A DNA stretch of 64,000 bases from Candidatus Dojkabacteria bacterium (lineage in GTDB: Bacteria > Patescibacteriota > Dojkabacteria > B142 > OLB20), in the NCBI GenBank assembly GCA_035444565.1, contig DAOMOX010000001.1, forward strand, positions 258,335-322,334. The letters run 5' to 3'. Positions within the stretch are counted from its first letter, which is position 1. Every line of letters starts with the position of its first letter. The position numbers and the translations under genes are program-made. The notes below the pieces were generated by a model. That model made no database searches and was not told the DNA's origin. It worked only from the letters and a program-made list of their open reading frames with translations. Positions 1-64,000 of the stretch are shown here, piece after piece.

Positions 1-147
1 AGAATTTTCGTGCGTAGGGGAGGACCAAATTATAAAAGAGGACTTGAATTCATGAAAAGTATAGCTGAGAAATATAATATTGAGATAACAGTACATGGTC
101 CCGAGATGTATATGACAGAGGTGGTCAAATTGGCACTAGAAACCTAA
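1..147 (+). CDS. aclB: ATP-citrate lyase small/beta subunit (ATP-grasp, succinyl-CoA-synthetase-beta-like), C-terminal fragment cut by window edge
   Basis: Frame-1 translation RIFVRRGGPNYKRGLEFMKSIAEKYNIEITVHGPEMYMTEVVKLALET* ends at 147. The 'FVRRGGPNY(Q/K)(E/R)GL...HV/HGxE' block matches the conserved C-terminus that precedes the CoA-ligase-alpha-like part of ACL (cf. eukaryotic ACLY 'IFVRRGGPNYQEGL'). aclA follows 18 bp downstream. Confidence 0.6.
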   Translation, partial: RIFVRRGGPNYKRGLEFMKSIAEKYNIEITVHGPEMYMTEVVKLALET

Positions 148-165
148 TAATTTATAAATTTAAAA

Positions 166-1977
166 ATGCAGGAACTATTTACGAAAAATACTAAAGTAAT
201 CTTTTATAATGAGCATCCGGTGCCTATTCAAGCAATGCTCGATTACGATTGGATTTGCGCAAAATCAGAACCATGTGTTTCTGCAATCGTAAACCCAAAG
301 AAATCGGGTTTCCATAAGACTTTTTTCGGACCAAAGGAGATACTCATACCAGTTTTCAAGATACTGGAAGAGGCCGTCCGATATGATTCAAAAGCAGATG
401 TGTTAATCAATTTTGCTTCAGTAAGAAGTAGTTTTGAGAGTACTAAAGTTGCGCTAGAAACTCCAAATATACGGACTGTGATTTTGGTAGCGGAAGGAAT
501 CCCCGAAAATCAGACCAGAGAACTTATTAGACTAGCCAAGGAAAACAAGAAATGGATAATAGGACCTTCAACAGTTGGAGCAATCAAAGCGGGTGCGATT
601 CGAGTAGGATATAGTGGTGGAAGTAGTGAAAACATCATCGAAAGCAAACTTTACCAACCTGGAAGTGTAGGAGTGGTGACAGTTTCAGGAGGAATGTCGA
701 ATGAGGTTTATAGCATAGTGAATAACAATACTGACGGTGTGAACGAAGGTGTGGCGATAGGAGGTGACACTTATCCTGGATCAACACTTTTAGAGAATGT
801 CATGAGATTACACGACAATCCTGAGATTAAAATGTTGGTAGTTTTAGGAGAAATCGGAGGCACTGACGAATACGAAATTGCAGATGCAATTAAATCAGGA
901 AAAATTAATAAGCCAGTTGTGGCATGGGTGAGTGGGACTGTTGCAGAATTATTCCCAACTGAAGTTCAATTTGGCCACGCAGGTGCGAGATCAGGTAGTC
1001 GTAAAGTATCAGCAGTAGCGAAGAACAAGGCACTTAAAGAAGCTGGGGCATTTGTTCCCAAATCATTCAATCAATTTGGTTATTTAATTAAAAAGGTTTT
1101 TGATGATGAAGTCCGAAAGAAAAAAGACTATATACTTCCTACTCAAGTAACTCCTCAAATCCCCGCGCTTGACTTTGATAGTGCAATTAGAGACGGATTA
1201 GTTAGGAGAAGTACTTCAATAATATCTGGAATCAGTGACGATAGAGGAGAGAAACTCTCTTACAATGGCGTTGATATTGATAAAATCGTTGATAAACCAT
1301 TATCTTTCACGATAAATGCACTTTGGTTTGAAAACCGACTGGATAAAACCGGGATGGATTTCCTAGAATTGTGCTTGAAACTAACTGCAGATCACGGACC
1401 AGCAGTTGTAACAGCACATAACGCAATTACTACAGCTAGAGCTGGTAAGGACTTGGTTTCTTCTGTAGTTTCTGGACTCTTAACAATTGGACCGAGACAT
1501 GGTGGAGCAATTAATGATGCAGCAAAATGGCAGTTCGAATGTATCACCAATCAAATTGATTCAGCAGATTTTGTAAAGGAGATGAATTCTAAAGGGGAAT
1601 TAATTATGGGAATAGGGCATAGAATCAAATCTATTCAAAATCCAGATGAGAGAGTTCAACTAATTAAGAAATTTGCTAAAAAAAATCTAAAACAGACAGA
1701 ACATTTGGAATTTGCTTTAGAAGTGGAGAACGAAACTACGAAGAAAAAGAACAACTTGATCCTGAATGTCGATGGAGCAATCGGAGCAGTTTTCTTGGAC
1801 ATTTTAAAGTCCAATAAATATGAGGATGAAGAAATTTTGGAACTGATTGAAATGGAATTGTTTAATGCGATATTTTTACTAGGTAGAACAATAGGAATCA
1901 TAGGACATGTATTAGACCAGAAAAGAATGAAGGAGCCGCTTTACAGGCACCCTTGGGACGATATTTTGTATAAGTAA
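166..1977 (+). CDS. aclA: ATP-citrate lyase large/alpha subunit (CoA-ligase-alpha-like domain fused to citrate-synthase-like domain)
   Basis: 603 aa. It carries blocks I recognise from ACLY: WGHKEILIPVFK-like 'FGPKEILIPVFK', VLINFAS, IGPSTVGAIK, SKLYQPGSV, SGGMSNE, DGVNEGVAIGGDTYPGSTL, VVLGEIGGTDEYE, VQFGHAGA (phospho-His loop), AVAKNKALKEAG, TADHGPAV, ARAGKDLVSS, GLLTIG. The citrate-synthase-like tail has GELIMGIGHRIKSIQNPD, NLILNVDG, GHVLDQKRMK, LYRHPWDDI. Confidence 0.8.
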   Translation: MQELFTKNTKVIFYNEHPVPIQAMLDYDWICAKSEPCVSAIVNPKKSGFHKTFFGPKEILIPVFKILEEAVRYDSKADVLINFASVRSSFESTKVALETPNIRTVILVAEGIPENQTRELIRLAKENKKWIIGPSTVGAIKAGAIRVGYSGGSSENIIESKLYQPGSVGVVTVSGGMSNEVYSIVNNNTDGVNEGVAIGGDTYPGSTLLENVMRLHDNPEIKMLVVLGEIGGTDEYEIADAIKSGKINKPVVAWVSGTVAELFPTEVQFGHAGARSGSRKVSAVAKNKALKEAGAFVPKSFNQFGYLIKKVFDDEVRKKKDYILPTQVTPQIPALDFDSAIRDGLVRRSTSIISGISDDRGEKLSYNGVDIDKIVDKPLSFTINALWFENRLDKTGMDFLELCLKLTADHGPAVVTAHNAITTARAGKDLVSSVVSGLLTIGPRHGGAINDAAKWQFECITNQIDSADFVKEMNSKGELIMGIGHRIKSIQNPDERVQLIKKFAKKNLKQTEHLEFALEVENETTKKKNNLILNVDGAIGAVFLDILKSNKYEDEEILELIEMELFNAIFLLGRTIGIIGHVLDQKRMKEPLYRHPWDDILYK

Positions 1978-2022
1978 TGGGTGTTGAGTATAATTATTTC
2001 AATTAATCATTAACCTTACAGG

Positions 2023-3021
2023 ATGAACATACTATTAACAGGCGGAGCAGGGTATATCGGATCACATTGCACTTTAGAGTTGATAAAAAGAGGCCATAAA
2101 GTAACCGTACTGGACAATCTCGAGCGAGGTCACCAAGAAACACTAGATTCAATCAAGCAACAAGCAGGGGAGTTTGAATTTTTAAAACTCGACCTACGAA
2201 ACCTTACTGATCTTCGAAACGGATTGAGAGACAAGCAATTTGATGCAGTGATACACTTTGCCGCTTATATTGACGTAGGAGAATCAGTCAGAGAACCTGC
2301 AAAGTATTTTGAGAATAATGTAGTAGGTAGCCAATATTTATTCCAGATACTTTTAGAAAATAAAGTAAATAATGTAATTTTCTCTTCAAGTGCTGCAGTT
2401 TATGGGACACAAGAAATCGTTCCAATTCCAGAAACCGCAGAAAAGCATCCTGACAGCCCTTATGGGGAAACGAAGTTATTGATGGAAATGATTCTTGAAA
2501 ACTATTGCCAATATTCAGGTATGAACGCCGTGGCTTTGAGATATTTCAATCCATCTGGAGCAGAAGGGAACATAGGGGAGAGGCATTACCCAGAAACTCA
2601 TGCAGTTCCTCGAGTATTAAAAGCATTGATGGATGATAATTTCACATTCGGAGTTTTCGGAGATGACTATAATACTCCTGATGGTAGTTGTATCCGAGAC
2701 TTTATTCATATTCAAGACTTAGTAGATGCCCATATCGCCTGTATAGATTTTTTGAACAATAACAAAGGTTTCCATGCATTTAATGTAGCTACTGGTAAAG
2801 GCACAAGTGTTTTAGAGCTAATAAATACAGCAGAGGAGGTATCTGGTAGAAAATTAGACTACAAAATCCAACCAAGACGAGAAGGCGATCCAGCACAACT
2901 TGTTGCAGACCCCATAAAAATCAACTCAGAGATTGGCTGGAAAGCTAAATTTGATATCAAAGACATCCTCAAGTCAGCTTGGGAGTTCGAACAGAAACGC
3001 CCGGAGAGCGATTATCAGTGA
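2023..3021 (+). CDS. galE: UDP-glucose 4-epimerase (extended SDR)
   Basis: N-terminal MNILLTGGAGYIGSH Rossmann motif, SSSAAVYG, YGETK (YxxxK catalytic motif), 332 aa typical GalE length. Confidence 0.8.
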   Translation: MNILLTGGAGYIGSHCTLELIKRGHKVTVLDNLERGHQETLDSIKQQAGEFEFLKLDLRNLTDLRNGLRDKQFDAVIHFAAYIDVGESVREPAKYFENNVVGSQYLFQILLENKVNNVIFSSSAAVYGTQEIVPIPETAEKHPDSPYGETKLLMEMILENYCQYSGMNAVALRYFNPSGAEGNIGERHYPETHAVPRVLKALMDDNFTFGVFGDDYNTPDGSCIRDFIHIQDLVDAHIACIDFLNNNKGFHAFNVATGKGTSVLELINTAEEVSGRKLDYKIQPRREGDPAQLVADPIKINSEIGWKAKFDIKDILKSAWEFEQKRPESDYQ

Positions 3022-3042
3022 GGTAGTATCCTGGTTTAACAA

Positions 3043-3462
3043 GTAATCCCACCCCCGAAGTCATTCCGCGGTTTAACCGCGGAATCTCGTTCTTCCTATG
3101 GGTACGCTAGAGAAAGTATACGAGACTCCGTGCTTAAAGCACGGAGTGACGGCGAGTATGGCATTCCTAGGAAAATCCACCCCGAAGTCTTCCCGTGGTT
3201 TAACCACGGGAACCCGTTTTACCGATAAGCACGGAATTTCGTTCTTCCTATAAGTGCGCTTGAAAGATTATACGAGACTCCGCGATTAAATCGCGGAGTG
3301 ACGGCGAGTGGGGTATTCCAAGGAAATCCGACCTAGTGGTCGTTCCGCGGCTTGACTGCGGAACCTCGTTCTTCCTTTAGGTGCGCTTGAGAAAGTATAC
3401 GGGACTCCGTGGTCCCTCCCTTTCGGCAGGGCAAGCAAGCCACGGAGAGACTTCAGACAACT
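3043..3462 (+). repeat. Array 1 of a GC-rich composite palindromic intergenic repeat: about 3 tandem ~128-bp units, each with palindrome A (ATTCCGCGGTTTAACCGCGGAAT-type) and palindrome B (ACTCCGTGCTTAAAGCACGGAGT-type) joined by conserved linkers
   Basis: Read directly. Perfect 23-nt palindromes at 3064-3086 and 3125-3147. Variants at 3191-3211, 3277-3299 and 3341-3363. The last B copy at 3403-3447 carries a nested insert 'tccctccctttcggcagggcaagcaag'. The linkers 'tcgttcttcctat(a/g)ggtgcgcttgagaaagtatacgagactc' and 'gacggcgagtggggtattcc(t/a)aggaaatcc' recur. The array is GC-rich against the AT-rich flanks. Confidence 0.85.
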
Positions 3463-3671
3463 TAACCCCATACTTATCCACAATCGATACAAAAGTTTTA
3501 GCCCTATAGTTATCCACATTTGTTAACTTATCGTATCTTTTTCGTATCTCCCTTATTTGACTTATGCTGTGAAACAATTAAAGTGTATATCGAAAATTTA
3601 CCAAATATCGCCCTACTCTCGTTACAAAAATTCCAAAACTATGGTTTAATACAGGTATAGCTTTTTTCACT

Positions 3672-4754
3672 ATGAAAATAGGAATAGATTTATCCCCCGT
3701 AGAGAAAGATCCAGCCGGTATAGGCCAATATTCACTTAGCCTGTTCACTGAATTATGCAAGATTGATAAAAAGAACACATATATTGTTTACACCACTGCC
3801 CCATTTCTGTTCGCAAATACAAAAAACAAAGTAATCAAAGTAAATAAAAAACTACCTGCTTATGGAAGTCGATGGATGAAATCCGTTGCAGAAGATGCGA
3901 AAAAGGAAGAATTGGATTTGTTCATCTCCCCTTCTAATCATCTTTTCACAAAGCTATTTCCCAAAACTATCCAGTATGTCCACGATTTGGCACCTATAAA
4001 ATATCCGAAATTCTTCGGAAGGAGAGCCTCACTCAAATACAAAGCCACTCTTAAGCTTGCTACTTCAAAGGCTTTGCAGATTCTAACCATAAGCCAGTCA
4101 GTTAAAGATGAAATCGTTAATGCGTATCCGAAAACTAAGGGAAAGATTAACTACATTTATCCTGGTTTGAATAAATGGATTGAACTTGAGAACAAAGATC
4201 CTAATGCAATTATGGATAAATATGCCATTGATTATGACTACATTCTTACCTTGAGCACACTTGAACCTCGAAAGAACCATATTAATATGATTAAAGCATT
4301 CCATTTATTCAAAAAATCCACTAACTCACCACTGAAATTCGCAATTATTGGCAAGAAGGGTTGGTTCTTTGATGAGATTTTCAAAATCGTTGCAGACCTC
4401 AACCTAGAGACCGAGGTTAAGTTCCTAGGCTATGTACCTAATCAAGAACTCAACCCAATTATAAAGAAAGCAAAAGCATTTATGTTCATGAGCTTTTATG
4501 AAGGATTCGGTATTCCTCCCATCGAGGCATTAAGTCTAAATGTGAAAACACTTGTTTCCGATATCCCAATCTTCCATGAAGCTTTTCAGGACAAAGTCGT
4601 GTATACAGATCCCTATTCACCTGATAAAATAGCCCTTGCAATACAAAAGATCCTGGAACGAAATCACCAAAATACAGAGAAGTTCGTAGAGGATCGATAT
4701 AGCTGGGAAAAGTCAGCGCACAAACTATTATCGATTATTAATGAGTATAGATAA
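3672..4754 (+). CDS. Glycosyltransferase, GT4 family (GT-B fold)
   Basis: 360 aa. C-terminal 'FMFMSFYEGFGIPPIEALS' is the EX7E motif region typical of GT4 retaining glycosyltransferases. Confidence 0.75.
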   Translation: MKIGIDLSPVEKDPAGIGQYSLSLFTELCKIDKKNTYIVYTTAPFLFANTKNKVIKVNKKLPAYGSRWMKSVAEDAKKEELDLFISPSNHLFTKLFPKTIQYVHDLAPIKYPKFFGRRASLKYKATLKLATSKALQILTISQSVKDEIVNAYPKTKGKINYIYPGLNKWIELENKDPNAIMDKYAIDYDYILTLSTLEPRKNHINMIKAFHLFKKSTNSPLKFAIIGKKGWFFDEIFKIVADLNLETEVKFLGYVPNQELNPIIKKAKAFMFMSFYEGFGIPPIEALSLNVKTLVSDIPIFHEAFQDKVVYTDPYSPDKIALAIQKILERNHQNTEKFVEDRYSWEKSAHKLLSIINEYR

Positions 4755-5292
4755 AAAAATATTAAAACAGTTTACCAAAGACGCAATTCGGAACCCCCTC
4801 TCTGTTTTTAAATACAGCTTTTTTAGATATATATTAATCGGAGTTTTAACGGTATTTGTGGGATTTGGAATTTTTAATTTCATTTCACTTACATCTGATA
4901 TTCACGGAGGAGCTGCAAACTTCATAGCAACCTTAATTTCATTAATATTTAATTTTTCCATGTCATACGCCTGGACTTTCAAGGTTCAGGGTAAACAAAA
5001 GATTAGAAGTCTTACAAGATACTCTATTCTTGCAGCCTTTAATCTGAGTTTCGAGACATTTTCCATGTATGGTTTCATAGAGTTACTTGAGTCTAGATTA
5101 ATAGACTTTTTGTTAAAGAGTCCAAATGTTGTGAAATTTGCCGACTTCATATTGGTCGAAATGAGCTTCTACGAAGGAACCCAGGAAGGACTTATGCAGG
5201 CAATATTGCGAAACTTACTTAAAGTGATTGCGTTATTAATGATCATTTCTTGGAATTTTGTACTCTATAAGAGATGGGTTTTTAAGAGATAA
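4741..5292 (+). CDS. GtrA-family membrane protein (polysaccharide-synthesis flippase-associated small membrane protein)
   Basis: 183 aa with 4 predicted hydrophobic helices. C-terminus 'WNFVLYKRWVFK' resembles the GtrA family signature. Overlaps the upstream GT4 gene by 14 bp. Confidence 0.5.
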   Translation: MSIDKKILKQFTKDAIRNPLSVFKYSFFRYILIGVLTVFVGFGIFNFISLTSDIHGGAANFIATLISLIFNFSMSYAWTFKVQGKQKIRSLTRYSILAAFNLSFETFSMYGFIELLESRLIDFLLKSPNVVKFADFILVEMSFYEGTQEGLMQAILRNLLKVIALLMIISWNFVLYKRWVFKR

Positions 5293-5294
5293 CG

Positions 5295-5430
5295 ATACAT
5301 CTCGTAGTCATTCCGTGCTTTAAGCACGGAATCCCGATTTTCCTATAGGTGCGTTTGAGTGGGCTTACGAGACTCCGCGGTCCCTCCCTTCCGGCAGGGC
5401 AGGTAATCGCGGAGTGACAGATGGGGCCAA
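5295..5430 (+). repeat. Array 2 of the same composite palindromic repeat (one unit; the B palindrome carries the nested insert)
   Basis: Palindrome A variant attccgtgctttaagcacggaat at 5310-5332. Then the linker 'cccgattttcctataggtgcgtttgagtgggcttacgagactc'. The B palindrome is interrupted: actccgcgg-[tccctcccttccggcagggcaggtaa]-tcgcggagt at 5372-5415. Confidence 0.8.
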
Positions 5431-5432
5431 AG

Positions 5433-7643
5433 CTAAACGTACATTCCCAAAACTTCCCTACTCTGCTTCTCCCACGAATTCTCTTCTACATACCTACGGA
5501 CTTTGGAAAGTTCACTCTGATACAAATTATTATCTTCAAAGAGTCTTTTCACGCCATCAACGATGGTTTGTGGTTTGTTGTCGCCTATACGGTAGCCGAC
5601 ATCACCAAGATCACTAAAAATCGCGGAATTTGAAATAACAACTGGTCGTTGAGAAGCAAAAGAATATCGTACTGCCCCACTCGCCCCTTCTTGTAAATCG
5701 GAATATGGAAGTACTATCACATCTGCAATGTGTAACAATTTGATAATCTCTTGTTTTTCAATAAAATCCGAAACAAAGATGACATTATCCTCTAGATTAT
5801 TTTCTTTAACCATCTCTTTCATCTGGTGAAAAACTGCTGAAGATGTTGAATTATCAGTATTTACAGCGTTGACACTCAACAACAATATTTGTGGAAAATC
5901 ATTTTTTAGAATTTTAAGTGCATCAATTGTTTCTAACAATCCTTTGTGTTCGTGAATTAAACCATGGGAGGCAATTATAGGAGTGTTTTTTAATTCCAAT
6001 TTTTCTCTGAGCTTAAGTTTGTTTTCATCAGTGAAAACTCTTACTCCATGTGTAAAGATTTCTGTATTATTCATACCACCCTGCTTTAGTTTCTCAAAGT
6101 CTTTTTGCGAATGGACAATTATTTTATCTACACGAGACACCTCTTCAGCATATTTCTTGAGATTAATTTCTGGAATAGAATGAATTGTCAAAAACACTTT
6201 TTTCTCTCTATTTTTTAATTCTTTAACAAGATTTGATAATGATTCGAGAGAATAAAATGGCCCATTGTATTGAATATGAACTATTTCAGGGCCAAACTTA
6301 TCAATTTCTGACAAAGTGGAGGTAAAGTCTTTTTCCGAATATTCCCATGTTCTAACGATTTTTTCATCGTCCTTGAATACAATTTCAGCGTCTGAGTTAG
6401 CGAAGTATCGAACATCTTCAAAAGCTCCTTCGATCAAAGGGTATAAATCCCGACTGTATTCAGCAATTCCGCATTTAGAGTTGTACGTCGTTATTACAGC
6501 TAATTTCTGCTCTTTTAATGGTTTAATTTTCTTCAAATATTCTATGAATTCTAGTACTTTCTTAGAAGTCCACTCCCAAGTTAGAGTCTTGGCTGTGTTA
6601 TATGCTTTCTCGACTTTTGAATTAACTTCCAACTCACCACGATTCTCGAAAAGATAACGCATTGTTTTCTTAAGTTGCTCAATGTCTGGTTCTGCCCAGA
6701 AGGAATTGTGCAAATCTAATTGAGACTCGGCTTTAACCAATTCGTAATCAATTAACCACGTATTTTCTTCGGAAACGAAATCCATCTGTCCACTATACGC
6801 AGTTGTAACGACAGGAAGCTGCTTTAACATTGCTTCAGCGACAGGCAATCCAAATCCTTCCGCCCTACTTGGAATAATTACAGCATCAACTTGTTCGTAC
6901 AGAGAAGCAATCTGGCCCTCAGTTAAATTCAAATCATAGATAACGTCGATTTCAGGAGAATTGCTTTTATCCAAGTCTTTTAATAACTCGGGGATAATGT
7001 TTGATTCGTTTCGGTAAGTTTTAATCACAAGTGCAACATCTTCAGAAACATCAAACTCTTCTGTGAAAGCTTTGATTAATACATCCACTCCTTTTCGAGG
7101 TAAACCAGAACTTATATGGAGAAACTTATAGCTTTTTTTAGTTTTCAATTTATATTCTTCGGACTTTAATAAGTTTTGATTTATTCCTTCGCTGACATTC
7201 ACAATCGGAATTGTCAAACCAGAGTTTCGCATGACTTGTAAGACATGTTCGCTGGTGACCATCAATCCATGTAACTCTCGATTAAATTCTTCAATGATTT
7301 TATGTGGAAAAACGGATTCCTCCCAAGCCAGATAGCCGATTTTTATGTCCGCATCAACTTTATCCAAGCCGAAACTGTGAGGGAATGTTTTGGGGAAAGT
7401 ATTGATAATCGCAACTGCACTATGCTCTTTATCTTCAGCATACAAATCCTTGAGTAATGGATATCTTAAAAGATCATCTTTTGTAGGAAGACGATCAGCA
7501 AGATTGTGGTCACCCCAGAGCTTTATATCGTATTTATCTGTGAGAGATACCAGACTTGTCGCTAGTTCTCGGTTCACTTTCGCCAATGAATACTCAGTAG
7601 CAAAAGGTCCGATGATTCGAATTTCAGGCTTATTTTGACTCAT
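5433..7643 (-). CDS. Two-domain glycosyltransferase (tandem GT4/GT-B modules)
   Basis: 736 aa. The first half has 'SRAEGFGLPVAEAM' (EX7E-like). The second half begins 'KLAVITTYNSKCGIAEYSRDL' and ends 'LQEGASGAVRYSFASQRPVVISN', another GT4-like C-terminus. Confidence 0.6.
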   Translation of the reverse strand: MSQNKPEIRIIGPFATEYSLAKVNRELATSLVSLTDKYDIKLWGDHNLADRLPTKDDLLRYPLLKDLYAEDKEHSAVAIINTFPKTFPHSFGLDKVDADIKIGYLAWEESVFPHKIIEEFNRELHGLMVTSEHVLQVMRNSGLTIPIVNVSEGINQNLLKSEEYKLKTKKSYKFLHISSGLPRKGVDVLIKAFTEEFDVSEDVALVIKTYRNESNIIPELLKDLDKSNSPEIDVIYDLNLTEGQIASLYEQVDAVIIPSRAEGFGLPVAEAMLKQLPVVTTAYSGQMDFVSEENTWLIDYELVKAESQLDLHNSFWAEPDIEQLKKTMRYLFENRGELEVNSKVEKAYNTAKTLTWEWTSKKVLEFIEYLKKIKPLKEQKLAVITTYNSKCGIAEYSRDLYPLIEGAFEDVRYFANSDAEIVFKDDEKIVRTWEYSEKDFTSTLSEIDKFGPEIVHIQYNGPFYSLESLSNLVKELKNREKKVFLTIHSIPEINLKKYAEEVSRVDKIIVHSQKDFEKLKQGGMNNTEIFTHGVRVFTDENKLKLREKLELKNTPIIASHGLIHEHKGLLETIDALKILKNDFPQILLLSVNAVNTDNSTSSAVFHQMKEMVKENNLEDNVIFVSDFIEKQEIIKLLHIADVIVLPYSDLQEGASGAVRYSFASQRPVVISNSAIFSDLGDVGYRIGDNKPQTIVDGVKRLFEDNNLYQSELSKVRRYVEENSWEKQSREVLGMYV

Positions 7644-8031
7644 CTTTATTTTTTCCTTCTAATTTATCGAGTCTTTCCTTTAAATCGCGATTTTCATTAT
7701 ATAAATGCATTAATAATGTGTATGAATTGTCATTGAATTTCTGTTGCCTCATAACACTCTTCTCGACTACGTTTCTCGCGACATTACCAATTTTTCCAAG
7801 TGTAAGATTTTTCAATTTGCCAATTATACCTGATTTCTCAAATAGAAAAGGCTCGTATATAAATCTCCCAGCATCGCGGAACTTATCCAATGCAGGGAGA
7901 AGATAAGTTTCTACTTCATTCTCAAGTTCAACCTTGTCTTGAGTTGATAAACCCTCTTTTTTTAGGACTTGCCTTACCCTATCGAGCAACTGCTCTCCTC
8001 TTACGACTGACTCTTGTTTCGAATTAGACAT
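7630..8031 (-). CDS. Hypothetical protein (charged, predicted coiled-coil)
   Basis: 133-aa ORF whose stop overlaps the start of the downstream tandem-GT gene (translational coupling). No recognisable motif. Confidence 0.4.
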   Translation of the reverse strand: MSNSKQESVVRGEQLLDRVRQVLKKEGLSTQDKVELENEVETYLLPALDKFRDAGRFIYEPFLFEKSGIIGKLKNLTLGKIGNVARNVVEKSVMRQQKFNDNSYTLLMHLYNENRDLKERLDKLEGKNKDESK

Positions 8032-8088
8032 GATTTACTATTACTAATGGTAGAATTCTACTATAATAAACTGCTAAATTAAACTTCC

Positions 8089-8898
8089 ATGGAGAAACAA
8101 CCTCTTGTAGCGATAATAATCGTGACCTGGAACAATCAGGATGAAATACGCGATTGTCTAGACTCCATAAAGAGATCCAACTACGAGCACCACAAAGTTG
8201 TTATTGTCGATAATGCTTCAAAAGACTCCACTACGGAAATAATAGATCAAGAATATTCCGAATTCGACTTAATCAAGAATGAAAAGAACTCACATTTCAC
8301 TGGCGGGAACAATATCGGCTTTAAGTATGCAATTGAGAAATATAATCCTGATTTTTTGATGATATTAAATCCTGATACGATTATTGATGCTGATGTGATT
8401 CATAAATTAGTCCAAATTTCTCAGAAAGACCATCTAGTTGGTGCAGTCGGACCAAAAATAAAGTTCAAAGGCGGCAAAAACGACGGTAAAATTAATTCAG
8501 CCAGCCTCTTCTATGATAATTTCCACTCTGCTTATGATCTCGGATTTGGGGAAGTCGACCAAGGTCAATTTAATGAGACGAAAGAAGTTTTTGCGGTGAC
8601 TGGTACTTGTATTTTATTTCGAACAGAAGTGATTAAAAAAACTGGTGGATTCTGGGAAATATTAAAAATGTACACAGACGAAGTTGAATTATTGATAAGG
8701 GTTCACAAACTAGGCTGGAAAGTTATCTATACTGGAGAAGTGACTGTCTGGCATAAATATATGAAGTCCACTAACCAAGAACATGAGACAAATTATGATA
8801 AACTGAAGATGAGAAATTGGTTACTCATCGCTTTAAGACACTACAGTATACGTGATAGACTCAGAATGATTCGAGATTATCTTAAATTTATTTTTTAA
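8089..8898 (+). CDS. Glycosyltransferase, GT2 family (rhamnosyltransferase-like)
   Basis: N-terminus 'VAIIIVTWNNQDEIRDCLDSIK...VVIVDNASKD' is a GT2 signature, with a DxD-like region later; 269 aa. Confidence 0.7.
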   Translation: MEKQPLVAIIIVTWNNQDEIRDCLDSIKRSNYEHHKVVIVDNASKDSTTEIIDQEYSEFDLIKNEKNSHFTGGNNIGFKYAIEKYNPDFLMILNPDTIIDADVIHKLVQISQKDHLVGAVGPKIKFKGGKNDGKINSASLFYDNFHSAYDLGFGEVDQGQFNETKEVFAVTGTCILFRTEVIKKTGGFWEILKMYTDEVELLIRVHKLGWKVIYTGEVTVWHKYMKSTNQEHETNYDKLKMRNWLLIALRHYSIRDRLRMIRDYLKFIF

Positions 8899-8907
8899 TA
8901 TTTTTCA

Positions 8908-9435
8908 ATGAAGCCATCACAAGTTACTGAAGAATGGTTGAAGAAACAAAAGTTCACCATCGAGAAAGGAATCACTATCGAAGGAGTATTTATGAAAGAA
9001 TTGAAAGCCCATGTTGATGATCGAGGAGATGTTATCGAACTTTGGAGTACTGCATGGCCAGAATATAAAGATGGGACTGTTATCAATACAACCCACAGCT
9101 ATCAAAGTGCTACTGACCCTGGAGTTGTGAAATGTTGGCATTTACACGAAATTCATACTGACCAGTTCACCGTAACTAGAGGTAAACTACAAGTTTCATT
9201 GGTGGATATTAGAGAAGGCTCCCCTACTTTCGGCAAAGCTAATTATATTATCATGGGGGAAGGAATTCCTAGGTTTTTGAAAATTCCAGCAGGAATTATG
9301 CATGGATGGAAAGCACTTGGAGACAAAGAGAGCATCGTGGTGAATTATCAATCCCACCCATATGACGCAAACGACGAATACAAATACACTTGGGACTGCG
9401 TTTTACCTGAGATTTGGGGACCACACAATGGCTAA
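8908..9435 (+). CDS. rfbC: dTDP-4-dehydrorhamnose 3,5-epimerase (RmlC cupin)
   Basis: 175 aa. 'GVFMKELKAHVDDRGDVIELWS' and 'HSYQS...KCWHLHE' match RmlC conserved His/Asp dyad regions. Confidence 0.8.
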   Translation: MKPSQVTEEWLKKQKFTIEKGITIEGVFMKELKAHVDDRGDVIELWSTAWPEYKDGTVINTTHSYQSATDPGVVKCWHLHEIHTDQFTVTRGKLQVSLVDIREGSPTFGKANYIIMGEGIPRFLKIPAGIMHGWKALGDKESIVVNYQSHPYDANDEYKYTWDCVLPEIWGPHNG

Positions 9436-9862
9436 TCAAAAAGTCGAAGTATTTAAGTTCAATAATATCGGCGACAGCAAAGGTCCAGTAATCAATCTTG
9501 ATTTCAGTGGGAAAGATATTGTCGAAATGCCTGTGTTCTATAGAGAATCGGAATCCAACCCCGAAGGTCACTTTCATAAAGGTACTGATGAATCATTCGA
9601 TCCACAATATGTTTATGTTTTGAAAGGTAAAATGGAATTTACCTGTATTTACCCCGAAGGTCGAACTGAAGTTCTACTTGTTGATGAATTACATGGAATC
9701 ATACTCCCAAAGTTGGTTTACCACAGATATAAAACATTAGAATACACGATATTTTGTGAGCCCAGACTTGAGAAGTACGACATTAACAATAACGACAAAA
9801 TCATCTGCTCAGCAGAGGATTATCCAAAGATAATTTCTGAAATATTAAAAAATGAAGAGTAA
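9428..9862 (+). CDS. Small cupin-like protein, possibly a WxcM/FdtA-like sugar ketoisomerase domain protein
   Basis: The ORF track starts at 9362, overlapping rfbC in another frame. The in-frame ATG at 9428 overlaps the rfbC stop (atggctaa), so 9428 is the likelier start. ~144 aa, 'GHFHKGTDESF...YVLKGKMEF' beta-rich cupin pattern. Function uncertain. Confidence 0.4.
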   Translation: MANQKVEVFKFNNIGDSKGPVINLDFSGKDIVEMPVFYRESESNPEGHFHKGTDESFDPQYVYVLKGKMEFTCIYPEGRTEVLLVDELHGIILPKLVYHRYKTLEYTIFCEPRLEKYDINNNDKIICSAEDYPKIISEILKNEE

Positions 9863-10751
9863 AGAAGTACTAGTAATTGGAAGCCATGGATTACTTGGCT
9901 CGACGTTAGTAAAACTTTTGAAAGAAAAAGGTTACAAGGTTTCCACTTCCGATATCAGCGATGAAGATGGAATTGATATCACAAAACCAGATTCTGTTGA
10001 AAAGCAGTTTAGTAAGGTCAAGCCAGATTTTGTTGTAAACTGTGCAGCATATACAAATGTAGAGGCCTGTGAAGATCCGGACCAATACAAAATTGCGTAT
10101 GCAGTTAATGCGGAAGGACCTAAAAATCTAGCTGTTGCATCTATCAACCATAATGTAAATCTAATACATATATCCACAGATTATGTTTTTGGTGACAATG
10201 ATAAAAATGGCTACGATGAGTCTTATAGCACATTTAATCCTTTGAACAAATATGGTGAAACCAAACGCGCTGGTGAATATAATTTAGAGAAATTAAGAGG
10301 TTGTATGGAAGGCTCGTATTATTACAACCAAGGTCCTTTGTTTTATGTGGTTAGAACTTCTGCCCTTTTCGGTGAAGGTGCAACCAACTTCATTGCAAAG
10401 ATTCTGCAATTTGCAAAAGAGAAAGAGTTTCTAGAGGTGGTCACGGATGAGGTTGTAAGTCCCACTTACGTGAAAGATTTATCAGAGGGAATTATTTATA
10501 TAATCGAGAACGAGCCAAAAGGTGGGATTTACCACTACTCTGGCGAAGGTTCTTGCAGTAGAAATGAATTTGCAAAAGAGATTCTCAGATTATCTGGTAT
10601 TGATACCCCAGTGAAACCGACTACTCTAGATAAGTTTAATAGGAAAGCAAAGATTCCAAATATTTCGATATTGAAGAATACGAAGTTCCCGGAGATTAGG
10701 AGTTGGAAGGAGATGTTGGCGGAGTTTATGAATTCAGAATTCAGAGTTTAG
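9852..10751 (+). CDS. rfbD: dTDP-4-dehydrorhamnose reductase
   Basis: 299 aa. 'VLVIGSHGLLGSTL' Rossmann, 'HISTDYVFGD' RmlD motif, YxxxK region 'YGETKRAGE'. Confidence 0.8.
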   Translation: MKSKEVLVIGSHGLLGSTLVKLLKEKGYKVSTSDISDEDGIDITKPDSVEKQFSKVKPDFVVNCAAYTNVEACEDPDQYKIAYAVNAEGPKNLAVASINHNVNLIHISTDYVFGDNDKNGYDESYSTFNPLNKYGETKRAGEYNLEKLRGCMEGSYYYNQGPLFYVVRTSALFGEGATNFIAKILQFAKEKEFLEVVTDEVVSPTYVKDLSEGIIYIIENEPKGGIYHYSGEGSCSRNEFAKEILRLSGIDTPVKPTTLDKFNRKAKIPNISILKNTKFPEIRSWKEMLAEFMNSEFRV

Positions 10752-10764
10752 CATCGAAACCAGG

Positions 10765-11200
10765 AAAACCCCTCACTGCTGTCTCTCCGCGGCCTGACCG
10801 CGGAGTCCCGTATACTTTCTCAATCGCACTTGTAGGGAAAACGGGTTCCCGTGGTCAAGCCACGGGAAGACCTTGAGGTTGGGATGATTGTTAATGAACG
10901 GAATGACCTCGGTGATCGTTCTCTTGGGAATACCCCACTCGGCGTCTCTCCGCGGTTACCTGCCCTGCCGAAAAGGAGGGATCGCATAGTCTTGCATATC
11001 TTCCCAGACGCACTTGTTAGTAAAACGGGATTCCGTGCTTAAAGCACGGAATGACCTTGAAAATGGATTTCAAAGGAATACCCCACTCGGCGTCTCTCCG
11101 CGGTTTAACCGCGGAGTCCCGTATACTCTCCCGAACGTACCAATATGAATAACGGGATTCCGCGGTCAAACCGCGGAATGACCTCGAGGTTGGGATTTCC
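10765..11200 (-). repeat. Array 3 of the composite palindromic repeat (about 3 units, inverted orientation relative to array 1; one B copy carries the nested insert)
   Basis: Reverse complement of the array-1 unit. Palindromes at ~10783-10805, ~10846-10868, ~11028-11050, ~11094-11116, ~11160-11182. The insert-bearing copy is 'ctctccgcggttacctgccctgccgaaaaggagggatcgcatagtc' at ~10950-10995. It fills the whole rfbD-rfbB intergenic space. Confidence 0.85.
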
Positions 11201-11276
11201 TGTTAGAACACAAAATGACACGAGCATGGTTTTCCCTGTATAATAATCCCAAATATATTTCATCTACTCTCGAATT

Positions 11277-12296
11277 ATGAACATACTAATCACTGGCGGG
11301 GCGGGTTTTATCGGCTCGAACTTTACGAAATACTGGGCTGATAAATATTCTGATGATAATATCGTTGTTTACGATAAGCTCACTTACGCAGGCAATAAAG
11401 AAAACCTAAAAGAGCTTTTCGACAATCCAAAGTTCAGCTTTGTTGAAGGTGATATTGTTGATGGAGAATTGTTTGAGAAAACTATTGTTGATCACGAGGT
11501 AAATACAATTGTACATTTCGCTGCAGAAACACATGTTGATCGAAGTATCGAGGGACCAGAAGCATTTGTACACACAAATATCATGGGAACTTTTAGAATT
11601 CTTGAGGTTTTGAGAAAACACCCCGAGATAAGATTACACCATATTTCTACTGATGAAGTTTTTGGAGAATTACCACTTGATGAGCCTGAGGCAAAATTTA
11701 GTGAAACTACACCTTACGATCCCCGAAGTCCCTACTCTGCCTCAAAAGCAGCTTCAGATCATCTCGTGAGAGCGTATGTGAATACTTATAAAATCAAAGC
11801 AACAATTTCAAATTGTTCAAACAACTACGGACCATATTGTTTCCCTGAAAAATTGATACCGCTTACAATCACTCGAGCTATAAACGATCAGGAAATTCCA
11901 GTTTATGGTGATGGCATGCAAGTCAGAGACTGGATTCATGTTGATGATCACTGCCTTGGGGTCGACCTTATTCTCGAAAAAGGCAAACTCGGAGAAACAT
12001 ATATTTTAGGTGGTCATGGGGAAAAGCCGAACATTTATATTGTGAAAGAGATTTTAAAACTACTTGAGAAACCAGAATCATTGATTGTCCATGTAGGAGA
12101 TCGTAAGGGTCATGACAAAAGATATGCCATGGACTTCACAAAAGCTAAAAACGAGCTGGGTTTTGAACCACAGAAACCATTAGAAAAACGATTAGAGGAA
12201 ACTGTGCAATGGTACGTAGATAACCAAGAATGGTGGGCACCACTTAAAGCAGAAGGTGATAGAATTGCCGAAAGCTATCTAAAAAATAGAATCTAA
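11277..12296 (+). CDS. rfbB: dTDP-glucose 4,6-dehydratase
   Basis: 339 aa. 'MNILITGGAGFIGSNF', 'HISTDEVFG', 'YSASKAASDHLV' (YxxxK), 'GDGMQVRDWIHVDDH'. Classic RmlB. Confidence 0.9.
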   Translation: MNILITGGAGFIGSNFTKYWADKYSDDNIVVYDKLTYAGNKENLKELFDNPKFSFVEGDIVDGELFEKTIVDHEVNTIVHFAAETHVDRSIEGPEAFVHTNIMGTFRILEVLRKHPEIRLHHISTDEVFGELPLDEPEAKFSETTPYDPRSPYSASKAASDHLVRAYVNTYKIKATISNCSNNYGPYCFPEKLIPLTITRAINDQEIPVYGDGMQVRDWIHVDDHCLGVDLILEKGKLGETYILGGHGEKPNIYIVKEILKLLEKPESLIVHVGDRKGHDKRYAMDFTKAKNELGFEPQKPLEKRLEETVQWYVDNQEWWAPLKAEGDRIAESYLKNRI

Positions 12297-12298
12297 AT

Positions 12299-12346
12299 CC
12301 ATCGATCTCGCTCCTCGACGTACTATGATGTAAGCGAGGATCGATG
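12299..12346. terminator. Candidate bidirectional hairpin terminator between convergent rfbB and the 12364-13161 gene
   Basis: Left arm ccatcgatctcgct (12299-12312) pairs with right arm agcgaggatcgatg (12333-12346), a 13/14-bp stem around a ~20-nt loop. It lies exactly between two converging stop codons. There is no strong U-run, so intrinsic-terminator function is uncertain. Confidence 0.35.
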
Positions 12347-12363
12347 AATCTTGATTTATCAAG

Positions 12364-13161
12364 CTAGCATTTCCCTATGCAAATCGTCCCATAATCAGAC
12401 GTTAAATTTAAAACACCAGCGGATTCATCTACTTTCAGCAAAGTTGTATTTCCAACCTCTCGTATCGACAAACCATTTTTAGCACCAGGTCCATCACCAC
12501 CCATTCGAATTGTAGCCTGGTCTCCACTCCACCCGATTCCAACACCTGCTAAATTGTTATTATTAGTGCTAATCGATGCACCTCCTCTAGTAGCAATGTC
12601 TCCATTTACATCCAACTTTGCAGTAGGATAGTAGTTGTCAATCCCGACCCTTGTCCCAGTAAAACTCAATGCATCATCTCCCACAAGTATCAATCTTGCA
12701 TCATAATCCGAACTTGTGTCATTGCTAAAATCAAGGTATGGAGTGCCTCTGTCACCTAGTTCGATAGAACCACCTTGATCAGGTCGGAGAATTCCACCTC
12801 CACCCCAACTAATATTTCCGCTAGGACCATTAATCATCATCCTTAGAACCTCTGAGCCTCTAGGACCCGAATAGAATTCTGTGTCAGGATAATCGGATGC
12901 ACCCCTTAATACGATTCTCGGTGTTTGTATGTTCTTAGAATCTGCAGTTGTGAACTCCATAGTATGTGGGCCACCTTTGAGTTGTTGAGTAATTCCAACA
13001 TCCATACCACCGAATCCCGCATTGAATAGGGAGAATTGATCTTGTGTTTGCCAATTTTTCGTAACTATAGCGTAGACCGTTTCATATTTGAAAGCCGTTA
13101 TCAGAAGGAGTCCAGAAAATAAAGCTATAGGAATTAGAACCAACATTCTCTTACGTCTCAT
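12364..13161 (-). CDS. Hypothetical secreted/membrane-anchored Gly/Asp/Ser-rich protein
   Basis: 265 aa. N-terminal 'MRRKRMLVLIPIALFSGLLLITAF' is a signal peptide or signal anchor. The remainder is glycine-rich and beta-rich (GGGGILRPDQGGSIELGDRG, NGDIATRGGASIS). No catalytic motif recognised. Flanked by repeat arrays 3 and 4. Confidence 0.5.
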   Translation of the reverse strand: MRRKRMLVLIPIALFSGLLLITAFKYETVYAIVTKNWQTQDQFSLFNAGFGGMDVGITQQLKGGPHTMEFTTADSKNIQTPRIVLRGASDYPDTEFYSGPRGSEVLRMMINGPSGNISWGGGGILRPDQGGSIELGDRGTPYLDFSNDTSSDYDARLILVGDDALSFTGTRVGIDNYYPTAKLDVNGDIATRGGASISTNNNNLAGVGIGWSGDQATIRMGGDGPGAKNGLSIREVGNTTLLKVDESAGVLNLTSDYGTICIGKC

Positions 13162-13278
13162 AATAGTTGTACTTTAATAAATAAAATCACTCTGCAGAGA
13201 TTTCGACTTGTTTGATTTTATTATTTTGTCTAAAGAAAATACTTTGTGTGTTGGTACAAGATATTCTGGAGAAATGAT

Positions 13279-13705
13279 GGCCGCGCTGTCTCTCCGCGGT
13301 TCAACCGCGGAGTCCCGTATGCCCTCTCGAACGCACCTATAGGAAAAACGGGATTCCGTGGTTAAACCACGGAATGACCGCGATGATGGCACCGTTAGGA
13401 ATACCCAACTCGGCGTCTCTCCGCGATTGCCTGCCCTGCCGAAAGAGAGGGGTCGCGGAGTCTCGTATACCCTCTTAATCGCACTTGTTGGGAAAACGAG
13501 ATTCCGCGGTTGAACCGCGGAATGACCTCGGAGTTAGTTTTCGATAGGAATACGCCCCCCGCTGTCTCTCCGCGGTTTAACCGCGGAGTCTCGTATACCC
13601 TCTTAATCGCACTTGATAGGAAAACGGGTTCCCGTGGTTAAACCACGGGAGGACCTCGAGGCTGGATTAGACCGGTTAAACCACGGAATGACTGTGAGCT
13701 GGATT
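13279..13705 (-). repeat. Array 4 of the composite palindromic repeat (about 3.5 units, inverted orientation; one B copy carries the nested insert)
   Basis: Palindromes tctccgcggttcaaccgcggagt, attccgtggttaaaccacggaat, attccgcggttgaaccgcggaat, tctccgcggtttaaccgcggagt and ttcccgtggttaaaccacggga, with the conserved linkers. Insert copy 'ctccgcgattgcctgccctgccgaaagagaggggtcgcggag' at ~13425-13466. A trailing partial 'ccggttaaaccacggaatgac' follows. Confidence 0.85.
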
Positions 13706-13749
13706 TTACCACCACCCATTGCTATAATTTGGGGCTTATTCCAATATAA

Positions 13750-14694
13750 ATGAAACAGAAAAAATCAATTTCCTATGTTTTGCCCGTATACAACGAACAA
13801 GAAGGCCTCGCAGAGTTTTATAATACTTTGACCAAGGCGACAGACACCATCTCAGAAAACTATAATTTTGAATACGTCTTTATAAACGACGGAAGTAAAG
13901 ATAATTCTTTTAGCATTCTACAAGAACTTTTTGAGAAAGATTCGAGAGTGAAAGTAATCAATTTCTCCAAGAACTTCGGTCACCAGATGGCAATCACAGC
14001 GGGTTTGGATATGGCAGAAGGTGATGCAGTTATAATTATGGATACTGACCTTCAGGACCCTCCAGAGGCAAGTTTGAAATTAGTAGAAAAATGGCAAGAA
14101 GGTTTTGAAGTTATTTATGCTCAACGTGAACAAAGACGTGATGGAGCTATTAAAAAATTAACAGCATATATGTTTTACAGAATTCTTGATATCTTAAGCG
14201 AAGTTAAAATCCCCAAGGATACTGGAGACTTCCGACTTCTCGACCGAAAAGTAGTATTAGAAATGAGAAGGTTCCGAGAGACTAACAGATTTATGCGGGG
14301 TTTGACATCTTATGTGGGATTTAAACAGACAGCCGTACTGTTTAACCGAGACAAGAGATTCGCAGGTGAGACACACTACCCTTTCAGGAAAATGTTCAAA
14401 TTGGCATTCGACGGAATAACCAGTTTCTCTACAGTACCACTTAAATTAATCACTCAGTTTGGTTTTTATGTTTCTTTTGTAAGCTTCTTAGGAATAATTT
14501 ATGCATTGGTTGTTAGGATTTTCTACCCAGAAATGACGGTACAAGGTACCACATTCGCTATCATTTCAGTTTTGTTTATGGGTGGAGTTCAGATGGTAAT
14601 GTTGGGAATTCTAGGCGAATATGTAGGCAGAATCTATCAAGAAGTTCAGAACAGACCTTTATATATTGTTTCTTCTGTTTTAAGTAAAAAATAA
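13750..14694 (+). CDS. Polyprenyl-phosphate glycosyltransferase, GT2 with C-terminal TM helices (GtrB/ArnC/DPM1-like)
   Basis: 314 aa. 'ISYVLPVYNEQEGL', 'INDGSKDNS', 'IIMDTDLQDPPE' (DxD). Two C-terminal hydrophobic helices, as in GtrB/GacI-type enzymes. Confidence 0.75.
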   Translation: MKQKKSISYVLPVYNEQEGLAEFYNTLTKATDTISENYNFEYVFINDGSKDNSFSILQELFEKDSRVKVINFSKNFGHQMAITAGLDMAEGDAVIIMDTDLQDPPEASLKLVEKWQEGFEVIYAQREQRRDGAIKKLTAYMFYRILDILSEVKIPKDTGDFRLLDRKVVLEMRRFRETNRFMRGLTSYVGFKQTAVLFNRDKRFAGETHYPFRKMFKLAFDGITSFSTVPLKLITQFGFYVSFVSFLGIIYALVVRIFYPEMTVQGTTFAIISVLFMGGVQMVMLGILGEYVGRIYQEVQNRPLYIVSSVLSKK

Positions 14695-14717
14695 CTATTA
14701 AATATTAAAATTTCCAT

Positions 14718-15605
14718 ATGAAAGGAATCATATTAGCCGGTGGAAAAGGCACTAGACTTAGCCCACTAACTTTGGCAACTAGTAAACAGTTAATGCCTGT
14801 TTACGATAAGCCGATGATATACTACCCACTCTCAACACTGATGCAAGCGAAGATTCAAGAGATTTTGATAATTTCCACACCGGAAGATTTACCTAGGTTC
14901 GAAAATCTACTTGGTGATGGTAGTGAATTGGGAATGAAATTCAGCTATAAAGAACAACTCGAAGCAAATGGTCTAGCACAAGCATTTGTATTAGGTGAGG
15001 AATTTATAGGATCGGACAAAGTTGCCTTGATTCTAGGAGATAATATTTTCTATGGTTCTACAATGGACGCTTCACTAATCGAACACACAGATCCTGATGG
15101 TGGTGTAGTTTTCGCTTATCACGTAAACGATGACGATGCTAGACGACTTGGTGTTATAGAATTCGATGAGGCTTTCAATGCCCTTTCAATCGAAGAAAAA
15201 CCAGCAGAACCAAAATCAAACTATGCTGTTCCTGGACTGTACTTCTATGACAATGAAGTTGTAAAAATCGCCAAATCACTTAAACCAAGTGCTAGAGGTG
15301 AATACGAAATCACTGATGTAAACAATGCTTACCTACAGAGAGGCAAATTAAAAGTAGGAGTTCTCGATCGTGGTACCGCTTGGCTAGACACTGGGACCTT
15401 CTCTTCTCTCATGCAAGCTGGTCAATTCGTACAAGTAATCGAAGAAAGACAAGGATTGAAAGTTGGTTGCATCGAAGAAATTGCTTTCAGGAATAAATTC
15501 ATTGATGCAAAACAACTTGAAAAACTCGCAGAGAAATATATGAAGAGTGGTTACGGCCAATACTTACTAGGAGTTATGGATGATAAGGTAAAAAATGGGG
15601 ATTAA
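14718..15605 (+). CDS. rfbA: Glucose-1-phosphate thymidylyltransferase
   Basis: 295 aa. '[36 protein letters not shown]' is the RmlA signature. 'LGDNIFYG' present. Confidence 0.9.
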
Positions 15606-16344
15606 AGATTATAGCTATAATATTCTCCAATACAGAGTAAAACAAATAATCAAAAGACTGCTCAAAGGTATGGATGAGCCGTTTCTTTGTATTATCACAC
15701 CAGTGTTTGATCCATGTCTTAAAAGTCTTAAAGGACTTATCGCAGATCTTCAATATCAAACTTATGAAAATTTCATCCATGTAAGTATTGCGAATGGTAA
15801 AGAGCCTAAAATTCACAATTTAATTGAACACGTCCGCATCAACGACAAGAGATTTGTGTATGATGAAATACCTTTTGATAATAGTTATAAAGATTCCGGT
15901 CTTGTGGAAAATTTACTAATTATTAATGGAAAGCGCAGGAATTTTGTAATGTCTAAGTATGATGCACTAATGTATCTAAATATTGGAGCTGACTTCAAAC
16001 TGACCGATAATCAGATTTTCGAGAAGTTACATAATACACATATGGAGACCAGAAAAGATATTATCATTCTGGAATCAGAAGTTGCGGAGAAAAAATATCC
16101 CCTTTATCCAATTAACAAACATCGCCATATCGATCTTACAAATTTCTGCTACTCAAAGAAACTGGCTCGAACAATTCCCTATCCTGAAGATATTGACCCA
16201 GAATTTGATGTAGCAAACGACTTTAGATATTTTGATAAAATTGCGAATTTCAAAGTTCTAGAAGGCATTTATGGTCAAAAAGATGGAAGAAATTTCTATA
16301 AAACAATCGAAGACATTTATAATGAGCAACACACCAAAAAATAG
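15595..16344 (+). CDS. Hypothetical protein (possible degenerate GT2-like or nucleotide-sugar-binding fold)
   Basis: 249-aa ORF overlapping rfbA's end. '[11 protein letters not shown]' resembles a GT2 N-terminal strand but no DxD motif is clear. Confidence 0.35.
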
Positions 16345-16963
16345 CTGGACAATATTTGGATTAAGCAACTTCTCATACGACATTTTAGATGCTATCGAAT
16401 CAAACGGAGACGAGGTTAAATATTTCATCAGAAATCAAGATGTGGATGAAAAGATTGTCAATCGGGTGCCACAAAATATCGAAATCATAGATTTAACAGA
16501 CTTCAAGCCCAGTACAGACAAGTACTTCATTGGATTTATGGATTATAGAAAAGATGCTTTGCTCAGTGAATTGTTGAAATTTAATTTGCGTTTCGACAAT
16601 ATATTTCATAAAAACTCATACATTTCTCACTACTCCACAATTGGATTTGGTAATTTCATCGGAGCAAATGCTACTATTGCTCCCAAAGTTGCATTAGGTG
16701 ACTTTAACTTCATAAATCGAAATTGTTCAGTTGGGCATCATACTGTTATTGGAAATAGAAACAAGACTGGACCGGGAGTAACAATTTGTAGCTTGTGTGA
16801 AATCGAGGATAACAATGCTTTTGGAGCAAATTGCACAATAATTCCTGAACTCAAAATCGCTTCAGAAGTGGAAATTGGCGCAGGTGCCGTGTTGACTGAG
16901 AATATTTCCGAAAGTGGTTTGTATGTAGGAATACCTGCGAAATTAGTTCAAAGAAAGGCCTAA
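16322..16963 (+). CDS. Hexapeptide-repeat sugar N/O-acetyltransferase (NeuD/PglD-like left-handed beta-helix)
   Basis: The ORF track begins at 16271. The internal Met at 16322 (MSNTPKN) is the likelier start and overlaps the upstream stop. The C-terminal half shows hexapeptide repeats: 'GANATIAPKVALGDFNFINRNCSVGHHTVIGN..GPGVTICSLCEIEDNNAFGANCTII..EVEIGAGAVL'. Confidence 0.75.
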   Translation: MSNTPKNSWTIFGLSNFSYDILDAIESNGDEVKYFIRNQDVDEKIVNRVPQNIEIIDLTDFKPSTDKYFIGFMDYRKDALLSELLKFNLRFDNIFHKNSYISHYSTIGFGNFIGANATIAPKVALGDFNFINRNCSVGHHTVIGNRNKTGPGVTICSLCEIEDNNAFGANCTIIPELKIASEVEIGAGAVLTENISESGLYVGIPAKLVQRKA

Positions 16964-17791
16964 ACGTACTCTAGTTTCCTCAATTGTAGATATTTTCAAA
17001 TCCATTAATTCTATGATCTTATTAATCCTCTCAAGCTGACTTTTGTTTGTTGCCAGTTCTTCTTTCTCTTGATTGAGATAAATATTGTCTTCTAAACCAA
17101 GTCTCACTCCTCCTCCCATTGTCAAACCCATTACATTTGCGCGAAGTTGGAATCTCCCCAGTCCAGCAAATGCCCAATGTGCATTTTTTGGAAGAAGATT
17201 TAACAACGCTGAAATATTTGTGACCTCAAGTGGTGCAGTCCCAAGATTTCCGAGGAAAATATTAAAATATGGATTTTCGTCCTTAATCATTCCTCGTTCG
17301 AGCATAAAGTTAGCTTTATGAATCATACCTGGTTCAAATATCTCAAATTCTGGCTTAATACCGTTATTTTGCATGGTAGTCGCTAATTTCTCAATCATTT
17401 CGGGAGAATTCATAGATGCGGTATTGATAAAATTCATAGAACCCATCGTCAAAGTGGCCATATCTGGCTTGATATCACCATCAAGTTCAAGCACCTCTGC
17501 TCTTTTCTCAAATTCCGACCAATTTCTTCCACTAGTACTCACGGTGATAATCACTGTGGGCTGTTTATATCGAATCCGCTTGATGATTTCTGCATAAATT
17601 TCTTTTTTCCATGTTGGTTTGCCGGATTTATCTCTAGCATGCACATGTACGATACTCGCTCCATATTTAACAGCCATATCTACATCTTCTGCAATCTCCT
17701 GAGGGGTAAGGGGAACTGATTGATTCAGTTCCTTTGTGGGGATCATGCCGGTGAGAGCGCAGTTGATGATTACTTTATCGGTTGTTTTCAT
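16943..17791 (-). CDS. BKACE-family enzyme (beta-keto acid cleavage enzyme / 3-keto-5-aminohexanoate cleavage enzyme-like, DUF849)
   Basis: 282 aa. 'KVIINCALTGMIPTK...PLTPQEIAEDV..GASIVHVHARD' matches the N-terminal TIM-barrel signature of Kce/BKACE proteins. Confidence 0.7.
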   Translation of the reverse strand: MKTTDKVIINCALTGMIPTKELNQSVPLTPQEIAEDVDMAVKYGASIVHVHARDKSGKPTWKKEIYAEIIKRIRYKQPTVIITVSTSGRNWSEFEKRAEVLELDGDIKPDMATLTMGSMNFINTASMNSPEMIEKLATTMQNNGIKPEFEIFEPGMIHKANFMLERGMIKDENPYFNIFLGNLGTAPLEVTNISALLNLLPKNAHWAFAGLGRFQLRANVMGLTMGGGVRLGLEDNIYLNQEKEELATNKSQLERINKIIELMDLKISTIEETRVRLGLSLN

Positions 17792-17826
17792 AAATTCAGT
17801 AATTCGAATTCTTTATCCCAATCAGC

Positions 17827-19095
17827 CTACCGTCCAATTCCTTTGTAATAAATTCCCAATTGATGGATTTTCTCAGAATCCAAACAATTTCTTCCATCAA
17901 TGATTGCTTTTAATTTTGGGTATTTAGAAAAATCGACCTTTTTAATCTCATTATGATTTGTAGCAACTAATAGAGCTTCTGCAGATTTCAAACCTTTCTC
18001 TAATGACTCCACATTCGACATATCAAGTAAATATGGATCGAATTTAATAATATCTGCACCAAGTTCTTCTAGCAATTTCAATATCTTCAAAGCAGGGCTT
18101 TCTCGTAGATCTCCTACATTAGCTTTATAGGATAATCCATACACCATTACTTTCGTACCCTTTACTGGCATGGAGATTGCATTTAATCCATCTTGTAATA
18201 AATCAACAGTATAGTTTGGCATGCTGTTGTTCACCTCTCTAGCATATTTTAAGAATTGGTGATCAAAACCACTTTGTTTTGCTCTTTTTATCAAATAATA
18301 TGGATCAACTGGAATACAATGACCTCCTACTCCGGCTCCAGGATAATGCGCCATAAAAGCAAACGGTTTATTTGAAGCTGCTTCAATTGTTTCTACTAAA
18401 TCAATTCCCATTTTATCGAATGATTTCGCAAGTTCGTTTACATAGGCAATATTAATATCTCGGAAAGTGTTTTCAATAATTTTTGTTGATTCGGCCACCT
18501 TCAATGACGAAACCACATTGACTTGAGCTTTTATAAATGTTCTATAGAATTTTGCAATTTCCTCCGCACCACTTTTCGTAGTTGCTCCAATATTTCTAGG
18601 GATGTTGTATACGCTCCATCTTGGGTCCCCTGGATTTATCCTCTCTGGACAATGCGCAAGATCAAAGTCTTTACCTGCTTTCAATCCCGAAACTTCCTCA
18701 ATCACAGGGATTACTTCTTCTTCACACACTCCGGGATTAATGGTTGATTCAACGATAACCTTTGCACCAGTTTTCATATTCCTAGCAATGGTTGCAGAAG
18801 CTGACTTCACTGGGCCTAAATCGGGCTCAAATAAATCTGTGACAGGTGTAGGGACACATACAATATAGAAATCTGCGTTTTTAATTTTTGATTCATCTTT
18901 CGTAGCTTGAACCTTCGTTTCTTTCATCCTCTCTTCAAGTTCAGGATCACTAAATGGTGGTTTACCAGAATCTATTGCTTTCAAAACTCTATCTGAGATA
19001 TCAAATCCAACTACATCATACTTCCCAGTTTCTTTGATAGCGACTGCGAGAGGTAATCCGACATAACCTAGGCCTAAAACTACTACTTTTTTCAT
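17827..19095 (-). CDS. Nucleotide-sugar dehydrogenase (UDP-N-acetyl-D-mannosamine / UDP-glucose 6-dehydrogenase family)
   Basis: 422 aa. 'KKVVVLGLGYVGLPLAVAI' N-terminal NAD Rossmann. Catalytic-Cys region 'GGHCIPVDPYYL'. C-terminal UDP-binding domain present. Confidence 0.85.
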   Translation of the reverse strand: MKKVVVLGLGYVGLPLAVAIKETGKYDVVGFDISDRVLKAIDSGKPPFSDPELEERMKETKVQATKDESKIKNADFYIVCVPTPVTDLFEPDLGPVKSASATIARNMKTGAKVIVESTINPGVCEEEVIPVIEEVSGLKAGKDFDLAHCPERINPGDPRWSVYNIPRNIGATTKSGAEEIAKFYRTFIKAQVNVVSSLKVAESTKIIENTFRDINIAYVNELAKSFDKMGIDLVETIEAASNKPFAFMAHYPGAGVGGHCIPVDPYYLIKRAKQSGFDHQFLKYAREVNNSMPNYTVDLLQDGLNAISMPVKGTKVMVYGLSYKANVGDLRESPALKILKLLEELGADIIKFDPYLLDMSNVESLEKGLKSAEALLVATNHNEIKKVDFSKYPKLKAIIDGRNCLDSEKIHQLGIYYKGIGR

Positions 19096-19223
19096 ATTCT
19101 AGAAAGATTAATTACGAAAACAGATTGTACCAGAAAGAGTGATTCAATTAATATAATATTCACTTTTACATTGACTGACGCAAGATTCCATATTATTATC
19201 ATAACAACTATTAGTAATTCCAA

Positions 19224-19373
19224 ATGAATGAAATGTTTTCTTATAACCCATTAGTTAATGGTCCTATCCTAAATAACCCACGACCAGAAGATCCTAGTGA
19301 CGAAGGACTGGGCGATCCCACAGACGAGGGATTAGGTGATCCTACCGACGAAGGTTTAGGAGATCCATATTAA
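19224..19373 (+). CDS. Possible small protein (49 aa) ending in three tandem DP(S/T)DEGLG octapeptide repeats
   Basis: ATG at 19224. Translation MNEMFSYNPLVNGPILNNPRPE-DPSDEGLG-DPTDEGLG-DPTDEGLG-DPY*. Not in the ORF track (<60 aa). The repeat codons vary at synonymous positions, which hints at selection on the peptide, but coding status is unproven. Confidence 0.25.
   Translation: MNEMFSYNPLVNGPILNNPRPEDPSDEGLGDPTDEGLGDPTDEGLGDPY
19290..19361 (+). repeat. 24-bp direct tandem repeat x3 (gatcc[t/c]a[g/c][t/c]gacga[a/g]gg[a/t][c/t]t[a/g]gg[c/t/a])
   Basis: Three consecutive 24-bp units at 19290-19313, 19314-19337 and 19338-19361, read directly. They lie inside the small ORF above. Confidence 0.7.
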
Positions 19374-19444
19374 AGTAACCCTATCTAGACACATAGAAAA
19401 ATCTCTCCTGCAATGTTATCATTACTCCATATATCACTAATTTT

Positions 19445-20392
19445 ATGAAACTAGGAATAATTATCCCTGCCCTCAATGAGGAGAAAAAGATCTCCACAAC
19501 GATTTCAAAAATACCAAAGAAGATTAATAACATCGACGAAATAAAAATCCTGGTAATTGATGACGGTTCAACTGACAATACGAGTTCTATGGCAAGGAAT
19601 TCAGGAGCCGATGTGATTCAACATAACAAAAACAAAGGTGTTGGAGTTGCTTTTCAGACAGGATTAGAATGGGCACTAGAAAAAAGAGTCGATATTCTAG
19701 TGAATATTGATGCAGATGGACAATTCAACCCAGATGATATTCCATTTCTAATTGAACCAATATTAAACAACGGAACTGATGTCGTGGTAGCCAATAGGTT
19801 CAACAACGGAATGCCATCGGATATGCCCAAAGGGAAATACCTGGGGAACAAAATGATGTCATATCTAATAAGTAAACTTTCTGGTATGGAACTTAAAGAT
19901 GTATCTTCTGGATTTAGAGCATTCAATAAAGAGGCTATGTACAAATTGAACCTTATAGGTAACTTCACATACACACAGGAATCAATTCTAGACCTTGCAA
20001 CAAAAGGTTTGAGAATTATAAACCAGCCCGTACAAGTCACTTACTTCAAATCCCGAAAATCCAGAGTCGCATCAAACTTATTAAGCTATGCAATTAAAAC
20101 TTCCCTTATAATCTTCAGAAGTTTCCGCGATTATAGTCCATTGAAATTTTTTGGTTTTGTGGGATTAATCCTATTCATACTAGGCTTACTTTTTGACTTG
20201 TTTACACTACAGCATTATTTACGTACTGGTGGGTTTACTCCGTATGTCTCGGTTGTTTTAACAGGTATTTATTTAAATACGGTTGGTTTTGGAATTATTA
20301 TCTTAGGAGTTATTGCGGATATGTTCGACAGAGTTAGAAGAAACCAGGAAAACATATTGTATTTATTAAAGAGAGAGAGATATGACAAGTAG
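19445..20392 (+). CDS. Polyprenyl-phosphate glycosyltransferase, GT2 with C-terminal TM helices (GtrB/DPM1-like)
   Basis: 315 aa. 'LGIIIPALNEEKKI', 'VIDDGSTDNT', 'VNIDADGQF' (DxD). C-terminal hydrophobic helices 'FFGFVGLILFILGLLFDLF'. Confidence 0.75.
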   Translation: MKLGIIIPALNEEKKISTTISKIPKKINNIDEIKILVIDDGSTDNTSSMARNSGADVIQHNKNKGVGVAFQTGLEWALEKRVDILVNIDADGQFNPDDIPFLIEPILNNGTDVVVANRFNNGMPSDMPKGKYLGNKMMSYLISKLSGMELKDVSSGFRAFNKEAMYKLNLIGNFTYTQESILDLATKGLRIINQPVQVTYFKSRKSRVASNLLSYAIKTSLIIFRSFRDYSPLKFFGFVGLILFILGLLFDLFTLQHYLRTGGFTPYVSVVLTGIYLNTVGFGIIILGVIADMFDRVRRNQENILYLLKRERYDK

Positions 20393-21509
20393 TAGACCCA
20401 TCTACCTCATTCTAGGAACAAGAGCCCAAACAATAAAAATGGCTCCGGTTATGAGAGAACTTGAAGCTCAAAAAGTACCATTCACCCTACTCTACACTCA
20501 ACAACACAAAGTGACAATCACCGATCTTCTGGAGAATTTTGATATCAAAACGAAACCCATTAGCATTATAGAGAGAAAAGATGAAGCGAAAACAATTAAA
20601 TTATTTGCTGGTTGGTTAATTCAGATTCTTCTGATTACATTAAATCCTTTTAGTGCAAAAAAAATCTTTACACAAGGGAAAGGTTTAATCCTCACACATG
20701 GAGACACTGCAACTACCTCATGGTCGGCATTCTACGGAAGGCTCCATGGCCAGAAAGTAATGCATATCGAATCTGGGCTTAGGTCTTTCAATTTGATGAA
20801 CCCATTCCCTGAAGAAATACAGAGATTGATAAGTTTCCGATTTAGCAATTATTACGTAGCTCCAAATGAATGGGCACTAAATAATTTACGAAAGTACAAA
20901 GGTGAAAAAATTAATTCACAAGCGAATACCATGTACGAAGCACTCTCCTATATTATCAAAAAGAAAAATCCTGAAATTTTATCAAAATTAAAAAAGAAAT
21001 TTAAACTTCCAGCCAAATTCGCACTCGTATCAATTCATAGATATGAAAACATTTTTAAGGAAGAAAGGTTTAAAGAAATTCTAGATTTATTAGATAAAAT
21101 ATCAAAAGACATAAATCTCGTTTTTGTACTGCATCCTCCTACCGAAAAGCAACTGGAGAAAACTGGTTTAGGAGAGAAATTGGAGAAAAACAATAAAATT
21201 CAATTAATTCCTAGACAAGATTTTCAGAATTTTGCATACATAACGGACTTGGCTGAATTTGTAATCACCGATGGTGGTAGTAACCAGGAAGAGCTAAGCT
21301 ACATGGGCAAACCTACTATTTTATTTAGAGAATATACCGAGAGAACCGAAGGACTTGATGAGAATGTATTGTTATCGAAGTTCGACCATGAAGTCATTTT
21401 TTACTTCGTGAAGAATCATAAAGATTATCAGCGGAAACCCCTCAACTTGAAAGTTGCTCCTTCAAAACTGATAGTAGAGTTTGTTAAAAAAGTTAATAAA
21501 ATTGACTAG
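20382..21509 (+). CDS. UDP-N-acetylglucosamine 2-epimerase-like (WecB/MnaA family, non-hydrolysing)
   Basis: 375 aa. 'ILGTRAQTIKMAPV', 'THGDTATTSWSAFYG', 'HIESGLRSF..NPFPEEIQR' parallel WecB motifs (HGDTTTT, H.EAGLR, PWPEE.NR). Confidence 0.65.
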   Translation: MTSSRPIYLILGTRAQTIKMAPVMRELEAQKVPFTLLYTQQHKVTITDLLENFDIKTKPISIIERKDEAKTIKLFAGWLIQILLITLNPFSAKKIFTQGKGLILTHGDTATTSWSAFYGRLHGQKVMHIESGLRSFNLMNPFPEEIQRLISFRFSNYYVAPNEWALNNLRKYKGEKINSQANTMYEALSYIIKKKNPEILSKLKKKFKLPAKFALVSIHRYENIFKEERFKEILDLLDKISKDINLVFVLHPPTEKQLEKTGLGEKLEKNNKIQLIPRQDFQNFAYITDLAEFVITDGGSNQEELSYMGKPTILFREYTERTEGLDENVLLSKFDHEVIFYFVKNHKDYQRKPLNLKVAPSKLIVEFVKKVNKID

Positions 21510-23073
21510 GAATCTATTAAACAATTCAATATCCAAAACAATCAAAATAAACAGAGAGAGTTTATTCATAGCTATTCTTTTCCTAATATTTTCACTCTAT
21601 GGTCTCTTCACATTAAAAGTATATGGGATACATGTAGATGACTTTGTCCAAGCAAAATATGGGGAGTTAATTTCATTGAAGCTGGTGAATCCCAATAATA
21701 ATGATTATCTAAATCTTTCAAACCTCAGATTCTACGGTCCTATATACGAAGTGTTTTTACATTTAATTATTTCATTCTTTGGACTCACCAGAGAAACAAT
21801 CGATTTTTTTTATACGAGAAAATTCATTACATACATAATTTTCCTTATTGGTTGCTTATTTTACTACCTACTTTTAAGAAGACACTTCAATTTTTTTGTC
21901 ACCTCGATTGCAACTTTATTACTTTTCTCAATACCCTCCTACTTCGGATATGCACAAGTTACAACCAAAGAGATTCCACTAATTTCCTTTACTATCATTT
22001 CGTTTTACTTTCTTGATAGATATCTTAGAGGAACGACGAAGAGAAACTTTTTCTTACATTTCTTATTCCTATCGATAGCAATAGCTATTAGACCCTCGGC
22101 TTTAACCTACCTTCCAATAACTTTTCTGCTTATTTTAGCCAATGAAATAAAAAGCTTCAAAGGATTCAAGAGATACATCAAGCAAAGAGGTCTCCCACTA
22201 TTCTTAAACTTGATAATTGCAATTGTAACCATTTCCGGAGTTGTTCTAATTTTCGATCCACACTTAAGGGAGGATCCATTTAACAGATACATCGAAAGAC
22301 TAGAATTCATGTCAACCTTTGATAACGCAGGCTCTATAATGATTGACGGCCAAGTTATGAAGGTTTCCGAGTCTAAGACCTCCGATATGTTTGTTATTGG
22401 TTTAAAAAAAGTTCCAGAAATATTTATTTCCTTTTCATTGATAGGATTTGTCTTCGGAATATTCCAACTATTTAAGACACCTCTGAAAAAAACATTCACA
22501 AAAAACCGACTTTTTATTATTGGATTACTATGGCTTTTTATTCCTTTATTATCGGTATTTATAAAGGAAACTAATTTCTACAATTTCAGACATCTATTAA
22601 TTTTCCTTCCACCTCTGGGAATATTTCTAGCTTATGGAATTAATTTAATAGTAAAGAGGAAAGATTATCTCGGTAAATTATTTATCGGAATTATAATTCT
22701 AGGGAGTATATATCAAACTTATACAATCTTTAGACTCTTTCCCTATGAGATTACATACTTCAATGAGATTTCAGGAGGTTTGCAGCAGAATAGCGAACTT
22801 TATTCTAATTATCCCGAAGGACTTGCAGAAGCAGAAGCAATAATAGAAGTGTGTGAGGAAGATGAGGAAAAACTAATCTCTGGACCATTTGTCAGTATCT
22901 ATCTTCCATACTATTGTCCAAATGCGAAGTATAGCGACAAATACGAGCAATCAGACTACATTATTACCTATGATTTCTACGAGAAATTACAGCCTGTGCC
23001 AATGGATACGAAACTAATAGACACTATTGAGAGGGATAACGCGAATATTCTAAATATTTATAAAACTAAATAA
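21481..23073 (+). CDS. Polytopic membrane protein, probable GT-C-type glycosyltransferase (ArnT/PMT/GacL-like)
   Basis: 530 aa with >10 hydrophobic helices. An acidic loop motif (…DD…) follows the first TM helix, as in GT-C enzymes. Call from architecture only. Confidence 0.45.
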   Translation: MLKKLIKLTRNLLNNSISKTIKINRESLFIAILFLIFSLYGLFTLKVYGIHVDDFVQAKYGELISLKLVNPNNNDYLNLSNLRFYGPIYEVFLHLIISFFGLTRETIDFFYTRKFITYIIFLIGCLFYYLLLRRHFNFFVTSIATLLLFSIPSYFGYAQVTTKEIPLISFTIISFYFLDRYLRGTTKRNFFLHFLFLSIAIAIRPSALTYLPITFLLILANEIKSFKGFKRYIKQRGLPLFLNLIIAIVTISGVVLIFDPHLREDPFNRYIERLEFMSTFDNAGSIMIDGQVMKVSESKTSDMFVIGLKKVPEIFISFSLIGFVFGIFQLFKTPLKKTFTKNRLFIIGLLWLFIPLLSVFIKETNFYNFRHLLIFLPPLGIFLAYGINLIVKRKDYLGKLFIGIIILGSIYQTYTIFRLFPYEITYFNEISGGLQQNSELYSNYPEGLAEAEAIIEVCEEDEEKLISGPFVSIYLPYYCPNAKYSDKYEQSDYIITYDFYEKLQPVPMDTKLIDTIERDNANILNIYKTK

Positions 23074-24985
23074 TTTCCGAATCTTCTTTTCCGCTTATTT
23101 TCAATAACTTCTTCAAAATCAAAAGAGAAATTGGACCTACTATTAAAAGAACTGAGGCATTTACAATCCTATCCAGAACGGATGCAACTATAGCATCTTG
23201 TGTACGGATGTTTATTACTTGACTAGCAAAAGCGAACAACACCTCTTTTATCCCCAGTGCTGATGGAGTTATGTTAAGAAATATTGATAATACTGAAAAT
23301 GATGATAAAAAGACATTATCCCAGATTTGAACTATCTCTCCTTTCGTTGTAGTGATATCAAGATATCTGAATTGGAAATACAACAATGAGGCAACTACCA
23401 AGCTATTGAGGCCAGTAATTAAACTCATGATTGCCACTCTTTTTGGTGATTTTGAGATAGTATTCCACCCTTCCACTACACTCTCAACTTTACTTCTAAA
23501 ACCTTCAAAAGGTATCAATCTTAAGAATAGTTTGGTTGCAGACACCGCAAGAATTGATCCTAGGGAAAGTCCCAGGAATGCTAAAGCCACGAGGATACTG
23601 AAAGAAGATGTTCGCAGATATATTATTAGCATAGATAATAATCCCAAAATGCCTATTACAAAAAAATTAATCACATAAGAACCTGCTAATGTGGTGGCGA
23701 ACGAAGAATACCTAAATCCGTGTTTTCTTTTTAAGAACAGTGCAGTCACTCCCATACCAGCTCGGAAAGGGAGGAAGGTATTCGCGAAACTTGTGGCAGT
23801 CGCTAGCGCAATGCTCTCAATCTTCCCAAGATTTACACCGAATTGTCTGTAAAGATACCAAGAAAATAATCCATTAATACTGAGTAAAATCAAATTAAAA
23901 CCGGCGAGGACAATGACTTGCCAATATTTTAGTTCCAGAATAATTTTGAAATCATTGTAATTTTTGTACAAATAATAACCTGCGCCAAGAAGTATCACCA
24001 AGGTAAATAGTAGAGCCAAAAGCTGTTTCGGAGAATTATTAATAAGCAGTTTGTAAAGCCCTTTGAGAATACCGAAATAATACAATAGCACTAGAACCGG
24101 ACCTATTATAAATATTTGTATACTTCTTGTAGGAACATGGTCTAAATAAACAGAGATCGCTAACCACAACAATATTAATAGAATTATTGATGTTATTCCA
24201 AAAAGCCACCAAACCAAATATATACCAGCCAGAGCAAAAATAGGAAACAACAATATCATCCAATGCTTGAGGCTTTTCTTTTTTAGATAATAGTCAGTGA
24301 AGTGTAACCCTCTTTCAATAATATGATAAAGGCTTTTCTTTGTATCATCACGGCCGTAGTTAATTATCCAGATATCAGGGTCAATAACTATATTGTCTTT
24401 TTCTAGGATGTAAGAGAAAAGTCTGGTATCTTCCGAAGACTCACGATTAAAGGTATGTCCATATTTTTCAATTATATGCTTAAATACTGGTTTCTTTATG
24501 AAAAATATAGTTGTTCCTTTGGGGTATACATCGAAATTCTCTTTTGTCAGTACTATCCTTTGTTTACATTCTCTGTAATATTTCCTGAAAAACTGCCTTC
24601 GAATTGCAGAATAAAATACTTCAAAAATTGTTTCTTTTTCCAGTCCTCTGCTATGACCAATTATCATATTATCTTTTTTATTTTTCAGGTTTCGCAGGAT
24701 CTCCTTTGGTACCAGACACCTAGAGTCAACATAAAGCAGATTTTCGTATTTTGCTTCATTCATTGCAGTTTTACGAGCATCAAATCTACCAAGATTTTTC
24801 GGATGATTTACTAATCTTACTCCCTTGAATTTCTTCACTACATCTGCAGTTTTGTCCGTAGATCCGTCATTGACTACAACAATCTCATAATCATCTTTTG
24901 GATATTCAATATCCATAATCGAGTCCAGGAGTTTTCCGATTGCCTTCTCTTCGTTATAGACAGGTATTAAAATTGAGATTTTCAT
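23066..24985 (-). CDS. GT2 glycosyltransferase fused to a C-terminal multi-TM (LPG-synthase-like/flippase-like) domain
   Basis: 639 aa. N-terminus 'MKISILIPVYNEEKAI...YEIVVVNDGSTDKT' is GT2. The C-terminal ~400 aa hold 8+ hydrophobic helices. Confidence 0.65.
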   Translation of the reverse strand: MKISILIPVYNEEKAIGKLLDSIMDIEYPKDDYEIVVVNDGSTDKTADVVKKFKGVRLVNHPKNLGRFDARKTAMNEAKYENLLYVDSRCLVPKEILRNLKNKKDNMIIGHSRGLEKETIFEVFYSAIRRQFFRKYYRECKQRIVLTKENFDVYPKGTTIFFIKKPVFKHIIEKYGHTFNRESSEDTRLFSYILEKDNIVIDPDIWIINYGRDDTKKSLYHIIERGLHFTDYYLKKKSLKHWMILLFPIFALAGIYLVWWLFGITSIILLILLWLAISVYLDHVPTRSIQIFIIGPVLVLLYYFGILKGLYKLLINNSPKQLLALLFTLVILLGAGYYLYKNYNDFKIILELKYWQVIVLAGFNLILLSINGLFSWYLYRQFGVNLGKIESIALATATSFANTFLPFRAGMGVTALFLKRKHGFRYSSFATTLAGSYVINFFVIGILGLLSMLIIYLRTSSFSILVALAFLGLSLGSILAVSATKLFLRLIPFEGFRSKVESVVEGWNTISKSPKRVAIMSLITGLNSLVVASLLYFQFRYLDITTTKGEIVQIWDNVFLSSFSVLSIFLNITPSALGIKEVLFAFASQVINIRTQDAIVASVLDRIVNASVLLIVGPISLLILKKLLKISGKEDSEII

Positions 24986-25788
24986 TTACGATATTTCCAA
25001 ATATAGATACATAAATAATAACCATATAATCCCTGAAGTAAAGCTACTTTCCAGGTGCTAAAACTTTTCCAATATCCATGCCTCAGCATTGAGACCACGA
25101 TTGATTGTATCATCCAAAGCGGTGCAAGAACTGGATTGGCATATTTCTTTTGCTTGTCAATACTATCCTGAAATCTCTTCAAAACTTCTTCGTTGCAATT
25201 ATAATTATCGAAGTCTTCTCTATAAAAAAACTTTGCGTGAACATCTATCCATTTCATCCACTTAGTTCTAAATCTGTTGAAAGTATAGTTATTGTAGAGT
25301 GGTTGATGTTCGAGAACCAAGTCACTTTGCTCAAAATTTCCATATGTCCCAGGATCTTTTCCGGGAAACGAGAAATAGTACATTTTATTCTTACGGAATA
25401 AAACTTTTTTCTGTGGGAAACCTTTCGTAACATATTGTTTCCCATTCCAAAGTGGCCATACGAATGAATATGCATCAATGTCTTTGTTCTCAATCAAATT
25501 TCTAAGATTCTTTTTCATTTCGGGAGAAAGAAATTCATCTGCATCAATTTGGAGAATCCAATCATATTTACATTGGTTGATGGCAAAAACCTGATGAAAC
25601 TCTCGCATTCCACGATGTTCCTGTACAAATATCTTGGCACCAAAATCTTTTGCTATTTCTAAACTTCTATCAGTACATTCTCCATCATGAACAACAACAA
25701 TTTCATCAACCACATCTTTAAGAGAACCTAGGGACCTCTCGATATGTTTCTCTTCATTGTAGATTACTAAAAATGCGGAGATTTTCAT
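24982..25788 (-). CDS. Glycosyltransferase, GT2 family
   Basis: 268 aa. 'MKISAFLVIYNEEKHIERSL...VVVHDGECTDRS', 'QIDADEF' (DxD). Confidence 0.7.
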   Translation of the reverse strand: MKISAFLVIYNEEKHIERSLGSLKDVVDEIVVVHDGECTDRSLEIAKDFGAKIFVQEHRGMREFHQVFAINQCKYDWILQIDADEFLSPEMKKNLRNLIENKDIDAYSFVWPLWNGKQYVTKGFPQKKVLFRKNKMYYFSFPGKDPGTYGNFEQSDLVLEHQPLYNNYTFNRFRTKWMKWIDVHAKFFYREDFDNYNCNEEVLKRFQDSIDKQKKYANPVLAPLWMIQSIVVSMLRHGYWKSFSTWKVALLQGLYGYYLCIYIWKYRK

Positions 25789-26492
25789 TATTTTTTACTT
25801 AGAAGAAAGGTTTTTGAGTAAGGTTTGCCAAAAGTAAGTAGTCTATGGAACCCTTTTGCATAGACCTTAAACATTTTAAATGACATTGACTTTCGATGTT
25901 CGACCAATCTGTATAGCACAGATGAGAAAAGCTTTACGGGTATCCATAAATAAACGTTAAGATTATTGTCGGTTTCTATCAACTTTACTTTATTGCTTTT
26001 CAAGAATTTCTTAAAGTCGTCTTCGTTTGGTTGTCCATAGAGTTTATGTTCATCTAGAAATTTGATTTTATTTAGAAACATCATTCTCAAGATTTTCTCA
26101 AAAGGTTCTGCGTGATCAAGTGGAAAACTCATGATAATGTCATCTTTAGCTACCCTGGCTAGTTCTTTGATGAAAGTCTCTCTATTCTGAGGGGGAACGT
26201 GTTCGAAAGTATCTATACACGTGACTAAATCAAATGTTGAATCTTTGAACTTTGACCTTTTCCCATCATAATTTACAAAATCAACTTCTGGATAGGCTTC
26301 CAGGTCTTCTTTTATAAATCTGTATTCATCAGTCTCAAGCAAAGTTAAACTTACATTTGGAAACTCGGAAATATATCTAGCCAATCCAGGACCATTTGGC
26401 CCAACATCTAACACTTTGAAACTTTTCTTTCCTTTAGATATTTTCTTAATAAAGTTGTATACGTAGAGATATCTTTGAAATGTATCAATCAT
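25788..26492 (-). CDS. Class I SAM-dependent methyltransferase
   Basis: 234 aa. 'FKVLDVGPNGPGLARYI' (motif I GxGxG-like), acidic motif II 'LLETDE', 'DLVTCIDTFEHVP' motif III. Confidence 0.65.
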   Translation of the reverse strand: MIDTFQRYLYVYNFIKKISKGKKSFKVLDVGPNGPGLARYISEFPNVSLTLLETDEYRFIKEDLEAYPEVDFVNYDGKRSKFKDSTFDLVTCIDTFEHVPPQNRETFIKELARVAKDDIIMSFPLDHAEPFEKILRMMFLNKIKFLDEHKLYGQPNEDDFKKFLKSNKVKLIETDNNLNVYLWIPVKLFSSVLYRLVEHRKSMSFKMFKVYAKGFHRLLTFGKPYSKTFLLSKK

Positions 26493-27325
26493 AATAATCC
26501 TTCTTTCACACCTCTAAAAAAATAAGGTAAGTTCTTCGGACGAGGTAATACCCAGAAGAATCCCACAAGTATTGAAAAGAAAATGAAAAGATATTTTTTT
26601 ATGCCATTTAAATCTTTCTTCGCAAAATATATCGCATTCCTGGCAATAAGAAAATCTTTCTTACCTGTATTGTCTTTTGTGGACATTGAGTGATAGTGCC
26701 TTAACTTCCAATCCCAAACAACTTCAATCTTTACGCCATTTTTCTTTGCCCTCATAGAAAAGTCCACATCCTCAAAGTACGACTCATAACTTTCATCAAA
26801 ATAACCTACCTTATCCAAAACATTTTTATGAAAATATAAGAAACATCCGCTTAGAAAGTCAGGCTGAGTCTTTTTAATCTCTGAAATGTGCTTGCCTTTG
26901 TTTACGTTGATCGTACCTCCATAAAGTATTCCAATATCCCCACCAGTATTCTGTACAATATCGTTACCAACATTCATAATCACTGGGGAATAAATTGTGT
27001 CTTTATCCGTCAGCTTTCCAATCTCTGAAATAAATTCATCATCAATTATTACATCATTGTTTCCTATCAAGAACCATTCACAGTTGGTATTTTTTTGTAA
27101 ATATTTAAGACCAAGATTCAGACCTCCACTATAACCGCTATTTTTTTCAGAATTAATTAGAATTACTTCTTTTGACTCGAGTTCTTTTAATTTCTGGGTA
27201 TCTTCTGGAGAATTATTAACAACTATCAACAGATAATCTTTGATACTTTTACTTATTCCTTCTACAAACTGAAGAGTATATTGAAGACTACGGTAATTGA
27301 CAGTTACTACACCTATTTTGTTCAA
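26489..27325 (-). CDS. Glycosyltransferase, GT2 family
   Basis: 278 aa. 'KIGVVTVNYRSLQYT...LLIVVNNS', 'GNNDVIIDDEF'. Confidence 0.7.
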   Translation of the reverse strand: MNKIGVVTVNYRSLQYTLQFVEGISKSIKDYLLIVVNNSPEDTQKLKELESKEVILINSEKNSGYSGGLNLGLKYLQKNTNCEWFLIGNNDVIIDDEFISEIGKLTDKDTIYSPVIMNVGNDIVQNTGGDIGILYGGTINVNKGKHISEIKKTQPDFLSGCFLYFHKNVLDKVGYFDESYESYFEDVDFSMRAKKNGVKIEVVWDWKLRHYHSMSTKDNTGKKDFLIARNAIYFAKKDLNGIKKYLFIFFSILVGFFWVLPRPKNLPYFFRGVKEGLL

Positions 27326-27390
27326 GATTGAAGACTAAAATTTATTAGTAAAGAGAATTATATCAGAATCAAAAACTACAGACAGGCTAT

Positions 27391-29388
27391 TCAATAGTGT
27401 TTCTTGGCAGAATTTATTTTCTCTACAGCATATGTGGCATCTATGCCAATCGTATCACAATACCACAACATTGATTCTACTCTCGGTTTATTCTCCTCAA
27501 TGGATAGTTTCAAAGCTTCATCTCTCGAGATTAGGCCTTCTCTAATTTGATTGCTTCTAAAAGTATCATTTTCCGTTAATCCAGTCATCACATAATATAC
27601 GTAATTATAGAAACTAGCTGTACCATCGCCTATTCTCCAAGAGGATCTAGTATCTGGAGATAATTCCCAATCGTATTGCTTTAATAGTACATCCTCGACT
27701 TCTTGCTCACTCCATGGGAGGTATTTGTAAATGTAGAGATAATCCTTTGAAATAGCATACGAAGAAAGGTATGCCCCAAATGTATCAACAAGAGAGGAGT
27801 TCAAATACCTGGGATTTTTCGAATATTGAGCTGCGTAATACCATAAAAGCTTAAGGCTATTCATCATGCCAATTTCATAAGCTTTTTTATCTTTATTTTT
27901 CAATTTTACATTTGCAAAACCATGTTTAAAGTAAGTGTTTTCAAGTGAATTCCCCGAATAAATGACTAAGTCGATACCAGTCTCTTTTCGAAGCTTATTT
28001 AAATAGTAAAAATACTGTTTATCGCCAGCCATAAACAACGGAACCATTCCGATTTCTGGCTTCTTTAGCCAGGCTGATACATTTTTTCGGATATATTCTC
28101 GTTTTTTTTGGATATCGGCTGATATTAATATGTGTTCGACCCCTAATTGTCCAGTCATTCGAGCCTGATTTCTTCTACCAAGGTCAGTTATCATTCCCCA
28201 GTCGTAAGAATATGCTAGTGGTTTTAGTCCAAGTTCTTCTACCGCGTAATGTAAGGCATAACAACTATCCCTACCCCCACTAAATGCCACAATACAATCA
28301 GGTTCGCCATTGCCTTTCTTATATTTCGAAATATCTTTTACTAGTTCATCATCACCTTTTATTTCTCGATTCTCATACGCATGACAATAACTACAGACTC
28401 CGTCGTCATCAAACTCAATAAATGGCATAGTTTCAGGTAATATACACTTTGTACATCTTCTTAACTTCCCTATTTCTTTGCTATCCTGCTCGTATTCCTT
28501 TTTTATCAAACTCTCTATAGTTTTCAAATTCTTTTTATTATCTTCAACATGTGATGGTATCGGCACTTCAGTTATTTGTTTACCCAAAATTTGTATTTTC
28601 CTTTTTTTCGCTGAAACTTTAAGGTTTTTCAGTTCCGAATCTTTCGATATTTCAAAATCCTGTCTTTTAAGATTATCAAGACTTATCAATGCCCCCGAAC
28701 CCGGAGAAATCTGTTTGATTTCTATTGAATCATTCTTTTCCTTGAAATGTTTTCTAAGGATTTCTTCTGCAAAGAATTTCTCGGACACGAAAATTAGAAA
28801 ACTTTTTTCTTTATCACTTAGTGTGAAAAGAGAGCCGGTATTTGTGGCTATTAATAAATTATTGTAGGTTCCAAACAAACTCCCGAATGCGTATGACCCT
28901 TTGATTTCTTGGAGTGTTTTCTTCAGAGAAGCTCCAAAGCCCTCACCTTTATGTATTCTTTCATTTAATAATGCATTAAATACTTCAGTATCTACACCAA
29001 ATTCTCGCTTTAAACCTTTGTGATTCTTCCATAAGTCGTTGTCATTTACTATGATTCCGTTGTGGATAGTTGCCATTCCGGACTTTACAACTGGCTGATT
29101 GTTGTGAGTAAGACTAAATGAACCGTTTGTTTCCATCCTAGCATGCCCGATAAGCGCATATTGTTCAACATCACTACTTAATAATTCGTTATAGATTTTT
29201 GATTTGATAAATTTGCTGGCAGAAAGCGGTTCTTTGTAAACAAGAATCTCATCCCCTCTAACAAAAGCGATTCCAGAGGAATCTTTACCCCGTGATTGCG
29301 AGAGTAAAAGAAGATCATTCACAATTGACTTCGCTTCTGCTTTATTAAATGTATTCTTAGTTGTAATTAATCCAAAAATTCCACACAT
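27391..29388 (-). CDS. Fusion protein: N-terminal class-II (Ntn) glutamine amidotransferase domain + C-terminal N-acetyl-sugar amidotransferase (WbuX/WbpG-like PP-loop ATP-pyrophosphatase with zinc ribbon)
   Basis: 665 aa. It starts 'MCGIFGL' (Cys2 nucleophile) with 'IGHARMETNG' and 'IHNGIIVND' Gn-AT-II motifs. The C-terminal part has 'CTKCILPETMPFIEFDDDGVCSYCHAY' (Cys4 ribbon) then 'CIVAFSGGRDSCYALHYA' (PP-loop SGGxDS). Confidence 0.65.
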   Translation of the reverse strand: MCGIFGLITTKNTFNKAEAKSIVNDLLLLSQSRGKDSSGIAFVRGDEILVYKEPLSASKFIKSKIYNELLSSDVEQYALIGHARMETNGSFSLTHNNQPVVKSGMATIHNGIIVNDNDLWKNHKGLKREFGVDTEVFNALLNERIHKGEGFGASLKKTLQEIKGSYAFGSLFGTYNNLLIATNTGSLFTLSDKEKSFLIFVSEKFFAEEILRKHFKEKNDSIEIKQISPGSGALISLDNLKRQDFEISKDSELKNLKVSAKKRKIQILGKQITEVPIPSHVEDNKKNLKTIESLIKKEYEQDSKEIGKLRRCTKCILPETMPFIEFDDDGVCSYCHAYENREIKGDDELVKDISKYKKGNGEPDCIVAFSGGRDSCYALHYAVEELGLKPLAYSYDWGMITDLGRRNQARMTGQLGVEHILISADIQKKREYIRKNVSAWLKKPEIGMVPLFMAGDKQYFYYLNKLRKETGIDLVIYSGNSLENTYFKHGFANVKLKNKDKKAYEIGMMNSLKLLWYYAAQYSKNPRYLNSSLVDTFGAYLSSYAISKDYLYIYKYLPWSEQEVEDVLLKQYDWELSPDTRSSWRIGDGTASFYNYVYYVMTGLTENDTFRSNQIREGLISRDEALKLSIEENKPRVESMLWYCDTIGIDATYAVEKINSAKKHY

Positions 29389-29515
29389 GTTAATTTAATA
29401 AAAGATTGATAAAGTTAATTATATTACTAATAATTTGAATAGCGTAAGGTTTTATTTATTTTCTTGATTATTGCTATACTGGTTAACTCTTATAAAATAA
29501 AAACCATCTTGCTAT

Positions 29516-30139
29516 ATGACACATATCGAAGATACAAGTAAAACACCTATTATTATAACTAATAATTGTTGGGGTTATCATTATTATCAAAATAATAACA
29601 TTGCATACCCCACTCCATTTATCGGTTTATTTATATTCGCACCAGACTATTTGGAGATGCTCAAAGATTTTGAAAAACATATGAGTGCGCCACTCAAATT
29701 TACTAAAAAATCAAAATATCATTTAAAACATAAAGATTATCCAATTGGAAAGTTACTAGATGTAGAAATACATTTTCTTCATTACAAATCCGAAGACGAG
29801 GCAAAGAGCAAGTGGGATAGAAGGAAATCAAGAATGCACAAAAATATGGACAACTATTATTTCAAGTTTGATGATGTGGAAAAGCCTTTTGAGGATATCT
29901 ATTTAAAAAGGTTTTATTCTTTACCTTTCAAAAATAAAATATCATTTACAAAAGAAAGACATCCTGAATACAAAAATAATCTTGAATTTTATTTCGGGAA
30001 ATCACTAAGTGGAGGGCGGTTATATCGGACAACTCCGTTTTATTTCAATATCAATAAATGGTTAGCAGGCAAAGGGCTGAGTAAGCATTTTCATTATAAA
30101 CTCTATCAAAATACTCTCTCTCATTTATTTAATCGATAA
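29516..30139 (+). CDS. DUF1919-like protein (exopolysaccharide-locus-associated family)
   Basis: 207 aa. 'PIIITNNCWGYHYY' resembles the N-terminal 'IISNNCWGG' signature of DUF1919 proteins found in capsule/EPS loci. Function unknown. Confidence 0.45.
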   Translation: MTHIEDTSKTPIIITNNCWGYHYYQNNNIAYPTPFIGLFIFAPDYLEMLKDFEKHMSAPLKFTKKSKYHLKHKDYPIGKLLDVEIHFLHYKSEDEAKSKWDRRKSRMHKNMDNYYFKFDDVEKPFEDIYLKRFYSLPFKNKISFTKERHPEYKNNLEFYFGKSLSGGRLYRTTPFYFNINKWLAGKGLSKHFHYKLYQNTLSHLFNR

Positions 30140-30219
30140 ATCGTCAATCTCGTTTCATCTCGTATTTTGTGTATTTACATGGTAATATTGACGACATAGC
30201 CATATAAAACTTACGAATC

Positions 30220-32016
30220 ATGAGATCAATCTTAAAGGAGTTACTACATAGATTTGCTGACTATAATGCAGAACCATCAACCCTGTTAAATGTTTGGGGA
30301 TATTTTCTATTGCTTGTTTTATTCTTTCCAATATTTAGCAGCATTATCCCATCCTTTAATTTGGATGTTAGTAACTATGCTATCTTTTCGATTATTATTC
30401 TATTAACATTCTCCTTGATCATAAGCTATTCTTTACTAATTTTTAGTCAAGAGAAAACAACTTTCAGAAGTAGCTATATTAAATCAGCAACTATTATAAT
30501 AGTAGTATTAATGGCTCTTGGATTTTCTTCGTTTAACTTACTCTTCGATCTTAAAGCCCCAATACTTCACGACCCCTTGGATCATGCAATGATGGCTAAA
30601 AGCATTGTGGTAAACAATGAGATAAGTTTTTTCTACAGCCCATTATTGCATTCTCTGTCAGCAGTATTTAGTTTGGATAATGTTGAATGGATACCTTGGT
30701 TGATTACCTTTTTCACTCAATTGGCTGTATTTCTTATTCCCATTAACTATTCCTTTTTATATTTACACTTTACAAAAAGACGCAAGTATACTTTATTATT
30801 CTTCCTGTTAATCTCGTCATTGCATTTTCCTGCTAGTTTCTATTATTTGGCTGGAAAAAATTCTCTCATCCTTGGATTAAGCATTATTCCTTTCGTTGTG
30901 TTCTCATTAGACAACTTAAAGAAAAACTACTCATTCAAGAATCTCATAGTCTCTGCTCTAGCATTATTCCTACTGTTTATGGCCCATTATCCCACTTTTG
31001 GGATTTTTTGTTTTTTGATTATACCTTGGGTATTTACTAGCGTTTTTGGCCAAATTAAAAAGAAGAAGTTCAAAATATTAATTGCATCTCTTTTACCCTT
31101 CGTAATAAGTACAATATTTTCAATGCTTTGGTTTATCCCCCTCTACTCACAACAAGTTGAACTTATTAACGATTCTGTAATGCCTTCCAACGCGTCAGGA
31201 TTAAATCTAACAAAACAATATATATTGGAGAATCTTGAATTTGCCATAAATAACTACTTCATGAGATTCTTTCAAGTTTGGCATGTCATGTTTTTGATAC
31301 CCATATTTTTGAAGAAAATTAACTTAAGCTTAAAACTTTCATATATATGGATTTATACTTCTCTTTCTTTTTTATATTTCCTTGTTAACACACTTAATCA
31401 GAACACACTTCTAGGAATGGTCCCGAACACCTTGGAATTAATCTTCTCTCCACTTCTAATATTTGGGGTGATGTTGACTGTTAATTTAATTATTCAAAAT
31501 TTTAATTCCAAGATAAACTACATTTCATTCTTATTTATAATACTCGGTATTTTATCAATAAATTCACATCGTGTACTTAATGAGAAAATAATTTCGGAAC
31601 ATAATCGACTCAATCTAGTAGATCAGAATGATGTTCTAGCTTATAAATTTATAAACGAGAACCTTCCTGACGATGCCATAATACTGAATGCAGGACAAGA
31701 AGCCACTGCCAAAAGCGGAGCAATATATCCAGTAGACGGAGGACTATGGATCCCCTTGTATACCGATAAGGAGTTATTCATTGACTTCCAACAGTTTTCT
31801 AGTGTTCAAACTAATTATAACAATGAATTATTTCAAAAAATTGTTGTCGATAATGATGATAGTGAAGAAATTGAAGAAATCAAATCAATGGGGATAGAAT
31901 ACGGATATATAGATCAGGGTATTTTTGGAGATAGTCTTTCTGAAGGAATTCTTAATAATGTAGATTATACGGTTCTATTTGAATCAGGCACAGTAAAAAT
32001 AATTCAATTTGATTAA
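30220..32016 (+). CDS. Polytopic membrane protein (possible GT-C glycosyltransferase or O-antigen-polymerase-like)
   Basis: 598 aa. ~12 hydrophobic helices in the first 450 aa, then a soluble C-terminal domain. No diagnostic motif. Confidence 0.4.
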   Translation: MRSILKELLHRFADYNAEPSTLLNVWGYFLLLVLFFPIFSSIIPSFNLDVSNYAIFSIIILLTFSLIISYSLLIFSQEKTTFRSSYIKSATIIIVVLMALGFSSFNLLFDLKAPILHDPLDHAMMAKSIVVNNEISFFYSPLLHSLSAVFSLDNVEWIPWLITFFTQLAVFLIPINYSFLYLHFTKRRKYTLLFFLLISSLHFPASFYYLAGKNSLILGLSIIPFVVFSLDNLKKNYSFKNLIVSALALFLLFMAHYPTFGIFCFLIIPWVFTSVFGQIKKKKFKILIASLLPFVISTIFSMLWFIPLYSQQVELINDSVMPSNASGLNLTKQYILENLEFAINNYFMRFFQVWHVMFLIPIFLKKINLSLKLSYIWIYTSLSFLYFLVNTLNQNTLLGMVPNTLELIFSPLLIFGVMLTVNLIIQNFNSKINYISFLFIILGILSINSHRVLNEKIISEHNRLNLVDQNDVLAYKFINENLPDDAIILNAGQEATAKSGAIYPVDGGLWIPLYTDKELFIDFQQFSSVQTNYNNELFQKIVVDNDDSEEIEEIKSMGIEYGYIDQGIFGDSLSEGILNNVDYTVLFESGTVKIIQFD

Positions 32017-32075
32017 TTATTCATTACTACGTAATTTGAGGACGAATAGTCTTCTCTATTATTCTCGCTTCTAAT

Positions 32076-34136
32076 TCATAGTTTAGGAAGTGTAGGTTGC
32101 TCACCGAAAGTTAGTCTGCCATCGTTATGAATAAGACTTAAGTTTGGATTATAATAAGGATCACCCTCCTGTATATACTTTTTCCACTTTTTATAGAAGT
32201 AATTAATTTCTTTTGTAAATCTATACTCTTGTGTTGGATCAAGATGTTCGTATCCTCTACTTATTGACTCGTAATGATAGAGTTTGGAGAAAGGTGTATA
32301 TATATTTTTATAGCCAGCTTTCAAAAGTTTGAGACATAAATCAACATCATTGAAAGCAACGGCCAATTTTTCATCCAAACCTCCTACCTTTTCATACAAA
32401 TCTTTTTTAACCATAAGACAGGCTCCCGTAACTGCTGAAACATTATGAGTAACTCTTGGGAAATCAAGATGGGCAGGAACGGTAATTTCTTGCTCTCGAT
32501 AAATATGCGATGCAATGCCACCAATACCGATAACTACACCAGCATGCTGAATGGTATCATTTCTAAATAATAGTAAACTTCCGACAGCTCCAATATTGTC
32601 GAGTTGAGAGAATCTTAATAGGTTCGTTAACCATTCATTGTTAATCACTCGAACATCATTATTCAGTAGTAAGATGTGTTTACCACTCGCCTCTTTAACT
32701 GCAAAATTATTAATTGCTGCGTAATTGTATGGTTTTTTGTATTCAAGTATCTTGTGTTTTTTCGCAATATTTTTTAAATATTCTTTAGTACTAGCTTCCT
32801 CACTATTATTATCAACAATAATAATTTCATAGTTTTTATAACTTGTATACGCTTCTATACTATCGATAGCAGTTTTAATGTAATCTAGTTTATCTTTGGT
32901 TGGGATAATTATTGATATTTTCGGATTTCCTATTATCTTATAAGAGATGTTTGATGATGGTGCAGTTAGCCCAGGTTCCACTGTTGCCTTCAAACCTCTT
33001 CGCTTAATAGCATCTTTTACTGCCTTCTTCGAACTATCACTTGCATAGTCTTTGGTCTCATAGGTCAAAGCTGTACTCCCAGGAATTTGTCTCCAATGAT
33101 AAAGAATCATAGGGATTCTCTCGATATTGTCCGTAAGTTCAGTTGCTCTTAGAGCTAGATCATAGTCCTGACTTCCCTCATATCCCAACCTCATACCTCC
33201 GAGTTTCCTAATTAAAGATGTGCGATATGTTGAGTGAGCCAAATACATCGTTGATAGTAATGTATCTGGAGACCATGCAGGTTTAAAGTGGGGATGAACC
33301 CTAAACCCATTTTGATTCAATTTGTCTTCATCGTAATATACGATGTCTGTTTTAGGCTTTTGGGATAATAAATCACTAATAGCCAGTAAGGTGTATTTCG
33401 ACAGTTGATCATCATGGTCAAGAAAGAGAACATATTTTCCCGTAGCCAACTCAAGTGCCTGATTCGTTGCGTAAGATATATGACCGTTCTTTTGTCCGAA
33501 CTTCACTTTTATTCGCTCGTCCCCCATTCCTTTTAATGAATTCAAATATTCTATCGTTTCACTATTAGAACTTGCATCATCGTAAATGCATAATTCCCAA
33601 CCACCATAAAGTTGTCGTTTTACAGACTGTATAGTATCTTCAAGTACGTTAGGACTTGTGTTATACGTTGGAATAATAACGCTAAATAGGATGTCAGCAG
33701 GAACACTATCTATTCTATTAGTTAAATCTTTGAATACATTTATTTCGAATTTTTTTTGCCATCTTAGATATTCAATTTCTTCTAATCCTATATATTGCTT
33801 ACCTACAATTTTGGAGGCAATATGATTTATAAAAACAGCTAACCCTGCATACTTATATATTCTCAATAAACTAATGACTTTAGATTTAGTTTTTTCATAA
33901 GGCAAGATTTTATTAATCAAAATCGTAATTGTTGATGGAGTATTCGATTGAATAACCCGAGTCAGAGACCTATTCTCTTTTTGTAAAGTATCTATCTTTT
34001 TCTGCATAAATTTTATCTGATTATGTTTCTCGTTAAGGGCTTTTATCAAATCAGACTTTTCCATATGAGAACCTAGTCCTTCTAATACCGACCCTCCCTT
34101 ATTATGTGAGCTGTGTTTTGATTTAACTGCTTTCAT
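32076..34136 (-). CDS. Multidomain glycosyltransferase with two GT2 modules (WbbL/rhamnosyltransferase-like)
   Basis: 686 aa. Module 1 'FSVIIPTYNTSPNVLEDTIQSV...CIYDDASS', 'FLDHDDQL'. Module 2 'ISIIIPTKDKLDYIKTAIDSI...IIIVDNNSEE', 'LNNDVRV'. N-terminal coiled-coil. Confidence 0.7.
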   Translation of the reverse strand: MKAVKSKHSSHNKGGSVLEGLGSHMEKSDLIKALNEKHNQIKFMQKKIDTLQKENRSLTRVIQSNTPSTITILINKILPYEKTKSKVISLLRIYKYAGLAVFINHIASKIVGKQYIGLEEIEYLRWQKKFEINVFKDLTNRIDSVPADILFSVIIPTYNTSPNVLEDTIQSVKRQLYGGWELCIYDDASSNSETIEYLNSLKGMGDERIKVKFGQKNGHISYATNQALELATGKYVLFLDHDDQLSKYTLLAISDLLSQKPKTDIVYYDEDKLNQNGFRVHPHFKPAWSPDTLLSTMYLAHSTYRTSLIRKLGGMRLGYEGSQDYDLALRATELTDNIERIPMILYHWRQIPGSTALTYETKDYASDSSKKAVKDAIKRRGLKATVEPGLTAPSSNISYKIIGNPKISIIIPTKDKLDYIKTAIDSIEAYTSYKNYEIIIVDNNSEEASTKEYLKNIAKKHKILEYKKPYNYAAINNFAVKEASGKHILLLNNDVRVINNEWLTNLLRFSQLDNIGAVGSLLLFRNDTIQHAGVVIGIGGIASHIYREQEITVPAHLDFPRVTHNVSAVTGACLMVKKDLYEKVGGLDEKLAVAFNDVDLCLKLLKAGYKNIYTPFSKLYHYESISRGYEHLDPTQEYRFTKEINYFYKKWKKYIQEGDPYYNPNLSLIHNDGRLTFGEQPTLPKL

Positions 34137-34260
34137 GAAAAATCAAATTAATTATAATCAAAATGTTAAAAAGCATTCTAACACAAGTGATTGATATTCA
34201 GAATCTCAGTAGATTTATCAATAAAGTATTAAAACTATTCTCCCTGCTCTAGTAGATGCT

Positions 34261-35211
34261 CTAGACAAGCCTTCCTCTTTTTTTTACTTCCTTAATAGGT
34301 GTTCTCAGCATTCTATATAAAAAAGAATTAGCTTTATATAGATTCTTAGAAGAATCAAGTCTTGCCGATTCCATTTTTGAGAAAGTTTTTCCTACTCGTC
34401 TATCATCTTGATTATTGCCCCATTCGTAAAATAAATGTTCAGGGGTAGGATCACTCATATCAAATATGTTGTTTGTAAGTTTTTTTAACTGAGACTTTCG
34501 AGGTAGATGAAATTTTTTTTCATCAAAATTTGCCCTAAAACCATGCCATCCGTATTCTTGAACTTCTTTTTGTGAGTACTTCGACTTTTTTGTATATTTA
34601 TCAATTGCGTGTTGCTTACTCAAAAAAATATAATGTTTCAAAATAAATGGATTTGGATATATCTTCATATTCTCAAAAAATACCCTATGTCCACCAGATG
34701 TCTCAAATGAGATTAAGTTTTCAGTTTTCTTCCATAATTTAATCTGTGAAAATGGTTCAGATGAATGAAAATAATAATATTTCATTTCATCTTCGTAATT
34801 TTTACCGATATAACTCTTTCCATCTTCAGGCATGAAGTTAAACAAATGAAAATTTACAGCGTTATAACCTAGTGATTCAACTTTTACAAGTGCATCTTTT
34901 ATGGTTTTGAAAGGCCTGTGTGGCAGCCTAATCTCGTCAGCATCACAATGCATAAACCAATCTGAATCATAGGAATTTGCTATGTTCTCTTCAAACTTTA
35001 GAATTTCCTCAAGTTTGAAAACACCTCCAGTATCAATGTAATCTATTTTCACTATTCCTTTATTGAGATACTTTTTTGCTACTTCTAAGCTATCGTCTAC
35101 AGACCCATTATCAATCAAGTAAATCTCAAATCCTTGCTTAATGAGGTTTTCTATACAGTACTTGAGATAATACTCTTCATTTTTTATTGTTAATAACGCT
35201 GTGAGTTTCAT
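34261..35211 (-). CDS. Glycosyltransferase, GT2-like
   Basis: 316 aa. 'LTALLTIKNEEYYLKYCIENL...IYLIDNGSVDDS', 'HCDADEI'. Confidence 0.55.
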   Translation of the reverse strand: MKLTALLTIKNEEYYLKYCIENLIKQGFEIYLIDNGSVDDSLEVAKKYLNKGIVKIDYIDTGGVFKLEEILKFEENIANSYDSDWFMHCDADEIRLPHRPFKTIKDALVKVESLGYNAVNFHLFNFMPEDGKSYIGKNYEDEMKYYYFHSSEPFSQIKLWKKTENLISFETSGGHRVFFENMKIYPNPFILKHYIFLSKQHAIDKYTKKSKYSQKEVQEYGWHGFRANFDEKKFHLPRKSQLKKLTNNIFDMSDPTPEHLFYEWGNNQDDRRVGKTFSKMESARLDSSKNLYKANSFLYRMLRTPIKEVKKRGRLV

Positions 35212-35282
35212 GCTTTAAATACTGCTAAAAATACGACGTAATGTTCATAAAATGAATTATATCATTTGATTATATTGATGAA

Positions 35283-38018
35283 TTACATACCGGGAACTAC
35301 ATAGAACGAGTTGTCCAAAGAATTTACTTGAATCGTGTAAAACGCATTGGTAGAGTCTACTACGACAGGTCCTAAGTTACTAGGTTGTAAATCGTAATAA
35401 ATTTGGCTTATTCTATTTCCCGGAGCTATTTGATACGGACCTTTGACCTCGCTTCCCACAGTTAAATCCACACTTATTGTTTGCGAAGTAGACGGGTTGC
35501 CTACCACAATCCATGATCGCCTACTAGAATTTACAATATATTCAGGATAATAATATGACGTTGTAAAGTTTGCAGGTATTAATCCTACCATTTGATAATA
35601 GTTTCCATTTACTGAACTGACCTGTGAAGTATACACATTGTTATCTGACGTTACTGACACAGGTCCCTTGTTTGATACATCTAAATCATAATATATTTTA
35701 CTTATCCTCTCTCCAGGCAAAATTTCATATGGTCCCTTAGATACTCCACCAATTTCAATATTAACATTTGCTGTCAATGTTGCCGATGGATTCCCCACAA
35801 TAATCCATGATTGCCTACTAGGGTTAACTATGTACTCAGGATAAAAGTAATTATTTGTTAATTCGCTAACTTTTATTCCCTGTATCTGGTTAAAACTTCC
35901 GTTTACGGAATTAATCTGAGAAGCAAAGATATTTATATTTGCACTAATTTTCACTGGGCCTAGATTCCCAAGTGTTAGGTCAGAAAAACTAAGGCTATTT
36001 CTAGCTCCTGGGATAAGAGTATATGGTCCTTTACTTTCGTCTCCAATTACAATATTAACAATAGCATTTTGCACACTTGTAGCTGGATTACCGAATACCA
36101 ACCAGGAACCCCTGAAGCTATTGACAATATATTCTGGGAAGTAGTATTCATTTGATAAGTCAGTCAAATCCATACCGTGAACTTGATAATAAGAAGAACC
36201 CACCTTACTTACTTGAGTTGAGAATGCAGGACCACTGGCAATTACTTCTACTGGACCTAAATTACCAGGTGACAAATTACTATAACTTATACTTTTACGT
36301 TCACCAGGTTTCAGCTGATATGGTCCAAATATTTCATCCTTTATTTTATTCATATAGAAAAGATCGTCTGTATCTGAAGGGTTGGCAGTAATAAGCCAAG
36401 AGCCCCTTGAAGTGGAATTTACAATATACTCAGAAAAGAATGAATTCGTCAGTAAAGTTGACGAGTATAGAAAAGCTTTATGAAAATCTATAACACCTAC
36501 ACCTGTCTGGTCATCTCTACCTATAACATTTATATCATTTGTGGCAGTTCCGAGGGCGATTCTTAATTCATCGCTACTCATCCCGAAGTTATTCCCCAAT
36601 ATAATAGCTGCCGCTGCTGCAACTTGTGGAGAAGCAAACGAGGTTCCTATTGCATACTGATTAGAAAATTGTTTGTATCGAGATACGTTTGTACTGTTAT
36701 AACAGTCTGTCCTAGCTGTAAAACAAGTATAGGATTGTTGATAGGTTGCATCACCAGCTCCTCCCCAATCTCCAACATAAGCGACCAAATCGAGTTCGGG
36801 CCCATAAGCTGAATAGGATGTTTTAGAACCATCGGTTTTCACAGCTCCGACCGCAACGACATTCGGATATTTTGCGGGATAATATACAGATCCACCTTTG
36901 TTTCCCGAAGAGGCAATTACTAATACTCCTGCATTATGAGCATTATTTATCGCTTGCTCGAGTAGTGCATCATAACTTGACCCTGCAAGACTCATGTTTA
37001 TAATATCTGCACCATTATCAACTGCATAATTAATTGATTCTACTAACCTAGAACTTCCAAATGAAGGTGTCTTTGAATAATTTGCTTTGATGGTCATTAT
37101 TTGAACATTTGCTGCGGGGGATACACTTCCGGTCCCATTTCCTGTAAGTGAAGCAATTAATCCGGTCACAAATGTTCCATGCCCACCATCATCATCTGGA
37201 TGTCCTGTCTCACCGGATTCTTGTGTAGAACATCCCCAGGTGTTGCAGTAAAAATAATTCTCCATATTCACTCCATGGTAGTCATCAATAAATCCATTTC
37301 CGTCATCATCAATATCGTTATTTGGTGTTTCTCCTGAATTTGTCCATAGATTAATACTGTCTCCTACAAACATATCTGGAGCAGGATCAAAGTCAAAAGG
37401 AGTTGATGCTACATCTTCCCAGACAGAAGTATAATCCTGAAAGGCTAGTCCAGTATCAATAACTGCAACTACTACGTCGCTTGAACCTCCGCAACCAACT
37501 CCACTATTAAAACAATCCTGTTCATACCAAAGTGATCGCAAGTTCGACTTTTCATAGTACCAATGATTACCAGTTGCTGGTAATGGTGTTAGATCGAAAT
37601 CATCAGGAGTATCGAGTAAGCTATCCCTACTCCACACTTCGTTCGTATACAAGTAGTCTGGTTGAACGTGTTTGATACTTTTATCATTAAGCAATTCAAC
37701 AAGTTTCGATTCTAATTTCTCTAATCTTTTCTGATTCTTTGAGAAATCATTATTTTTCTCCCGTAACAACTTCGATGAGACATAACCCTCTTCCTCTTGA
37801 ATATCTTCGAGAACTATAATCTCAGGTTTGTCACTGTTCTCCCTTACAACCACTAATCTAGTAAGATCAAATTCATACTCATCCTTTAATAGCTGTTGGA
37901 CTTTCTCGTTATTTGCTTTTGCATTGACTGCGTCCAAACCAAAGTTATAGAAAGTAGAAGCAATTAATAGAGTTACAATTAATAAAAATGTTTTGGGAAA
38001 GACTTTTGTATAGTTCAA
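35283..38018 (-). CDS. Secreted subtilisin-like serine protease (peptidase S8) with four C-terminal ~95-aa tandem repeat domains
   Basis: 911 aa. Signal peptide 'KTFLLIVTLLIASTF'. Catalytic triad contexts 'VAVIDTGLA' (Asp), 'HGTFVTGLIA' (His), 'GTSFASPQVAAAAAI' (Ser). C-terminal repeats each start 'Y(Y/F)(F/Y)PEYIVNSxRxSW' and contain 'KGPYxLxPGxRxS....L.xxNLGPV'. Confidence 0.8.
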   Translation of the reverse strand: MNYTKVFPKTFLLIVTLLIASTFYNFGLDAVNAKANNEKVQQLLKDEYEFDLTRLVVVRENSDKPEIIVLEDIQEEEGYVSSKLLREKNNDFSKNQKRLEKLESKLVELLNDKSIKHVQPDYLYTNEVWSRDSLLDTPDDFDLTPLPATGNHWYYEKSNLRSLWYEQDCFNSGVGCGGSSDVVVAVIDTGLAFQDYTSVWEDVASTPFDFDPAPDMFVGDSINLWTNSGETPNNDIDDDGNGFIDDYHGVNMENYFYCNTWGCSTQESGETGHPDDDGGHGTFVTGLIASLTGNGTGSVSPAANVQIMTIKANYSKTPSFGSSRLVESINYAVDNGADIINMSLAGSSYDALLEQAINNAHNAGVLVIASSGNKGGSVYYPAKYPNVVAVGAVKTDGSKTSYSAYGPELDLVAYVGDWGGAGDATYQQSYTCFTARTDCYNSTNVSRYKQFSNQYAIGTSFASPQVAAAAAIILGNNFGMSSDELRIALGTATNDINVIGRDDQTGVGVIDFHKAFLYSSTLLTNSFFSEYIVNSTSRGSWLITANPSDTDDLFYMNKIKDEIFGPYQLKPGERKSISYSNLSPGNLGPVEVIASGPAFSTQVSKVGSSYYQVHGMDLTDLSNEYYFPEYIVNSFRGSWLVFGNPATSVQNAIVNIVIGDESKGPYTLIPGARNSLSFSDLTLGNLGPVKISANINIFASQINSVNGSFNQIQGIKVSELTNNYFYPEYIVNPSRQSWIIVGNPSATLTANVNIEIGGVSKGPYEILPGERISKIYYDLDVSNKGPVSVTSDNNVYTSQVSSVNGNYYQMVGLIPANFTTSYYYPEYIVNSSRRSWIVVGNPSTSQTISVDLTVGSEVKGPYQIAPGNRISQIYYDLQPSNLGPVVVDSTNAFYTIQVNSLDNSFYVVPGM
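35286..36440 (-). repeat. Four tandem ~285-bp coding repeats (C-terminal repeat domains of the subtilase)
   Basis: Protein-level repeats begin near residue 527 ('FFSEYIVNSTSRGSWLITANP...') and recur 4 times to the C-terminus. Confidence 0.6.
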
Positions 38019-38161
38019 AGCTTTGTCTTAAATTCTAAAGTAAGTGTATAATCGAACATTATTAGTATATCTTTCAAAAATCATACTAGCAAATATTCTG
38101 AATAAATAGCTCTGATTTACCCTACTAAAATGTTAAAATTCAACCATATAGTAAATAGTTT

Positions 38162-39076
38162 ATGGCAAAGATAATACAAATTAATCCTGACAATATTGAC
38201 TCTTATCTTGATTCCTCAGAAAAATATCTCGCAAAATTTTTCGATAAACCTGAAGCTGAAAACGACGAAAAAATTCAGAAAGAGCTAAAAAAACGACATC
38301 TATCATGGCCTATTAAATATCACCTCTCTCCTCAGAGACATATGCTATTAAATTGGTACCCTTTCAGAACCGATTCCTCACTACTCGAAATAGGAGCTGG
38401 TTGTGGGGCTATTACCGGTGTTTTTGTTAACAAACTTAAGCAAATCGACAGCAATGAATTATCTCCTTCAAGGGCTCAGGTCATATATAACAGATTTAGG
38501 AACGTCCCCAACTTAAACATTTTGACAGGGGATATTAATGACCTTAAGACAAAAATACAATACGATTATGTGACTCTAATTGGCGTTCTTGAGTACTCCG
38601 GGAAGTATTCAAAGTCAAAAGAACCCTATCTTGATATTCTAAGGACTTCTAAGAAATTATTAAAGAAAGACGGTCATTTGTTAATTGCGATAGAAAACAA
38701 ACTAGGTTTGAAATATATAGGTGGTGCACCTGAAGACCATACGGGAAAACTTTTTGACTCATTAGAAAACTATCCTCAAAGTGAAGGCGTTAGAACATTC
38801 TCCAAATCTGAATTAACAAAACTAATTATAAGCGCTGGTTTTGAGAAAACGGATTTCTATTACCCATTCCCAGATTACAAAATGCCTCAAATCGTTTTTT
38901 CAGAAGAGGGATTATTAAATATAAAAAACATGACAAACAGCTCTGTTCTCAGAACTGTAGACGATAGTCAAGATTTTATAAAACTATTTAACGAGACATC
39001 TCTTGGACAGACCCTCTCGGACGAGATGTTAATTGATAAATTTGCTAATTCATTTTTAGTTGATGCGCATGTATAA
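38162..39076 (+). CDS. SAM-dependent methyltransferase (WbdD methyltransferase-domain-like)
   Basis: 304 aa. 'LLEIGAGCGAITGVF' motif I, 'YDYVTLIGVLEY' motif, acidic residue after the beta-2 strand. Confidence 0.65.
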   Translation: MAKIIQINPDNIDSYLDSSEKYLAKFFDKPEAENDEKIQKELKKRHLSWPIKYHLSPQRHMLLNWYPFRTDSSLLEIGAGCGAITGVFVNKLKQIDSNELSPSRAQVIYNRFRNVPNLNILTGDINDLKTKIQYDYVTLIGVLEYSGKYSKSKEPYLDILRTSKKLLKKDGHLLIAIENKLGLKYIGGAPEDHTGKLFDSLENYPQSEGVRTFSKSELTKLIISAGFEKTDFYYPFPDYKMPQIVFSEEGLLNIKNMTNSSVLRTVDDSQDFIKLFNETSLGQTLSDEMLIDKFANSFLVDAHV

Positions 39077-40199
39077 AACTCATTTTGCTCAGGCACAGTA
39101 CAACAGAGAAAGAAAATATACAGTTCTCACCAAATTAATAAGCAACGACTCTGAGAAATATATCACTAAAGAAGCGGTTTTCCCCGAAGGCACCAACCAT
39201 ATTGAGTCAATTTTTACAAACTACCAACTTCTTTCAAAATCATCCCACAAGTTTCTACTTCCAAAAACTGAAATAAAAAATCAGGTTTTATGGACGGAGT
39301 TTATTGACGGAACAAATATTGAATCAAAGATAGAAAGCCTTCTATTTAAGGGGGATATTGTAGAGGCAAATAAATTAGTTTCTGAAGTGATTGAATTCAT
39401 ACAGACTTTTCAGGTAGTTCAAGACAATCCTTATAACTACCCTGATTTTGTATCGCAATTTGATCCGAAGAAAGTTTATAAAGAAAAAGACAACATATCC
39501 TGTTTAAAGCCGGGTTTTTATGACATTAACTTTGACAACATAATAAGGAAAGATAATAAATATTACTTCGTAGATTTTGAATGGTGTTTTGAATATCCGC
39601 TGCCTAAAGAGTATCTGCTACTTAGAACCATTTTCTATCTCTCTTTAAAACTTAAACGGAGAATTCACTCAATTACATCTCCAAAATTTAAATGTTATAA
39701 CTTCTTTCATGATATTTATGTGCCAGTTGAGTGGTTAAAGAATACTCCTCACTCTGCCCAAATGTTTCAAAAAATGCTGGATTATGAATACAATCTACTC
39801 TCTAAGATATTTATTAGTTACCCCAAGCTAGAAAAAATAAAGAAAAGCTATAAAAAATTTGTAAAAGACACACCTTATAACTCTCCTGTAGAATCAATAC
39901 TTTCGTTGACAAATACTATCGAGAATGACAAAAAAGAAATCGCACAATTACAATCCTCTATTGATTCCAATAATATTACAATAAACACTCTTCAAAGATC
40001 AGTAAAGTCGAAGGACGATGTTATAAAAAATCACTACAAGCATATTGAAGAATTGAGAGAAATTAATCGTAAATATCAAACTAGGAGTTACAAGACATTA
40101 GAAAAACTTGAAAAAACGAAAATTGCTCAATTCAGACCACTTCGTATTATGGTTAGAAAAGCTCTATCACTAATAATTCGGTTAATTAGAGTTGCTTAA
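39060..40199 (+). CDS. Kinase-like (protein-kinase/APH fold) protein with C-terminal coiled-coil and terminal amphipathic helix; candidate WbdD-like chain-length regulator/terminator
   Basis: 379 aa. 'YYFVDFEWCFEYP' resembles the APH/kinase 'DFE' catalytic-loop region. Residues ~290-360 are heptad-like and charged ('IAQLQSSIDS..IEELREINRKYQ..LEKLEKTK'). The last 22 aa 'FRPLRIMVRKALSLIIRLIRVA' form an amphipathic basic helix. Overlaps the upstream methyltransferase by 17 bp. Confidence 0.35.
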   Translation: MMRMYKTHFAQAQYNRERKYTVLTKLISNDSEKYITKEAVFPEGTNHIESIFTNYQLLSKSSHKFLLPKTEIKNQVLWTEFIDGTNIESKIESLLFKGDIVEANKLVSEVIEFIQTFQVVQDNPYNYPDFVSQFDPKKVYKEKDNISCLKPGFYDINFDNIIRKDNKYYFVDFEWCFEYPLPKEYLLLRTIFYLSLKLKRRIHSITSPKFKCYNFFHDIYVPVEWLKNTPHSAQMFQKMLDYEYNLLSKIFISYPKLEKIKKSYKKFVKDTPYNSPVESILSLTNTIENDKKEIAQLQSSIDSNNITINTLQRSVKSKDDVIKNHYKHIEELREINRKYQTRSYKTLEKLEKTKIAQFRPLRIMVRKALSLIIRLIRVA

Positions 40200-40233
40200 T
40201 TCAGTAGGGTTTGAAAAGGAAACTGATAAAGAC

Positions 40234-40983
40234 TTACTCCTGTGATACCAATCCCATCTGATTCTCGAAGATTTTAATCCCTTCCCCTGTTGGTCCATTA
40301 TAGACCACCTCTCCATTTTTCAGAAGAATCACTCGGTTACAATATTGTTTAACGTCTTTGATGTTATGACTAACCAGAATCCCTGTGGCTCCGTTTGAGA
40401 GTAAACTAAGCATTTTCTCTAAGCTTTTTTTCTGGAAACCTGCGTCTCCCACTGACAACACTTCGTCGAGTAGATAAATATCTGCTCTAGCCTCTACTGC
40501 GATTGCAAATGCAAGCCTTATAACCATACCGCTCGAGTAATTCTTCACCTGTAGATCGATAAAATCTCTAATTTCTGCAAAGTCCACAATTTCGTCAAAC
40601 TTAGATTCGACATATTTCCTGGTCATGCCCAAAATTATGCCATTAAGATAGATATTTTCTCTTCCGGTGAGTTCTGGATTGAATCCTACCCCTAATTCCA
40701 AAAACGGTACCAATGTCCCATTTACGTGGACCTTCCCTTTTGTAGGTTCAAAAATTCCTGCTAATATTTTCAATAATGTGCTTTTCCCACTACCATTACG
40801 GCCTATTACCCCAACAAAGTCTCCTTGGTTAATTTTGAAATCGACACTTTTCAGGGCATAGAACCTCTCTTTTCCTATTCTTTTGAATGGATGCAGAAAA
40901 TAACTTTTGAGCGTATTCCTACTCTCATGAGGAATCTCAAATACTTTACTTACATTTTCTACTTCAATTATTGGTTTATCCAT
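40234..40983 (-). CDS. ABC transporter ATP-binding protein (polysaccharide/teichoic-acid exporter Wzt/TagH type, short form without C-terminal CBM)
   Basis: 249 aa. Walker A 'GRNGSGKST', signature 'YSSGM', Walker B 'IYLLDE', H-loop. Confidence 0.85.
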   Translation of the reverse strand: MDKPIIEVENVSKVFEIPHESRNTLKSYFLHPFKRIGKERFYALKSVDFKINQGDFVGVIGRNGSGKSTLLKILAGIFEPTKGKVHVNGTLVPFLELGVGFNPELTGRENIYLNGIILGMTRKYVESKFDEIVDFAEIRDFIDLQVKNYSSGMVIRLAFAIAVEARADIYLLDEVLSVGDAGFQKKSLEKMLSLLSNGATGILVSHNIKDVKQYCNRVILLKNGEVVYNGPTGEGIKIFENQMGLVSQE

Positions 40984-40986
40984 TTT

Positions 40987-41763
40987 TTATATAAATTCAG
41001 CTATTCTTTTAATATTCTTTCTGAAATAAAGACTCCCTAGGAAATACAAGATAAAAGTTACAACAGCCATGGTCAACATTGCTTTAACGTGGATAATATC
41101 ACCTTCGAGTAATGCCCTTCTGGAAGCATGAATTATCAATGCAAGCGGATTTAGTCGAATAAGTTGTCCAAATGCTCCACTCATATCATCAATGCTATAG
41201 AAAACTGCAGATCCCCAGAAAACCAATTGCATTACCAATTCCATAATATGATGTAAATCACGAATCTTCACTAATAAGATTGAACTGAAAAGTGAAATCG
41301 AATAAAGTGCAAAAATCGTCATACTCAAAATGAATATGAAATACAAAAGTCCTTCTAATGTTGGAGCGAAACTACCTAGTATCGCCAGTACCAATAGTAT
41401 GACCGTATTAAATGCAAAATTCACAACTGCCATAAACACAGCGCTTGTGATTGCTACTTGCCGAGGGAAATTAACTTTCAAAATAACCCCTGCTAGATCA
41501 GTGAGCGCATGCATGCCGAAGATAATCCCCTCATTCACCAAAGTGTAGATAATTATTCCAAGAAGAAGATTTGCTCCGTATTCTGCAGATGCTTGTCCTC
41601 CTCGAAATGCAGTAAAGACAACAAAAAGCATCAAGAAATACAAAAAAGGCTTCATCAATACCCAGAAAAACCCAAGAATAGAGTTATTGTATCTGAGCTT
41701 AAAATTCGTTCGAATCAGCTCTATCAGAAGGTCTCTATGATTTGCTTTTGTATGTAATATCAT
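40987..41763 (-). CDS. ABC-2 type transporter permease (Wzm/TagG-like)
   Basis: 258 aa, 6 hydrophobic helices. Immediately upstream of the ATPase on the same strand, 3-bp gap. Confidence 0.7.
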   Translation of the reverse strand: MILHTKANHRDLLIELIRTNFKLRYNNSILGFFWVLMKPFLYFLMLFVVFTAFRGGQASAEYGANLLLGIIIYTLVNEGIIFGMHALTDLAGVILKVNFPRQVAITSAVFMAVVNFAFNTVILLVLAILGSFAPTLEGLLYFIFILSMTIFALYSISLFSSILLVKIRDLHHIMELVMQLVFWGSAVFYSIDDMSGAFGQLIRLNPLALIIHASRRALLEGDIIHVKAMLTMAVVTFILYFLGSLYFRKNIKRIAEFI

Positions 41764-42464
41764 TAAATTATTTTTTTAAGTGTACGATTAAAATCTCCTC
41801 GATAGATGACCAATCCCCAGTTTTGAATATCTTTTTTCAGAACGGTTTCTAGCATAGCCTCATCATCGAGAGATTGTCTAGTAATATTCGACAACATTTC
41901 TTCTCCTACCTCACCTATTTTACTAATAATTCGATCAGTTTTACAGGCTAACCAAAATTCGTCAGTAATTAATCCCGTCAATAAAGTGTTTATTTTCAAT
42001 AAACTGTTTATATCAGTTGGAGAGAAGAAAGTATACACCTTGGAGCCAGTATTATTTAGGTGCGTAGGGTGAGTATGCATATTAAAAAGGAATCCCGAAT
42101 CGATTTGCTTCGGCAATTGATCAGGTGCAAAATAGTCTTTTTGTATAATTCGACTGTCGAGGATTATCTGTCTTTCGTATCTGTAATTTCTGTTATCTGG
42201 GACATATTTCACTTGGAGGCTATGGTGGGCGTGAACATTGTCTTTGTTTCCCTTCAATGGCTTCGAGATAATCGTCTCCCTTTCTATATAAAAAAGACTT
42301 GATTCGTATTCATAGCCAGTAGAATCTGTGAATCTGTGTAATTTCACAATATCCTCCCACAATCTTCGATCTAGAACTATTTCCTCAGGCCATGCAGTCC
42401 GAGGAGGGTACTTTCCGTATTTATTCCATTTTTTTACAAATTCTACGAATTCTGTGAAGTACAT
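41763..42464 (-). CDS. Hypothetical protein (possible metal-binding HxH motif)
   Basis: 233 aa. 'FNMHTHPTH...FFSPTD' is loosely JAMM/MPN-like, but the spacing is atypical. No confident assignment. Confidence 0.3.
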   Translation of the reverse strand: MYFTEFVEFVKKWNKYGKYPPRTAWPEEIVLDRRLWEDIVKLHRFTDSTGYEYESSLFYIERETIISKPLKGNKDNVHAHHSLQVKYVPDNRNYRYERQIILDSRIIQKDYFAPDQLPKQIDSGFLFNMHTHPTHLNNTGSKVYTFFSPTDINSLLKINTLLTGLITDEFWLACKTDRIISKIGEVGEEMLSNITRQSLDDEAMLETVLKKDIQNWGLVIYRGDFNRTLKKII

Positions 42465-42635
42465 ACAAAACGGTTAATAACGAATTCTTAATATATCATT
42501 TTTCTCTTCTTGGTTTCCTGCCTTCGCAGGAAAGACAATGGGCGATGTATTCTGTTTCCAGAATCCTGAATTCAGAATTCTAAATGCTTTTATTGATTTG
42601 AAATTATAGCTTGTTTTTATGGAAATGAATAACCC

Positions 42636-43235
42636 TTATGTTTCTAAGGCGAATGCTTCCAGCTCCTTTTTGATTTGGTCTTTTGATATAGGGTCAGAAA
42701 TAAAATCGACTTCTTCTGTAAAGTCTATGTCTTCGAAGAATAGTAATTGTTCGCGAAATAATTTGTCGTTGAACATTCCTTGAAAAACTTCTTCCGCTCT
42801 TTCAATTATTCTCTTTATTCCGAATTTATGGATTAAAAAATATAAATCTACATAATCTTTCCACTTTGGTCTTCTTCCGATAGTAAACGCCTTGGTCGAT
42901 GCCAATGTGAGTAAATCCGGCATTAATATATTTTTGTAGTTTACCGAGGGATTTAATAGGTATGGATAATTAAGGAAAGTAATTTTAACTTGATCCACGA
43001 TTGCAGTATATTGATCAATATTGGAGATTATTGTGTTTTGAATGTCGCAGTTTACCAATATCCTTTTAATTTCAGCAAGGCTCACTTCTTTGTTAGCAAA
43101 AAAATCAAAATCAATAGACTTTCTATGACTTAGTTGAAGTGCTATTGCAGTTCCACCAGCAAGATAATACTCATTAAGATTCTCCAGTTTTGAGAGTAAA
43201 TTCTCTTGGTCAGAATTTAATATCTTATTATCCAT
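42636..43235 (-). CDS. Nucleotidyltransferase, AbiEii/AbiGii-toxin-like (DUF1814-type)
   Basis: 199 aa. 'YYLAGGTAIALQLSHRKSIDFDFF' matches the GGTAL...R.S.DiDf nucleotidyltransferase core of AbiEii family proteins. Confidence 0.5.
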   Translation of the reverse strand: MDNKILNSDQENLLSKLENLNEYYLAGGTAIALQLSHRKSIDFDFFANKEVSLAEIKRILVNCDIQNTIISNIDQYTAIVDQVKITFLNYPYLLNPSVNYKNILMPDLLTLASTKAFTIGRRPKWKDYVDLYFLIHKFGIKRIIERAEEVFQGMFNDKLFREQLLFFEDIDFTEEVDFISDPISKDQIKKELEAFALET

Positions 43236-43494
43236 ACTTTGAAAAATATTTTGAGAAGTAATTCATTGTCCTCTGTGATATTAGGGGTCTTTTTGAACTT
43301 GATATCTCTCTGAAGATCTTACCGGCATTTGAAATACCGAGCAATTCAATAAATTGCAGGACCTGACTCATATTCTTTGAATAATTCAAGAACCTCTCCA
43401 TAATAGCTTTATCAGAAAGTTGGCTGATTTTGGAATGAGGAATATCCCAAAAGAGATATTTATTATTTTCAAGTAAATTTTGTTTATCAATCAT
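43228..43494 (-). CDS. Small hypothetical protein, candidate cognate partner (antitoxin-like) of the downstream nucleotidyltransferase
   Basis: 88 aa. Its stop overlaps the start of the 42636-43235 gene by 8 bp (operonic). No motif recognised. Confidence 0.3.
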   Translation of the reverse strand: MIDKQNLLENNKYLFWDIPHSKISQLSDKAIMERFLNYSKNMSQVLQFIELLGISNAGKIFREISSSKRPLISQRTMNYFSKYFSKYG

Positions 43495-43596
43495 AACTAA
43501 TTATCTCAAATATTCACTTATTTATCCAGCTTATTATCCCTCTTAATCACACATCTACCAAGCATTTTGATAATTCTCGGTTTAAACCAGAGGCGC

Positions 43597-44547
43597 TTAG
43601 GAAACTAATTTCGCTCCACTTAGATACAAATAGTCATTACATCCTGCTCGCTTTTTACCCTCGAGTTGCAGATCAAGAAGTTCGATACTTCCATCATTGA
43701 GATTTAATACGAGTTTTTTCCCATCTCTATATATTTTTCCTATCTCAGCGTTGGTTGAATTGTCAGAGATTGTTGCTTTGAAAATCTTCAACCTCAGTAC
43801 TTTCCCATTCATATCGATTTCACACCAAGCAACTGGCCACGGATAAAATGCTCTCACCATTCTGATAGCTTTTTCAGAATCAGTTTCAGAAGTAATCTTT
43901 GCTTTTTCTTTTTCAATCAAAGTTTTGTCTGCGATTGTAGCTTTCTTTTCGTTTTGCTCTAAGGGAACTAATTTTCCATCTACCCATTGTGGCAGCGTTC
44001 TCTCTAATAATTCGGCTCCTGCTTTTGCTAATTTGGACTTTAAAGTCTCTGTTGTATCGGTATCTTCAATTTCCACATCCGTCATTGCCAATACTGGGCC
44101 ATCATCGAGTCCAGTCGTCATGATGGGTATACTTACCCCTGTTTTTTTATATCCTTTTAATATCGCAATCGGAATAGGCACCGCACCTCTGAGATCGGGC
44201 AAGATAGACCCATGTACATTTAAACATTTATACTTTGGATAATTAATTGTGTATTCAGGTAATATCTGTCCATAATCCGCGACAATTATTAACTCTGGCT
44301 TTTCTTTCTCCAAAATCTCCTCCTGCTCTAGACGATACTTTAATGGAGTGTATACCTTTAAATCGGGATAGTTATTATTAATAAATTCTTTAACAGGGAC
44401 TGGTTTTAAATCCTGGTTTCTACCTGCAGGTTTGTCCATTTGCGTGACCACCGCAACTACATCCACCCCAGCCATATGCAACAGACCCTCCAAAATTGGA
44501 ACAGCAAATTCACCAGAACCGAAAAATATTGTTCTTATTTTGTTCAT
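43597..44547 (-). CDS. fmt: Methionyl-tRNA formyltransferase
   Basis: 316 aa. 'IRTIFFGSGEFAVPIL', 'HGSILPDLRGAVPI' (formyltransferase HxSLLPxxRG motif), C-terminal Fmt beta-barrel domain. Confidence 0.85.
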   Translation of the reverse strand: MNKIRTIFFGSGEFAVPILEGLLHMAGVDVVAVVTQMDKPAGRNQDLKPVPVKEFINNNYPDLKVYTPLKYRLEQEEILEKEKPELIIVADYGQILPEYTINYPKYKCLNVHGSILPDLRGAVPIPIAILKGYKKTGVSIPIMTTGLDDGPVLAMTDVEIEDTDTTETLKSKLAKAGAELLERTLPQWVDGKLVPLEQNEKKATIADKTLIEKEKAKITSETDSEKAIRMVRAFYPWPVAWCEIDMNGKVLRLKIFKATISDNSTNAEIGKIYRDGKKLVLNLNDGSIELLDLQLEGKKRAGCNDYLYLSGAKLVS

Positions 44548-44548
44548 A

Positions 44549-44977
44549 TTATGTTGATAAATCTTTTATTCCTGCTGAGAGATCTGAAAATGCGACTCGC
44601 AACTGTTTGGTATCTGCTCGGAAATGTATATCATGAGCCAAAGAATTTCTCACTTTATGCCCATCCCACGCCCTCTCTAGATTCTCAGTATGTGTAAAAA
44701 TATTATGTGCCTTGCTCAGCTTCTCTCCTAATGAATCACCTTGCACCAGATTTTTATCTAATGCGTAGTCGAGTAACTTATCAGCTTCAATTATCGCGTT
44801 TTTAATAAATATCGGATCATCATTACTACTCAGAATCGTAAGTTCGTGTAATTTAGACAAAACTTCTTTGTTCCAAGATTTTCTTTTGGGACTCCTGGTC
44901 ATGAAAAAGCCTAGTATCATCAAAAACAACACCAGTAGAACTACTGCTAGAGAAATTGCAATCTCGAGAGTTTCCAT
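44549..44977 (-). CDS. Hypothetical membrane-anchored protein
   Basis: 142 aa. N-terminal TM helix 'IAISLAVVLLVLFLMILGFF'. Sits between lgt and fmt in the same orientation. Confidence 0.35.
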   Translation of the reverse strand: METLEIAISLAVVLLVLFLMILGFFMTRSPKRKSWNKEVLSKLHELTILSSNDDPIFIKNAIIEADKLLDYALDKNLVQGDSLGEKLSKAHNIFTHTENLERAWDGHKVRNSLAHDIHFRADTKQLRVAFSDLSAGIKDLST

Positions 44978-44979
44978 TT

Positions 44980-45813
44980 TTATCGTTTTATTTGCCTAAG
45001 TTTAGCAAAATACACGCCTGCAAGCAAAATTAGTATTAATGAAGTCAGCTGAGCAACTGTTAAATAGAATAAAACCCTGTCTTCTAGCCTTGAGAAGTCG
45101 ACTAAAAACCTTACAGTTGCATATCCAGCAAGGTAAATAATTATTAAATCTTTGGATAAGCCAAACTTCTTATACCAGAAATATATAAAAATAAAGACAA
45201 TGAGATTTCCGATTTGTTCATATGCAAAAGTGGGATAGAAACTTTTACCAAATTCTTCAATATAAAACCCCCAAGGTAAATTCGTTTCTCTTCCGTAGAG
45301 TTCTTTGTTAGAGAAGTTCCCAAACCGTCCAATCACTTGCCCTAGTGGTAAATATACTGCGAGTAGCGAAAGAGCTTTCAGAAAGTTTGTTTTAATACTT
45401 TTTCGGTAGTAATACGCTCCAACAAAACCACCTATTATTCCACCAAAAATCCCAAGACCGCCATTCCACAAGTGGAGAATTTCTATTGGATTTTCAGTGT
45501 AAAGTTGATAGTCCGTCACAACATGCCACAATCTCGCACCAACTAAAGCTCCAATCAAAATCCACATCAATGCAGTTGTGGTATCAATACTTCTGAGTTC
45601 TTTGTATTTGGATTTTTCTTTATCGAAGAGATAAGACACGATTGATATCCCTCCCAAGATAAAAAGGCTATAAAATTGAACCTCTATGAAATAGAGATTT
45701 AAACCTTTAGGGAAGTCAAAATAACCCCTGAGGAAAATCCAATATATTGGAACAATCAACAAAACAAGAATCGTGAACAGAATTACGTTTCGTTTATCAA
45801 TAGTACTGTTCAT
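44980..45813 (-). CDS. lgt: Prolipoprotein diacylglyceryl transferase
   Basis: 277 aa, 7 TM. 'WILIGALVGARLWHVVTDY' matches the Lgt signature (G-x-R-x-G). 'LYFIEVQFYSL' N-terminal region. Confidence 0.8.
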   Translation of the reverse strand: MNSTIDKRNVILFTILVLLIVPIYWIFLRGYFDFPKGLNLYFIEVQFYSLFILGGISIVSYLFDKEKSKYKELRSIDTTTALMWILIGALVGARLWHVVTDYQLYTENPIEILHLWNGGLGIFGGIIGGFVGAYYYRKSIKTNFLKALSLLAVYLPLGQVIGRFGNFSNKELYGRETNLPWGFYIEEFGKSFYPTFAYEQIGNLIVFIFIYFWYKKFGLSKDLIIIYLAGYATVRFLVDFSRLEDRVLFYLTVAQLTSLILILLAGVYFAKLRQIKR

Positions 45814-46498
45814 AGTAGATATTTTCTTTCACTACTCCAGCATTTGTGAGATTTAATACTACATCATCAATCATTTTTCTAGATCCACATACATATCCTG
45901 CAAAGTTTTTCTCAGTCTCAACCGCTTTCAAGTAATGCTCTGTGATTCTCCCTCGATAGCCCTGCCAGTCACCTTCGGGTTGTGAGAGTGAAAGGATAAA
46001 CTCAAAGTTCGAGAAATTTGAAGCTAGTCTTTCAAAATGATCTTTATAGAACACATTTCTCTCATGACGAAACCCTAGGAATAGCTTTATTTGTCTTGTA
46101 GTATTAAGTGTTTCAAGTGCATATGTGACCATCGAAATAAATGGGACCGCACCAGTCCCAGTGGCGAAAATATATGCTGGTTTGTCTTCTTCTTTATACA
46201 CGAAATTCCCGAGTGGACCTAGAAATTCTACTTCATCACCCACTTTTGCGTTTGCAAAGAACTGTGAACCGGGTCCACCTATTACAGAATCAGCAATCAA
46301 ATCAATCCCTGTATTGTATGAAGGTGGAGAAGCTACTGAATAACTTCGTCTAACTCCAGGAGCTACAAGCAAATTGACAAATTGTCCCGCTTGAAACTCG
46401 ATTGTCTCCCCTTCATTTAGGGGAATATTGAGTTTATGGACCGACTCCGCAATTTCCTCTGCGTAAGCTATTTTTGATTTGAAAATTTTTACTGGCAT
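45797..46498 (-). CDS. FAD/NAD(P)-binding oxidoreductase (ferredoxin-NADP reductase-like / PyrK-like without Fe-S cysteines)
   Basis: 233 aa. 'RRSYSVASPP' (RxYS FAD motif), 'GPLGNF', 'ATGTGAVPF' NAD(P)-binding glycine-rich motif. No C-terminal Cys cluster. Confidence 0.6.
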   Translation of the reverse strand: MPVKIFKSKIAYAEEIAESVHKLNIPLNEGETIEFQAGQFVNLLVAPGVRRSYSVASPPSYNTGIDLIADSVIGGPGSQFFANAKVGDEVEFLGPLGNFVYKEEDKPAYIFATGTGAVPFISMVTYALETLNTTRQIKLFLGFRHERNVFYKDHFERLASNFSNFEFILSLSQPEGDWQGYRGRITEHYLKAVETEKNFAGYVCGSRKMIDDVVLNLTNAGVVKENIYYEQYY

Positions 46499-46503
46499 TT
46501 TGA

Positions 46504-46755
46504 TTAGTTATCAATTACGTTATCACCTGCTGGTACACTCTCTTCGTCATAGCTTAATTCACTTCCTTGACCCTCCATACTATCATCGTCTAAATCCCCA
46601 ATTTTCATATCTCCAGAAGTAACAGGAATTTCCTCTTTTACTTCAAGATCATCAGGATCCATGTTGTTGTCCGCTATCGCAGCTGCCTGAACATCACTCG
46701 AATAGAATGAATCGTCGCTTGTTTTATCATCGTCATCATTTTGATTAGTCATCAA
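46504..46755 (-). CDS. Hypothetical highly acidic low-complexity protein
   Basis: 83 aa, very D/E/S-rich. Coding status uncertain. Confidence 0.3.
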   Translation of the reverse strand: MMTNQNDDDDKTSDDSFYSSDVQAAAIADNNMDPDDLEVKEEIPVTSGDMKIGDLDDDSMEGQGSELSYDEESVPAGDNVIDN

Positions 46756-46815
46756 ATTATTTCTAAGAACTAATATTCTTCATATTATCATATAATAAAT
46801 GTCCGCAGAAATTCT

Positions 46816-49107
46816 ATGTTGCGAACATCCCACCTTTTAGATAACCTTGTTATAGTCATGAATAAAATATCAAATAAAAACACCAGAGATTTCAAGAGAT
46901 TCATCTTCGGAGTAATCTCAGTCATCTTGATGATATTTTTCGTTCTAATTTTCCATTTTTCTACTAAATATCAACCAATTGATGTAGACGCAGCTAGGAA
47001 CACAATTACTGGGACATACTCTATTATTATTGAGGAAGATTTTAAGAGTTTTAAAAGTAAGGATATACCCGTGCTCGTCAAGGACGACAAATCAATAATA
47101 CAACTGGGTAATCTAAATAAACTACCGAAAGGGACTAAACCCGGGGATAAAATAAAAATTACAGGTGTATATAATAAAAAAGCCGTATTAAATATTAGGT
47201 CATCGACGCTTACAAGTGTTTCAAAATCGAGAACCAGTAATTTATCACAAATAAATGTGCGAATCTTACCCGTAAACCTCAGAAATAATAACACTAATGC
47301 TTTCACCAAAGAACAAATGCAAAATGTCCTAAACGGAAATAATAATCCTATAAGCGCAGATAGATTTATGCAGAAAGTTTCAAAAGGAAGATTCAAACTC
47401 GGCGAAGTCAAAGTCGAAGACTGGTACAAAATTGACACTAAAGATATTCCTACAAACGATGTCTGCACAGTCTACGATATCAATACCATCATCAATCACC
47501 TTGATGAACAATACAATGCAGACGTGTATAACAAAAACTATCAAAGTTTGATTTTTATAATTGATGCGGAATGCTATAGAGGTGGGCGTGCTGTGTCAAG
47601 ATTTGAAACTGGACAAGGATACATTTATTTGTCTACTGATGCATTTAAAGAAGGTGTCATTGCTCATGAAATGGGACACAATCTAGATATTCATCATGCG
47701 AACAGTTATGATTGCGGATTAGAGATGTATGGTCAATCCGCAAGTTGTAAAACCAAAGAATATGGTAGTCCATTCTCTGTAATGGGTCTCGATGTTTACG
47801 ATAATTTATTTAGAGAATTCAATGGTGCTGAAAGAATCCGGGCAGGATGGCTCAACAGTTCAGAAATTACGAAAGTTACCCAAAGCGGCAAATATACAAT
47901 CTACCCGTTAAGTGAGGTCACAACTCAGCCGAAAGTTTTGGAAATCATGAAAAGCGATATTCAAACCGACGAGAGATATTACATCGACTTCAGAACACCA
48001 ACCGCACCATTTGATTCTATTGATAGTGACCTTTATGATGGAGCGAATGTTACTGGGGTTGGAATACAAACAACATTTACCCAAACATACAATCCCGACA
48101 GCTTATTCTCGGGACACTTACGACACACACAAATCATAGACTTTACTCCAGGGTCATTTATAGGTTTTAATGAATACTATAAAGACTTTCTTGATGCTAG
48201 ACTCACAAAAGTGGGTAATGAATACTACGACAAAATTAATGGAATAAAAATTAAAGTGCTCTCAATTACCAATCAAAAGGTTGAGCTTCAAGTTGATTTT
48301 ACAAAGAGTGTCCCTACAAGCCAAAATCTCATCACCTTCCGTGCCAAGAGTTCGAGCCCATTAGTAAAAGCTCACCTTAGTCTAAGAGATGTCACGACTG
48401 GTAAATATATTAAAGTAAAAGATTTCAGTAAACTTGATACTTATTACGCTAACTATTCTCATACAGAGACTAGTGACATGTCAATCACTCCGAAAGATGT
48501 CAGAATCTCATATAGTGGATATGATCCTAATCATCCTGAAGATTCGGAATATCTGGATTTACTTTGGTTGGAGATAAACAATACCCGTTATAGCGCCACA
48601 AACGCAGAGGCATACTCAACTGGTGCTTGGAATAAGTTAAAGTTGGCATGTACTGCTGGATATCCTAATGTCTACCCTGCAGAATTCGCTACCCCAACCA
48701 GACTTTCATGTCCTGATAAATACTTCCAGTTCATTAAAAGTGAGAGCTTACCGGTAAAGCTAAAGAATATGGCTATTCGAGCAGACTGCGATTTGTCACG
48801 AGACCCAGAAATTGTAATCACTTGGGCTAGCGATAAAAATAGCGCAATGTATTTTGTTGACTATTGTGAGGGAACAACATGTTCACCAACAACATCCCTT
48901 GACGGTGTACCCGAAGATAGTGGTCAAGATGGTATAAGGCGATTCTATGCACATATCGATGATCCATTTGGTCTTACTCCCCCACCCATAGCAGGGAAAA
49001 CATACAAATACAGAGTCGAAGGTGCAAAACTTTCGAATGGGGAGTACTTGGTAGGTCCGTGGTCTGACACCTTAAGTGTCACTGTTCCCCAAAACATTTG
49101 TAACTAA
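46816..49107 (+). CDS. Membrane-anchored or secreted zinc metalloprotease (HEXXH; metzincin-like HEMGHNLDIHH)
   Basis: 763 aa. N-terminal hydrophobic anchor 'FIFGVISVILMIFFVLIF'. 'IAHEMGHNLDIHHAN' = HExxHxxDxxH zinc site. Large beta-rich C-terminal region. Confidence 0.6.
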   Translation: MLRTSHLLDNLVIVMNKISNKNTRDFKRFIFGVISVILMIFFVLIFHFSTKYQPIDVDAARNTITGTYSIIIEEDFKSFKSKDIPVLVKDDKSIIQLGNLNKLPKGTKPGDKIKITGVYNKKAVLNIRSSTLTSVSKSRTSNLSQINVRILPVNLRNNNTNAFTKEQMQNVLNGNNNPISADRFMQKVSKGRFKLGEVKVEDWYKIDTKDIPTNDVCTVYDINTIINHLDEQYNADVYNKNYQSLIFIIDAECYRGGRAVSRFETGQGYIYLSTDAFKEGVIAHEMGHNLDIHHANSYDCGLEMYGQSASCKTKEYGSPFSVMGLDVYDNLFREFNGAERIRAGWLNSSEITKVTQSGKYTIYPLSEVTTQPKVLEIMKSDIQTDERYYIDFRTPTAPFDSIDSDLYDGANVTGVGIQTTFTQTYNPDSLFSGHLRHTQIIDFTPGSFIGFNEYYKDFLDARLTKVGNEYYDKINGIKIKVLSITNQKVELQVDFTKSVPTSQNLITFRAKSSSPLVKAHLSLRDVTTGKYIKVKDFSKLDTYYANYSHTETSDMSITPKDVRISYSGYDPNHPEDSEYLDLLWLEINNTRYSATNAEAYSTGAWNKLKLACTAGYPNVYPAEFATPTRLSCPDKYFQFIKSESLPVKLKNMAIRADCDLSRDPEIVITWASDKNSAMYFVDYCEGTTCSPTTSLDGVPEDSGQDGIRRFYAHIDDPFGLTPPPIAGKTYKYRVEGAKLSNGEYLVGPWSDTLSVTVPQNICN

Positions 49108-49256
49108 TGTCAGAGGTCGGTGTAGACTAATCCTGTATTCCTAATGGTCTGGATAAATGCTTCTATAGTCGTCATTGCATTTCTGTTTAAATAGAATAAT
49201 TGATCGAGAATAAACATCTAATTATCTTGTATAATATATCTAGTTAAATATCATTT

Positions 49257-49433
49257 TTGAAAAAATTCATTAAACAAAATTGGCTCATTATTTTGTCAGT
49301 TTTATACATTGTATTTCCTTTAGATTTTATTCCCGATTTCACACCATGGATAGGTTTCAGTGATGACATCACAGTTGTGGCTGCTAATATGTTGGTAACC
49401 TGGCTGAAAAAGAAATCCTCAAAACCGTTGTAA
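49257..49433 (+). CDS. Possible small DUF1232/YkvA-like membrane protein (no ATG; TTG start assumed) or gene remnant
   Basis: Frame-3 translation '...ILSVLYIVFPLDFIPDFTPWIGFSDDITVVAANMLVTWLKKKSSKPL*' carries the DUF1232 signature (DxIPDxxPxIGxxDDxxV). The frame has no in-frame ATG after the upstream stop at 49245-49247. A TATAAT box sits at 49230-49235. Confidence 0.3.
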   Translation: MKKFIKQNWLIILSVLYIVFPLDFIPDFTPWIGFSDDITVVAANMLVTWLKKKSSKPL

Positions 49434-49474
49434 ATGACCCTAGGATGTTATAATTCACTAGTTATAACTTACTA

Positions 49475-50224
49475 ATGTTTGTCGACAACCTAGATGATTA
49501 TGAAGAGCCGCATCAGCCCCTAAATCCAATCGAGACAGGAGAATTTGGGATAGTTTCTGATAGATTATTTACTTTTATTACACAGAAGCCTAGAGGTAGA
49601 CCTGAAAAAATTAGCTATTCATTAAATGAGGATGGGGAAAGACAAGTCTGTTATGTTCTTTCTCATCTAGATATTTCAGACCTATTCATCTTTCCTAAAT
49701 TAACAATTACCCAAAAAGCCATACTTGGTAATGGTAATTCTCTACTTATGTCCAATGCTGAAATTCTTGTGATGAGCCCTGATGAGTATCAGTTTGGAAC
49801 ACTTAACAATAATTCTGACGGAAACTCTAATTATTTATCCACGTTTTGGATTGAAGACCAAGTGGGGTTTCATCCAGTATCAATGTCGACCGAATTCTCA
49901 CTTGAGGGACAGAATTACCGACTAAATTTTAATAACCAAGGAAACCTTTTACAGATTATATCTGATTCTGTAGCAATGCCTAATTACAGAAATCAATCTA
50001 GATTTTCAAAACCACGCACAATGATTTATACCGATCAGAATGATTTACGACTCATAGCTAGAAACCTTTCAGCCTTATTAAGGGAGAGTGGAATACCCTC
50101 AAATTATGAGCACTTTTCATTGAAACGCGTTGACATAGCATTTACGAATCTTCTCGCATCCATTGGGACCGGATATAATTTCACTTCCGATGGAGATATA
50201 ATTCCCGTATTAAGATATCGTTAG
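49475..50224 (+). CDS. Hypothetical protein
   Basis: 249-aa ORF, N/S-rich, no recognised motif. Confidence 0.4.
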   Translation: MFVDNLDDYEEPHQPLNPIETGEFGIVSDRLFTFITQKPRGRPEKISYSLNEDGERQVCYVLSHLDISDLFIFPKLTITQKAILGNGNSLLMSNAEILVMSPDEYQFGTLNNNSDGNSNYLSTFWIEDQVGFHPVSMSTEFSLEGQNYRLNFNNQGNLLQIISDSVAMPNYRNQSRFSKPRTMIYTDQNDLRLIARNLSALLRESGIPSNYEHFSLKRVDIAFTNLLASIGTGYNFTSDGDIIPVLRYR

Positions 50225-50296
50225 TAAATTCTCTTTCCACCTACAAATTCTCAAGATTAAAATGCTATAATCAAAAACTGATTATATAGACCAGTT

Positions 50297-53200
50297 ATGT
50301 TCAAACCCGTCAATCCAAAGCAAAATTTCCCTGAACTAGAGGGAGAAATTACAAAATTTTGGAAAGAAAATAAAATTTTTGAAAAATCTGTTGAAAATAG
50401 AAGTGCAAAGAACAGTTATATTTTCTATGACGGGCCTCCATTTATCACAGGTACTCCTCATTACGGTTCTCTACTTCCAAGTATAGCGAAAGACGTAATC
50501 CCTAGATATCAAACCATGCGAGGTAAAAGAGTCGAAAGAGTTTGGGGTTGGGATTGTCATGGATTACCAATTGAAAATAAAGTTGAGAAAAAACTAGGTA
50601 TTAAAAACAGACGTGAAATTGAAAAATATGGAATCGACAGGTTTATTGACGAATGTTACAACTACACCCGCGAAACTTCTGCAGAATGGAAATGGTACAT
50701 AGATAAAATCGGAAGATGGGTCGATATGGATAATGCATACAGGACCATGGACCAAGACTACATGGAAACTGTTATGTGGGTGTTCAAACAACTCCATGAA
50801 AAGGATTTGATTTACAAAGGAATGCGCACCTCACTTTATTGTACTCGCTGTGGAACACCTGTATCGAACTTTGAAATCGCTATGGATAACTCCTATGCAG
50901 ACATGGAAGATCCTGCGGTCACCATAAAGTTCCCAGTAACTACTCCCGGTGAATTCTCAGACAGCTCAATATTAGCTTGGACTACTACTCCATGGACACT
51001 CCCATCAAACAAAGCATTGGTGATTGATCCTGAGGAAACGTACATAAAAGCAAAAGTACAAAAACTCACTATTGAACTCGAACAAAGCTGGCAAGTGAAG
51101 GAATTACCAGAGAATCTAAAGAAATTAAAAAGGTCCGAAATCACACAGGCATACCTGGAAGACTATATTGATGAAAATGGGATAAAACCAAGAGACGCTC
51201 GTATTAGAAGGATTGATAGTAAATTTGAATTCACAACGAAATATTATGCTGGGAAATCTACCGAAACTGGACAATTAATTGAAAAAACCAAAGAAATCAC
51301 AAAAGAAGAATATATAGAGCTTATAAAACAAACAAAAGCAAAAGTAGTCAAAACCAGATACTACTACCCCCTTGAAGACGGATTAACAGCGGAGATTGAT
51401 GTGTATAGAAACCAACATGAAGGTGTAAATTTCGTAGAGGTGGAATTCAGTTCACTTAAGAAATTACAGAACTTCAAAAAGCCAGAATGGTTTGGAAAAG
51501 AAGTCACGGATTGTGACGCATGTTTCCCTAAATACATGGCAGATAAAAGCAGTGAACGAATCCTATCAGAAATAGATACTTACGTTCAGGCAGAACATAA
51601 TTACGAAGAAAATGTTCAAACTGATAACGTAATCCTCGCAAAAAAACGAGCAGAATACGCATTAGAGAACATTGATTATGAAATCGTAGAAGAATTTGAA
51701 GGAAAAAAATTATTAGGTTTGAAATACCGACCTCCTTTTGATTATTACAAAACCGAAAAAGGCGAACATCAAGTTTATGGTTTCCCTGGAATGGTTCACA
51801 TGGAAGAAGGAACAGGAATCGTTCATAGTGCCCCTGGATTTGGAGATATTGATACAGAGATGGGCCAGGAATATGGATTATCTATTGCGATGACCATTAA
51901 CGATGAAGGTAAATACTTACCACAAGTGAAAGACTTTGTAGGTTTGTATGTCAAAGATGCCGATCAACCAATTATTGAAAACCTCAAATCGAGAGACATA
52001 TTATTTAAAGTTGAGAAAATTGTTCACAGATACCCCTACTGCTGGCGTTGCGAAACTCCGCTAATTCACAAAGCCCAACCATCTTGGTTCATTGATATTG
52101 AAAAAATTCGCAAAGATTTATTGAAAAATAATGAAGACATCAACTGGGTACCAAAGCATCTAAAACATGGAAGATTTAAGAAGGGAATCGAAGTTGCACC
52201 TGACTGGGGAATTTCTAGAACTAGATATTGGGCAACACCAATGCCAGTCTGGCAAAGAGAAGAAGAAGGTCAAATCTTAGAAACAAAAGTTATCGGGAGT
52301 AGAGATGAACTTCGTGAACATGCAAACCAACCAATCACAAAAATCACATTCGTAAGACATGGTAATAAATCTCAAGATGATAGTCTAGACCCGGGAATGA
52401 CCGACTTGGGACATCAACAAGCAAAAGAACTAGCAAAAAAACTTTCGAAAGAGAAATTTGATGTAATAATCTCATCCCCAAAAAAAAGAACGCTTCAAAC
52501 AGCAGAATATATCAAAGAAGCTTTGGGTCAAGAATTCATAGAAGACAATTTATTTACTTCTCTCACAGATGGCGACGGTAGAGAGTTTTACAGACAAATA
52601 AAAAAACAACACAATGTCGAATATCTTCACGAACTTCCAGAAAGCATTTTGAGAGAGAAAATATTCCCTGTACTCACTCCATTAAAAGAAAACTTTGAGC
52701 AATTGTTGAAAAAATTCGAAGGTAAAAACATATTAATAATTTCGCATTCAGGGAAAATCAAATTCTTGGAACACATTATCGAAGGTTCAAACCTTAGAGC
52801 AGTTTTGACTTCAAAAATTAAAGAAGCCGGAACATACACGGCATATTTTCATGGAACCGATTTATTAGATTTACACAGACCCAAAATAGACCAAATTACG
52901 CTGAAGGGTAAAACTGGAGAATTGACGAGGGTGAAAGAGGTTCTAGACGTATGGATGGATAGTGCCTCTATGCCTTATGCTTCAAAGCACTACCCTTTCG
53001 AGAACAAACAAATGCTAGAAGAAAATTATCCAGCTGATTTTATTGTTGAATATATTGCACAAACTAGGGCATGGTTCTATGTGATGCATGTGATTTCAAC
53101 AGCATTATTGAATCAACCCTCGTTTAAAAATGTCATAACTACAGGGGTGATTTTTGGAACTGACGGTAGAAAAATGAGCAAAAGCTATGGAAATTATCCC

Positions 53201-54307
53201 GATCCTCGAGACGTACTTGAAAATTATGGTGCAGAAACATTAAGAATGTATTTGATGGGTTCCAAGATTATGCTTGGAGAGGATATGAATTTTGACGAGG
53301 ATGCACTTAAAGAGCAATACAAAACTTTCCTTCTACCACTTTGGAATAGCTATTCATTCTTTGTCACATACGCAAACATCCATAACTGGGAACCTAGTGG
53401 GAAGTTAGATTCAAAAGATCAACTTGATAAATGGATAGTCGCAAAACTTGATGAGACTAAGAGTCACTTCATCAAAGCCATGGATTCCTATAATATCCCC
53501 TCAGCAGTAAAATTACTTCCAGAGTTTATCGACATATTATCAAGATGGTATATCAGAAGATCACGCAGTAGGTTTGCGCAAGGATCGGAAGATGCTTTAA
53601 GTACGTTACACTACATCTTGGTTGAATTTACAAAGTTGTCCGCATCAGTAGTTCCATTTGTTTCAGAAGAGATATTCCAAAATCTACAAAATGACAATCA
53701 ATTTGAATCTGTGCATTTATCTGATCTTGAAAAACCAAAGAAATCAACTTTAGAAAACAATGCTTCGTTATTACAAAAGATGGAATTAGTTAGAGAGATT
53801 TCGACACTAGGTCAATCATTGCGGGTACAAAACAATCTCAAAGTTAGACAACCATTACAGAGTGTTGAGATTTATTTACAGGATAAAAATCTTGCAACTG
53901 AGGGAGATATGGGTTGGATGAATGAAATCGTAAAAGACGAACTCAATGTGAAGCAAGTTAAGTTCGTAAACAAAAAGCCTGAAAATGAACTTCTCGTCAG
54001 CTCGGGTCTAAATGACACCCTATTCGTCGGATTGGACTCTAAACTAACACCCGAATTGGAGGCAGAGGGAATTCTTCGTGAGCTTACAAGACAGATTCAG
54101 AGCCAAAGGAAAAAGTTAGGATTGAATATGGGTGACAAAATTGATTTAACAATTCAAACTGATGACAAGAAACTTGATGGAATAATCAAAAAGAATCAAA
54201 AAGGATTTGCTGAATCAGTAAATGCTACAAACATCCATTTCACTACAGCGAATCTGGAACACAAATTATCTATCAACGGTTCAGAACTAACCCTATCTCT
54301 TAGTTAG
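50297..54307 (+). CDS. ileS: Isoleucyl-tRNA synthetase (eukaryote/archaeal-like type) carrying two inserted domains: a CYTH/triphosphate-tunnel-like domain in the editing (CP1) region and a histidine-phosphatase (PGAM/SixA-like, RHG) domain before the KMSKS half
   Basis: 1336 aa. Class-I motifs 'PPFITGTPHYGS' (HIGH variant) and 'KMSKSYGN'. Editing-domain motifs 'TTTPWTLPSNKALVIDPEE' and 'EEGTGIVHSAPGFG'. Anticodon-binding region intact. The insert at aa ~255-447 (nt ~51059-51637) shows 'IELEQSWQVKELPENL...EITQAYLED..ARIRRI..TTKYY..KVVKTRYYYPLEDGLTAEIDVYRNQHEGVNFVEVEF'. The insert at aa ~678-855 (nt ~52328-52861) shows 'ITFVRHGNKSQDDSLDPGMTDLGHQQAKELA..FDVIISSPKKRTLQTAEYI..ILIISHSGKIKFL'. Confidence 0.9.
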   Translation: MFKPVNPKQNFPELEGEITKFWKENKIFEKSVENRSAKNSYIFYDGPPFITGTPHYGSLLPSIAKDVIPRYQTMRGKRVERVWGWDCHGLPIENKVEKKLGIKNRREIEKYGIDRFIDECYNYTRETSAEWKWYIDKIGRWVDMDNAYRTMDQDYMETVMWVFKQLHEKDLIYKGMRTSLYCTRCGTPVSNFEIAMDNSYADMEDPAVTIKFPVTTPGEFSDSSILAWTTTPWTLPSNKALVIDPEETYIKAKVQKLTIELEQSWQVKELPENLKKLKRSEITQAYLEDYIDENGIKPRDARIRRIDSKFEFTTKYYAGKSTETGQLIEKTKEITKEEYIELIKQTKAKVVKTRYYYPLEDGLTAEIDVYRNQHEGVNFVEVEFSSLKKLQNFKKPEWFGKEVTDCDACFPKYMADKSSERILSEIDTYVQAEHNYEENVQTDNVILAKKRAEYALENIDYEIVEEFEGKKLLGLKYRPPFDYYKTEKGEHQVYGFPGMVHMEEGTGIVHSAPGFGDIDTEMGQEYGLSIAMTINDEGKYLPQVKDFVGLYVKDADQPIIENLKSRDILFKVEKIVHRYPYCWRCETPLIHKAQPSWFIDIEKIRKDLLKNNEDINWVPKHLKHGRFKKGIEVAPDWGISRTRYWATPMPVWQREEEGQILETKVIGSRDELREHANQPITKITFVRHGNKSQDDSLDPGMTDLGHQQAKELAKKLSKEKFDVIISSPKKRTLQTAEYIKEALGQEFIEDNLFTSLTDGDGREFYRQIKKQHNVEYLHELPESILREKIFPVLTPLKENFEQLLKKFEGKNILIISHSGKIKFLEHIIEGSNLRAVLTSKIKEAGTYTAYFHGTDLLDLHRPKIDQITLKGKTGELTRVKEVLDVWMDSASMPYASKHYPFENKQMLEENYPADFIVEYIAQTRAWFYVMHVISTALLNQPSFKNVITTGVIFGTDGRKMSKSYGNYPDPRDVLENYGAETLRMYLMGSKIMLGEDMNFDEDALKEQYKTFLLPLWNSYSFFVTYANIHNWEPSGKLDSKDQLDKWIVAKLDETKSHFIKAMDSYNIPSAVKLLPEFIDILSRWYIRRSRSRFAQGSEDALSTLHYILVEFTKLSASVVPFVSEEIFQNLQNDNQFESVHLSDLEKPKKSTLENNASLLQKMELVREISTLGQSLRVQNNLKVRQPLQSVEIYLQDKNLATEGDMGWMNEIVKDELNVKQVKFVNKKPENELLVSSGLNDTLFVGLDSKLTPELEAEGILRELTRQIQSQRKKLGLNMGDKIDLTIQTDDKKLDGIIKKNQKGFAESVNATNIHFTTANLEHKLSINGSELTLSLS

Positions 54308-54374
54308 CACTTTCTTGCTTTACCAATCAAGTTAAGAGTTCTATACTATATTTGCTTAACTAGTTTAATTAGAC

Positions 54375-55010
54375 ATGTTTAATTTAGAAAAAAATCCGTT
54401 CCTCCACGATTTAAAGGTTAAAACCAAAGGTAGTGTAATAATCGACATATTACAAACTGTAGTTTTAGCTCTTGCATTTAGTCTTTTCATTTATCTAGTA
54501 TTTCTCATCCCGAGCCAAGTTGAAGGTCCATCTATGGAACCAAATTTCTACAACAGAGAACTACTTTTCGCTGATAGAACTGTACAGTGGATTGGATCCA
54601 CATCTTTGGGAGCAGGAGTCTATGATTACCACAAAGGAGATGTTGTAATTTTTGATTTTAACGGAATCAACCTAATCAAAAGAGTCGTAGCAACAGAAGG
54701 AGACAAAATCAGACTAACAGGAGGAAGAGTTTATGTTAACGAAAAATTATTAAATGAGCCATATTTGCCGAGTGGCAGAATGAGCAATGTGCCTGATCCT
54801 TCCAGAGCCACAATATTAGAAGACCAGGTAGAAATTGTCCCAGAAGACTCATATTTCCTAATGGGCGATAATCGAGAAGTGAGCAAGGACTCTCGATATA
54901 GTGATGTTGGTTTTGTAGAGAGGCGCCAACTCAAAGGAAGGGTATTTTTACGATACTGGCCTGTAGACAAATTAGGCACTATTCGTCCGGGTCAACCATC
55001 TCAAGATTAA
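54375..55010 (+). CDS. lepB: Signal peptidase I
   Basis: 211 aa. N-terminal TM, 'EGPSMEPNF' (catalytic Ser box), 'LIKRVVATEGDKI', 'GDNREVSKDSRY' (Lys box). Confidence 0.8.
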   Translation: MFNLEKNPFLHDLKVKTKGSVIIDILQTVVLALAFSLFIYLVFLIPSQVEGPSMEPNFYNRELLFADRTVQWIGSTSLGAGVYDYHKGDVVIFDFNGINLIKRVVATEGDKIRLTGGRVYVNEKLLNEPYLPSGRMSNVPDPSRATILEDQVEIVPEDSYFLMGDNREVSKDSRYSDVGFVERRQLKGRVFLRYWPVDKLGTIRPGQPSQD

Positions 55011-55013
55011 ACC

Positions 55014-55619
55014 TTGGAAAATTTCCTTAACCACAAAAAAACAAAAAATATTCTTGATTTCCTAGAAACGCTCACAATCGCTTTGGCTTTTTGTGCATTC
55101 ATCTATCTGACTATCGCTTTTCCAAATAAAGTAGAAGGACAATCAATGGAGCCGACTTTTCATCATAGCGACTTAGTTATAACAAACAAGACTGTTCAGT
55201 ATCTTGGCAATACAGATTTCGGACAAAGCAGGAACTATGATTACCAAAGAGGTGATGTTGTAATAGTAAAACAAGGTAATACTGATTTGATCAAAAGAGT
55301 TGTCGCTCTTGAAGGGGAAGAAGTTGAGATTAAAAATAATAATGTGTATATAAATGGTACGGAATTGGAAGAAGAATATTTACCAACCACCGTCAGAACA
55401 AAACTCCCCTCTTACGAACTCAGTCTTTTCCGTAATGATTCCTCAATAACTGTTCCTGCAAATTCATATTTTGTAATGGGAGACAATCGCGAACATAGTA
55501 AAGACTCACGTTTTAAGGAAATCGGTTTCATTTCGAGATCAAATATCAAAGGACGCGTAATTTTCCGTTACTGGCCTCTCGCAGACTTAGGAATTATACA
55601 TAGAGGAGAATATAAATAA
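55014..55619 (+). CDS. lepB: Signal peptidase I (tandem paralog)
   Basis: 201 aa. 'EGQSMEPTF', 'LIKRVVALEGEEV', 'GDNREHSKDSRF'. Confidence 0.8.
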   Translation: MENFLNHKKTKNILDFLETLTIALAFCAFIYLTIAFPNKVEGQSMEPTFHHSDLVITNKTVQYLGNTDFGQSRNYDYQRGDVVIVKQGNTDLIKRVVALEGEEVEIKNNNVYINGTELEEEYLPTTVRTKLPSYELSLFRNDSSITVPANSYFVMGDNREHSKDSRFKEIGFISRSNIKGRVIFRYWPLADLGIIHRGEYK

Positions 55620-55703
55620 TTTCCAAGTTCAAGATTCCCCTTTTCAATTCACTTCTAGCTTTACGCTTCTTGTTTTAACGTTTAACTTTATTGTGGTATA
55701 TTT

Positions 55704-56507
55704 ATGAATATCAATTTCTCACATATGGTTATCGCTATTGCCAATCAAAAAGGCGGTGTTGGCAAAACTACAACTGCAATCAACTTAGCTGTTTACCTAG
55801 GAAAACTTGGTAAAAAAGTCTTGCTTGTGGACTTAGACCCTCAATCAAACCTTACATCCGGTATCGGATTTGTTTCAAACGAAGATTCTGTGAATCCCAT
55901 TTATCAAGGTTTATCGAAGTCTGTCTATGATATCCTTTCAAATAAAGCTAACATTCGTGAAGTCTTTGTATTAACAAAATATGAAAATGTTCACTTAATA
56001 CCAGCTAGTATCGATTTAGCTGGCGCAGAAATCGAGCTAGTTAATGCTATTTCCAGAGAAACTATTTTAAAAAATGCTTTAGATGAGATTAAAAAAGACT
56101 ATGATTACATATTCATTGACTGTCCCCCATCACTTGGATTATTAACTGTAAACGCACTAGTCGCTTCAACCAAAGTATTCATACCAGTGCAATGTGAATA
56201 TTTCGCACTTGAAGGATTAGGGCAATTGATAAACACCATTAACTTGATTAAAAAAAGACTCAACTCGTCACTTGAAATTGGCGGAGTGATAATGACAATG
56301 TATGACACACGTACAAATTTATCGAAACAAGTTGCAACTGAATTAAATAAATTTTTCCAAGACAAACTTTTCAAATCAATCGTACCTCGCAATGTAAGAC
56401 TATCTGAAGCTCCATCTTTTGGGAAAGCTATTATCGAATATGACCCGAAATCTATGGGAGCAATGGCATACGAAGATCTGGCAAAAGAAATTGTTGAAAG
56501 ATTCTAG
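55704..56507 (+). CDS. parA: Chromosome-partitioning ATPase ParA/Soj
   Basis: 267 aa. Deviant Walker A '[18 protein letters not shown]', 'IDCPPSLG'. Confidence 0.85.
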
Positions 56508-56545
56508 TAACTTGAAAATCAACTTTACATCTTAATATTTAAAAT

Positions 56546-57388
56546 ATGGGACTCGGAAAAGGTTTATCATCATTAATTTCTGAATCTACACTTGAGGAAT
56601 TGAACCAAGCATATATCCCTCACCTGGACATTAACCTTGTCGAACCAAATCCATTTCAACCTAGACTTACTAGACAGGACCCGAAACTAGCACAACTTGC
56701 TGATTCGATTCGTGAAAACGGAATAATTGAACCACTTTTAGTCACCAAAACTCCTGAAGGTCAATTCCAGTTGATTGCAGGAGAAAGACGTCTAAAAGCA
56801 GCAAAACTTGCTGGCAAAAAAGACGTTCCCGTCATTGTCAAAGAAGCATCCCCCCAGCAGATGCTCGAACTTGCAGTTATAGAGAACATCCACAGAAAAG
56901 ACTTAAATCCCCTAGAAGAAGCTATGGCTTTTATGCAACTGCGAGAGAGATTCAAAATGACAGACGAACTGATTTCATCGAAAGTTGGATTTAGTAGGTC
57001 AGCCGTAACCAACAAGATGCGTCTACTTTCATTACCTATGGAACTAAAAGAATTCCTACTTGATGACAAGATAAGTGAAGGTCATGCAAGAGCATTGTTA
57101 GGGTTAAAATCTAGAGCTACAATGCACGTAGCTGCGGATAAAGTGATAGAACAGAACCTTAGTGTAAGAGCCACGGAAGAATTAGTTCGTAGACTTAACA
57201 AGGGAACTCCTAAAAATAAAGAAGGACGATACAGAATTGAAGATGAATTTACATTTAAAGTAGAAACGGATTTAAGAAGTCGATATGGTGAAAAGGTTAA
57301 ACTTTTTAGATCATCCCGTGGGGGGAAAATCGTTATACCATTCGAAAACGATGATCAATTAAAGAATATATATAGTTCGATTGTTTAG
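56546..57388 (+). CDS. parB: Chromosome-partitioning protein ParB/Spo0J
   Basis: 280 aa. 'LGKGLSSLI' N-terminus, 'IEPLLV', 'IAGERRLKAAKLAG' ParB box, HTH region. Confidence 0.85.
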   Translation: MGLGKGLSSLISESTLEELNQAYIPHLDINLVEPNPFQPRLTRQDPKLAQLADSIRENGIIEPLLVTKTPEGQFQLIAGERRLKAAKLAGKKDVPVIVKEASPQQMLELAVIENIHRKDLNPLEEAMAFMQLRERFKMTDELISSKVGFSRSAVTNKMRLLSLPMELKEFLLDDKISEGHARALLGLKSRATMHVAADKVIEQNLSVRATEELVRRLNKGTPKNKEGRYRIEDEFTFKVETDLRSRYGEKVKLFRSSRGGKIVIPFENDDQLKNIYSSIV

Positions 57389-57467
57389 TGAACAGTTGTT
57401 CGTTACTCATGAATTCGTGGTAAAATTCAACTGTTCGTGTAATTATTCTGTTAATTAACACAAAAAT

Positions 57468-58676
57468 ATGCCACGTGCAATATTATCATCAGGTCATACA
57501 AGTGCAGACCCAGGCTCAAAAGCCAATGACCTAGTTGAATACGAAATCTCGAGGAAGATTTCACGAGCTGTTCTCCCCTATCTCAGACAACACGGCATAA
57601 TCACACTTTCAGTTCCAGCAGATTTAGACCTCCTCAAACGTATCGACTGGATTAATAAAACTGGTTACGACGAGACAAACAATGATATTGCTATCGAAAT
57701 ACATATTAACGAAGGTGGTAAAAGTGGAATCGAATCTTGGTACGAAGGCGAAGGAGAAAGTAATTCAAAGAAGCTCTCAGACATTCTTATAAAAACCATA
57801 ACTGTTGAATCCGGACTTCCCAACCAAGGCAGTAAAAGTGAATATGAACATGAAATCGGCTCAATTGCCTTCCTACATGACGTCAATTCAATCACGACTC
57901 TTGTAGAATGCGGATACATCGATAACGAAGACGATGCCAAGTTTCTCAAAGATGACAAAAACATCGATAAATTGGCAAAAGGCATAGCCAAAGGTGTCCT
58001 GGAATATTTCGGAGTTCCATTCAGAGATATTCCACAAGGAAGTCCACCTGTTGTTGCAAGGCCGAATACTCCCAACCCGACACAACCTTTAAATCAGTTC
58101 CAACAACCTCCGAGACCGCCTATGCCGACAAATAATTTTCAAATGCCTTCATACAATTCCGGTGGAATGTCTGGCTTCGACTCAGACTTTGGTCCTTCAC
58201 AACCTACAGGAGGGTTTATGAGTCGAGATGATAGAAAGAAGATGGTGAACGAAATGTACAACAAAATTTTAGGAAGAGAACCAACTCAAAATGACTTAAA
58301 CTACTTTTTGAACATTGGTATTAGTGAACAAGATTTATTAAAAAAGATGGTAGACTCTCAGGAACACGCTGACCTTGTGATGTCTAGACAAGAAGTTATA
58401 AAAGCAAAAGAAGAATTAAACGAACATAGTACAGAGTTACTTCAACTCAGAGCTTCAACCGAAGATCAAAAAATCATCATACGTAACCTTCATGCGCTTA
58501 TCGCACAGAAAAATCAAGCTATCGCACACTTGCAACAGCAATTAGGTATGATGCAAAACTATCAAAACGCTCAACAATCAGTTTCGATTAGTAATACAAC
58601 TTCAGAAACGAAACATAACTACAAAGGAACTTTCTTGGACAAATTGTTCAAAGCATTTAGCGACTTGTTTGAGTAA
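57468..58676 (+). CDS. N-acetylmuramoyl-L-alanine amidase (Amidase_3-like) with Pro/Gln-rich linker and C-terminal coiled-coil extension
   Basis: 402 aa. 'AILSSGHTSADPGS', 'IAIEIHINEG', 'VECGYIDNEDDAKFL' match the amidase_3 zinc-ligand regions. Residues ~190-250 are P/Q/N-rich; the C-terminus is heptad-like. Confidence 0.6.
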   Translation: MPRAILSSGHTSADPGSKANDLVEYEISRKISRAVLPYLRQHGIITLSVPADLDLLKRIDWINKTGYDETNNDIAIEIHINEGGKSGIESWYEGEGESNSKKLSDILIKTITVESGLPNQGSKSEYEHEIGSIAFLHDVNSITTLVECGYIDNEDDAKFLKDDKNIDKLAKGIAKGVLEYFGVPFRDIPQGSPPVVARPNTPNPTQPLNQFQQPPRPPMPTNNFQMPSYNSGGMSGFDSDFGPSQPTGGFMSRDDRKKMVNEMYNKILGREPTQNDLNYFLNIGISEQDLLKKMVDSQEHADLVMSRQEVIKAKEELNEHSTELLQLRASTEDQKIIIRNLHALIAQKNQAIAHLQQQLGMMQNYQNAQQSVSISNTTSETKHNYKGTFLDKLFKAFSDLFE

Positions 58677-58983
58677 GCACCCCCGATTTTCACTTGACTA
58701 TAAGTATGTTTAAGCATATCATTAGACTATATTGCACAGGTAAGTCCTTTTTCTTGGATGTTCGTATACTTAAAGTATGTGTTAATAATAAATGACAAAT
58801 TTCAAAGTAAAAATATTATTGAACAAAAGCAAGTCGTGTAAAGACGTTGCGCATACCCAACTCCTCTATCGGAGTAATAGTCTATTAATCATCCCAGGAA
58901 GATAAATCAAAACTTACCTAAAGTAAGAAAAATATCACTATTTTTATAGTTATATTTTTCATTTTAGTTATTAATTTATTTGG

Positions 58984-60528
58984 ATGGAAACAATACTATT
59001 AATCGTATTGTCAATCATAGCAACGGGAGGACTGGGTGCAAGCTACATGCTCACCAGAAACAAAAAAGAGCTTGAAAAAAAGCTGAAGGATCCCAAGTTT
59101 GTTGACATATCCGAGGACGAAGCAATTCGTAAAGCCAGTTTGAAAGCACAGAACACAATTCTTGAAGCTGAAAGAGAAGCCGACAAGATTAAAACTGAAG
59201 CGATGAAACAAACTACCGAACTGAAACAAACAGTTCTCGCTGAGGAAAAACGACTCGACGAAAGAGAGAAAAAGTTAGTCGACAGAGCAAAAGTTCTAGA
59301 TGAAAGGTTCGAAAGCATCGAGAACAAAGAAAAAGCTGTAGAACAAGCCAAAAAAGACGTAAAAAGAAGAAGTGAGAAAATTACCGAAGAGCTTCAGAAG
59401 TTAGCACGACTATCACCTGAAGAGGCCAAAAAATTGGTGATGGACAGAACTGAAGAAGAACTCAAATCCTATGTAGCTAGGAAAATCAGAGAGGCAGATT
59501 TCGAAATACAATCCACCTCCGAAAAAGTCAGTCGTGAAATTTTGGTAGACGTAATGCAAAAAAGTGCTACTGATTATGTAGCAGAGTCTACAGCAACGAC
59601 AATTGATATTGAAAACGAAGAATTAAAAGGAAAAATAATCGGAAAAGAAGGTCGAAATATTAGAACATTCGAGAGACTTACTGGTGTTGACATCATAGTA
59701 GATGAGGCACCGAACCAAGTTACCCTATCCTGCTTCGATCCAATCAGACGTGAAGTAGCTGCACTAGCATTACAGAAACTCCTCAAGGATGGAAGAGTTC
59801 ATCCAGGAAGTATCGAAGAAACAATTTATGGAATCAAAAACGAGCTTTCAAAAGAAATTAAAAGAACTGGAGAAAAACTTGCATACGATTCAGGTTGTAA
59901 CGATCTTCCACAAGAAGTCATCAAACTACTTGGAAGATTCAAATACAGATTTAGCTATGGACAGAATCTCATCAAACATAGTATGGAGATGGTCAATCTA
60001 GGTGGACAACTAGCATCTGAACTTGGTGCAGACGTAAATTTCGTGAAGAAAGCATGCCTACTCCACGACATTGGAAAAGTTCTGACTCACGAGATTGAGG
60101 GTAAACCCCATCACCATATCTCTGGAGATGTAGTCAGGAAATATTTGAAAGATGAAAAATTAGCAAATGCAGTAGAATCACATCATGGTGATATTGACAC
60201 TACTTCGTTAGAAGCAGAAATCGTAAAAATTGCTGATGCAATCTCTGGTGCAAGACCAGGTGCTAGAAAAGACAGCTACGAAAATTACGTTAAAAGAGTA
60301 AAAGGTCTAGAAGATATTGCTAAGAAATATGAAGGTGTTGAAGAAGCTTACGCAATTCACGCTGGACGCGAAGTCAGAGTTATTTTCAAACCATCTATTG
60401 CTAGTGACGACGATGTGGTAATCACAACCCACAAAATCGCAAAAGAAATTGAAGAGACACAAAACTATCCTGGATCTGTAAAAGTTACAGCAATCAGAGA
60501 ACTTCGCGTAACAGAAGAAGCAAAATAA
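58984..60528 (+). CDS. rny: Ribonuclease Y
   Basis: 514 aa. N-terminal TM, long coiled-coil, KH domain 'GKIIGKEGRNIRTFERLTGVDIIVD', HD domain 'LLHDIGKV...HH'. Confidence 0.85.
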   Translation: METILLIVLSIIATGGLGASYMLTRNKKELEKKLKDPKFVDISEDEAIRKASLKAQNTILEAEREADKIKTEAMKQTTELKQTVLAEEKRLDEREKKLVDRAKVLDERFESIENKEKAVEQAKKDVKRRSEKITEELQKLARLSPEEAKKLVMDRTEEELKSYVARKIREADFEIQSTSEKVSREILVDVMQKSATDYVAESTATTIDIENEELKGKIIGKEGRNIRTFERLTGVDIIVDEAPNQVTLSCFDPIRREVAALALQKLLKDGRVHPGSIEETIYGIKNELSKEIKRTGEKLAYDSGCNDLPQEVIKLLGRFKYRFSYGQNLIKHSMEMVNLGGQLASELGADVNFVKKACLLHDIGKVLTHEIEGKPHHHISGDVVRKYLKDEKLANAVESHHGDIDTTSLEAEIVKIADAISGARPGARKDSYENYVKRVKGLEDIAKKYEGVEEAYAIHAGREVRVIFKPSIASDDDVVITTHKIAKEIEETQNYPGSVKVTAIRELRVTEEAK

Positions 60529-60529
60529 A

Positions 60530-61531
60530 ATGTCGATTAAAGATAGAAAGTTACAACATATCAAAATTGTCTTAGAGAAGGATACGCAGCCGTATCCTTC
60601 TTCTTTTGACAAATATATTCTACCCCACAAATCACTTCCAGAAATCGACTTAAAAGAAATCGACACCACAGTCAAATTCTTCGACAAAGAAATTTCGTTT
60701 CCATTTATGATTGCATCGATGACTGGTGGTGAAGAATTTGGAAAAACAATTAACACCAATCTTGCCATTGCTGCAGAAAAAAACAGAATTCCGCTCGCAC
60801 TCGGATCGATGAGAGTCATATTGAAGAAACCAGAATCACTGGACAGCTTTAATGTGCGCCACCTTTGCCCTTCTGTTCCGTTGTTCGCAAATATGGGTTT
60901 GGTACAGTTAAATTATGGGTATGGAGCAAAAGAAATTAACAAGTTAATCGATATGATTGAAGCTGATGGGATATTTTTACACATAAATCATCTCCAAGAA
61001 GCGATTCAACCAGAAGGTGACACTAACTTCAAAGGACTGATTGATAAACTTGCGAAGATTCTACCCAAGATCAAAAAACCTGTTCTTATCAAAGAAGTTG
61101 GCAACGGAATTGACAAAGAAACAGCTAAAAGACTCAGCGAGATTGGTATCAAATGGATCGATGTCTCAGGTGGCGGTGGAACTAGTTGGCCTTGGGTAGA
61201 AGGCTATCGTCGAGATGATGACCTTGGAGACATATTCAAAACTGAGTCAATTCCCACAGATAAGTGCTTAATCGATTGTGGGGAAATTGAAGATCTAAAC
61301 TTGATAGCTTGTGGAGGAATACGAAATGGCAAACATATAGCACTAAGTGTGATGTTGGGAGCAGATATGGCATCTTGTGCTAAGCCATTACTTCAACCTG
61401 CGTTAGTAAGCCCAGAAGCTTGTACGAAATTGATAGAAAAATATAAAAAAGAATTTCAAATCAGCATGTTCACTGTAGGTGCAAAGGGAGTTGAAGAACT
61501 AAAAGAAATCCAGCCGAAGCTTAATGCTTAG
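60530..61531 (+). CDS. fni: Isopentenyl-diphosphate delta-isomerase, type 2 (FMN-dependent)
   Basis: 333 aa. 'RKLQHIKIVL', 'FPFMIASMTGGEEFGKTINTNLAIAAEKNRIPLALGSMRV' matches the IDI-2 MTGG...IN..LA..A...GSQ block. Glycine-rich 'VSGGGGTSW' FMN/phosphate region. Confidence 0.7.
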   Translation: MSIKDRKLQHIKIVLEKDTQPYPSSFDKYILPHKSLPEIDLKEIDTTVKFFDKEISFPFMIASMTGGEEFGKTINTNLAIAAEKNRIPLALGSMRVILKKPESLDSFNVRHLCPSVPLFANMGLVQLNYGYGAKEINKLIDMIEADGIFLHINHLQEAIQPEGDTNFKGLIDKLAKILPKIKKPVLIKEVGNGIDKETAKRLSEIGIKWIDVSGGGGTSWPWVEGYRRDDDLGDIFKTESIPTDKCLIDCGEIEDLNLIACGGIRNGKHIALSVMLGADMASCAKPLLQPALVSPEACTKLIEKYKKEFQISMFTVGAKGVEELKEIQPKLNA

Positions 61532-62324
61532 GCTTTTCGTAAATCACTTGACCCTCTTGAAGTGCAGTCTCCAAAAAACTCTCCCCCTCATCATCCACCA
61601 TCAAGTTAAACTCTTCCGGTGTATAGACTAGTGGTTCAATTATCGGCGATCCTTCTTTCGTGGATTTTCTTGCTTTGAAAATTCTTTCAATAAAGCTAGC
61701 GTCTGTTTTAGCGATTATTAAGATATCCATTGTAGAGAGTCTACTAACTTGTTTATCTCTAGCAAATCTACCAAAGAGGATTATTTTCTCAGGGTCAAAT
61801 GCAATAATTAATTTTTCCCTTATTACCTTGAGACGATTTTCAATTTCTTCTTTTGTAAACATTTCATCATAGGACAATAATAATTCCTGCGACTCCATAG
61901 GATGTGAAAGTATCACGGATATTTTCTTTAGAAATTCTTGAGCTTGTGTGTATGCTCTCTCTGCTTCAGGTTTCGTGATAATCTCGTGAGGTGTTTTTGT
62001 ACGTCCTGGAAGTAAAAACGGATAACGAGAGACAAATGTAAACGATTCTAAAAATCTGAATTGAAATTTGGTCTGTTTGAACTCCGGACAGATCCTATTA
62101 CAAATCCCCATCAATGTCTGGAGTTTGTGAATTCTTGGAGGGTTTGCACCTGCATATACAATAACTGCTTTCAAAGATTTCTCTACTGCCTGGACGGCTT
62201 GGAAAGTCGACCATTCATAAAAACCCTCATCTAGTGAGAGTTTGGATGCTTGTAAATCAAATTCACCCTGTCTAAACCAGACTATATGTCTTGCTTTTTT
62301 TGATTCGTGTTTATATTCAATCAA
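61521..62324 (-). CDS. Fused HEPN (N-terminal) / minimal nucleotidyltransferase (C-terminal) protein, toxin-antitoxin-like
   Basis: 267 aa. The N-terminal part 'FQAVQAVEKSLKAVIVYAG...PRIHKLQTL' resembles the HEPN helical core. The C-terminal part 'IILFGRFARDKQVSRLSTMDILIIAKTD' resembles the MNT hG[SG]xxRG...SDxDL motif (degenerate). Confidence 0.45.
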   Translation of the reverse strand: MIEYKHESKKARHIVWFRQGEFDLQASKLSLDEGFYEWSTFQAVQAVEKSLKAVIVYAGANPPRIHKLQTLMGICNRICPEFKQTKFQFRFLESFTFVSRYPFLLPGRTKTPHEIITKPEAERAYTQAQEFLKKISVILSHPMESQELLLSYDEMFTKEEIENRLKVIREKLIIAFDPEKIILFGRFARDKQVSRLSTMDILIIAKTDASFIERIFKARKSTKEGSPIIEPLVYTPEEFNLMVDDEGESFLETALQEGQVIYEKPKH

Positions 62325-62914
62325 GAGATTAATTCCTCATATGATCCAATTAGCAGAACAATCCTTTGCGTCAAAATATTTAGAACAAACGGATCTCTTC
62401 GTTTCTTCTTTAAGAAGAATTCACGTTCTGTCATCACGGTATAAAATATTTCACGTTCTAGCTTCTGCTCTGCCTGCTCTACTAGTTCCGTAAGTTTGGG
62501 TAAGTCGATGGTCCCAATAACCACTAAATCAATTTTCTGAGAAGAAGTATGATTTTGCTTGAGATAATCTTCCGTAAGAAGAGCAAACTTAACTTCTCCT
62601 AAAGTTTTATTAGCTCGTATCAATTTCCCTCCTAGTCCAAATGCCTTGTGCATCATACTTAGAAGTTCGTAATAATAGACACTGTCTTTGTTCTGTTGGA
62701 AGAATTTCTTTGAACCATCTTCTTCTGAGACAACAATGCCTACTTCTTCGAGTCTGGTTAGTTCTCTTCTCACTGCGTTGATTTCTTCGTCAATTTCGCG
62801 AACAATTCCCCTTAGATGTAACTTCACATCCGGCTGAAGCAGGAAGAATTTAAGAACTTTTATTCTTACCTTTGATACTAAAAGTGCTTCTAGTGTTGAC
62901 GATGCTCTACCCAT
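62321..62914 (-). CDS. Winged-helix (ArsR/MarR-like) DNA-binding protein with uncharacterised C-terminal domain; operonic with the HEPN-NTase gene
   Basis: 197 aa. 'ALLVSKVRIKVLKFFLLQPDVKLHLRGIVREIDEEINAVRRELTRLEEVGIV' is a wHTH. Overlaps the downstream gene by 4 bp. Confidence 0.45.
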   Translation of the reverse strand: MGRASSTLEALLVSKVRIKVLKFFLLQPDVKLHLRGIVREIDEEINAVRRELTRLEEVGIVVSEEDGSKKFFQQNKDSVYYYELLSMMHKAFGLGGKLIRANKTLGEVKFALLTEDYLKQNHTSSQKIDLVVIGTIDLPKLTELVEQAEQKLEREIFYTVMTEREFFLKKKRRDPFVLNILTQRIVLLIGSYEELIS

Positions 62915-62926
62915 AGTTAATTATTA

Positions 62927-63958
62927 TTAAATCTTACTTTTTGTTTTGACCTCTTGATAAATTTCCTTGCGTAATTTTGAATCATCTTTAAGCAATTCTT
63001 TGACTGCGTCTTTACCTTGACCGAGTTGATTGTCACCTTTTCTAAACCATGCTCCAGACTTCTCAATTACTCCAAACTGTATTGCTGCGTCTACAAGTGA
63101 ACTAATCTTATCTATTCCGTTTGGATAAATAATATCAAACTCTGCTTCTTTAAATGGAGGAGCCATCTTGTTTTTGACTACTTTAACGCGTACAACATGA
63201 CCACGAACATCATCTAGTTTACCTATTTTTTCTTTTTTGCGAATATCTAACCTCACCGATGCATAGAATTTCAGTGCATTACCACCTGTTGTAGTTTCTG
63301 GATTTCCAAACATAATACCAATTTTCATTCTTAATTGATTTATGAAAACCACCGTAGTTCCTGTTTTCGAACAAATAGCTGTAATTTTCCTCAAAGCTTG
63401 ACTCATCAATCGAGCTTGAAGACCCATATGTGAATCTCCCATTTCTCCTTCAATCTCAGCTCTTGGAGTAAGTGCTGCAACAGAGTCAACAACGATAACA
63501 CCTACCGTTCCTGATCGAATAAGAGTTTCTAAAATTTCAAGCGCTTGCTCTCCATAATCAGGTTGTGAGATTAGTAAATCATCAAGATTAATCCCAATAT
63601 TTCTAGCGTACTCAGCATCGAATGCATGTTCTGCATCGATAAAAGCTGCTGTTTCGCCTTTTGCTTGTGCTTCAGAAATGATATGCATGGCCAAAGTTGT
63701 TTTACCCGAAGACTCTGGTCCATAAATCTCTACTATTCTGCCTTTGGGAACTCCTCCAATACCTAGTGCAATATCAAGTGACAATGCACCAGTCGATATA
63801 ACATCCACGTCAGATCTTGCTCTATCGCTAAACTTCATAATAGAACCTTTTCCAAATTGTTTTTCGATTTGTTGAATAGCTGCGTTTAATGCTTGTGACT
63901 TGCCAGTGTTTACTTCCTTTACTGGTTCAGTTGTTTTTTCGGTAGATTGTTTTGCCAT
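62927..63958 (-). CDS. recA: Recombinase RecA
   Basis: 343 aa. '[33 protein letters not shown]' (Walker A), '[10 protein letters not shown]', 'VVVDSVAAL', '[37 protein letters not shown]'. Confidence 0.95.
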
Positions 63959-64000
63959 ATGATGTCTCTAAAAAATAAAGCTTCGGGCTGAAAAATTTCA

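Follow-up and report, generated by a model that had tools for sequence, protein, structure and literature searches.

ATP-citrate lyase (ACL) catalyzes the reaction citrate + ATP + CoA <-> acetyl-CoA + oxaloacetate + ADP + Pi. In Methanosaeta (Methanothrix) concilii the enzyme is encoded by two genes, ACLY-A and ACLY-B (PDB 6hxi, 6znw), whereas human ACLY is a single chain (PDB 6hxh, 6poe), in which residues 1-419 correspond to AclB and residues 491-1093 to AclA, with a regulatory linker at 420-490. The AclB/AclA enzyme of Chlorobium limicola (PDB 6hxj) has the same reaction, subunit organization and domain order, and serves the autotrophic reductive TCA (rTCA) cycle. Homologous ATP-grasp and CoA-ligase modules are also found in succinyl-CoA synthetase (SCS) and in the citryl-CoA synthetase (CCS) of Hydrogenobacter thermophilus, which works with a homologous citryl-CoA lyase (CCL) module (PDB 6hxq, 6hxp). 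Within Patescibacteria, aclAB has been published in metagenome-assembled genomes that carry no other rTCA genes (PMC9671151, citing Probst et al. 2017) and in Saccharimonadia (PMC12577380), likewise as an orphan ACL. The ACL gene itself is an already known kind in Patescibacteria. For Dojkabacteria, these two papers include no tree of the ACL, no analysis of its residues and no description of its gene neighborhood.

The stretch of DNA analyzed here, hereafter the window, comprises 64,000 nucleotides and begins with two genes:

1..147, + strand: 3' part of aclB, which encodes the ACL beta subunit; 48 final codons and the stop codon (translation, Pfam)
166..1977, + strand: aclA (ACL alpha subunit), a complete ORF of 603 aa (Pfam, PDB search, residue check)

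In frame 1, positions 1-144 encode RIFVRRGGPNYKRGLEFMKSIAEKYNIEITVHGPEMYMTEVVKLALET, followed by a stop codon at 145-147. These 48 C-terminal residues match Pfam PF16114 (Citrate_bind; profile positions 130-176/177, E = 2.4e-14), which bears out the proposal of the initial annotation that the upstream fragment is the AclB end with its FVRRGGPNY block. The full-length aclB (426 aa) lies on the same contig directly upstream of the window (L001:8702-9982), and its domains PF08442, PF24948 and PF16114 represent the ATP-grasp and citrate-binding regions. In AclA, a CoA-binding/CoA-ligase half (Ligase_CoA PF00549, residues 173-295, 60 bits) and a citrate-synthase-like CCL half (Citrate_synt PF00285, residues 385-594, 98 bits) are fused in one chain. 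All motifs previously quoted for the ORF at 166-1977 are there, i.e., EVQFGHAGA (H271), GIGHRIKSIQNPD (H485, R486) and LYRHPWDDI.

The two subunits were compared with proteins of known structure. AclA aligns end to end and without large gaps with residues 491-1093 of human ACLY (650 bits, E = 2e-194, PDB search), and scores 632 bits against ACLY-B of M. concilii and 329 bits against Chlorobium AclA. The scores for enzymes other than ACL are at most 97 bits for SCS alpha, 79 for the CCS small subunit, 61 for CCL and 45 for citrate synthase (CS); the CCS/CCL system (61-97 bits with SCS) has its lyase as a polypeptide of its own, but in the window the lyase is fused into the 603-aa AclA chain. 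AclB scores 346 bits against M. concilii ACLY-A over residues 1-425, 281 against human ACLY, 140 against the distant Chlorobium homolog and 72 against the CCS large subunit. All matches of the NCBIfam models for SCS, CCL and CS to AclA fall far below their cut-offs. The solved ACL structures are more than 50% identical to the window's enzyme; M. concilii ACLY, to which both subunits align end to end in the same two-gene architecture, shares all catalytic residues with the window's ACL at an identity of about 53-55%. As judged from these sequence comparisons, positions 1-1977 hold the end of aclB and the whole of aclA, which together are predicted to encode a complete two-subunit ACL of the M. 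concilii/eukaryote-type clade. The initial annotation was thus right in calling a two-subunit aclB-aclA and not a succinyl-CoA or citryl-CoA synthetase. Its term "eukaryote-like" is overstated, as AclA is 51% identical to the human enzyme vs. 53-56% to archaeal and bacterial homologs and AclB scores higher with M. concilii than with human. The present identification also corrects the NCBI label of the window's AclA, "citrate/2-methylcitrate synthase."

The residues needed for catalysis were then located by alignment. AclA keeps the equivalents of human E599, H760, H900, H975, R976, D1026, R1065 and R1085, and these eight sites are invariant in the 16 sequences of the Dojkabacteria clade, except for a Lys at the R976 equivalent in one of them. 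H271 (human H760), the catalytic phospho-histidine of the GHAGA loop as established for ACLY and SCS, is invariant in 98/98 aligned sequences, and H410, H485, R486 and D536 of the CCL half correspond to human H900, H975, R976 and D1026. AclB keeps the equivalents of human K58, R66, E118, N203, D216, G309, N346, F347, T348 and R379. Among these, G315, N351, T353 and R384 (human G309, N346, T348 and R379), the citrate-binding residues of the human ACLY-citrate structures, are invariant in seven AclB of the Dojkabacteria clade and 73 others; R384 sits in FVRRGGPNY, inside the window's part of aclB. The dN/dS ratios against an 89%-identical relative are 0.035 for AclA and 0.047 for AclB. On this evidence aclBA is predicted to be catalytically intact, and it is under strong purifying selection. 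The window's ACL therefore shares the phospho-His loop, the citrate-binding loop and the CCL active site with human ACLY, but it consists of two polypeptides with no counterpart of the human regulatory linker and has His in place of human Phe935.

This last change belongs to a set of fixed AclA signatures, N211, A385, T416 and H445, which distinguish the Dojkabacteria clade from M. concilii ACL and stand where more than 90% of the other sequences have H, L, G and F, respectively. The citrate-synthase-type His of the GPRHGGA motif (H445, human Phe935) is present in 16/16 AclA of the Dojkabacteria clade, vs. Phe in 81/81 other ACLs.

The CPR-like, reduced host suggested by the initial annotation was corroborated by an identical protein deposited as Candidatus Dojkabacteria. 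Misbinning had been raised as a concern, and the nearest structurally characterized homologs, human and archaeal, could be taken as signs of contamination with eukaryotic or archaeal DNA, of a chimeric assembly or of horizontal transfer in the very recent past. Such a foreign origin is highly improbable. The genes lie on a 216-kb contig together with genes for RecA, IleRS, ParAB and RNase Y, their GC content is 0.364 vs. 0.360 for the contig, and their tetranucleotide correlation to the contig (0.950) equals the contig median. Furthermore, at least four contigs, assembled independently from different samples, carry this gene order, and the 16 clade members (56-94% identity) are monophyletic and share conserved flanks. 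The aclBA genes are native to the Candidatus Dojkabacteria (CPR/Patescibacteria) genome.

The Dojkabacteria ACLs form a monophyletic group with 100/100 neighbor-joining (NJ) bootstrap support and deep internal branches. The tree is a midpoint-rooted NJ tree built without Chlorobium-type ACL or a CCS outgroup, and is for these reasons unsuited to naming a donor lineage. Horizontal acquisition, which had been suggested earlier, would, if it took place, be ancient and not recent, dating to the base of the Dojkabacteria ACL clade or to a time before it; aclBA has been inherited within Dojkabacteria since an old acquisition. This ACL type is widespread, occurring in Thermoplasmata, Asgard archaea, Micrarchaeota, Syntrophia, Anaerolineae and others, and the window's ACL is no closer to eukaryotes specifically than to archaea or bacteria. 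The view that rTCA autotrophs and eukaryotes are the typical bearers of ACL is out of date, the type being common among heterotrophic anaerobes of both Archaea and Bacteria. In the NJ tree, the Dojkabacteria clade does not have the one Peribacteria ACL examined as its sister, and the Peribacteria locus has an isocitrate dehydrogenase (IDH) gene nearby, which suggests separate histories for the ACLs of the two groups. Human ACLY apparently groups with duplicated proteins of ~1020 aa in this midpoint-rooted tree without an outgroup.

The genes manC, aclB, aclA and galE form a tightly spaced, operon-like block on the same strand, with gaps of 49, 18 and 45 nt. The following genes were identified downstream of aclA:

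2023..3021, + strand: galE (UDP-glucose 4-epimerase), 45 nt after aclA; TIGR01179, 383 bits, above the cut-off of 262
3672-4754, + strand: GT4 glycosyltransferase (Pfam, synteny)
4741-5292, + strand: GtrA-family membrane protein (Pfam, synteny)

The adjoining polysaccharide locus comprises genes for GalE, GT4, GtrA, GT2, RmlC/D/B-like proteins and UDP-glucose dehydrogenase, in agreement with the cell-wall polysaccharide locus placed beside aclBA by the initial annotation. In a terminator scan, the first + strand terminator-like hairpin of the block appears only after galE. A promoter scan returned 16 hits vs. 21.8 in shuffled controls, and no promoter was assigned because the hits were fewer than in the controls. 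Rfam (gathering threshold for the window as a whole, and E <= 1 for 2950-3720) and ARAGORN detected no RNA genes, which leaves no rRNA or tRNA as a taxonomic marker. A riboswitch was considered for the repeats after galE and rejected, as their copies point both ways with respect to the genes beside them.

The gene order was then compared among relatives. In the Dojkabacteria clade, manC lies upstream of aclBA in 12/12 distinct loci and galE plus GT4 downstream in 9/12; a metagenome scan with a single protein added two loci. The block manC-aclB-aclA-galE opens a rhamnose-type envelope glycopolymer locus, which is a conserved arrangement in the Dojkabacteria ACL clade, and the GT4 and GtrA genes after aclBA-galE belong to its conserved members. 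Of 76 loci outside Dojkabacteria, about 64 have aconitase and/or IDH genes adjoining aclBA, vs. 0/12 distinct loci of the Dojkabacteria clade. Thus, the sugar-nucleotide and glycosyltransferase neighbors of the envelope locus replace, in Dojkabacteria, the aconitase-aclBA-IDH arrangement of most other relatives; in the one Methanosarcinales locus sampled (L030), neither type of neighbor is found at aclBA. Conserved gene order alone is no proof of co-transcription or of a functional tie to envelope synthesis. The conserved gene context and the citrate-synthase-like F-to-H change are modestly new.

CPR genomes, including WS6, are described as lacking a complete TCA cycle (PMC5113843), and in an organism without a TCA cycle ACL therefore most likely works alone. 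We favor, with a probability of roughly 0.55, stand-alone cleavage of scavenged citrate to anabolic acetyl-CoA and oxaloacetate, not CO2 fixation, as the probable direction and role. Citrate would be taken up from the host or the surroundings and cleaved by ACL outside any TCA cycle; the acetyl-CoA may then serve N/O-acetylation of envelope sugars and, by the mevalonate route, the formation of undecaprenyl-phosphate. Such a role would be a bacterial parallel to the cytosolic ACLY of eukaryotes, which turns citrate into biosynthetic acetyl-CoA outside the TCA cycle. WS6 genomes reportedly encode a route from 3-phosphoglycerate via pyruvate to acetate with ATP formation (PMC5113843); this pyruvate-to-acetate route implies another source of acetyl-CoA, and ACL is therefore perhaps not the sole supplier. 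The part of the contig that was read, ~95 of 216 kb, contains no identifiable citrate transporter. Genes for aconitase, IDH or citrate synthase could lie elsewhere in the genome.

ACL is a classical marker of the rTCA cycle, which it serves in Chlorobium limicola, and on that ground alone the window's enzyme could be assigned to autotrophic CO2 fixation. That assignment is very improbable here, and no such cycle is inferred for Dojkabacteria. The partner genes (2-oxoglutarate:ferredoxin oxidoreductase, fumarate reductase, aconitase and IDH) were found neither in the ~95 kb of the contig read nor in the 12 distinct loci of the Dojkabacteria clade. Consistently, CPR/WS6 genomes are reported to be without a TCA cycle (PMC5113843), the Patescibacteria genomes with aclAB have no other rTCA genes (PMC9671151), and AclA is far from the Chlorobium type (329 vs. 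650 bits to human ACLY). 

The same enzyme could run in the opposite direction. ACL is described as freely reversible (PMC12137691, citing Guynn & Veech 1973 and Moller et al. 1987), and its oxidative use for ATP synthesis is reported for Desulfobacter postgatei (PMC12137691, reference list). In that mode ACL might serve as a citrate synthase that conserves ATP, whether for substrate-level phosphorylation or to supply citrate toward 2-oxoglutarate/glutamate or export. WS6 reportedly forms acetyl-CoA in converting pyruvate to acetate (PMC5113843), the clustering of aclBA with aconitase and IDH in most relatives fits a citrate-to-2-oxoglutarate branch, and the F-to-H change at H445 could equally reflect tuning toward citrate synthesis. 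The 12 distinct loci of the Dojkabacteria clade, however, have neither of these two genes adjoining aclBA, CPR genomes reportedly have no TCA cycle (PMC5113843), and no oxaloacetate-forming carboxylase was seen in the ~95 kb read. Moreover, acetate formation already yields ATP from acetyl-CoA while sparing oxaloacetate. Taken together, synthesis of citrate is rather unlikely to be the main function of this ACL.

If cleavage is the direction, its products may be used chiefly for energy, with biosynthesis secondary. Imported citrate would then be fermented, the acetyl-CoA being converted to acetate plus ATP and the oxaloacetate via pyruvate and acetyl-CoA to acetate plus ATP, with a net gain of ~1 ATP per citrate. 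This reading shares its reaction direction with the favored one, draws on an enzyme that is intact by its residues, and is in line with the ATP-forming pyruvate-to-acetate fermentation encoded by WS6 (PMC5113843). The conserved neighbors of aclBA, however, are sugar-nucleotide and glycosyltransferase genes, not genes for transport, decarboxylation or fermentation, and neither a citrate carrier nor an oxaloacetate decarboxylase was seen nearby. The citrate fermenters known so far rely on the ATP-independent citrate lyase CitDEF, which also argues against it. We consider catabolic fermentation of citrate improbable, slightly more so than citrate synthesis.

Three genes in the window bear on possible uses of the acetyl-CoA:

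16271..16963, + strand: NeuD/PglB/VioB-family sugar N-acetyltransferase; TIGR03570, 136.5 bits, below the cut-off of 160.8
16943..17791, - strand: BKACE (3-keto-5-aminohexanoate-cleavage-enzyme-like, Kce-like); PF05853; NF052387, 253 bits, below the cut-off
60530..61531, + strand: type-2 isopentenyl-diphosphate (IPP) isomerase; TIGR02151, 359 bits, above the cut-off of 281

The first two are the downstream acetyltransferase and BKACE to which the initial annotation had pointed, and both are present. The NeuD-family acetyltransferase is a candidate consumer of acetyl-CoA, as is BKACE with acetyl-CoA as co-substrate, each with a putative tie to ACL. The BKACE block is seen in this window only, the loci of the relatives stopping short of its position or holding other genes, while the conserved partners of aclBA are manC and galE/GT4. 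The type-2 IPP isomerase is a marker of isoprenoid synthesis of the mevalonate type, which consumes much acetyl-CoA (for the carrier lipid undecaprenyl-phosphate) and may likewise draw on ACL; mevalonate-pathway (MVA) enzymes have been described in Dojkabacteria (PMC6107057). A more specific proposal, which we regard as speculative and rather doubtful, is that ACL was recruited in Dojkabacteria as a dedicated envelope module, co-transcribed with manC and galE. From host citrate it would supply oxaloacetate as well as acetyl-CoA, the latter for N-acetyl sugars and, by way of mevalonate, for undecaprenyl-phosphate. The His at the F935-equivalent position, a return to the citrate-synthase residue that is fixed in the clade, would have adapted the enzyme to working alone.

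These findings bear on how aclAB genes are read and on how CPR bacteria live. The presence of aclAB in metagenomes is a poor basis for calling an rTCA cycle or autotrophy. The archaeal/eukaryote-type ACL mostly travels with aconitase and IDH, which bears on the use of ACL by heterotrophic anaerobes and on how eukaryotic ACLY arose. CPR bacteria probably depend on metabolites of hosts or neighbors. An intact, strongly conserved ACL that stands alone makes citrate a possible carbon currency imported across a CPR class or, alternatively, indicates an unusual ATP-conserving step. The position of aclBA among envelope-sugar genes offers a testable tie between central carbon supply and cell-surface synthesis. 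If the envelope module were real, it would be a prokaryotic analog of the eukaryotic shuttle from citrate to cytosolic acetyl-CoA, and envelope growth of an episymbiont would be coupled to the TCA-cycle output of its host.

The initial annotation read a eukaryote-like aclB-aclA pair, the two subunit genes of ATP-citrate lyase (ACL), at 1-1977, and the gene pair is borne out by translations, motifs, Pfam matches and PDB sequence scores.

ACL genes of the window genome
1-144 plus stop, frame 1: 3' end of aclB (beta subunit), translation RIFVRRGGPNYKRGLEFMKSIAEKYNIEITVHGPEMYMTEVVKLALET
166-1977, + strand: aclA (alpha subunit), ORF of 603 aa, 18 bases past aclB
L001:8702-9982, on the window's own contig, directly upstream: full-length aclB, 426 aa, with ATP-grasp_2, Citrate_synth_N and Citrate_bind domains

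The product of 1-144 corresponds to the final 47 positions of the ATP-citrate-lyase citrate-binding domain PF16114 (Pfam, E = 2.4e-14), and the 166-1977 ORF carries the motifs EVQFGHAGA, GIGHRIKSIQNPD and LYRHPWDDI together with Pfam matches to Ligase_CoA and Citrate_synt. In the PDB sequence search, AclA aligned end-to-end with human ACLY residues 491-1093 (650 bits, E = 2e-194) and scored 632 bits against M. concilii ACLY-B, 329 bits against Chlorobium limicola AclA, at most 97 bits against succinyl-CoA synthetase (SCS) alpha, 79 bits against the citryl-CoA synthetase (CCS) small subunit and 61 bits against citryl-CoA lyase (CCL). AclB scored 346 bits against M. concilii ACLY-A, 281 against human ACLY 1-419, 140 against Chlorobium AclB and 72 against the CCS large subunit. 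The NCBIfam models of SCS alpha, CCL and citrate synthase all scored AclA far under their cut-offs. Thus, a grouping with CCS or SCS, the outcome that would have spoken against the initial annotation, is contradicted by both the scores and the models. The window enzyme has every sequence-level hallmark of a two-subunit ATP-citrate lyase and does not conform to the split CCS/CCL system. Identical proteins in public data (HRN85901.1, HRP50942.1) are labelled [quoted passage not shown], a misnomer because the name derives solely from the C-terminal domain, and AclA relatives at JGI are named "succinyl-CoA synthetase alpha subunit/citrate synthase". Given this naming at NCBI and JGI, ACL in such MAGs is readily overlooked or mislabelled by automated metabolic surveys.

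Functional residues were compared in a 98-sequence AclA alignment in human ACLY numbering. The window AclA keeps the equivalents of E599, H760, H900, H975, R976, D1026, R1065 and R1085, all of them unchanged across the 16 Dojkabacteria-clade sequences save for a lysine at R976 in one. From the human ACLY literature, we take H760 to be the phospho-histidine and H900, H975, R976 and D1026 to form the CCL active site. Likewise, AclB conserves the equivalents of the ATP-grasp residues K58, R66, E118, N203 and D216 and of the citrate-site residues G309, N346, F347, T348 and R379. Against a relative with 89% identity (L086), dN/dS is 0.035 for aclA and 0.047 for aclB, with dS near saturation. The window genome encodes a complete ACL, predicted to be functional and to catalyse citrate + ATP + CoA <-> acetyl-CoA + oxaloacetate + ADP + Pi. 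Furthermore, at four AclA positions the 16 Dojkabacteria-clade sequences all carry one residue and over 90% of the other 81 another: N211 (human H700), A385 (L875), T416 (G906) and H445 (F935). The motif at H445 is GPRHGGA; other ACLs have G(D/P)RFGGA and citrate synthases, as checked against PDB entries, GPLHGGA. The histidine of GPLHGGA contacts substrate carboxylates in citrate synthase, and the change at H445 could influence substrate affinity or direction.

The possibility that the contig is a misbinned contaminant, also raised in the initial annotation, is rejected. The window lies on a 216-kb contig (ENA ERZ773355 NODE_6) with genes for bacterial housekeeping functions (IleRS, Lgt, Fmt, ParA/ParB, RNase Y, RecA, signal peptidases, PNPase, MurJ), and the composition of aclBA is typical of it (GC 0.364 vs 0.360; tetranucleotide correlation 0.950, equal to the median over all 3.1-kb chunks). 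The same AclA protein also occurs on a 620-kb contig, and a near-identical partial AclA (97%, first 162 residues) lies in identical gene order on a 4.7-kb activated-sludge contig.

A protein search returned about 35 AclA clusters at 56-94% identity, with a large set of hits below them at 52-56%. All organism-labelled matches at 56-94% are Dojkabacteria (P0006, P0031, P0049). In a scan of GTDB species representatives, three Dojkabacteria came first (57-62%), followed at 50-56% by bacteria (Syntrophobacter, Syntrophaceae, Anaerolineae, Bipolaricaulota, Elusimicrobia and one Peribacteria of the CPR) and archaea (many Thermoplasmata, Micrarchaeota, Bathyarchaeia and Methanosarcinales, as well as the Asgard Promethearchaeia, Thorarchaeota and Odinarchaeota). 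An AclA phylogeny was built by neighbor joining (NJ; 600 trimmed columns, Kimura distances, 100 bootstraps). All 16 Dojkabacteria-clade sequences group together at 100/100, with deep internal branches and distances up to 0.64, and the Peribacteria ACL falls outside them; as a tree without an outgroup, the phylogeny names no donor lineage. The epithet "eukaryote-like" holds only in that the whole clade is nearer to eukaryotic ACLY than Chlorobium-type ACL is, and human ACLY is only 51% identical to the window AclA and is not its nearest neighbor. Taken together, the GTDB matches, the tree and the position of human ACLY place the window ACL, as judged from sequence, in a broad M. concilii/eukaryote-type clade common in anaerobic heterotrophs. 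Dojkabacteria probably acquired ACL once, anciently, and have retained it since.

Among the homologues of 166-1977, the AclA-like proteins P0017-P0029 (~1004-1040 aa) contain an internal partial duplication: behind a full AclA lie a further, partial CoA-ligase half and another CCL module. Active-site motifs are degenerate in the first CCL copy (ADRDPQASG, GIGHCTYSVENPD) and canonical in the second. Being present twice, these parts lift the scores of the proteins above their identity level; they adjoin human ACLY in the NJ tree, a placement we do not trust.

The gene order in the window genome is manC-aclB-aclA-galE, with successive gaps of 49, 18 and 45 nt, and then GT4, GtrA, double-GT4, GT2 and RmlC/RmlD/RmlB-like genes. 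The earliest terminator-like hairpin on the + strand lies only past galE.

Genes accompanying aclBA in Dojkabacteria
Upstream of aclB in the window genome: manC, 355 aa, NTP_transferase and ManC beta-helix (TIGR01479, 199 bits, under cut-off)
Downstream of aclA in the window genome: galE (TIGR01179, 383 bits, over cut-off)
L088:9346-9993, L007:6415-7017 and L008:2840-3478: HAD-IA phosphatase, PpaX/phosphoglycolate-phosphatase-like (all models under cut-off)

Twelve distinct Dojkabacteria-clade loci were compared (L001, L086-L088, L006-L008, L090-L094; AclA 56-97% identical to the window), leaving out L002, a duplicate of the window sequence. All 12 have manC upstream of aclB, either directly or at most ~1.5 kb away (with an additional gene between them in L094 and 1.0-1.5 kb of spacing in L007 and L008), and galE and GT4 follow aclA in nine. 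The HAD-IA family phosphatase gene splits aclB from aclA in three loci of one subclade. ApbE and a conserved 250-273-aa protein without a family match lie upstream of manC in 6 of 12, three further genes separating ApbE from manC in L094. aclBA is native and under selection, and together with manC and galE it makes up an operon-like block.

Flanking ORFs of 76 non-Dojkabacteria loci were clustered and the recurrent families annotated. In about 64 of the 76, a same-strand aconitase (~645 aa) and/or isocitrate dehydrogenase (IDH; Iso_dh type, ~400 aa, or monomeric type, ~745 aa) lies beside aclBA, most commonly as acn-(icd)-aclB-aclA-(icd) (e.g., L017:3666-6786, L022:4687-12090). These clusters (among loci L009-L085) span Thermoplasmata, Asgard archaea, Micrarchaeota, Bathyarchaeia, Syntrophia, Anaerolineae and Bipolaricaulota, which suggests a conserved three-enzyme module that connects acetyl-CoA and oxaloacetate with 2-oxoglutarate in anaerobic heterotrophs. 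None of the 76 has a manC or galE match, whereas neither aconitase nor IDH occurs in any of the 12 Dojkabacteria loci, and the window locus falls outside the acn-aclBA-icd module. The Dojkabacteria ACL is therefore detached from its usual citrate/isocitrate/2-oxoglutarate partners and has a fixed place at the start of a gene cluster for envelope glycopolymers. On a Micrarchaeota contig (L080:2561-5734, + strand), a single unbroken ORF of 1058 aa shortly before aclBA encodes both aconitase (7-573) and Iso_dh-type IDH (673-1054); it may be a natural fusion or else an artefact of assembly or a frameshift.

The gaps of the polysaccharide part of the window also hold 10 copies of a repeat of ~130-150 nt that is GC-richer than the genome, often three in tandem, which accounts for the local GC peaks at 2-4 kb and 10-14 kb.

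Repeat-bearing gaps
3050-3470, + strand
5301-5418, + strand
10763-11192, - strand
13284-13664, - strand
L086:12899-13161 and 15561-15769: copies in the 89%-identical relative, in gaps syntenic with those of the window

Each unit has two inverted hairpins ~45 nt apart, ATTCCGYGG-TTTAA-CCRCGGAAT and CTCCGCGG-TTAAA-CCGCGGAG, and in some copies a nested CCCTCCCTTTCGGCAGGG insert sits in the loop of one or the other hairpin. In the stems, 94% of cells are paired and 20 are double-change cells, against 5.7 expected (0/500 shuffles reach 20); the stems are maintained through compensatory changes. The repeat was found only in this part of the window and in L086, with no copy in more distant Dojkabacteria loci and no Rfam match. 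Because its orientation varies independently of the flanking genes, it looks like a REP/BIME- or MITE-like element family, and a riboswitch is disfavoured. Elsewhere on the contig, the IleRS gene (50297-54307, + strand) is unusually long (1336 aa), with a His_Phos_1 (phosphoglycerate-mutase-like histidine phosphatase) domain inserted between the tRNA-synt_1 catalytic halves. Just beyond the window end, past RecA, L089:1-3677 encodes two ~700-aa proteins with a Pel9A-like beta-helix, one with CBM60; these candidate secreted pectate or polysaccharide lyases are consistent with the reported association of Dojkabacteria with carbohydrate degradation (PMC7038595).

CPR genomes, including WS6/Dojkabacteria, have no complete TCA cycle or respiratory chain, and the closed WS6 genome retains only the route from 3-phosphoglycerate through pyruvate to acetate and ATP, without upper glycolysis, gluconeogenesis or the pentose-phosphate pathway (PMC5113843). 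Saccharimonadia MAGs are enriched in aclAB (PMC12577380), and aclAB-bearing Patescibacteria MAGs are without other rTCA genes (PMC9671151). ACL in CPR genomes without the rTCA cycle has thus been described before, and rTCA autotrophy is very unlikely here. We infer instead, with a probability of about 0.55, that ACL acts alone, splitting imported citrate into acetyl-CoA and oxaloacetate. The acetyl-CoA would go into acetylated envelope sugars and, by way of mevalonate, into undecaprenyl-phosphate, the carrier that every glycosyltransferase pathway of the locus would require. Mevalonate-pathway enzymes are present in Dojkabacteria (PMC6107057), and no citrate carrier was seen within the ~95 kb of contig read.

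Window genes related to acetyl-CoA use
16271-16963: NeuD-family sugar N-acetyltransferase
16943-17791: Kce-like BKACE
60530-61531: type-2 IPP isomerase (TIGR02151, 359 bits)

The enzyme might run in the opposite direction, as an ATP-conserving citrate synthase: ACL is reversible (PMC12137691), WS6 apparently has an acetyl-CoA pool from pyruvate, aconitase and IDH are the usual ACL partners in relatives, and the citrate-synthase-like H445 could suit a synthetic role. We regard this as unlikely. Slightly more doubtful still is a catabolic citrate fermentation, which shares its direction with stand-alone citrate cleavage and differs in purpose. In the literature searched, we found no description of the monophyly of Dojkabacteria ACLs, of their invariant manC-aclBA(-galE) context with loss of the aconitase/IDH context, or of the F-to-H signature of their AclA; these three features are of moderate interest for CPR metabolism and ACL evolution.

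Follow-up and report, generated by a model that had tools for sequence, protein, structure and literature searches.

The stretch analysed here (the window) comprises 64,000 nucleotides of contig DAOMOX010000001.1 from a Candidatus Dojkabacteria bacterium and contains four intergenic repeat arrays (Table 1), surrounded by genes that Pfam identifies as galE-like, GT4, GtrA, rmlC/rmlD-like, rfbB-like and GT2. The arrays have a G+C content of 52.6–56.0%, compared with 36.1% for the window, and arrays 1 and 2 are inverted relative to arrays 3 and 4. Location, orientation and the GC-rich composition in an AT-rich setting agree with a preliminary description of this DNA, whose palindromes A (3062–3084) and B (3124–3146) read exactly as given. 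The pattern TCCG[CT]G[GC]N5[GC]C[AG]CGGA has 11 matches in the window, all of them within arrays, and none in any of 100 dinucleotide shuffles; allowing two mismatches adds six array copies and one chance-level match at 57159, so that, as described, the repeats are confined to the arrays. The approximately 12 units counted previously are uneven: in total the four arrays hold 10 complete units, with a further 3 that are truncated or recombined. Tandem Repeats Finder reported none of the four arrays because the copies are only ~70–80% alike.

Table 1. Coordinates of the repeat arrays, their units and associated features in the window.
Feature	Position	Strand	Description
Array 1	3043–3462	+	Between galE-like stop (3021) and GT4 start (3672)
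Array 1 content	3060–3150, 3187–3302, 3339–3451		Three doublet units, plus leader and trailer spacer
Archetypal 91-nt doublet	3060–3150	+	GTC-ATTCCGCGGTTTAACCGCGGAAT-L1 (39 nt)-ACTCCGTGCTTAAAGCACGGAGT-GAC
SRM-pattern match	3059–3089		Array 1, A monomer of unit 3060–3150
Recombined unit	3187–3302	+	A hairpin and 17 nt of L1, partial A arm CACGGAAT, full L1, B
22-nt mini-hairpin CCCTCCCTTTCGGCAGGGCAAG	3414–3435	+	Within loop of hairpin B, array 1 unit 3
Array 2	5295–5430	+	Between convergent GtrA-like stop (5292) and GT4x2 stop (5433); one unit (5307–5418), B hairpin with 22-nt loop insert (5382–5403)
Array 3	10765–11200	-	Between rmlD-like stop (10751) and rfbB-like start (11277)
Array 3 content	11092–11182, 10944–11055, 10781–10871		Units, plus truncated monomer; unit 10944–11055 with loop insert (10959–10980) and decayed B stem
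Truncated monomer	10872–10907	-	Array 3; foot, outer arm, loop and 2 nt, then directly the next unit's leader
SRM-pattern matches	10780–10810, 11091–11121, 11153–11183		Array 3
Sigma-70-like match	11215–11244	+	ATGACA-18-TATAAT; best of region, consensus scan only
Array 4	13279–13705	-	Divergent region, 265-aa gene (start 13161) to GT2 (start 13750)
Array 4 content	13564–13654, 13415–13526, 13288–13378		Units, plus truncated monomer (13655–13692); unit 13415–13526 with loop insert (13430–13452)
SRM-pattern matches	13287–13317, 13497–13527, 13563–13593		Array 4

Each unit is laid out as GTC(A), hairpin A, the 39-nt linker L1, hairpin B and (T/A)GAC. The unit thus consists of two convergent copies of a single oriented hairpin motif, hairpin B and its 3' flank being the reverse complement of hairpin A and its 5' flank. 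This monomer has a GTC(A) foot and a 9-bp stem starting with YTCCG; its loop is short and tolerant, and the palindrome is directly followed by a C. The GTC is invariant in the 16 units that have letters there, and the C is nearly so. Two monomers facing each other across the 39-nt spacer make up the 91-nt doublet, which with a leader of ~21 nt and a trailer of ~15 nt accounts for the period of ~128 nt. The loops do not vary freely, as had been proposed, since TTTAA or TTAAA occupies 10 of 17. Four hairpins carry loop insertions of 22–23 nt; the one at 3414–3435 folds as a separate stem-loop, and the same hairpin in strain L002 lacks it. The recombined unit of array 1 is also 25 nt longer than its intact counterpart in L002. 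By eye, the break of the truncated monomer in array 3 looks similar to that in 'stutter' runs of Treponema (L025), in which truncated half-copies of like make-up occur.

A model of local hairpins leaves 94.5% of stem cells paired and yields 31 double-change cells, a number that none of 500 shuffles reached (11.4 ± 2.6), whereas in the same covariation test a long A:B hairpin performed no better than shuffles. The compensatory changes support two local hairpins over a long A:B hairpin. The preliminary description was right to recognize a structured, hairpin-forming mosaic repeat family, and selection or maintenance of the local hairpins is backed by this covariation; that changes are always compensatory was overstated, given a G·T pair at 3344–3362 and the broken B stem of unit 10944–11055.

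Ssn-related motifs (SRMs) are hairpin repeats targeted by Ssn, small single-strand DNA nucleases, and the class takes in Neisseria NTS/dRS3-like elements (Chenal et al. 2025, PMC11893778). SsnA is a 94-aa single-domain GIY-YIG site-specific ssDNA nuclease; cutting depends critically on the three nucleotides before the palindrome and binding on the C after it, while loop identity and loop extensions are reported to be tolerated (PMC11893778), a tolerance that the loop inserts of the arrays fit. The published degenerate SRM pattern matches 6 hairpins in the window, or 8 with the first base relaxed, all within arrays, against a chance expectation of 0.08. With its GTC foot and trailing C, the array hairpin matches the published SRM/NTS definition, and the family, previously taken to be new and unnamed, is one already described in 2025. 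Like Neisseria NTS (CGTCATTCCCGCGMAVGCGGGAATCYRG), the array monomers are oriented and combine a GTCA foot and a trailing C with stem ends of the form YTCC...GGAR, and like SRM/NTS in general they are intergenic, clustered near surface-related genes and tolerant in the loop. They differ in having a CCGYGG stem core and a 5-nt loop (CCCGCG and 4 nt in NTS) and in their tandem arrangement as convergent doublets whose L1 and L2 linkers are conserved. Neisseria dRS3/NIME elements, which Parkhill et al. are said to have described in 2000, reportedly form arrays of 50–150-bp units bounded by ATTCC...GGAAT inverted-repeat hairpins. The arrays studied here are similar in combining units with short inverted-repeat hairpins and in their enrichment near variable surface-component genes, but they do not literally follow the dRS3 consensus ATTCCC-N8-GGGAAT, their linkers are unrelated and the phylum is another. 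Immediately downstream of array 3 and ahead of rfbB, the -35-like ATGACA of the sigma-70-like match appears to resemble the SRM foot GGAATGACA.

In related species (79–89% nucleotide identity), a GIY-YIG gene of 86–94 aa occupies the array 3 and array 4 sites; at loci L066 and L069–L079, this gene (Pfam E = 6e-14) is located between inverted foot-hairpins. The resulting element (foot-hairpin, GIY-YIG gene, hairpin-foot) has a geometry equal to that of the window doublets and corresponds to the SRM-ssn-SRM architecture of the published systems, at the same sites. The outer boundary sequence GGTAAAATCCAGC is common to array 4 and the relatives' ssn-bearing site. Judged by its sequence, the Dojkabacteria protein is a putative Ssn-type nuclease. 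A homologue with 59% identity (P0112, locus L082) has TGTCATTCCCGCGAAAGCGGGAATCCAG on both flanks, identical to the Neisseria NTS consensus at 27 of 28 positions. The hairpins beside the Dojkabacteria ssn genes are of a sister type, CTCCTGC-GAAG-GCAGGAG, which the published SRM pattern does not match, a difference from the SRM/SsnA systems, as is the host itself, Patescibacteria (CPR) being a group without mention in PMC11893778. An HMM search (120 homologues) detected no ssn-like ORF in the window and its two flanks (about 80 kb) or in same-species strains, again unlike the published systems, and neither the 620,866-bp nor the 516,094-bp contig of this organism carries any of the best 120 homologues; thus, no cognate nuclease is assigned to the array (type I) hairpins.

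Among strains of the same species, the array 1 intergenic region measures 650, 605 or 478 nt, with differences in copy number and content. Strains that are 96–97% identical differ in the presence or absence of units, in the 25-nt recombination scar and in whether the 22-nt loop insert has been gained or lost; the insert is found in array 1 but not array 3, or the reverse, and the units around it carry many substitutions compared with the 96–97% identical flanks. Array 2, by contrast, is identical across 10 contigs. The proposed specificity for this locus holds in part: species no more than 79–89% identical keep elements at these four sites, but copies in DTUPAT2, a related genome, lie in unrelated contexts. 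The SRM motif and doublet architecture were detected in a Treponema MAG and a second Patescibacteria MAG, in gene contexts unrelated to this one.

A role at the RNA level within the polysaccharide operons is unlikely to be the primary one, whether as the mRNA-stabilizing or attenuating hairpins suggested earlier, as hairpins for processing or as terminators acting weakly in both directions. The predicted hairpins are stable (z = -3 to -5), a T-rich stretch, CCCGTTTTTCC, follows hairpin A, a terminator scan flags four A hairpins and arrays 1–3 start at most about 25 nt from a stop codon; however, the arrays occur in co-directional, convergent and divergent regions and in both orientations with respect to the upstream gene, array 3 showing its non-T-rich side and array 4 lying within a divergent promoter region. 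Single changes of the G·U and A·C types are found on both strands, so that no transcribed strand is favoured, an Rfam search of the arrays gave no match, and SsnA does not bind RNA (PMC11893778). The arrays may still have an RNA effect as a by-product. Still less likely is that they persist because they act as substrates of homologous recombination or gene conversion that shuffle or invert glycan blocks, generating diversity or phase variation independently of Ssn. Arrays 1–2 and 3–4 do form inverted repeats with 70–80% identity over 100–200 nt, and the alternating presence of loop inserts and the substitutions of units within 96–97% identical flanks are expected of patch exchange between arrays. 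Such identity is nevertheless low for efficient RecA recombination, and the inversion-based phase variation proposed earlier finds no counterpart in the strains: every contig of the species (10 or more) shows the same genes in the same order and orientation, synteny is kept in six related lineages, and no inversion or cassette swap was detected among them.

In E. coli BIME-2, palindromic units alternate in orientation and are separated by conserved linkers of two kinds. The arrays share this organization, together with strain-variable copy number and intergenic, multi-copy placement, and E. coli RAYT, like Ssn, is a small nuclease recognizing ssDNA hairpins, so the REP/BIME analogy drawn earlier is a fair one for organization. 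That a RAYT (IS200/IS605-like Y1 HUH transposase) elsewhere in the genome spreads and maintains them is nonetheless very unlikely: tblastn with E. coli RAYT (query verified against PDB 4ER8) and four IS200/IS605 TnpA found no match in the 577 kb searched, the conserved foot is GTC(A) and not of the GTAG type of REPs, the motif agrees with the SRM definition, and relatives place GIY-YIG, not Y1, genes between such hairpins, which makes an Ssn-type GIY-YIG enzyme the expected partner. Pseudomonas REPINs, attributed to Bertels and Rainey in 2011, are said to be REP doublets forming hairpins; the replicating unit here is likewise an inverted doublet of one hairpin motif, but REPINs are defined by a long hairpin of two REPs and covariation here is found only in local hairpins. 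Extremely improbable, finally, is a classical TIR-MITE mobilized by a DDE transposase. The unit is an imperfect palindrome with inverted ends of about 26 nt, but there is no target-site duplication at array 2, at L063 11001–11090 or at the unit 3 indel, and no transposase family recurs among 131 flanking ORFs searched against Pfam (top 25 of 129 families by members). Since the A and B stems vary independently and each stays paired, hairpins fit better than duplex TIRs.

It is therefore probable that the arrays are SRM clusters whose doublets most likely derive from an SRM-ssn-SRM element, as non-autonomous, MITE-like descendants or as its relics, and have piled up at four sites of a glycan locus. 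By analogy with the characterized Neisseria and Wolbachia enzymes, each monomer would fold into its own hairpin in DNA made single-stranded by uptake, replication or repair, and a cognate Ssn would bind it in a sequence- and strand-specific manner and cut a few nucleotides 5' of the foot. At these hot-spot intergenic sites the doublets probably also duplicated and swapped patches, although the persistence of the elements there across species could just as well stem from a function that is specific to the locus and has no relation to Ssn. The function of the arrays in this organism, including any cleavage, mobility or effect on recombination, is what we infer from these comparisons. The setting is the cell-surface sugar genes of a tiny candidate-phylum (CPR) bacterium. 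If a cognate Ssn is absent, the arrays would be decaying or recombining relics; if one is expressed, they would mark glycan gene blocks for ssDNA cutting, and recombination there may be modulated.

The four GC-rich intergenic repeat blocks of the preliminary description were all recovered (arrays 1–4; see table). The hairpin pattern proposed there matched 11 times, always within the arrays, and 0 of 100 dinucleotide-preserving shuffles contained any match; allowing two mismatches gave 17 array copies and one chance-level match at 57159. The arrays contain 52.6–56.0% G+C, compared with 36.1% in the window, and a repeat finder confirmed that arrays 1 and 2 are inverted relative to arrays 3 and 4 (70–89% identity over 76–207 nt). 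Tandem Repeats Finder did not report them, the copies being too divergent. On their flanks lie galE-like, GT4, GtrA-like, double GT4, GT2, rmlC-like, rmlD-like and rfbB-like genes, the gene of a lineage-specific 265-aa protein beside array 4, and another GT2 gene. A 24-nt tandem repeat (GACGAAGGACTAGGCGATCCCACA; 2.8 copies, 79% matches), unrelated to the arrays, separates the UDP-glucose dehydrogenase gene from the next GT2 gene. Directly upstream, the glycan locus of this CPR genome adjoins an ATP-citrate-lyase-like gene pair (ATP-grasp_2/Citrate_bind and Ligase_CoA/Citrate_synt domains), one member of which is annotated by NCBI as citrate/2-methylcitrate synthase. Elsewhere in the window, a 1336-aa isoleucyl-tRNA synthetase has a histidine-phosphatase domain (His_Phos_1) inserted at residues 683–847, which splits the halves of the catalytic domain and is conserved in the 90% cluster.

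With all arrays placed in one orientation, a basic unit of 91 nt can be read, consisting of GTC, hairpin A (ATTCCGYGG-N5-CCRCGGAAT), a 39-nt linker, L1 (CYCGT...ACGRG), hairpin B (ACTCCGYGG-N5-CCRCGGAG) and (T/A)GAC. Reverse-complementing hairpin A together with its 5′ flank gives hairpin B together with its 3′ flank (loops TTTAA and TTAAA), and the unit is therefore a doublet in which two copies of one oriented monomer converge. Between successive units lies a spacer of 36–40 nt, comprising a trailer (GCCGAGTGGGGTATT) and a leader (CC..GGAAATCC..CTCGAG), which together with the 91-nt unit accounts for the period of ~128 nt. Ten units are complete; there are also a recombined unit with a 25-nt internal scar and two truncated monomers. 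Four hairpins carry in their loop a mini-hairpin of 22–23 nt (CCTGCCCTGCC-GAAA-GGGAGGG on one strand), whose orientation is fixed relative to the monomer. The same insert is found in array 3 of L002 and L003, the loci of two same-species strains, while two Treponema copies (L020 and L022) bear an unrelated structured insert of ~60 nt at the same place in the loop.

Coordinates of the repeats and of other features in the window and in comparison loci (L-numbers); rc, reverse complement
Feature	Sequence	Position
Array 1	window	3043-3462
Array 2	window	5295-5430
Array 3	window	10765-11200
Array 4	window	13279-13705
Recombined unit with 25-nt scar	window	3187-3302
Truncated monomer	window	rc 13692-13655
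Truncated monomer	window	rc 10907-10872
Loop mini-hairpin	window	3414-3435
Loop mini-hairpin	window	5382-5403
Loop mini-hairpin	window	10959-10980
Loop mini-hairpin	window	13430-13452
Stutter half-copies	L025	1051-1276
Stutter half-copies	L033	rc ~3370-3445
Stutter half-copies	L030	892-990
Stutter half-copies	L044	rc ~350-450
Stutter half-copies	L019	
Stutter half-copies	L020	
Stutter half-copies	L066	rc 12480-12606
Interrupted hairpin B	L029	4050-4168
Interrupted hairpin B	L030	~1040-1117
Treponema composite repeat	L044	2070-2250
Treponema composite repeat	L032	
Treponema composite repeat	L039	
Treponema composite repeat	L013	
Intragenic monomer	L021	2734-2752
Small ORFs at array 2 site	L063	13511-13840
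Small ORFs at array 2 site	L066	17937-18602
Small ORFs at array 2 site	L067	18127-18414
Small ORFs at array 2 site	L068	17425-17718
NUDIX gene and ORF at array 3 site	L071-L073	2467-3592
24-nt tandem repeat	window	19299-19366
Isoleucyl-tRNA synthetase gene	window	50297-54307 (+)
ATP-citrate-lyase-like gene	window	166-1977
ATP-citrate-lyase-like gene, upstream	L001	5196-8306

Covariation was assessed on 18 distinct units, taken from the window, two other strains and two related genomes and aligned with MAFFT. Under a local-hairpin model, 94.5% of stem cells are paired and 31 cells show double changes, against 11.4 ± 2.6 after shuffling; the covariation score exceeds that of all 500 shuffles, a control that is not a probability given that the units are related by duplication. 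The preliminary description was therefore right to deduce maintained local hairpins, while its statement that the arms always change in a compensatory way was too strong, pairing being frequent and not universal. In a DNA palindrome, compensatory change can arise from intrastrand templated repair as well as from selection. A long hairpin between A and B, of the kind formed in REPINs when two inverted REPs pair with each other, was rejected, as these doublets show no such signal (85.7% paired versus 85.6% in shuffles; covariation score 0.106 versus 0.107). The single-stranded unit is predicted to fold into a four-way structure in which the GTC/GAC feet close off three hairpins (z = −4.2 to −5.1). 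A tRNA-like cloverleaf reading of this fold was dropped because the symmetry of the unit explains it; neither ARAGORN, which found no tRNA or tmRNA, nor Rfam lent support. A hammerhead or other ribozyme, to which GUC and three helices might point, was likewise dropped, with no core motifs and no gathering-threshold Rfam match in 64 kb (only chance-level matches at E > 0.1).

The motif has a published counterpart. The Neisseria Transformation Sequence (NTS; CGTCATTCCCGCGMAVGCGGGAATCYRG), which contains the Neisseria dRS3 repeat, belongs to a broader class of Ssn-related motifs (SRMs) that flank and accompany ssn genes encoding ~94-aa single-domain GIY-YIG proteins (cd10448) (Chenal et al. 2025, PMC11893778). 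The nuclease SsnA recognises one strand of the motif, exclusively as ssDNA, and cleaves it a few nucleotides upstream (PMC11893778). The three bases that precede the palindrome are important for cleavage and the C that follows it is important for binding; the loop may vary in identity and may be extended (PMC11893778). In N. meningitidis, the system reduces transformation by NTS-bearing DNA about 5-fold, and NTS clusters surround surface-protein genes (PMC11893778). The published degenerate SRM search sequence, HGTCWYN(0-2)YYVSBRHN(0-5)WNVSBRGN(0-2)RNCYNB, matched six window hairpins (eight once its first base is relaxed), none of them outside the arrays; first-order Markov simulations averaged 0.08 chance matches and never exceeded 1. 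Variants with CCGTGG or CCGTGC stems escape this pattern yet align column for column with the matching hairpins. It also matches the copies in Treponema, in the DTUPAT2 genome and in two related species (L067 and L068), as well as both flanks of an ssn homologue at locus L082. In the window, the motif is a hairpin-forming semi-palindrome oriented by non-palindromic flanks, 3 nt upstream and a C downstream: the GTC foot is present in 16/16 units, the C directly after the palindrome is at least 90% conserved in A and B monomers alike, and both rank with the most conserved of the unpaired alignment positions. The window arrays are thus members of the SRM class, with a distinct stem variant and doublet-array organisation, in a new phylum, rather than the new and unnamed family they had been taken for. 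No mention of Patescibacteria was found in the text of PMC11893778. The Neisseria dRS3 consensus itself, ATTCCC-N8-GGGAAT, differs from the window hairpins, which read ATTCCGYGG-N5-CCRCGGAAT or TTCCCGTGG-N5-CCACGGGAA, and was found literally only in the flanks of the L082 homologue. The loop inserts agree with the loop tolerance reported for Ssn.

NTS-ssnA-NTS has been likened to an insertion sequence and compared with REP/BIME/RAYT systems (Chenal et al., PMC11893778). The window repeats are structured, BIME-like hairpins; a RAYT transposase, one of the possibilities first raised for them, found no support in the 577 kb searched. Searches by tblastn with E. coli RAYT and the TnpA proteins of IS200, IS608, ISDra2 and Sulfolobus returned no match below E = 0.1 in this DNA, which includes about 250 kb around the Treponema copies, and the window foot is GTC(A/T/C/G) with the stem directly after it, whereas REP/BIME elements have a GTAG-type tetranucleotide. 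A MITE with terminal inverted repeats was rejected after reading the junctions of the array 2 unit, of the single unit in L063 (a related species) and of the unit 3 indel, none of which shows a direct repeat (target-site duplication). Nor did a recurrent transposase family emerge by Pfam among 131 ORFs of at least 100 aa flanking the Treponema, Kangiella and DTUPAT2 copies (25 largest of 129 families). That size cut-off would hide an ssn gene, a gap covered by the HMM search described below. Hairpin A is followed by a T-rich run, and RNA-level effects, like recombination between arrays, may occur as by-products; neither, however, accounts for the orientation pattern or the motif identity.

Using the 265-aa neighbour as a probe, we retrieved the same locus from relatives 79–89% identical. 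L067 has type I arrays, built from hairpins of the window kind (CCGYGG stem), at sites 2, 3 and 4, and L068 has single doublets at sites 1 and 3. In L066, the array 3 site is occupied by a 94-aa GIY-YIG gene (Pfam E = 6.2e-14, residues 3–78, no other domain), and L069–L079 have homologues at one or both of the array 3 and array 4 sites; ssn-type genes and arrays alternate at the same sites, with the gene occupying the array 3 and 4 sites in six loci types from these species. The Dojkabacteria proteins are single-domain and 86–94 aa long. The L066 protein has 821 homologues at E ≤ 1e-5, many on ~1-kb contigs; among the best 120, most are 92–110 aa long, Dojkabacteria contigs carry several paralogues each, and none lies on the long contigs of the window organism. 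An HMM built from 120 homologues recovered every known copy in the relatives and detected no ssn-like ORF in the window and its flanks (about 80 kb in all), in the same-species strains or in the Treponema, Kangiella and DTUPAT2 loci.

Every ssn-type gene in L066 and L069–L079 has inverted foot-hairpins on either side, with extra tandem hairpins and half-copies. In L069, L074 and L066, the upstream flank is TGTCAYTCCTGC-GAAG-GCAGGARTCC, about 70 nt 5′ of the ATG, and the downstream flank is GGACTCCTGC-CTWC-GCAGGAGTGACA, directly after the stop codon. These type II hairpins, a sister kind (CTCCTGC-GAAG-GCAGGAG), are not caught by the published SRM pattern. The gene-bearing element has the geometry of the 91-nt doublet, the gene replacing L1, and shares one outer boundary with window array 4. 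The same architecture surrounds distant homologues: at L082, a 59% identical homologue located between dnaK and dnaJ has TGTCATTCCCGCGAAAGCGGGAATCCAG on both sides, matching the NTS consensus at 27/28 positions. Through this homologue and its NTS-like flanks, the sequences suggest an indirect link between the Dojkabacteria GIY-YIG proteins and N. meningitidis SsnA. At the array 3 site of L071–L073, a lineage 87–89% identical to the window, a NUDIX gene and a 113–199-aa ORF lie beside the ssn gene, between rfbB and rmlD, so the hot-spot also accumulates cargo genes. The array 2 site of relatives holds one or two ORFs of 95–109 aa with no Pfam match; their presence or absence coincides with repeat occupancy, the window having a single array 2 unit there.

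Turnover at the strain level is rapid. Same-species strains with 96–97% nucleotide identity differ in array 1 by one whole unit, an indel of ~127 nt with no target duplication, and by the 25-nt scar. The window strain has the 22-nt loop insert in array 1 and lacks it in array 3; L002 and L003 show the reverse. In L063 (82% identical), one decayed unit directly follows the galE stop codon and a doublet of the sister hairpin type occupies the array 2 site. Stutters, tandem runs of 1–5 half-copies with a period of about 19–30 nt, often precede complete hairpins on their foot side; the half-copies keep the foot, outer arm and loop and break early in the inner arm. The leader junctions lie 17–21 nt 5′ of GTC in Dojkabacteria and, as judged by eye in the Treponema stutters, a few nt 5′ of GTCA. 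The two truncated monomers of the window break exactly at loop + 2 nt and are joined to the leader of the next copy; L025 shows a similar break by eye, with about three copies on each outer side of its doublet. Such stutters, of which no description was found in the text of PMC11893778, look like the trace of repeated rounds of cutting and joining, or of template switching, at the hairpin. At two Treponema contig ends (L029 and L030), hairpin B is broken at loop + 2 nt and interrupted by the same AT-rich sequence (CTAAACTTGTCCCATAACTTAGATTAAG...), which looks like the end of an insertion sequence targeting the hairpin at a fixed position.

Exact protein look-ups placed the window in a Candidatus Dojkabacteria (WS6; Patescibacteria/CPR) MAG, an organism met repeatedly in assemblies from wastewater and activated sludge. 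Its longest contig has 620,866 bp (DAOMRO010000001.1 of GCA_035445885.1), on which the window matches roughly 164.2–228.2 kb of the reverse strand. When 185,579 species-representative genomes were scanned once with a strict hairpin pattern, the matches fell into three sets: a termite-gut Treponema MAG, with the same doublet architecture and a short L1 (24 contigs); the DTUPAT2 MAG, which carries related units and which we tentatively read as a second Patescibacteria genome on account of its name, its G+C content (36–39%) and the extended similarity between its units and those of the window; and Kangiella and Thalassolituus, with single monomers. Copies in DTUPAT2 lie inside a glycogen-debranching-enzyme ORF, between miaA and a pyruvate:ferredoxin oxidoreductase gene, and beside a gene for a zincin peptidase, contexts unrelated to that of the window, so the family has no intrinsic tie to glycan loci. 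The monomer in the debranching-enzyme ORF of 642 aa (CGATTCCGTGGTTAAACCACGGAATGACC) falls in the GDE_N/GDE_C linker and seems to be an intragenic copy that keeps the reading frame, much like the palindromic elements of Rickettsia. The Treponema MAG also contains, on at least four contigs, a longer composite repeat with outer inverted repeats (CTGTCAACAAGTTAAG...) enclosing one SRM hairpin and two other hairpins; it is apparently a separate kind of MITE that captured an SRM or was built around one. A metagenome scan with the two-hairpin pattern yielded only the same locus, in an activated-sludge assembly, and 13 chance matches in GC-rich contigs. There was no match in viral contigs (pattern scan) or in plasmids and phages (blastn), six-frame translations of the arrays gave nothing at E ≤ 1e-3 against a protein database, and literature searches on the palindrome sequence and on Patescibacteria MITEs returned nothing relevant.

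By analogy with the characterised enzymes, a monomer in single-stranded DNA would fold, and a cognate Ssn would bind it and cut 5′ of the foot. Since the two monomers of a doublet are on opposite strands, the predicted cuts would bracket the doublet as they would the ssn gene in a complete element, and on this reasoning the arrays are most likely non-autonomous derivatives or relics of SRM-ssn-SRM elements that built up, duplicated and swapped patches at four hot-spot sites. One possible outcome is that ssDNA covering the glycan gene blocks would be cut at the arrays, modulating recombination. Natural competence has reportedly been documented in other Patescibacteria (Wang et al. 2023), which would make such a role plausible. 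A bolder reading, to which we give only tentative credence, is that the 91-nt doublets represent active, non-autonomous copies, akin to MITEs, of a mobile-element class not proven before (SRM-ssn-SRM), whose sole gene encodes the 94-aa GIY-YIG single-strand nuclease. If so, Ssn-dependent single-strand cut-and-join events would naturally leave three comparative traces as their footprints: ssn genes and doublet arrays that replace one another between species at the same four sites, the unit-sized indels between strains without target duplication, and the half-hairpin stutter copies. They would constitute the first comparative evidence on how NTS/dRS3/NIME-type arrays are built, in a system operating in reduced CPR genomes around surface-glycan genes.

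At the same intergenic sites, species 79–97% identical form a graded series from a single decayed unit through multi-unit arrays to the nuclease gene, which makes the proposed IS-like behaviour of SRM-ssn-SRM directly testable; as evidence on how such arrays form, the series is circumstantial but unusually direct. SRM arrays also account for GC-rich blocks between genes, and for likely assembly breaks, in genomes of this kind, and one related array (L036) is located at a contig end. The 2025 description of the SRM/Ssn system drew mainly on RefSeq genomes of cultured bacteria and left open its spread and its role outside Neisseria. With the locus studied here, the system reaches a candidate-phylum (Patescibacteria) bacterium whose genome measures roughly 0.6 Mb or more. 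There, SRMs bracket genes for cell-surface polysaccharides, just as surface-protein genes of pathogenic Neisseria lie between NTS clusters.

Follow-up and report, generated by a model that had tools for sequence, protein, structure and literature searches.

The isoleucyl-tRNA synthetase (IleRS) analysed here, from a Candidatus Dojkabacteria bacterium (WS6, Patescibacteria/CPR), contains two complete extra enzyme domains that are nested in surface loops of the synthetase: a CYTH/TTM (triphosphate-tunnel) domain and a branch-1 histidine phosphatase. Within this one phylum the same two loops hold interchangeable cassettes, which have been gained, lost and recombined. On balance, and with modest confidence, we favor a role for these modules in tethered nucleotide or polyphosphate clean-up on a working type-2 IleRS.

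The host synthetase

The window (the whole 64,000-nt stretch of DNA analysed) contains an uninterrupted 1336-aa forward-strand frame that matches the IleRS family TIGR00392 at 804 bits (cutoff 621) and the Pfam families tRNA-synt_1, Anticodon_1 and DUF5915. An earlier note on this DNA had described a single 1336-aa ileS frame without interruption, which is confirmed, and the motifs quoted there were all found where it had placed them. The best PDB relatives are PmIleRS2 of Priestia megaterium (8C8V; phmmer E=1e-199) and the Thermus thermophilus IleRS (1ILE; E=3e-195), both colinear with the query outside the inserts and sharing with it the catalytic HUP core, CP1 editing domain, KMSKS motif, anticodon-binding domain and type-2 C-terminal domain. 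The features of the host protein are as follows.

50297..54307 (stop codon included), + strand: ileS, 1336-aa type-2 (eukaryote/archaeal-like) IleRS, from the ORF, TIGR00392 and the PDB relatives
50459..50470, + strand: class I signature motif, non-canonical H55-Y-G-S58 (HxGH expected)
50978..50998, + strand: Thr-rich editing motif WTTTPWT, aa 228-234, in the CP1 editing domain
51809..51853, + strand: editing-site motif GTGIVHSAPGFGDID, aa 505-519
53171..53185, + strand: KMSKS motif, aa 959-963
53426..53863, + strand: anticodon-binding domain (Pfam Anticodon_1), aa 1044-1189
54011..54301, + strand: type-2 C-terminal domain (Pfam DUF5915), aa 1239-1335

The Thr-rich editing motif is kept in all 120 of 120 homologues, and the GTG..H..D editing motif is intact in the query. 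The earlier statement that the HIGH, KMSKS and editing motifs are all intact therefore holds for KMSKS and the editing motifs but not for HIGH, which reads HYGS instead of the HxGH of the type-2 references 8C8V and 1ILE. Across CPR IleRS, the fourth residue of this motif can be H, S, T or N, whether inserts are present or absent. The CP2 CxxC zinc knuckle of the two references is also missing. The gene is surrounded by ordinary chromosomal genes (fmt, lgt, two copies of lepB, parAB and RNase Y), and the host protein appears from its sequence to be a functional, housekeeping type-2 IleRS of Dojkabacteria that would still charge and edit tRNA-Ile.

Placement and authenticity of the inserts

In an alignment to 8C8V, a solved type-2 IleRS, query residues 3-253, 446-656 and 837-1309 pair with chain residues 2-247, 254-461 and 467-932, respectively, leaving two query blocks of ~180 aa without a counterpart in 8C8V. 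In a 120-sequence alignment the inserts are bounded at aa 257-440 and 685-857, bearing out the two indels that had been proposed at aa ~255-447 and ~678-855; relative to 8C8V, they add enzymatic domains of 184 aa and 173 aa at positions 247/254 and about 461/467, respectively.

A long frame of this kind could be an artefact, either an assembly chimera or a fusion masked by a frameshift, and inteins that are spliced out could be another source of the extra length, but this reading has been refuted and retains a negligible probability. Two observations had spoken for an artefact: insert 1 is unmatched by Pfam CYTH, and one homologous locus (L012) initially seemed split within the phosphatase domain. 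The apparent split is a run of 10 Ns in the scaffold, beyond which the domain resumes in frame. The identical 1336-aa protein is present on a contig of 516 kb. Over 70 homologues from independent NCBI, JGI, ENA and Logan assemblies carry inserts at precisely these two sites and show a gradation of divergence. The ortholog at locus L011 is colinear and of equal length (1336 aa), and by comparison with it both inserts show dN/dS values far below 1. GC content is even over the insert junctions, and no flanking repeats were found at the inserts. Inteins had already been considered unlikely, and indeed Pfam detected no Hint domain and the junctions lack Cys/Ser/Thr or His-Asn residues.

Insert 1: a CYTH/TTM domain in the editing domain

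Insert 1 occupies site A, where a β-hairpin of the CP1 editing domain makes its turn, between the host flanks YIKAKVQK and QTDNVILAKKR.

51065..51616, + strand: insert 1, aa 257-440, complete CYTH/TTM domain with C-terminal helical extension
51074..51088, + strand: ExExK motif, here E260-L-E262-Q-S264; both metal-binding Glu retained, Lys replaced by Ser
51200..51448, + strand: other CYTH tunnel residues R302, R304, K315, K352, R354, E366, D368, E381 and E383

The earlier note had proposed a CYTH domain here and had named the failure of an HMM search as evidence against it. The Pfam CYTH profile (PF01928) in fact gave no match to insert 1 at E<=1, a miss that is overridden by profile and structural evidence, and the assignment stands. 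A phmmer search of the PDB matched insert 1 to NeuTTM (NE1496; 2FBL, 3TYP), a specific inorganic triphosphatase of Nitrosomonas europaea in the CYTH/TTM superfamily, at E=2.4e-8, and a profile built from insert 1 and its stand-alone homologues matched NeuTTM (2FBL) over its full length at E=1.7e-42. The AF2 model of insert 1 (pLDDT 91.9) has the same predicted fold, and its top 26 Foldseek matches are all TTM/CYTH structures.

The acidic-patch Glu and basic tunnel residues of TTM proteins have been defined previously (PMC4641920, PMC8233210). Insert 1 shares with NeuTTM the two β1 Glu residues, RxR, K, KxR, ExD, ExE and the C-terminal motif PxWFGxEVT; it differs in being embedded in another protein, in the exchange of the ExExK Lys for Ser, and in having an additional loop, YIDENGIKPRDA, and about 35 aa of helical extension at the C-terminus; the extension also occurs in stand-alone Patescibacteria homologues. 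The loss of this Lys, suspected earlier and now located at S264, is equally seen in the closest stand-alone relatives and so is a subfamily trait; the residue, a hallmark of substrate binding, is absent in most IleRS-embedded CYTH copies, and the remaining tunnel residues are kept in 43-49 of the 49 embedded domains. With a dN/dS of 0.014 against the L011 ortholog, insert 1 is as constrained as the catalytic core (0.009-0.024), indicating purifying selection, and its conservation across the clade (52-95% identity) resembles that of the editing domain. One clade (P0076, P0095, P0100, P0110 and P0114) has a degenerate CYTH domain. The query domain probably has activity as a divalent-metal-dependent hydrolase of a small molecule bearing a triphosphate or polyphosphate, with PPPi, a nucleoside tri- or tetraphosphate, or an ApnA-type compound as candidate substrates.

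The closest relatives of insert 1 are stand-alone Patescibacteria proteins of ~180 aa (40-47% identity over 93% of the insert), which share both its C-terminal extension and its missing Lys; these similarities show that insert 1 was captured from this family. A stand-alone gene lies 5 bp upstream of a PF06821 Ser-hydrolase gene at locus L001, 67 bp upstream of argS at L002 and L003, and near a NUDIX-NUDIX-His_Phos-HIT cluster at L006; another is directly downstream of an rRNA methyltransferase gene. HIT and Peptidase_S66 genes also occur in these neighborhoods, although such co-occurrence of small hydrolases was seen at a few loci only and genes of this kind are common in CPR genomes.

Insert 2: a histidine phosphatase in CP2

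Insert 2 occupies site B, where insert-free relatives have a short linker followed by the CxxC zinc knuckle that is absent in the query.

52349..52867, + strand: insert 2, aa 685-857, branch-1 His_Phos_1 domain in CP2, immediately before DLHRPKID
52355..52363, + strand: RHG catalytic motif, R687-H688-G689
52487..52489, + strand: R731, second catalytic Arg (SPKKRTLQT)
52745..52747, + strand: H817, second catalytic His (ISHSG)

The Pfam His_Phos_1 profile (PF00300) matches the full protein with E=8e-19 and the insert alone with E=1.3e-20 (74 bits, cutoff 21.7), and the AF2 model (pLDDT 94) has branch-1 histidine phosphatases as its top Foldseek matches, in agreement with the earlier identification. 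Insert 2 has the RHG motif, second Arg, second His and fold of branch-1 enzymes such as the phosphoserine phosphatase iPSP1 of Hydrogenobacter (4IJ5), CobC and PhoE, but the match is at the family level only (23-24% identity), and scores against the NCBIfam equivalogs fall below every cutoff. Unlike these enzymes, it lies within the CP2 region of a synthetase, and many relatives carry it in degenerate form: about a third of their phosphatase inserts have lost RHG or the entire N-terminal half. The catalytic set R687/H688/R731/H817 is complete in the query, whose phosphatase would be expected to remove a phosphomonoester. Its dN/dS of 0.081 against the L011 ortholog indicates purifying selection. 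The domain diverges far more rapidly than the core, with 25-36% identity against 67-89% in the core. The CxxC knuckle is kept in none of 61 IleRS with the phosphatase, versus 47 of 55 without a site-B insert.

Cassette exchange among Dojkabacteria

In a survey of about 75 Dojkabacteria IleRS, site A holds either CYTH or NUDIX and site B either the phosphatase or a Ser-hydrolase, and every combination of modules occurs, including a NUDIX and His_Phos pair in several proteins (P0050-P0058). Of the 16 NUDIX copies at site A, 14 have an intact NUDIX box, and GxSxG is intact in all four site-B Ser-hydrolases. CYTH has been cleanly lost several times (P0039, P0040, P0053) and some Dojkabacteria IleRS carry no insert at all, indicating that the modules are dispensable for aminoacylation; the phosphatase, once present, is never lost entirely, its C-terminal half being retained. 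The degenerate phosphatases and the clade with degenerate CYTH imply that catalysis, too, is dispensable in some lineages. We found no prior description of this arrangement, with interchangeable hydrolases at two sites of an IleRS.

These patterns bear on the possibility that the inserts are passengers or pseudo-enzymes that became locked in through constructive neutral evolution, serving mainly as non-catalytic scaffolds or ligand-binding modules (e.g., a triphosphate sensor) unlinked to aminoacylation. We consider this unlikely, but deserving of real weight: the persistent phosphatase has repeatedly shed its N-terminal half or residues needed for catalysis, the knuckle is lost wherever the phosphatase is present, which suggests that the phosphatase took on a structural role, it diverges far more than the core, and the CYTH domain lacks the ExExK Lys. 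Nevertheless, the query and its close relatives keep all phosphatase catalytic residues and all CYTH tunnel residues except that one Lys, and the CYTH dN/dS is far tighter than a spacer requires. The clean deletions imply that CYTH is not structurally locked in, yet where present it retains its active-site residues, and the alternative NUDIX and Ser-hydrolase modules likewise retain their catalytic motifs.

Possible functions

Two whole, independently folding hydrolases sit in connective-polypeptide loops and leave the synthetase undisturbed. In the clean-up role favored here, they would have been recruited from the small NUDIX, HIT, His_Phos, CYTH and Ser-hydrolase genes found side by side in Patescibacteria genomes. 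Being part of the same chain, they would be made stoichiometrically with an adenylate-forming enzyme that may yield their substrates as by-products. Catalytic activity, substrates and coupling to the IleRS reaction are what we infer from these features.

Alternatively, the modules could heal tRNA ends, with CYTH or NUDIX trimming a 5'-tri- or diphosphate and the phosphatase removing a 3' or 2',3'-cyclic phosphate, so that tRNA-Ile becomes chargeable on the synthetase itself. CYTH and NUDIX, which alternate at site A, are the two folds known for RNA 5'-triphosphate ends (RppH being the NUDIX parallel), Cet1-type RNA triphosphatases are among the distant Foldseek matches, the CP1 domain that holds site A handles the acceptor end, and the argS and rRNA methyltransferase neighbors of stand-alone homologues fit such a role. 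The proposal is nonetheless quite improbable: NeuTTM, the closest characterised relative, is specific for inorganic triphosphate rather than being an RNA enzyme; the inserts, with pI values of 5.2 and 7.2, range from acidic to neutral, unlike RNA-binding modules; and branch-1 histidine phosphatases are not known to act as RNA 3'-phosphatases. No tRNA or RNase P gene lies within the window.

Still less probable is self-protection, in which the cassettes would destroy natural aminoacyl-adenylate-mimicking or ester-type IleRS inhibitors at their target. The interchangeable set contains an esterase-type Ser-hydrolase, and the HIT and Peptidase_S66 genes beside stand-alone CYTH belong to families that include detoxifiers of aminoacyl-nucleotide antibiotics. 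A GNAT-bearing IleRS family is also listed in NCBIfam (NF040702, ileS_w_GNAT), but the query scores far below its cutoff (302 versus 1999 bits) and is not a member. Antibiotics often target IleRS, and resistance-driven motif changes are seen in type-2 enzymes (PMC10485003). All of this is purely circumstantial; the substrates of CYTH or histidine phosphatases are not among known inhibitors, and a search of defense and resistance profiles gave no match.

A precedent for the pairing of modules, at the superfamily level, is mycobacterial MutT1, a NUDIX and RHG histidine phosphatase protein whose substrates are 8-oxo-(d)GTP and diadenosine polyphosphates (PMC11784022). Both combine a nucleotide-pyrophosphohydrolase-type domain and an RHG phosphatase in one polypeptide, and P0050-P0058 carry exactly NUDIX and His_Phos; MutT1, however, is a simple two-domain fusion rather than an insertion into a synthetase, and the query has CYTH where P0050-P0058 have NUDIX. 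Other aminoacyl-tRNA synthetases with accessory domains (NF040702, and LeuRS and ValRS with CP1 insertions) follow the same principle of tolerating and recruiting modules, especially at the termini or within the CP region, and eukaryotic synthetases bear WHEP, GST and EMAPII appendages. The query differs from all of these in carrying complete hydrolases inside the editing domain and CP2, where they are swapped as cassettes within one phylum.

Identification of the ileS product

The ileS reading frame was found to be single and uninterrupted, as the earlier note had claimed, and its product (the query) was identified as an isoleucyl-tRNA synthetase (IleRS) by the NCBIfam equivalog TIGR00392, with a score of 804 bits against a curated cutoff of 621.4. 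Pfam domains detected in this protein are tRNA-synt_1, Anticodon_1 (PF08264, E=2e-23) and the type-2 C-terminal domain PF19302/DUF5915 (E=2e-19), and its closest solved structures are the Priestia megaterium type-2 IleRS (8C8V, E=1e-199) and the Thermus thermophilus enzyme (1ILE).

50297..54307, + strand: ileS ORF, 1336 aa, one uninterrupted frame
50459-50470 (aa 55-58): class I signature HYGS, where HxGH is expected (fourth His replaced by Ser)

Every motif quoted in the earlier note was present at its position in the query. The description of the core motifs as intact held for KMSKS (aa 959-963) and for the CP1 editing motifs, namely the Thr-rich WTTTPWT (aa 228-234) and the GTG..H..D motif GTGIVHSAPGFGDID (aa 505-519), but not for the HIGH signature, which reads HYGS. 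The fourth position of this signature is S in 54, H in 42 and T in 19 of 120 CPR IleRS, and N, A or Q in the others; because H, S, T and N occur there in CPR IleRS with or without inserts, the variation is independent of the inserts and a link between them and HYGS was rejected. Non-canonical class I signature motifs are tolerated in type-2 IleRS, and HYGS differs from the G/AxHH motif of the mupirocin hyper-resistant IleRS2 (PMC10485003). A protein identical to the query (P0001) is encoded on a 516-kb contig of a Candidatus Dojkabacteria MAG, where its public annotation is merely "class I tRNA ligase family protein". The query is probably a working IleRS of class Ia, type 2, whose CP region bears two autonomous hydrolases.

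Two segments are inserted in CP1 and CP2

The alignment of the query with 8C8V splits into three colinear blocks (query residues 3-253, 446-656 and 837-1309 against chain residues 2-247, 254-461 and 467-932), leaving two query segments of ~180 aa without a counterpart in that structure. In a MAFFT alignment of the 120 best IleRS homologues (P0001-P0120), the segments missing from relatives of ~950-1000 aa are aa 257-440 (insert 1) and aa 685-857 (insert 2), nearly matching the bounds of 255-447 and 678-855 proposed from the sequence alone. Insert 1 occupies site A, the turn of a β-hairpin in the CP1 editing domain 20 residues past the Thr-rich motif; the sequence of insert-free relatives is ...DYVLIEYKSEKLILAKKR... 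at this place, against ...TYIKAKVQK[184 aa]QTDNVILAKKR... in the query. Insert 2 occupies site B in CP2, immediately ahead of the conserved DLHRPxID and ~35 residues upstream of the second half of the catalytic HUP fold. In the P. megaterium enzyme the catalytic core boundaries are 40-168 and 513-632 (PMC10485003).

The possibilities that the long ORF is an artefact, or that the inserts are inteins, are refuted. The junctions read VQK/LTIELE...EENV/QTD for insert 1 and ITKIT/FVRHG...TDLL/DLHRP for insert 2, and the residues of an intein junction (an N-terminal Cys/Ser/Thr, and a C-terminal His-Asn followed by Cys/Ser/Thr) are absent at both; as no Hint/intein domain was found in the Pfam search of the query either, the earlier judgement that inteins were unlikely stands. 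Only chance-level matches were obtained for direct or inverted repeats flanking the inserts, which would be a sign of a mobile element, and the GC content is level over the junctions. The ortholog in locus L011 (Dojkabacteria HKST-UBA15) is colinear with the query and shows low dN/dS in both inserts. A second locus, L012, contains an ileS that appears split within the phosphatase domain (5417-5636); this was rejected as a true interruption, being a 10-N scaffold gap. The L012 record is labelled "Candidatus Saccharibacteria", yet its ileS and downstream lepB fit the Dojkabacteria arrangement.

A CYTH/triphosphate-tunnel domain in insert 1

The earlier note's proposal of a CYTH domain in insert 1 did not hold for Pfam, in which CYTH (PF01928) has no match at E<=1 to the insert or to the full-length query, nor did NCBIfam return a CYTH match at E<=1 on the insert; PF01928 does match some of its stand-alone homologues. 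Failure to recover a CYTH profile was among the grounds for refutation named in the earlier note. The identity of the domain was therefore settled by phmmer searches of PDB sequences, a family profile and a fold search, and by these the proposal was upheld. Insert 1 matches the inorganic triphosphatase NE1496/NeuTTM (2FBL, 3TYP) with E=2.4e-8 by phmmer, and a profile built from insert 1 and 56 stand-alone homologues matches NeuTTM end to end with E=1.7e-42. These homology searches also match 1YEM and 2DC4, and the profile in addition matches archaeal CYTH proteins. The AlphaFold2 model of insert 1, made from the alignment used for that profile (mean pLDDT 91.9), predicts nine β-strands and the family's tunnel fold, an eight-stranded β-barrel, and its best 26 PDB matches in Foldseek are all triphosphate-tunnel metalloenzyme (TTM)/CYTH structures, including 2FBL/3TYP (E=2.5e-11), PH1819, SaTTM, ygiF, AtTTM3 and ThTPase. 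Insert 1 is thus assigned, by homology and predicted fold, as a CYTH/triphosphate-tunnel domain.

In TTM enzymes the catalytic set consists of both Glu in the N-terminal ExExK, a C-terminal ExE that serves the second metal, and basic residues of the tunnel by which the triphosphate is held (PMC4641920, PMC8233210). The corresponding residues of the query are E260, E262, R302, R304, K315, K352, R354, E366, D368, E381 and E383. The sole TTM residue missing is the Lys of ExExK, which reads S264, as the earlier note had noticed; each of the others is kept in 43-49 of the 49 IleRS-embedded CYTH copies. In 45 of these 49 copies the Lys is replaced by A, G, S, C or V, and in the nearest stand-alone CYTH relatives by A or G, so the loss of Lys is a trait of this CYTH subfamily rather than decay following insertion.

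A branch-1 histidine phosphatase domain in insert 2

The histidine phosphatase claimed for insert 2 is borne out by Pfam, catalytic residues and fold alike. His_Phos_1 (PF00300, threshold 21.7) scores 68.5 bits (E=8e-19) in the full protein and 74.3 bits (E=1.3e-20) with the insert alone, covering profile positions 1-177 of 194. Matches to the NCBIfam models PspA, CobC, SixA and dPGM are family-level and all far below the equivalog cutoffs (57 bits for PspA, against a cutoff of 350). The AlphaFold2 model (pLDDT 94.0) has the α/β fold of the superfamily, and its top Foldseek match is 4IJ6 (E=3e-12), the H9A mutant of the phosphoserine phosphatase iPSP1 (4IJ5), followed by 4IJ5 itself, 9MMH, TIGAR and PGAM, with a riboflavin-pathway histidine phosphatase among the top matches. 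The catalytic residues R687-H688-G689, R731 and H817 are present, and such residues are conserved in at least 90% of intact homologues. E750/D751 align with the proton-donor Glu of stand-alone relatives, in a column that is variable across inserts. From profile matches and the modelled fold, insert 2 is assigned as a branch-1 histidine phosphatase.

Selection on the inserts

Nei-Gojobori comparison with the colinear 1336-aa ortholog in L011 indicates that both inserts are under selection.

Substitution rates in regions of ileS against the L011 ortholog (dN/dS ratios are approximate because dS is saturated; pN gives the same picture).
Catalytic core, two halves: dN/dS 0.017, 0.009; pN 0.022, 0.019
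CYTH insert: dN/dS 0.014; pN 0.028
Rest of CP1: dN/dS 0.024; pN 0.030
Phosphatase insert: dN/dS 0.081; pN 0.124
C-terminal domains: dN/dS 0.050; pN 0.093

Across the clade, the CYTH domain is conserved in step with the editing domain (52-95% identity), and the phosphatase falls to 25-36% identity where the core is still 67-89% identical. In a divergent IleRS clade with 54% core identity to the query (P0076, P0095, P0100, P0110 and P0114), both insert segments are degenerate and still retained: the CYTH segment lacks ExE and RxR and has an additional loop of ~20 aa, and the phosphatase has either shrunk to 108-118 aa or lost RHG.

Exchange of cassettes among IleRS homologues

The search of related genomes for IleRS with the same insertions, advised in the earlier note, proved productive, as inserts are present in 75 of the 120 best homologues, in proteins of up to 1538 aa. 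Clustering of the inserts gave four families of hydrolase domain ("cassettes") at two main sites.

Cassettes at insertion sites of the IleRS homologues.
Site A, CYTH: 49 proteins
Site A, NUDIX: 16 proteins (among P0050-P0068)
Site B, His_Phos_1: 61 proteins
Site B, Ser-hydrolase (PF06821): 4 proteins (P0035, P0059, P0067, P0068)
Third site, just ahead of the Thr-rich WTTTPWT: Ser-hydrolase in P0051/P0052, a second NUDIX in P0065/P0066, an unassigned ~100-aa segment in P0041

The NUDIX box is unbroken in 14 of the 16 NUDIX cassettes, and GxSxG is present in all four Ser-hydrolases. Every combination of cassettes was seen, among them CYTH alone, phosphatase alone and no insert, and among homologues with a named source Dojkabacteria/WS6 hold both insert-bearing and insert-free IleRS. 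The tree (neighbour-joining, 909 core columns) is indicative only. Cassette content differs between proteins with 70-81% core identity: P0033 (CYTH) and P0056 (NUDIX) are 72% identical in the core, and values of 81% were found both for P0023 (CYTH and phosphatase) against P0040 (phosphatase only) and for P0049 (1166 aa, CYTH) against P0108 (984 aa, no insert). Over their first 240 residues the last two proteins are 92-100% identical, and at site A the flanks of P0049 switch to the CYTH-clade type (VKVQK/.../QTKEVIFAKKR). This switch in the aligned sequences indicates that the cassette and its flanks were imported by recombination between ileS alleles. The sequence VKVKKL/TVILAKK of P0053 looks like a clean deletion scar.

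Within the window, HMMs derived from the CYTH, His_Phos, NUDIX and Ser-hydrolase inserts detected no further cassette copies. A search of genome contigs with a CYTH-insert pattern yielded the IleRS loci L011 and L012 and distant Clostridia CYTH genes; just two IleRS loci were recovered because the exact-pattern method reaches close relatives only.

The phosphatase and the CP2 zinc knuckle

RHG or the entire N-terminal half is missing in about one third of the phosphatase inserts, and the C-terminal half is kept in all of them. Among P0001-P0120, presence of the phosphatase matches perfectly the absence of the CxxC of the CP2 zinc knuckle.

Retention of CxxC after DLHRPxID.
Phosphatase at site B (intact or degenerate): 0/61
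Ser-hydrolase at site B: 4/4
No site-B insert: 47/55
Query region without CxxC, DLHRPKIDQITLKGKTGELTR: window 52868-52930 (aa 858-878)

The structural role of the zinc knuckle may have passed to the phosphatase, and such a takeover would account for its never being lost outright despite decayed catalysis. In contrast, CYTH has been gained and lost cleanly among relatives, and it keeps its active-site residues whenever present. For the phosphatase, the pattern of degeneration and the zinc-knuckle swap favour a view of the inserts as largely structural or pseudo-enzymatic modules, which for the two inserts together we consider possible but doubtful.

Stand-alone relatives and origin of the cassettes

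When 5.8 billion proteins were searched with insert 1 by a word-indexed method, the matches were stand-alone proteins of ~180 aa that are 40-47% identical over 93% of the insert, including its C-terminal helical extension. The few that are labelled carry the names "hypothetical", "CYTH domain-containing" or "adenylate cyclase", and one of them is labelled Patescibacteria group. An exhaustive HMMER search with insert 1 over 1.84 billion cluster representatives gave 1788 CYTH relatives, and in the best 150 of these no synthetase-sized host of CYTH was found other than the IleRS cluster. Stand-alone relatives of the phosphatase insert are more remote (at most 34% identity, E=3.5e-8).

The gene neighborhoods of seven stand-alone CYTH homologues were inspected. 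In locus L001 (8001-9159) the CYTH gene is followed at 5 bp by a PF06821 Ser-hydrolase gene, with HIT, Fic, ASCH and Peptidase_S66 genes also in the vicinity; in L002/L003 (L002 2722-4911) it is followed at 67 bp by argS, and a NUDIX gene is close by; and in L006 (407-5543) ksgA precedes it by 7 bp, and a NUDIX-NUDIX-His_Phos-HIT run is 3 kb away. The remaining CYTH genes are near NUDIX, HD or α/β-hydrolase genes. The neighboring Ser-hydrolase, His_Phos and NUDIX proteins are related to the IleRS cassettes at family level (E=1e-12, 1e-6 and 1e-6, respectively). This association of stand-alone CYTH with small-hydrolase genes is tentative, being observed at few loci, and no conserved partner gene was found beside CYTH among the inspected loci. 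Small upstream ORFs in L007, L008 and L010 were rejected as partners, being unrelated and without Pfam matches.

Possible function and significance

Aminoacyl-tRNA synthetases make ApnA and p4A out of the aminoacyl-adenylate. The cassettes probably represent nucleotide or polyphosphate "house-cleaning" tethered to an adenylate-forming enzyme, in which the CYTH domain, tightly constrained and short of one Lys only in its two-metal/triphosphate-binding set, would most likely cleave a small molecule bearing a triphosphate or polyphosphate and the RHG phosphatase, with all its catalytic residues here, would most likely take off a phosphomonoester and additionally buttress CP2. Pointing to tethered house-cleaning are the alternation of CYTH and NUDIX at one loop, the clustering of the donor gene pool with NUDIX and HIT genes, and the example of mycobacterial MutT1, in which NUDIX is paired with an RHG phosphatase and whose substrates are 8-oxo-(d)GTP and diadenosine polyphosphates (PMC11784022). 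The functional pair in MutT1 is NUDIX and RHG phosphatase, whereas the query itself has CYTH and RHG phosphatase. The Dojkabacteria IleRS as a docking platform, on which exchangeable hydrolase cassettes act in cis on a synthetase product, is a speculative and rather unlikely proposal; the product could be an ApnA/p4A-type (di)nucleoside polyphosphate, a misactivated adenylate or an active-site-bound inhibitor, and the alternation of CYTH and NUDIX at one site would follow from their being functional analogues. If true, an aminoacyl-tRNA synthetase would carry a layer of "metabolite proofreading" that is physically coupled to it, has not been recognised before and has spread among ileS alleles through recombination.

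Processing of tRNA ends by the cassettes would fit with CYTH and NUDIX both being RNA 5'-end-trimming folds and with the site-A cassettes sitting on the domain that handles the acceptor end, but the inserts are acidic to neutral (pI 5.2 and 7.2) and the nearest characterised CYTH relative is an inorganic triphosphatase; this role is very improbable. The case for cassettes that protect against IleRS inhibitors is circumstantial only. Searches with PADLOC models for defence systems gave no meaningful match.

Aminoacyl-tRNA synthetases rank among the most conserved enzymes, and their recruitment of domains is seen chiefly as a eukaryotic theme, mostly terminal and mostly non-enzymatic. Synthetases with recruited extra domains are already known, for example the NCBIfam IleRS-with-GNAT family, to which the query does not belong; new here are whole hydrolase enzymes embedded in the editing domain and in CP2, and their exchange between proteins in the form of cassettes. 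Full-text searches that covered few subscription journals found no account of IleRS with CYTH, NUDIX or histidine-phosphatase inserts and none of synthetase insertions in Dojkabacteria or CPR, and hydrolase inserts go unmentioned in two recent papers on the structure and evolution of type-2 IleRS. Here, four hydrolase families are swapped at the same loops of a bacterial synthetase within a single CPR phylum. Should the modules act on ApnA, p4A or PPPi, they would offer a natural test of the physiological relevance of these side products and, as enzymes acting on synthetase by-products, of the biological role of bacterial CYTH triphosphatases. Even as passengers, they would show genome-reduced bacteria packing accessory enzymes into essential genes, reveal IleRS loops that accept 180-aa insertions, of use in engineering, and illustrate how a zinc knuckle can give way to an inserted domain that is then locked into the structure.

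Genomic context of ileS

The setting of ileS is that of an ordinary chromosome, with fmt and lgt upstream and two lepB, parA, parB, an amidase and RNase Y downstream. Neither a tRNA gene (tRNA scan) nor an Rfam family at gathering threshold was found within the 64-kb window, and the two upstream ORFs listed below have no Pfam match.

166-1977: 603-aa ORF with CoA-ligase (PF00549) and citrate synthase C-terminal (PF00285) domains
46816-49107: 763-aa ORF upstream of ileS, with an HExxH-like metalloprotease motif (AHEMGHNLDIHH) and an N-terminal hydrophobic segment
49475-50224: 249-aa ORF upstream of ileS, without recognisable features
54375-55010 and 55014-55619: two tandem genes for signal peptidase I (Peptidase_S26), next to ileS on its downstream side, with parA and parB after them

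The architecture of the 603-aa ORF is of the ATP-citrate-lyase/citryl-CoA type, which is unexpected for a metabolically reduced CPR genome. Glycosyltransferase and cell-envelope functions occupy much of the window (1-64000).
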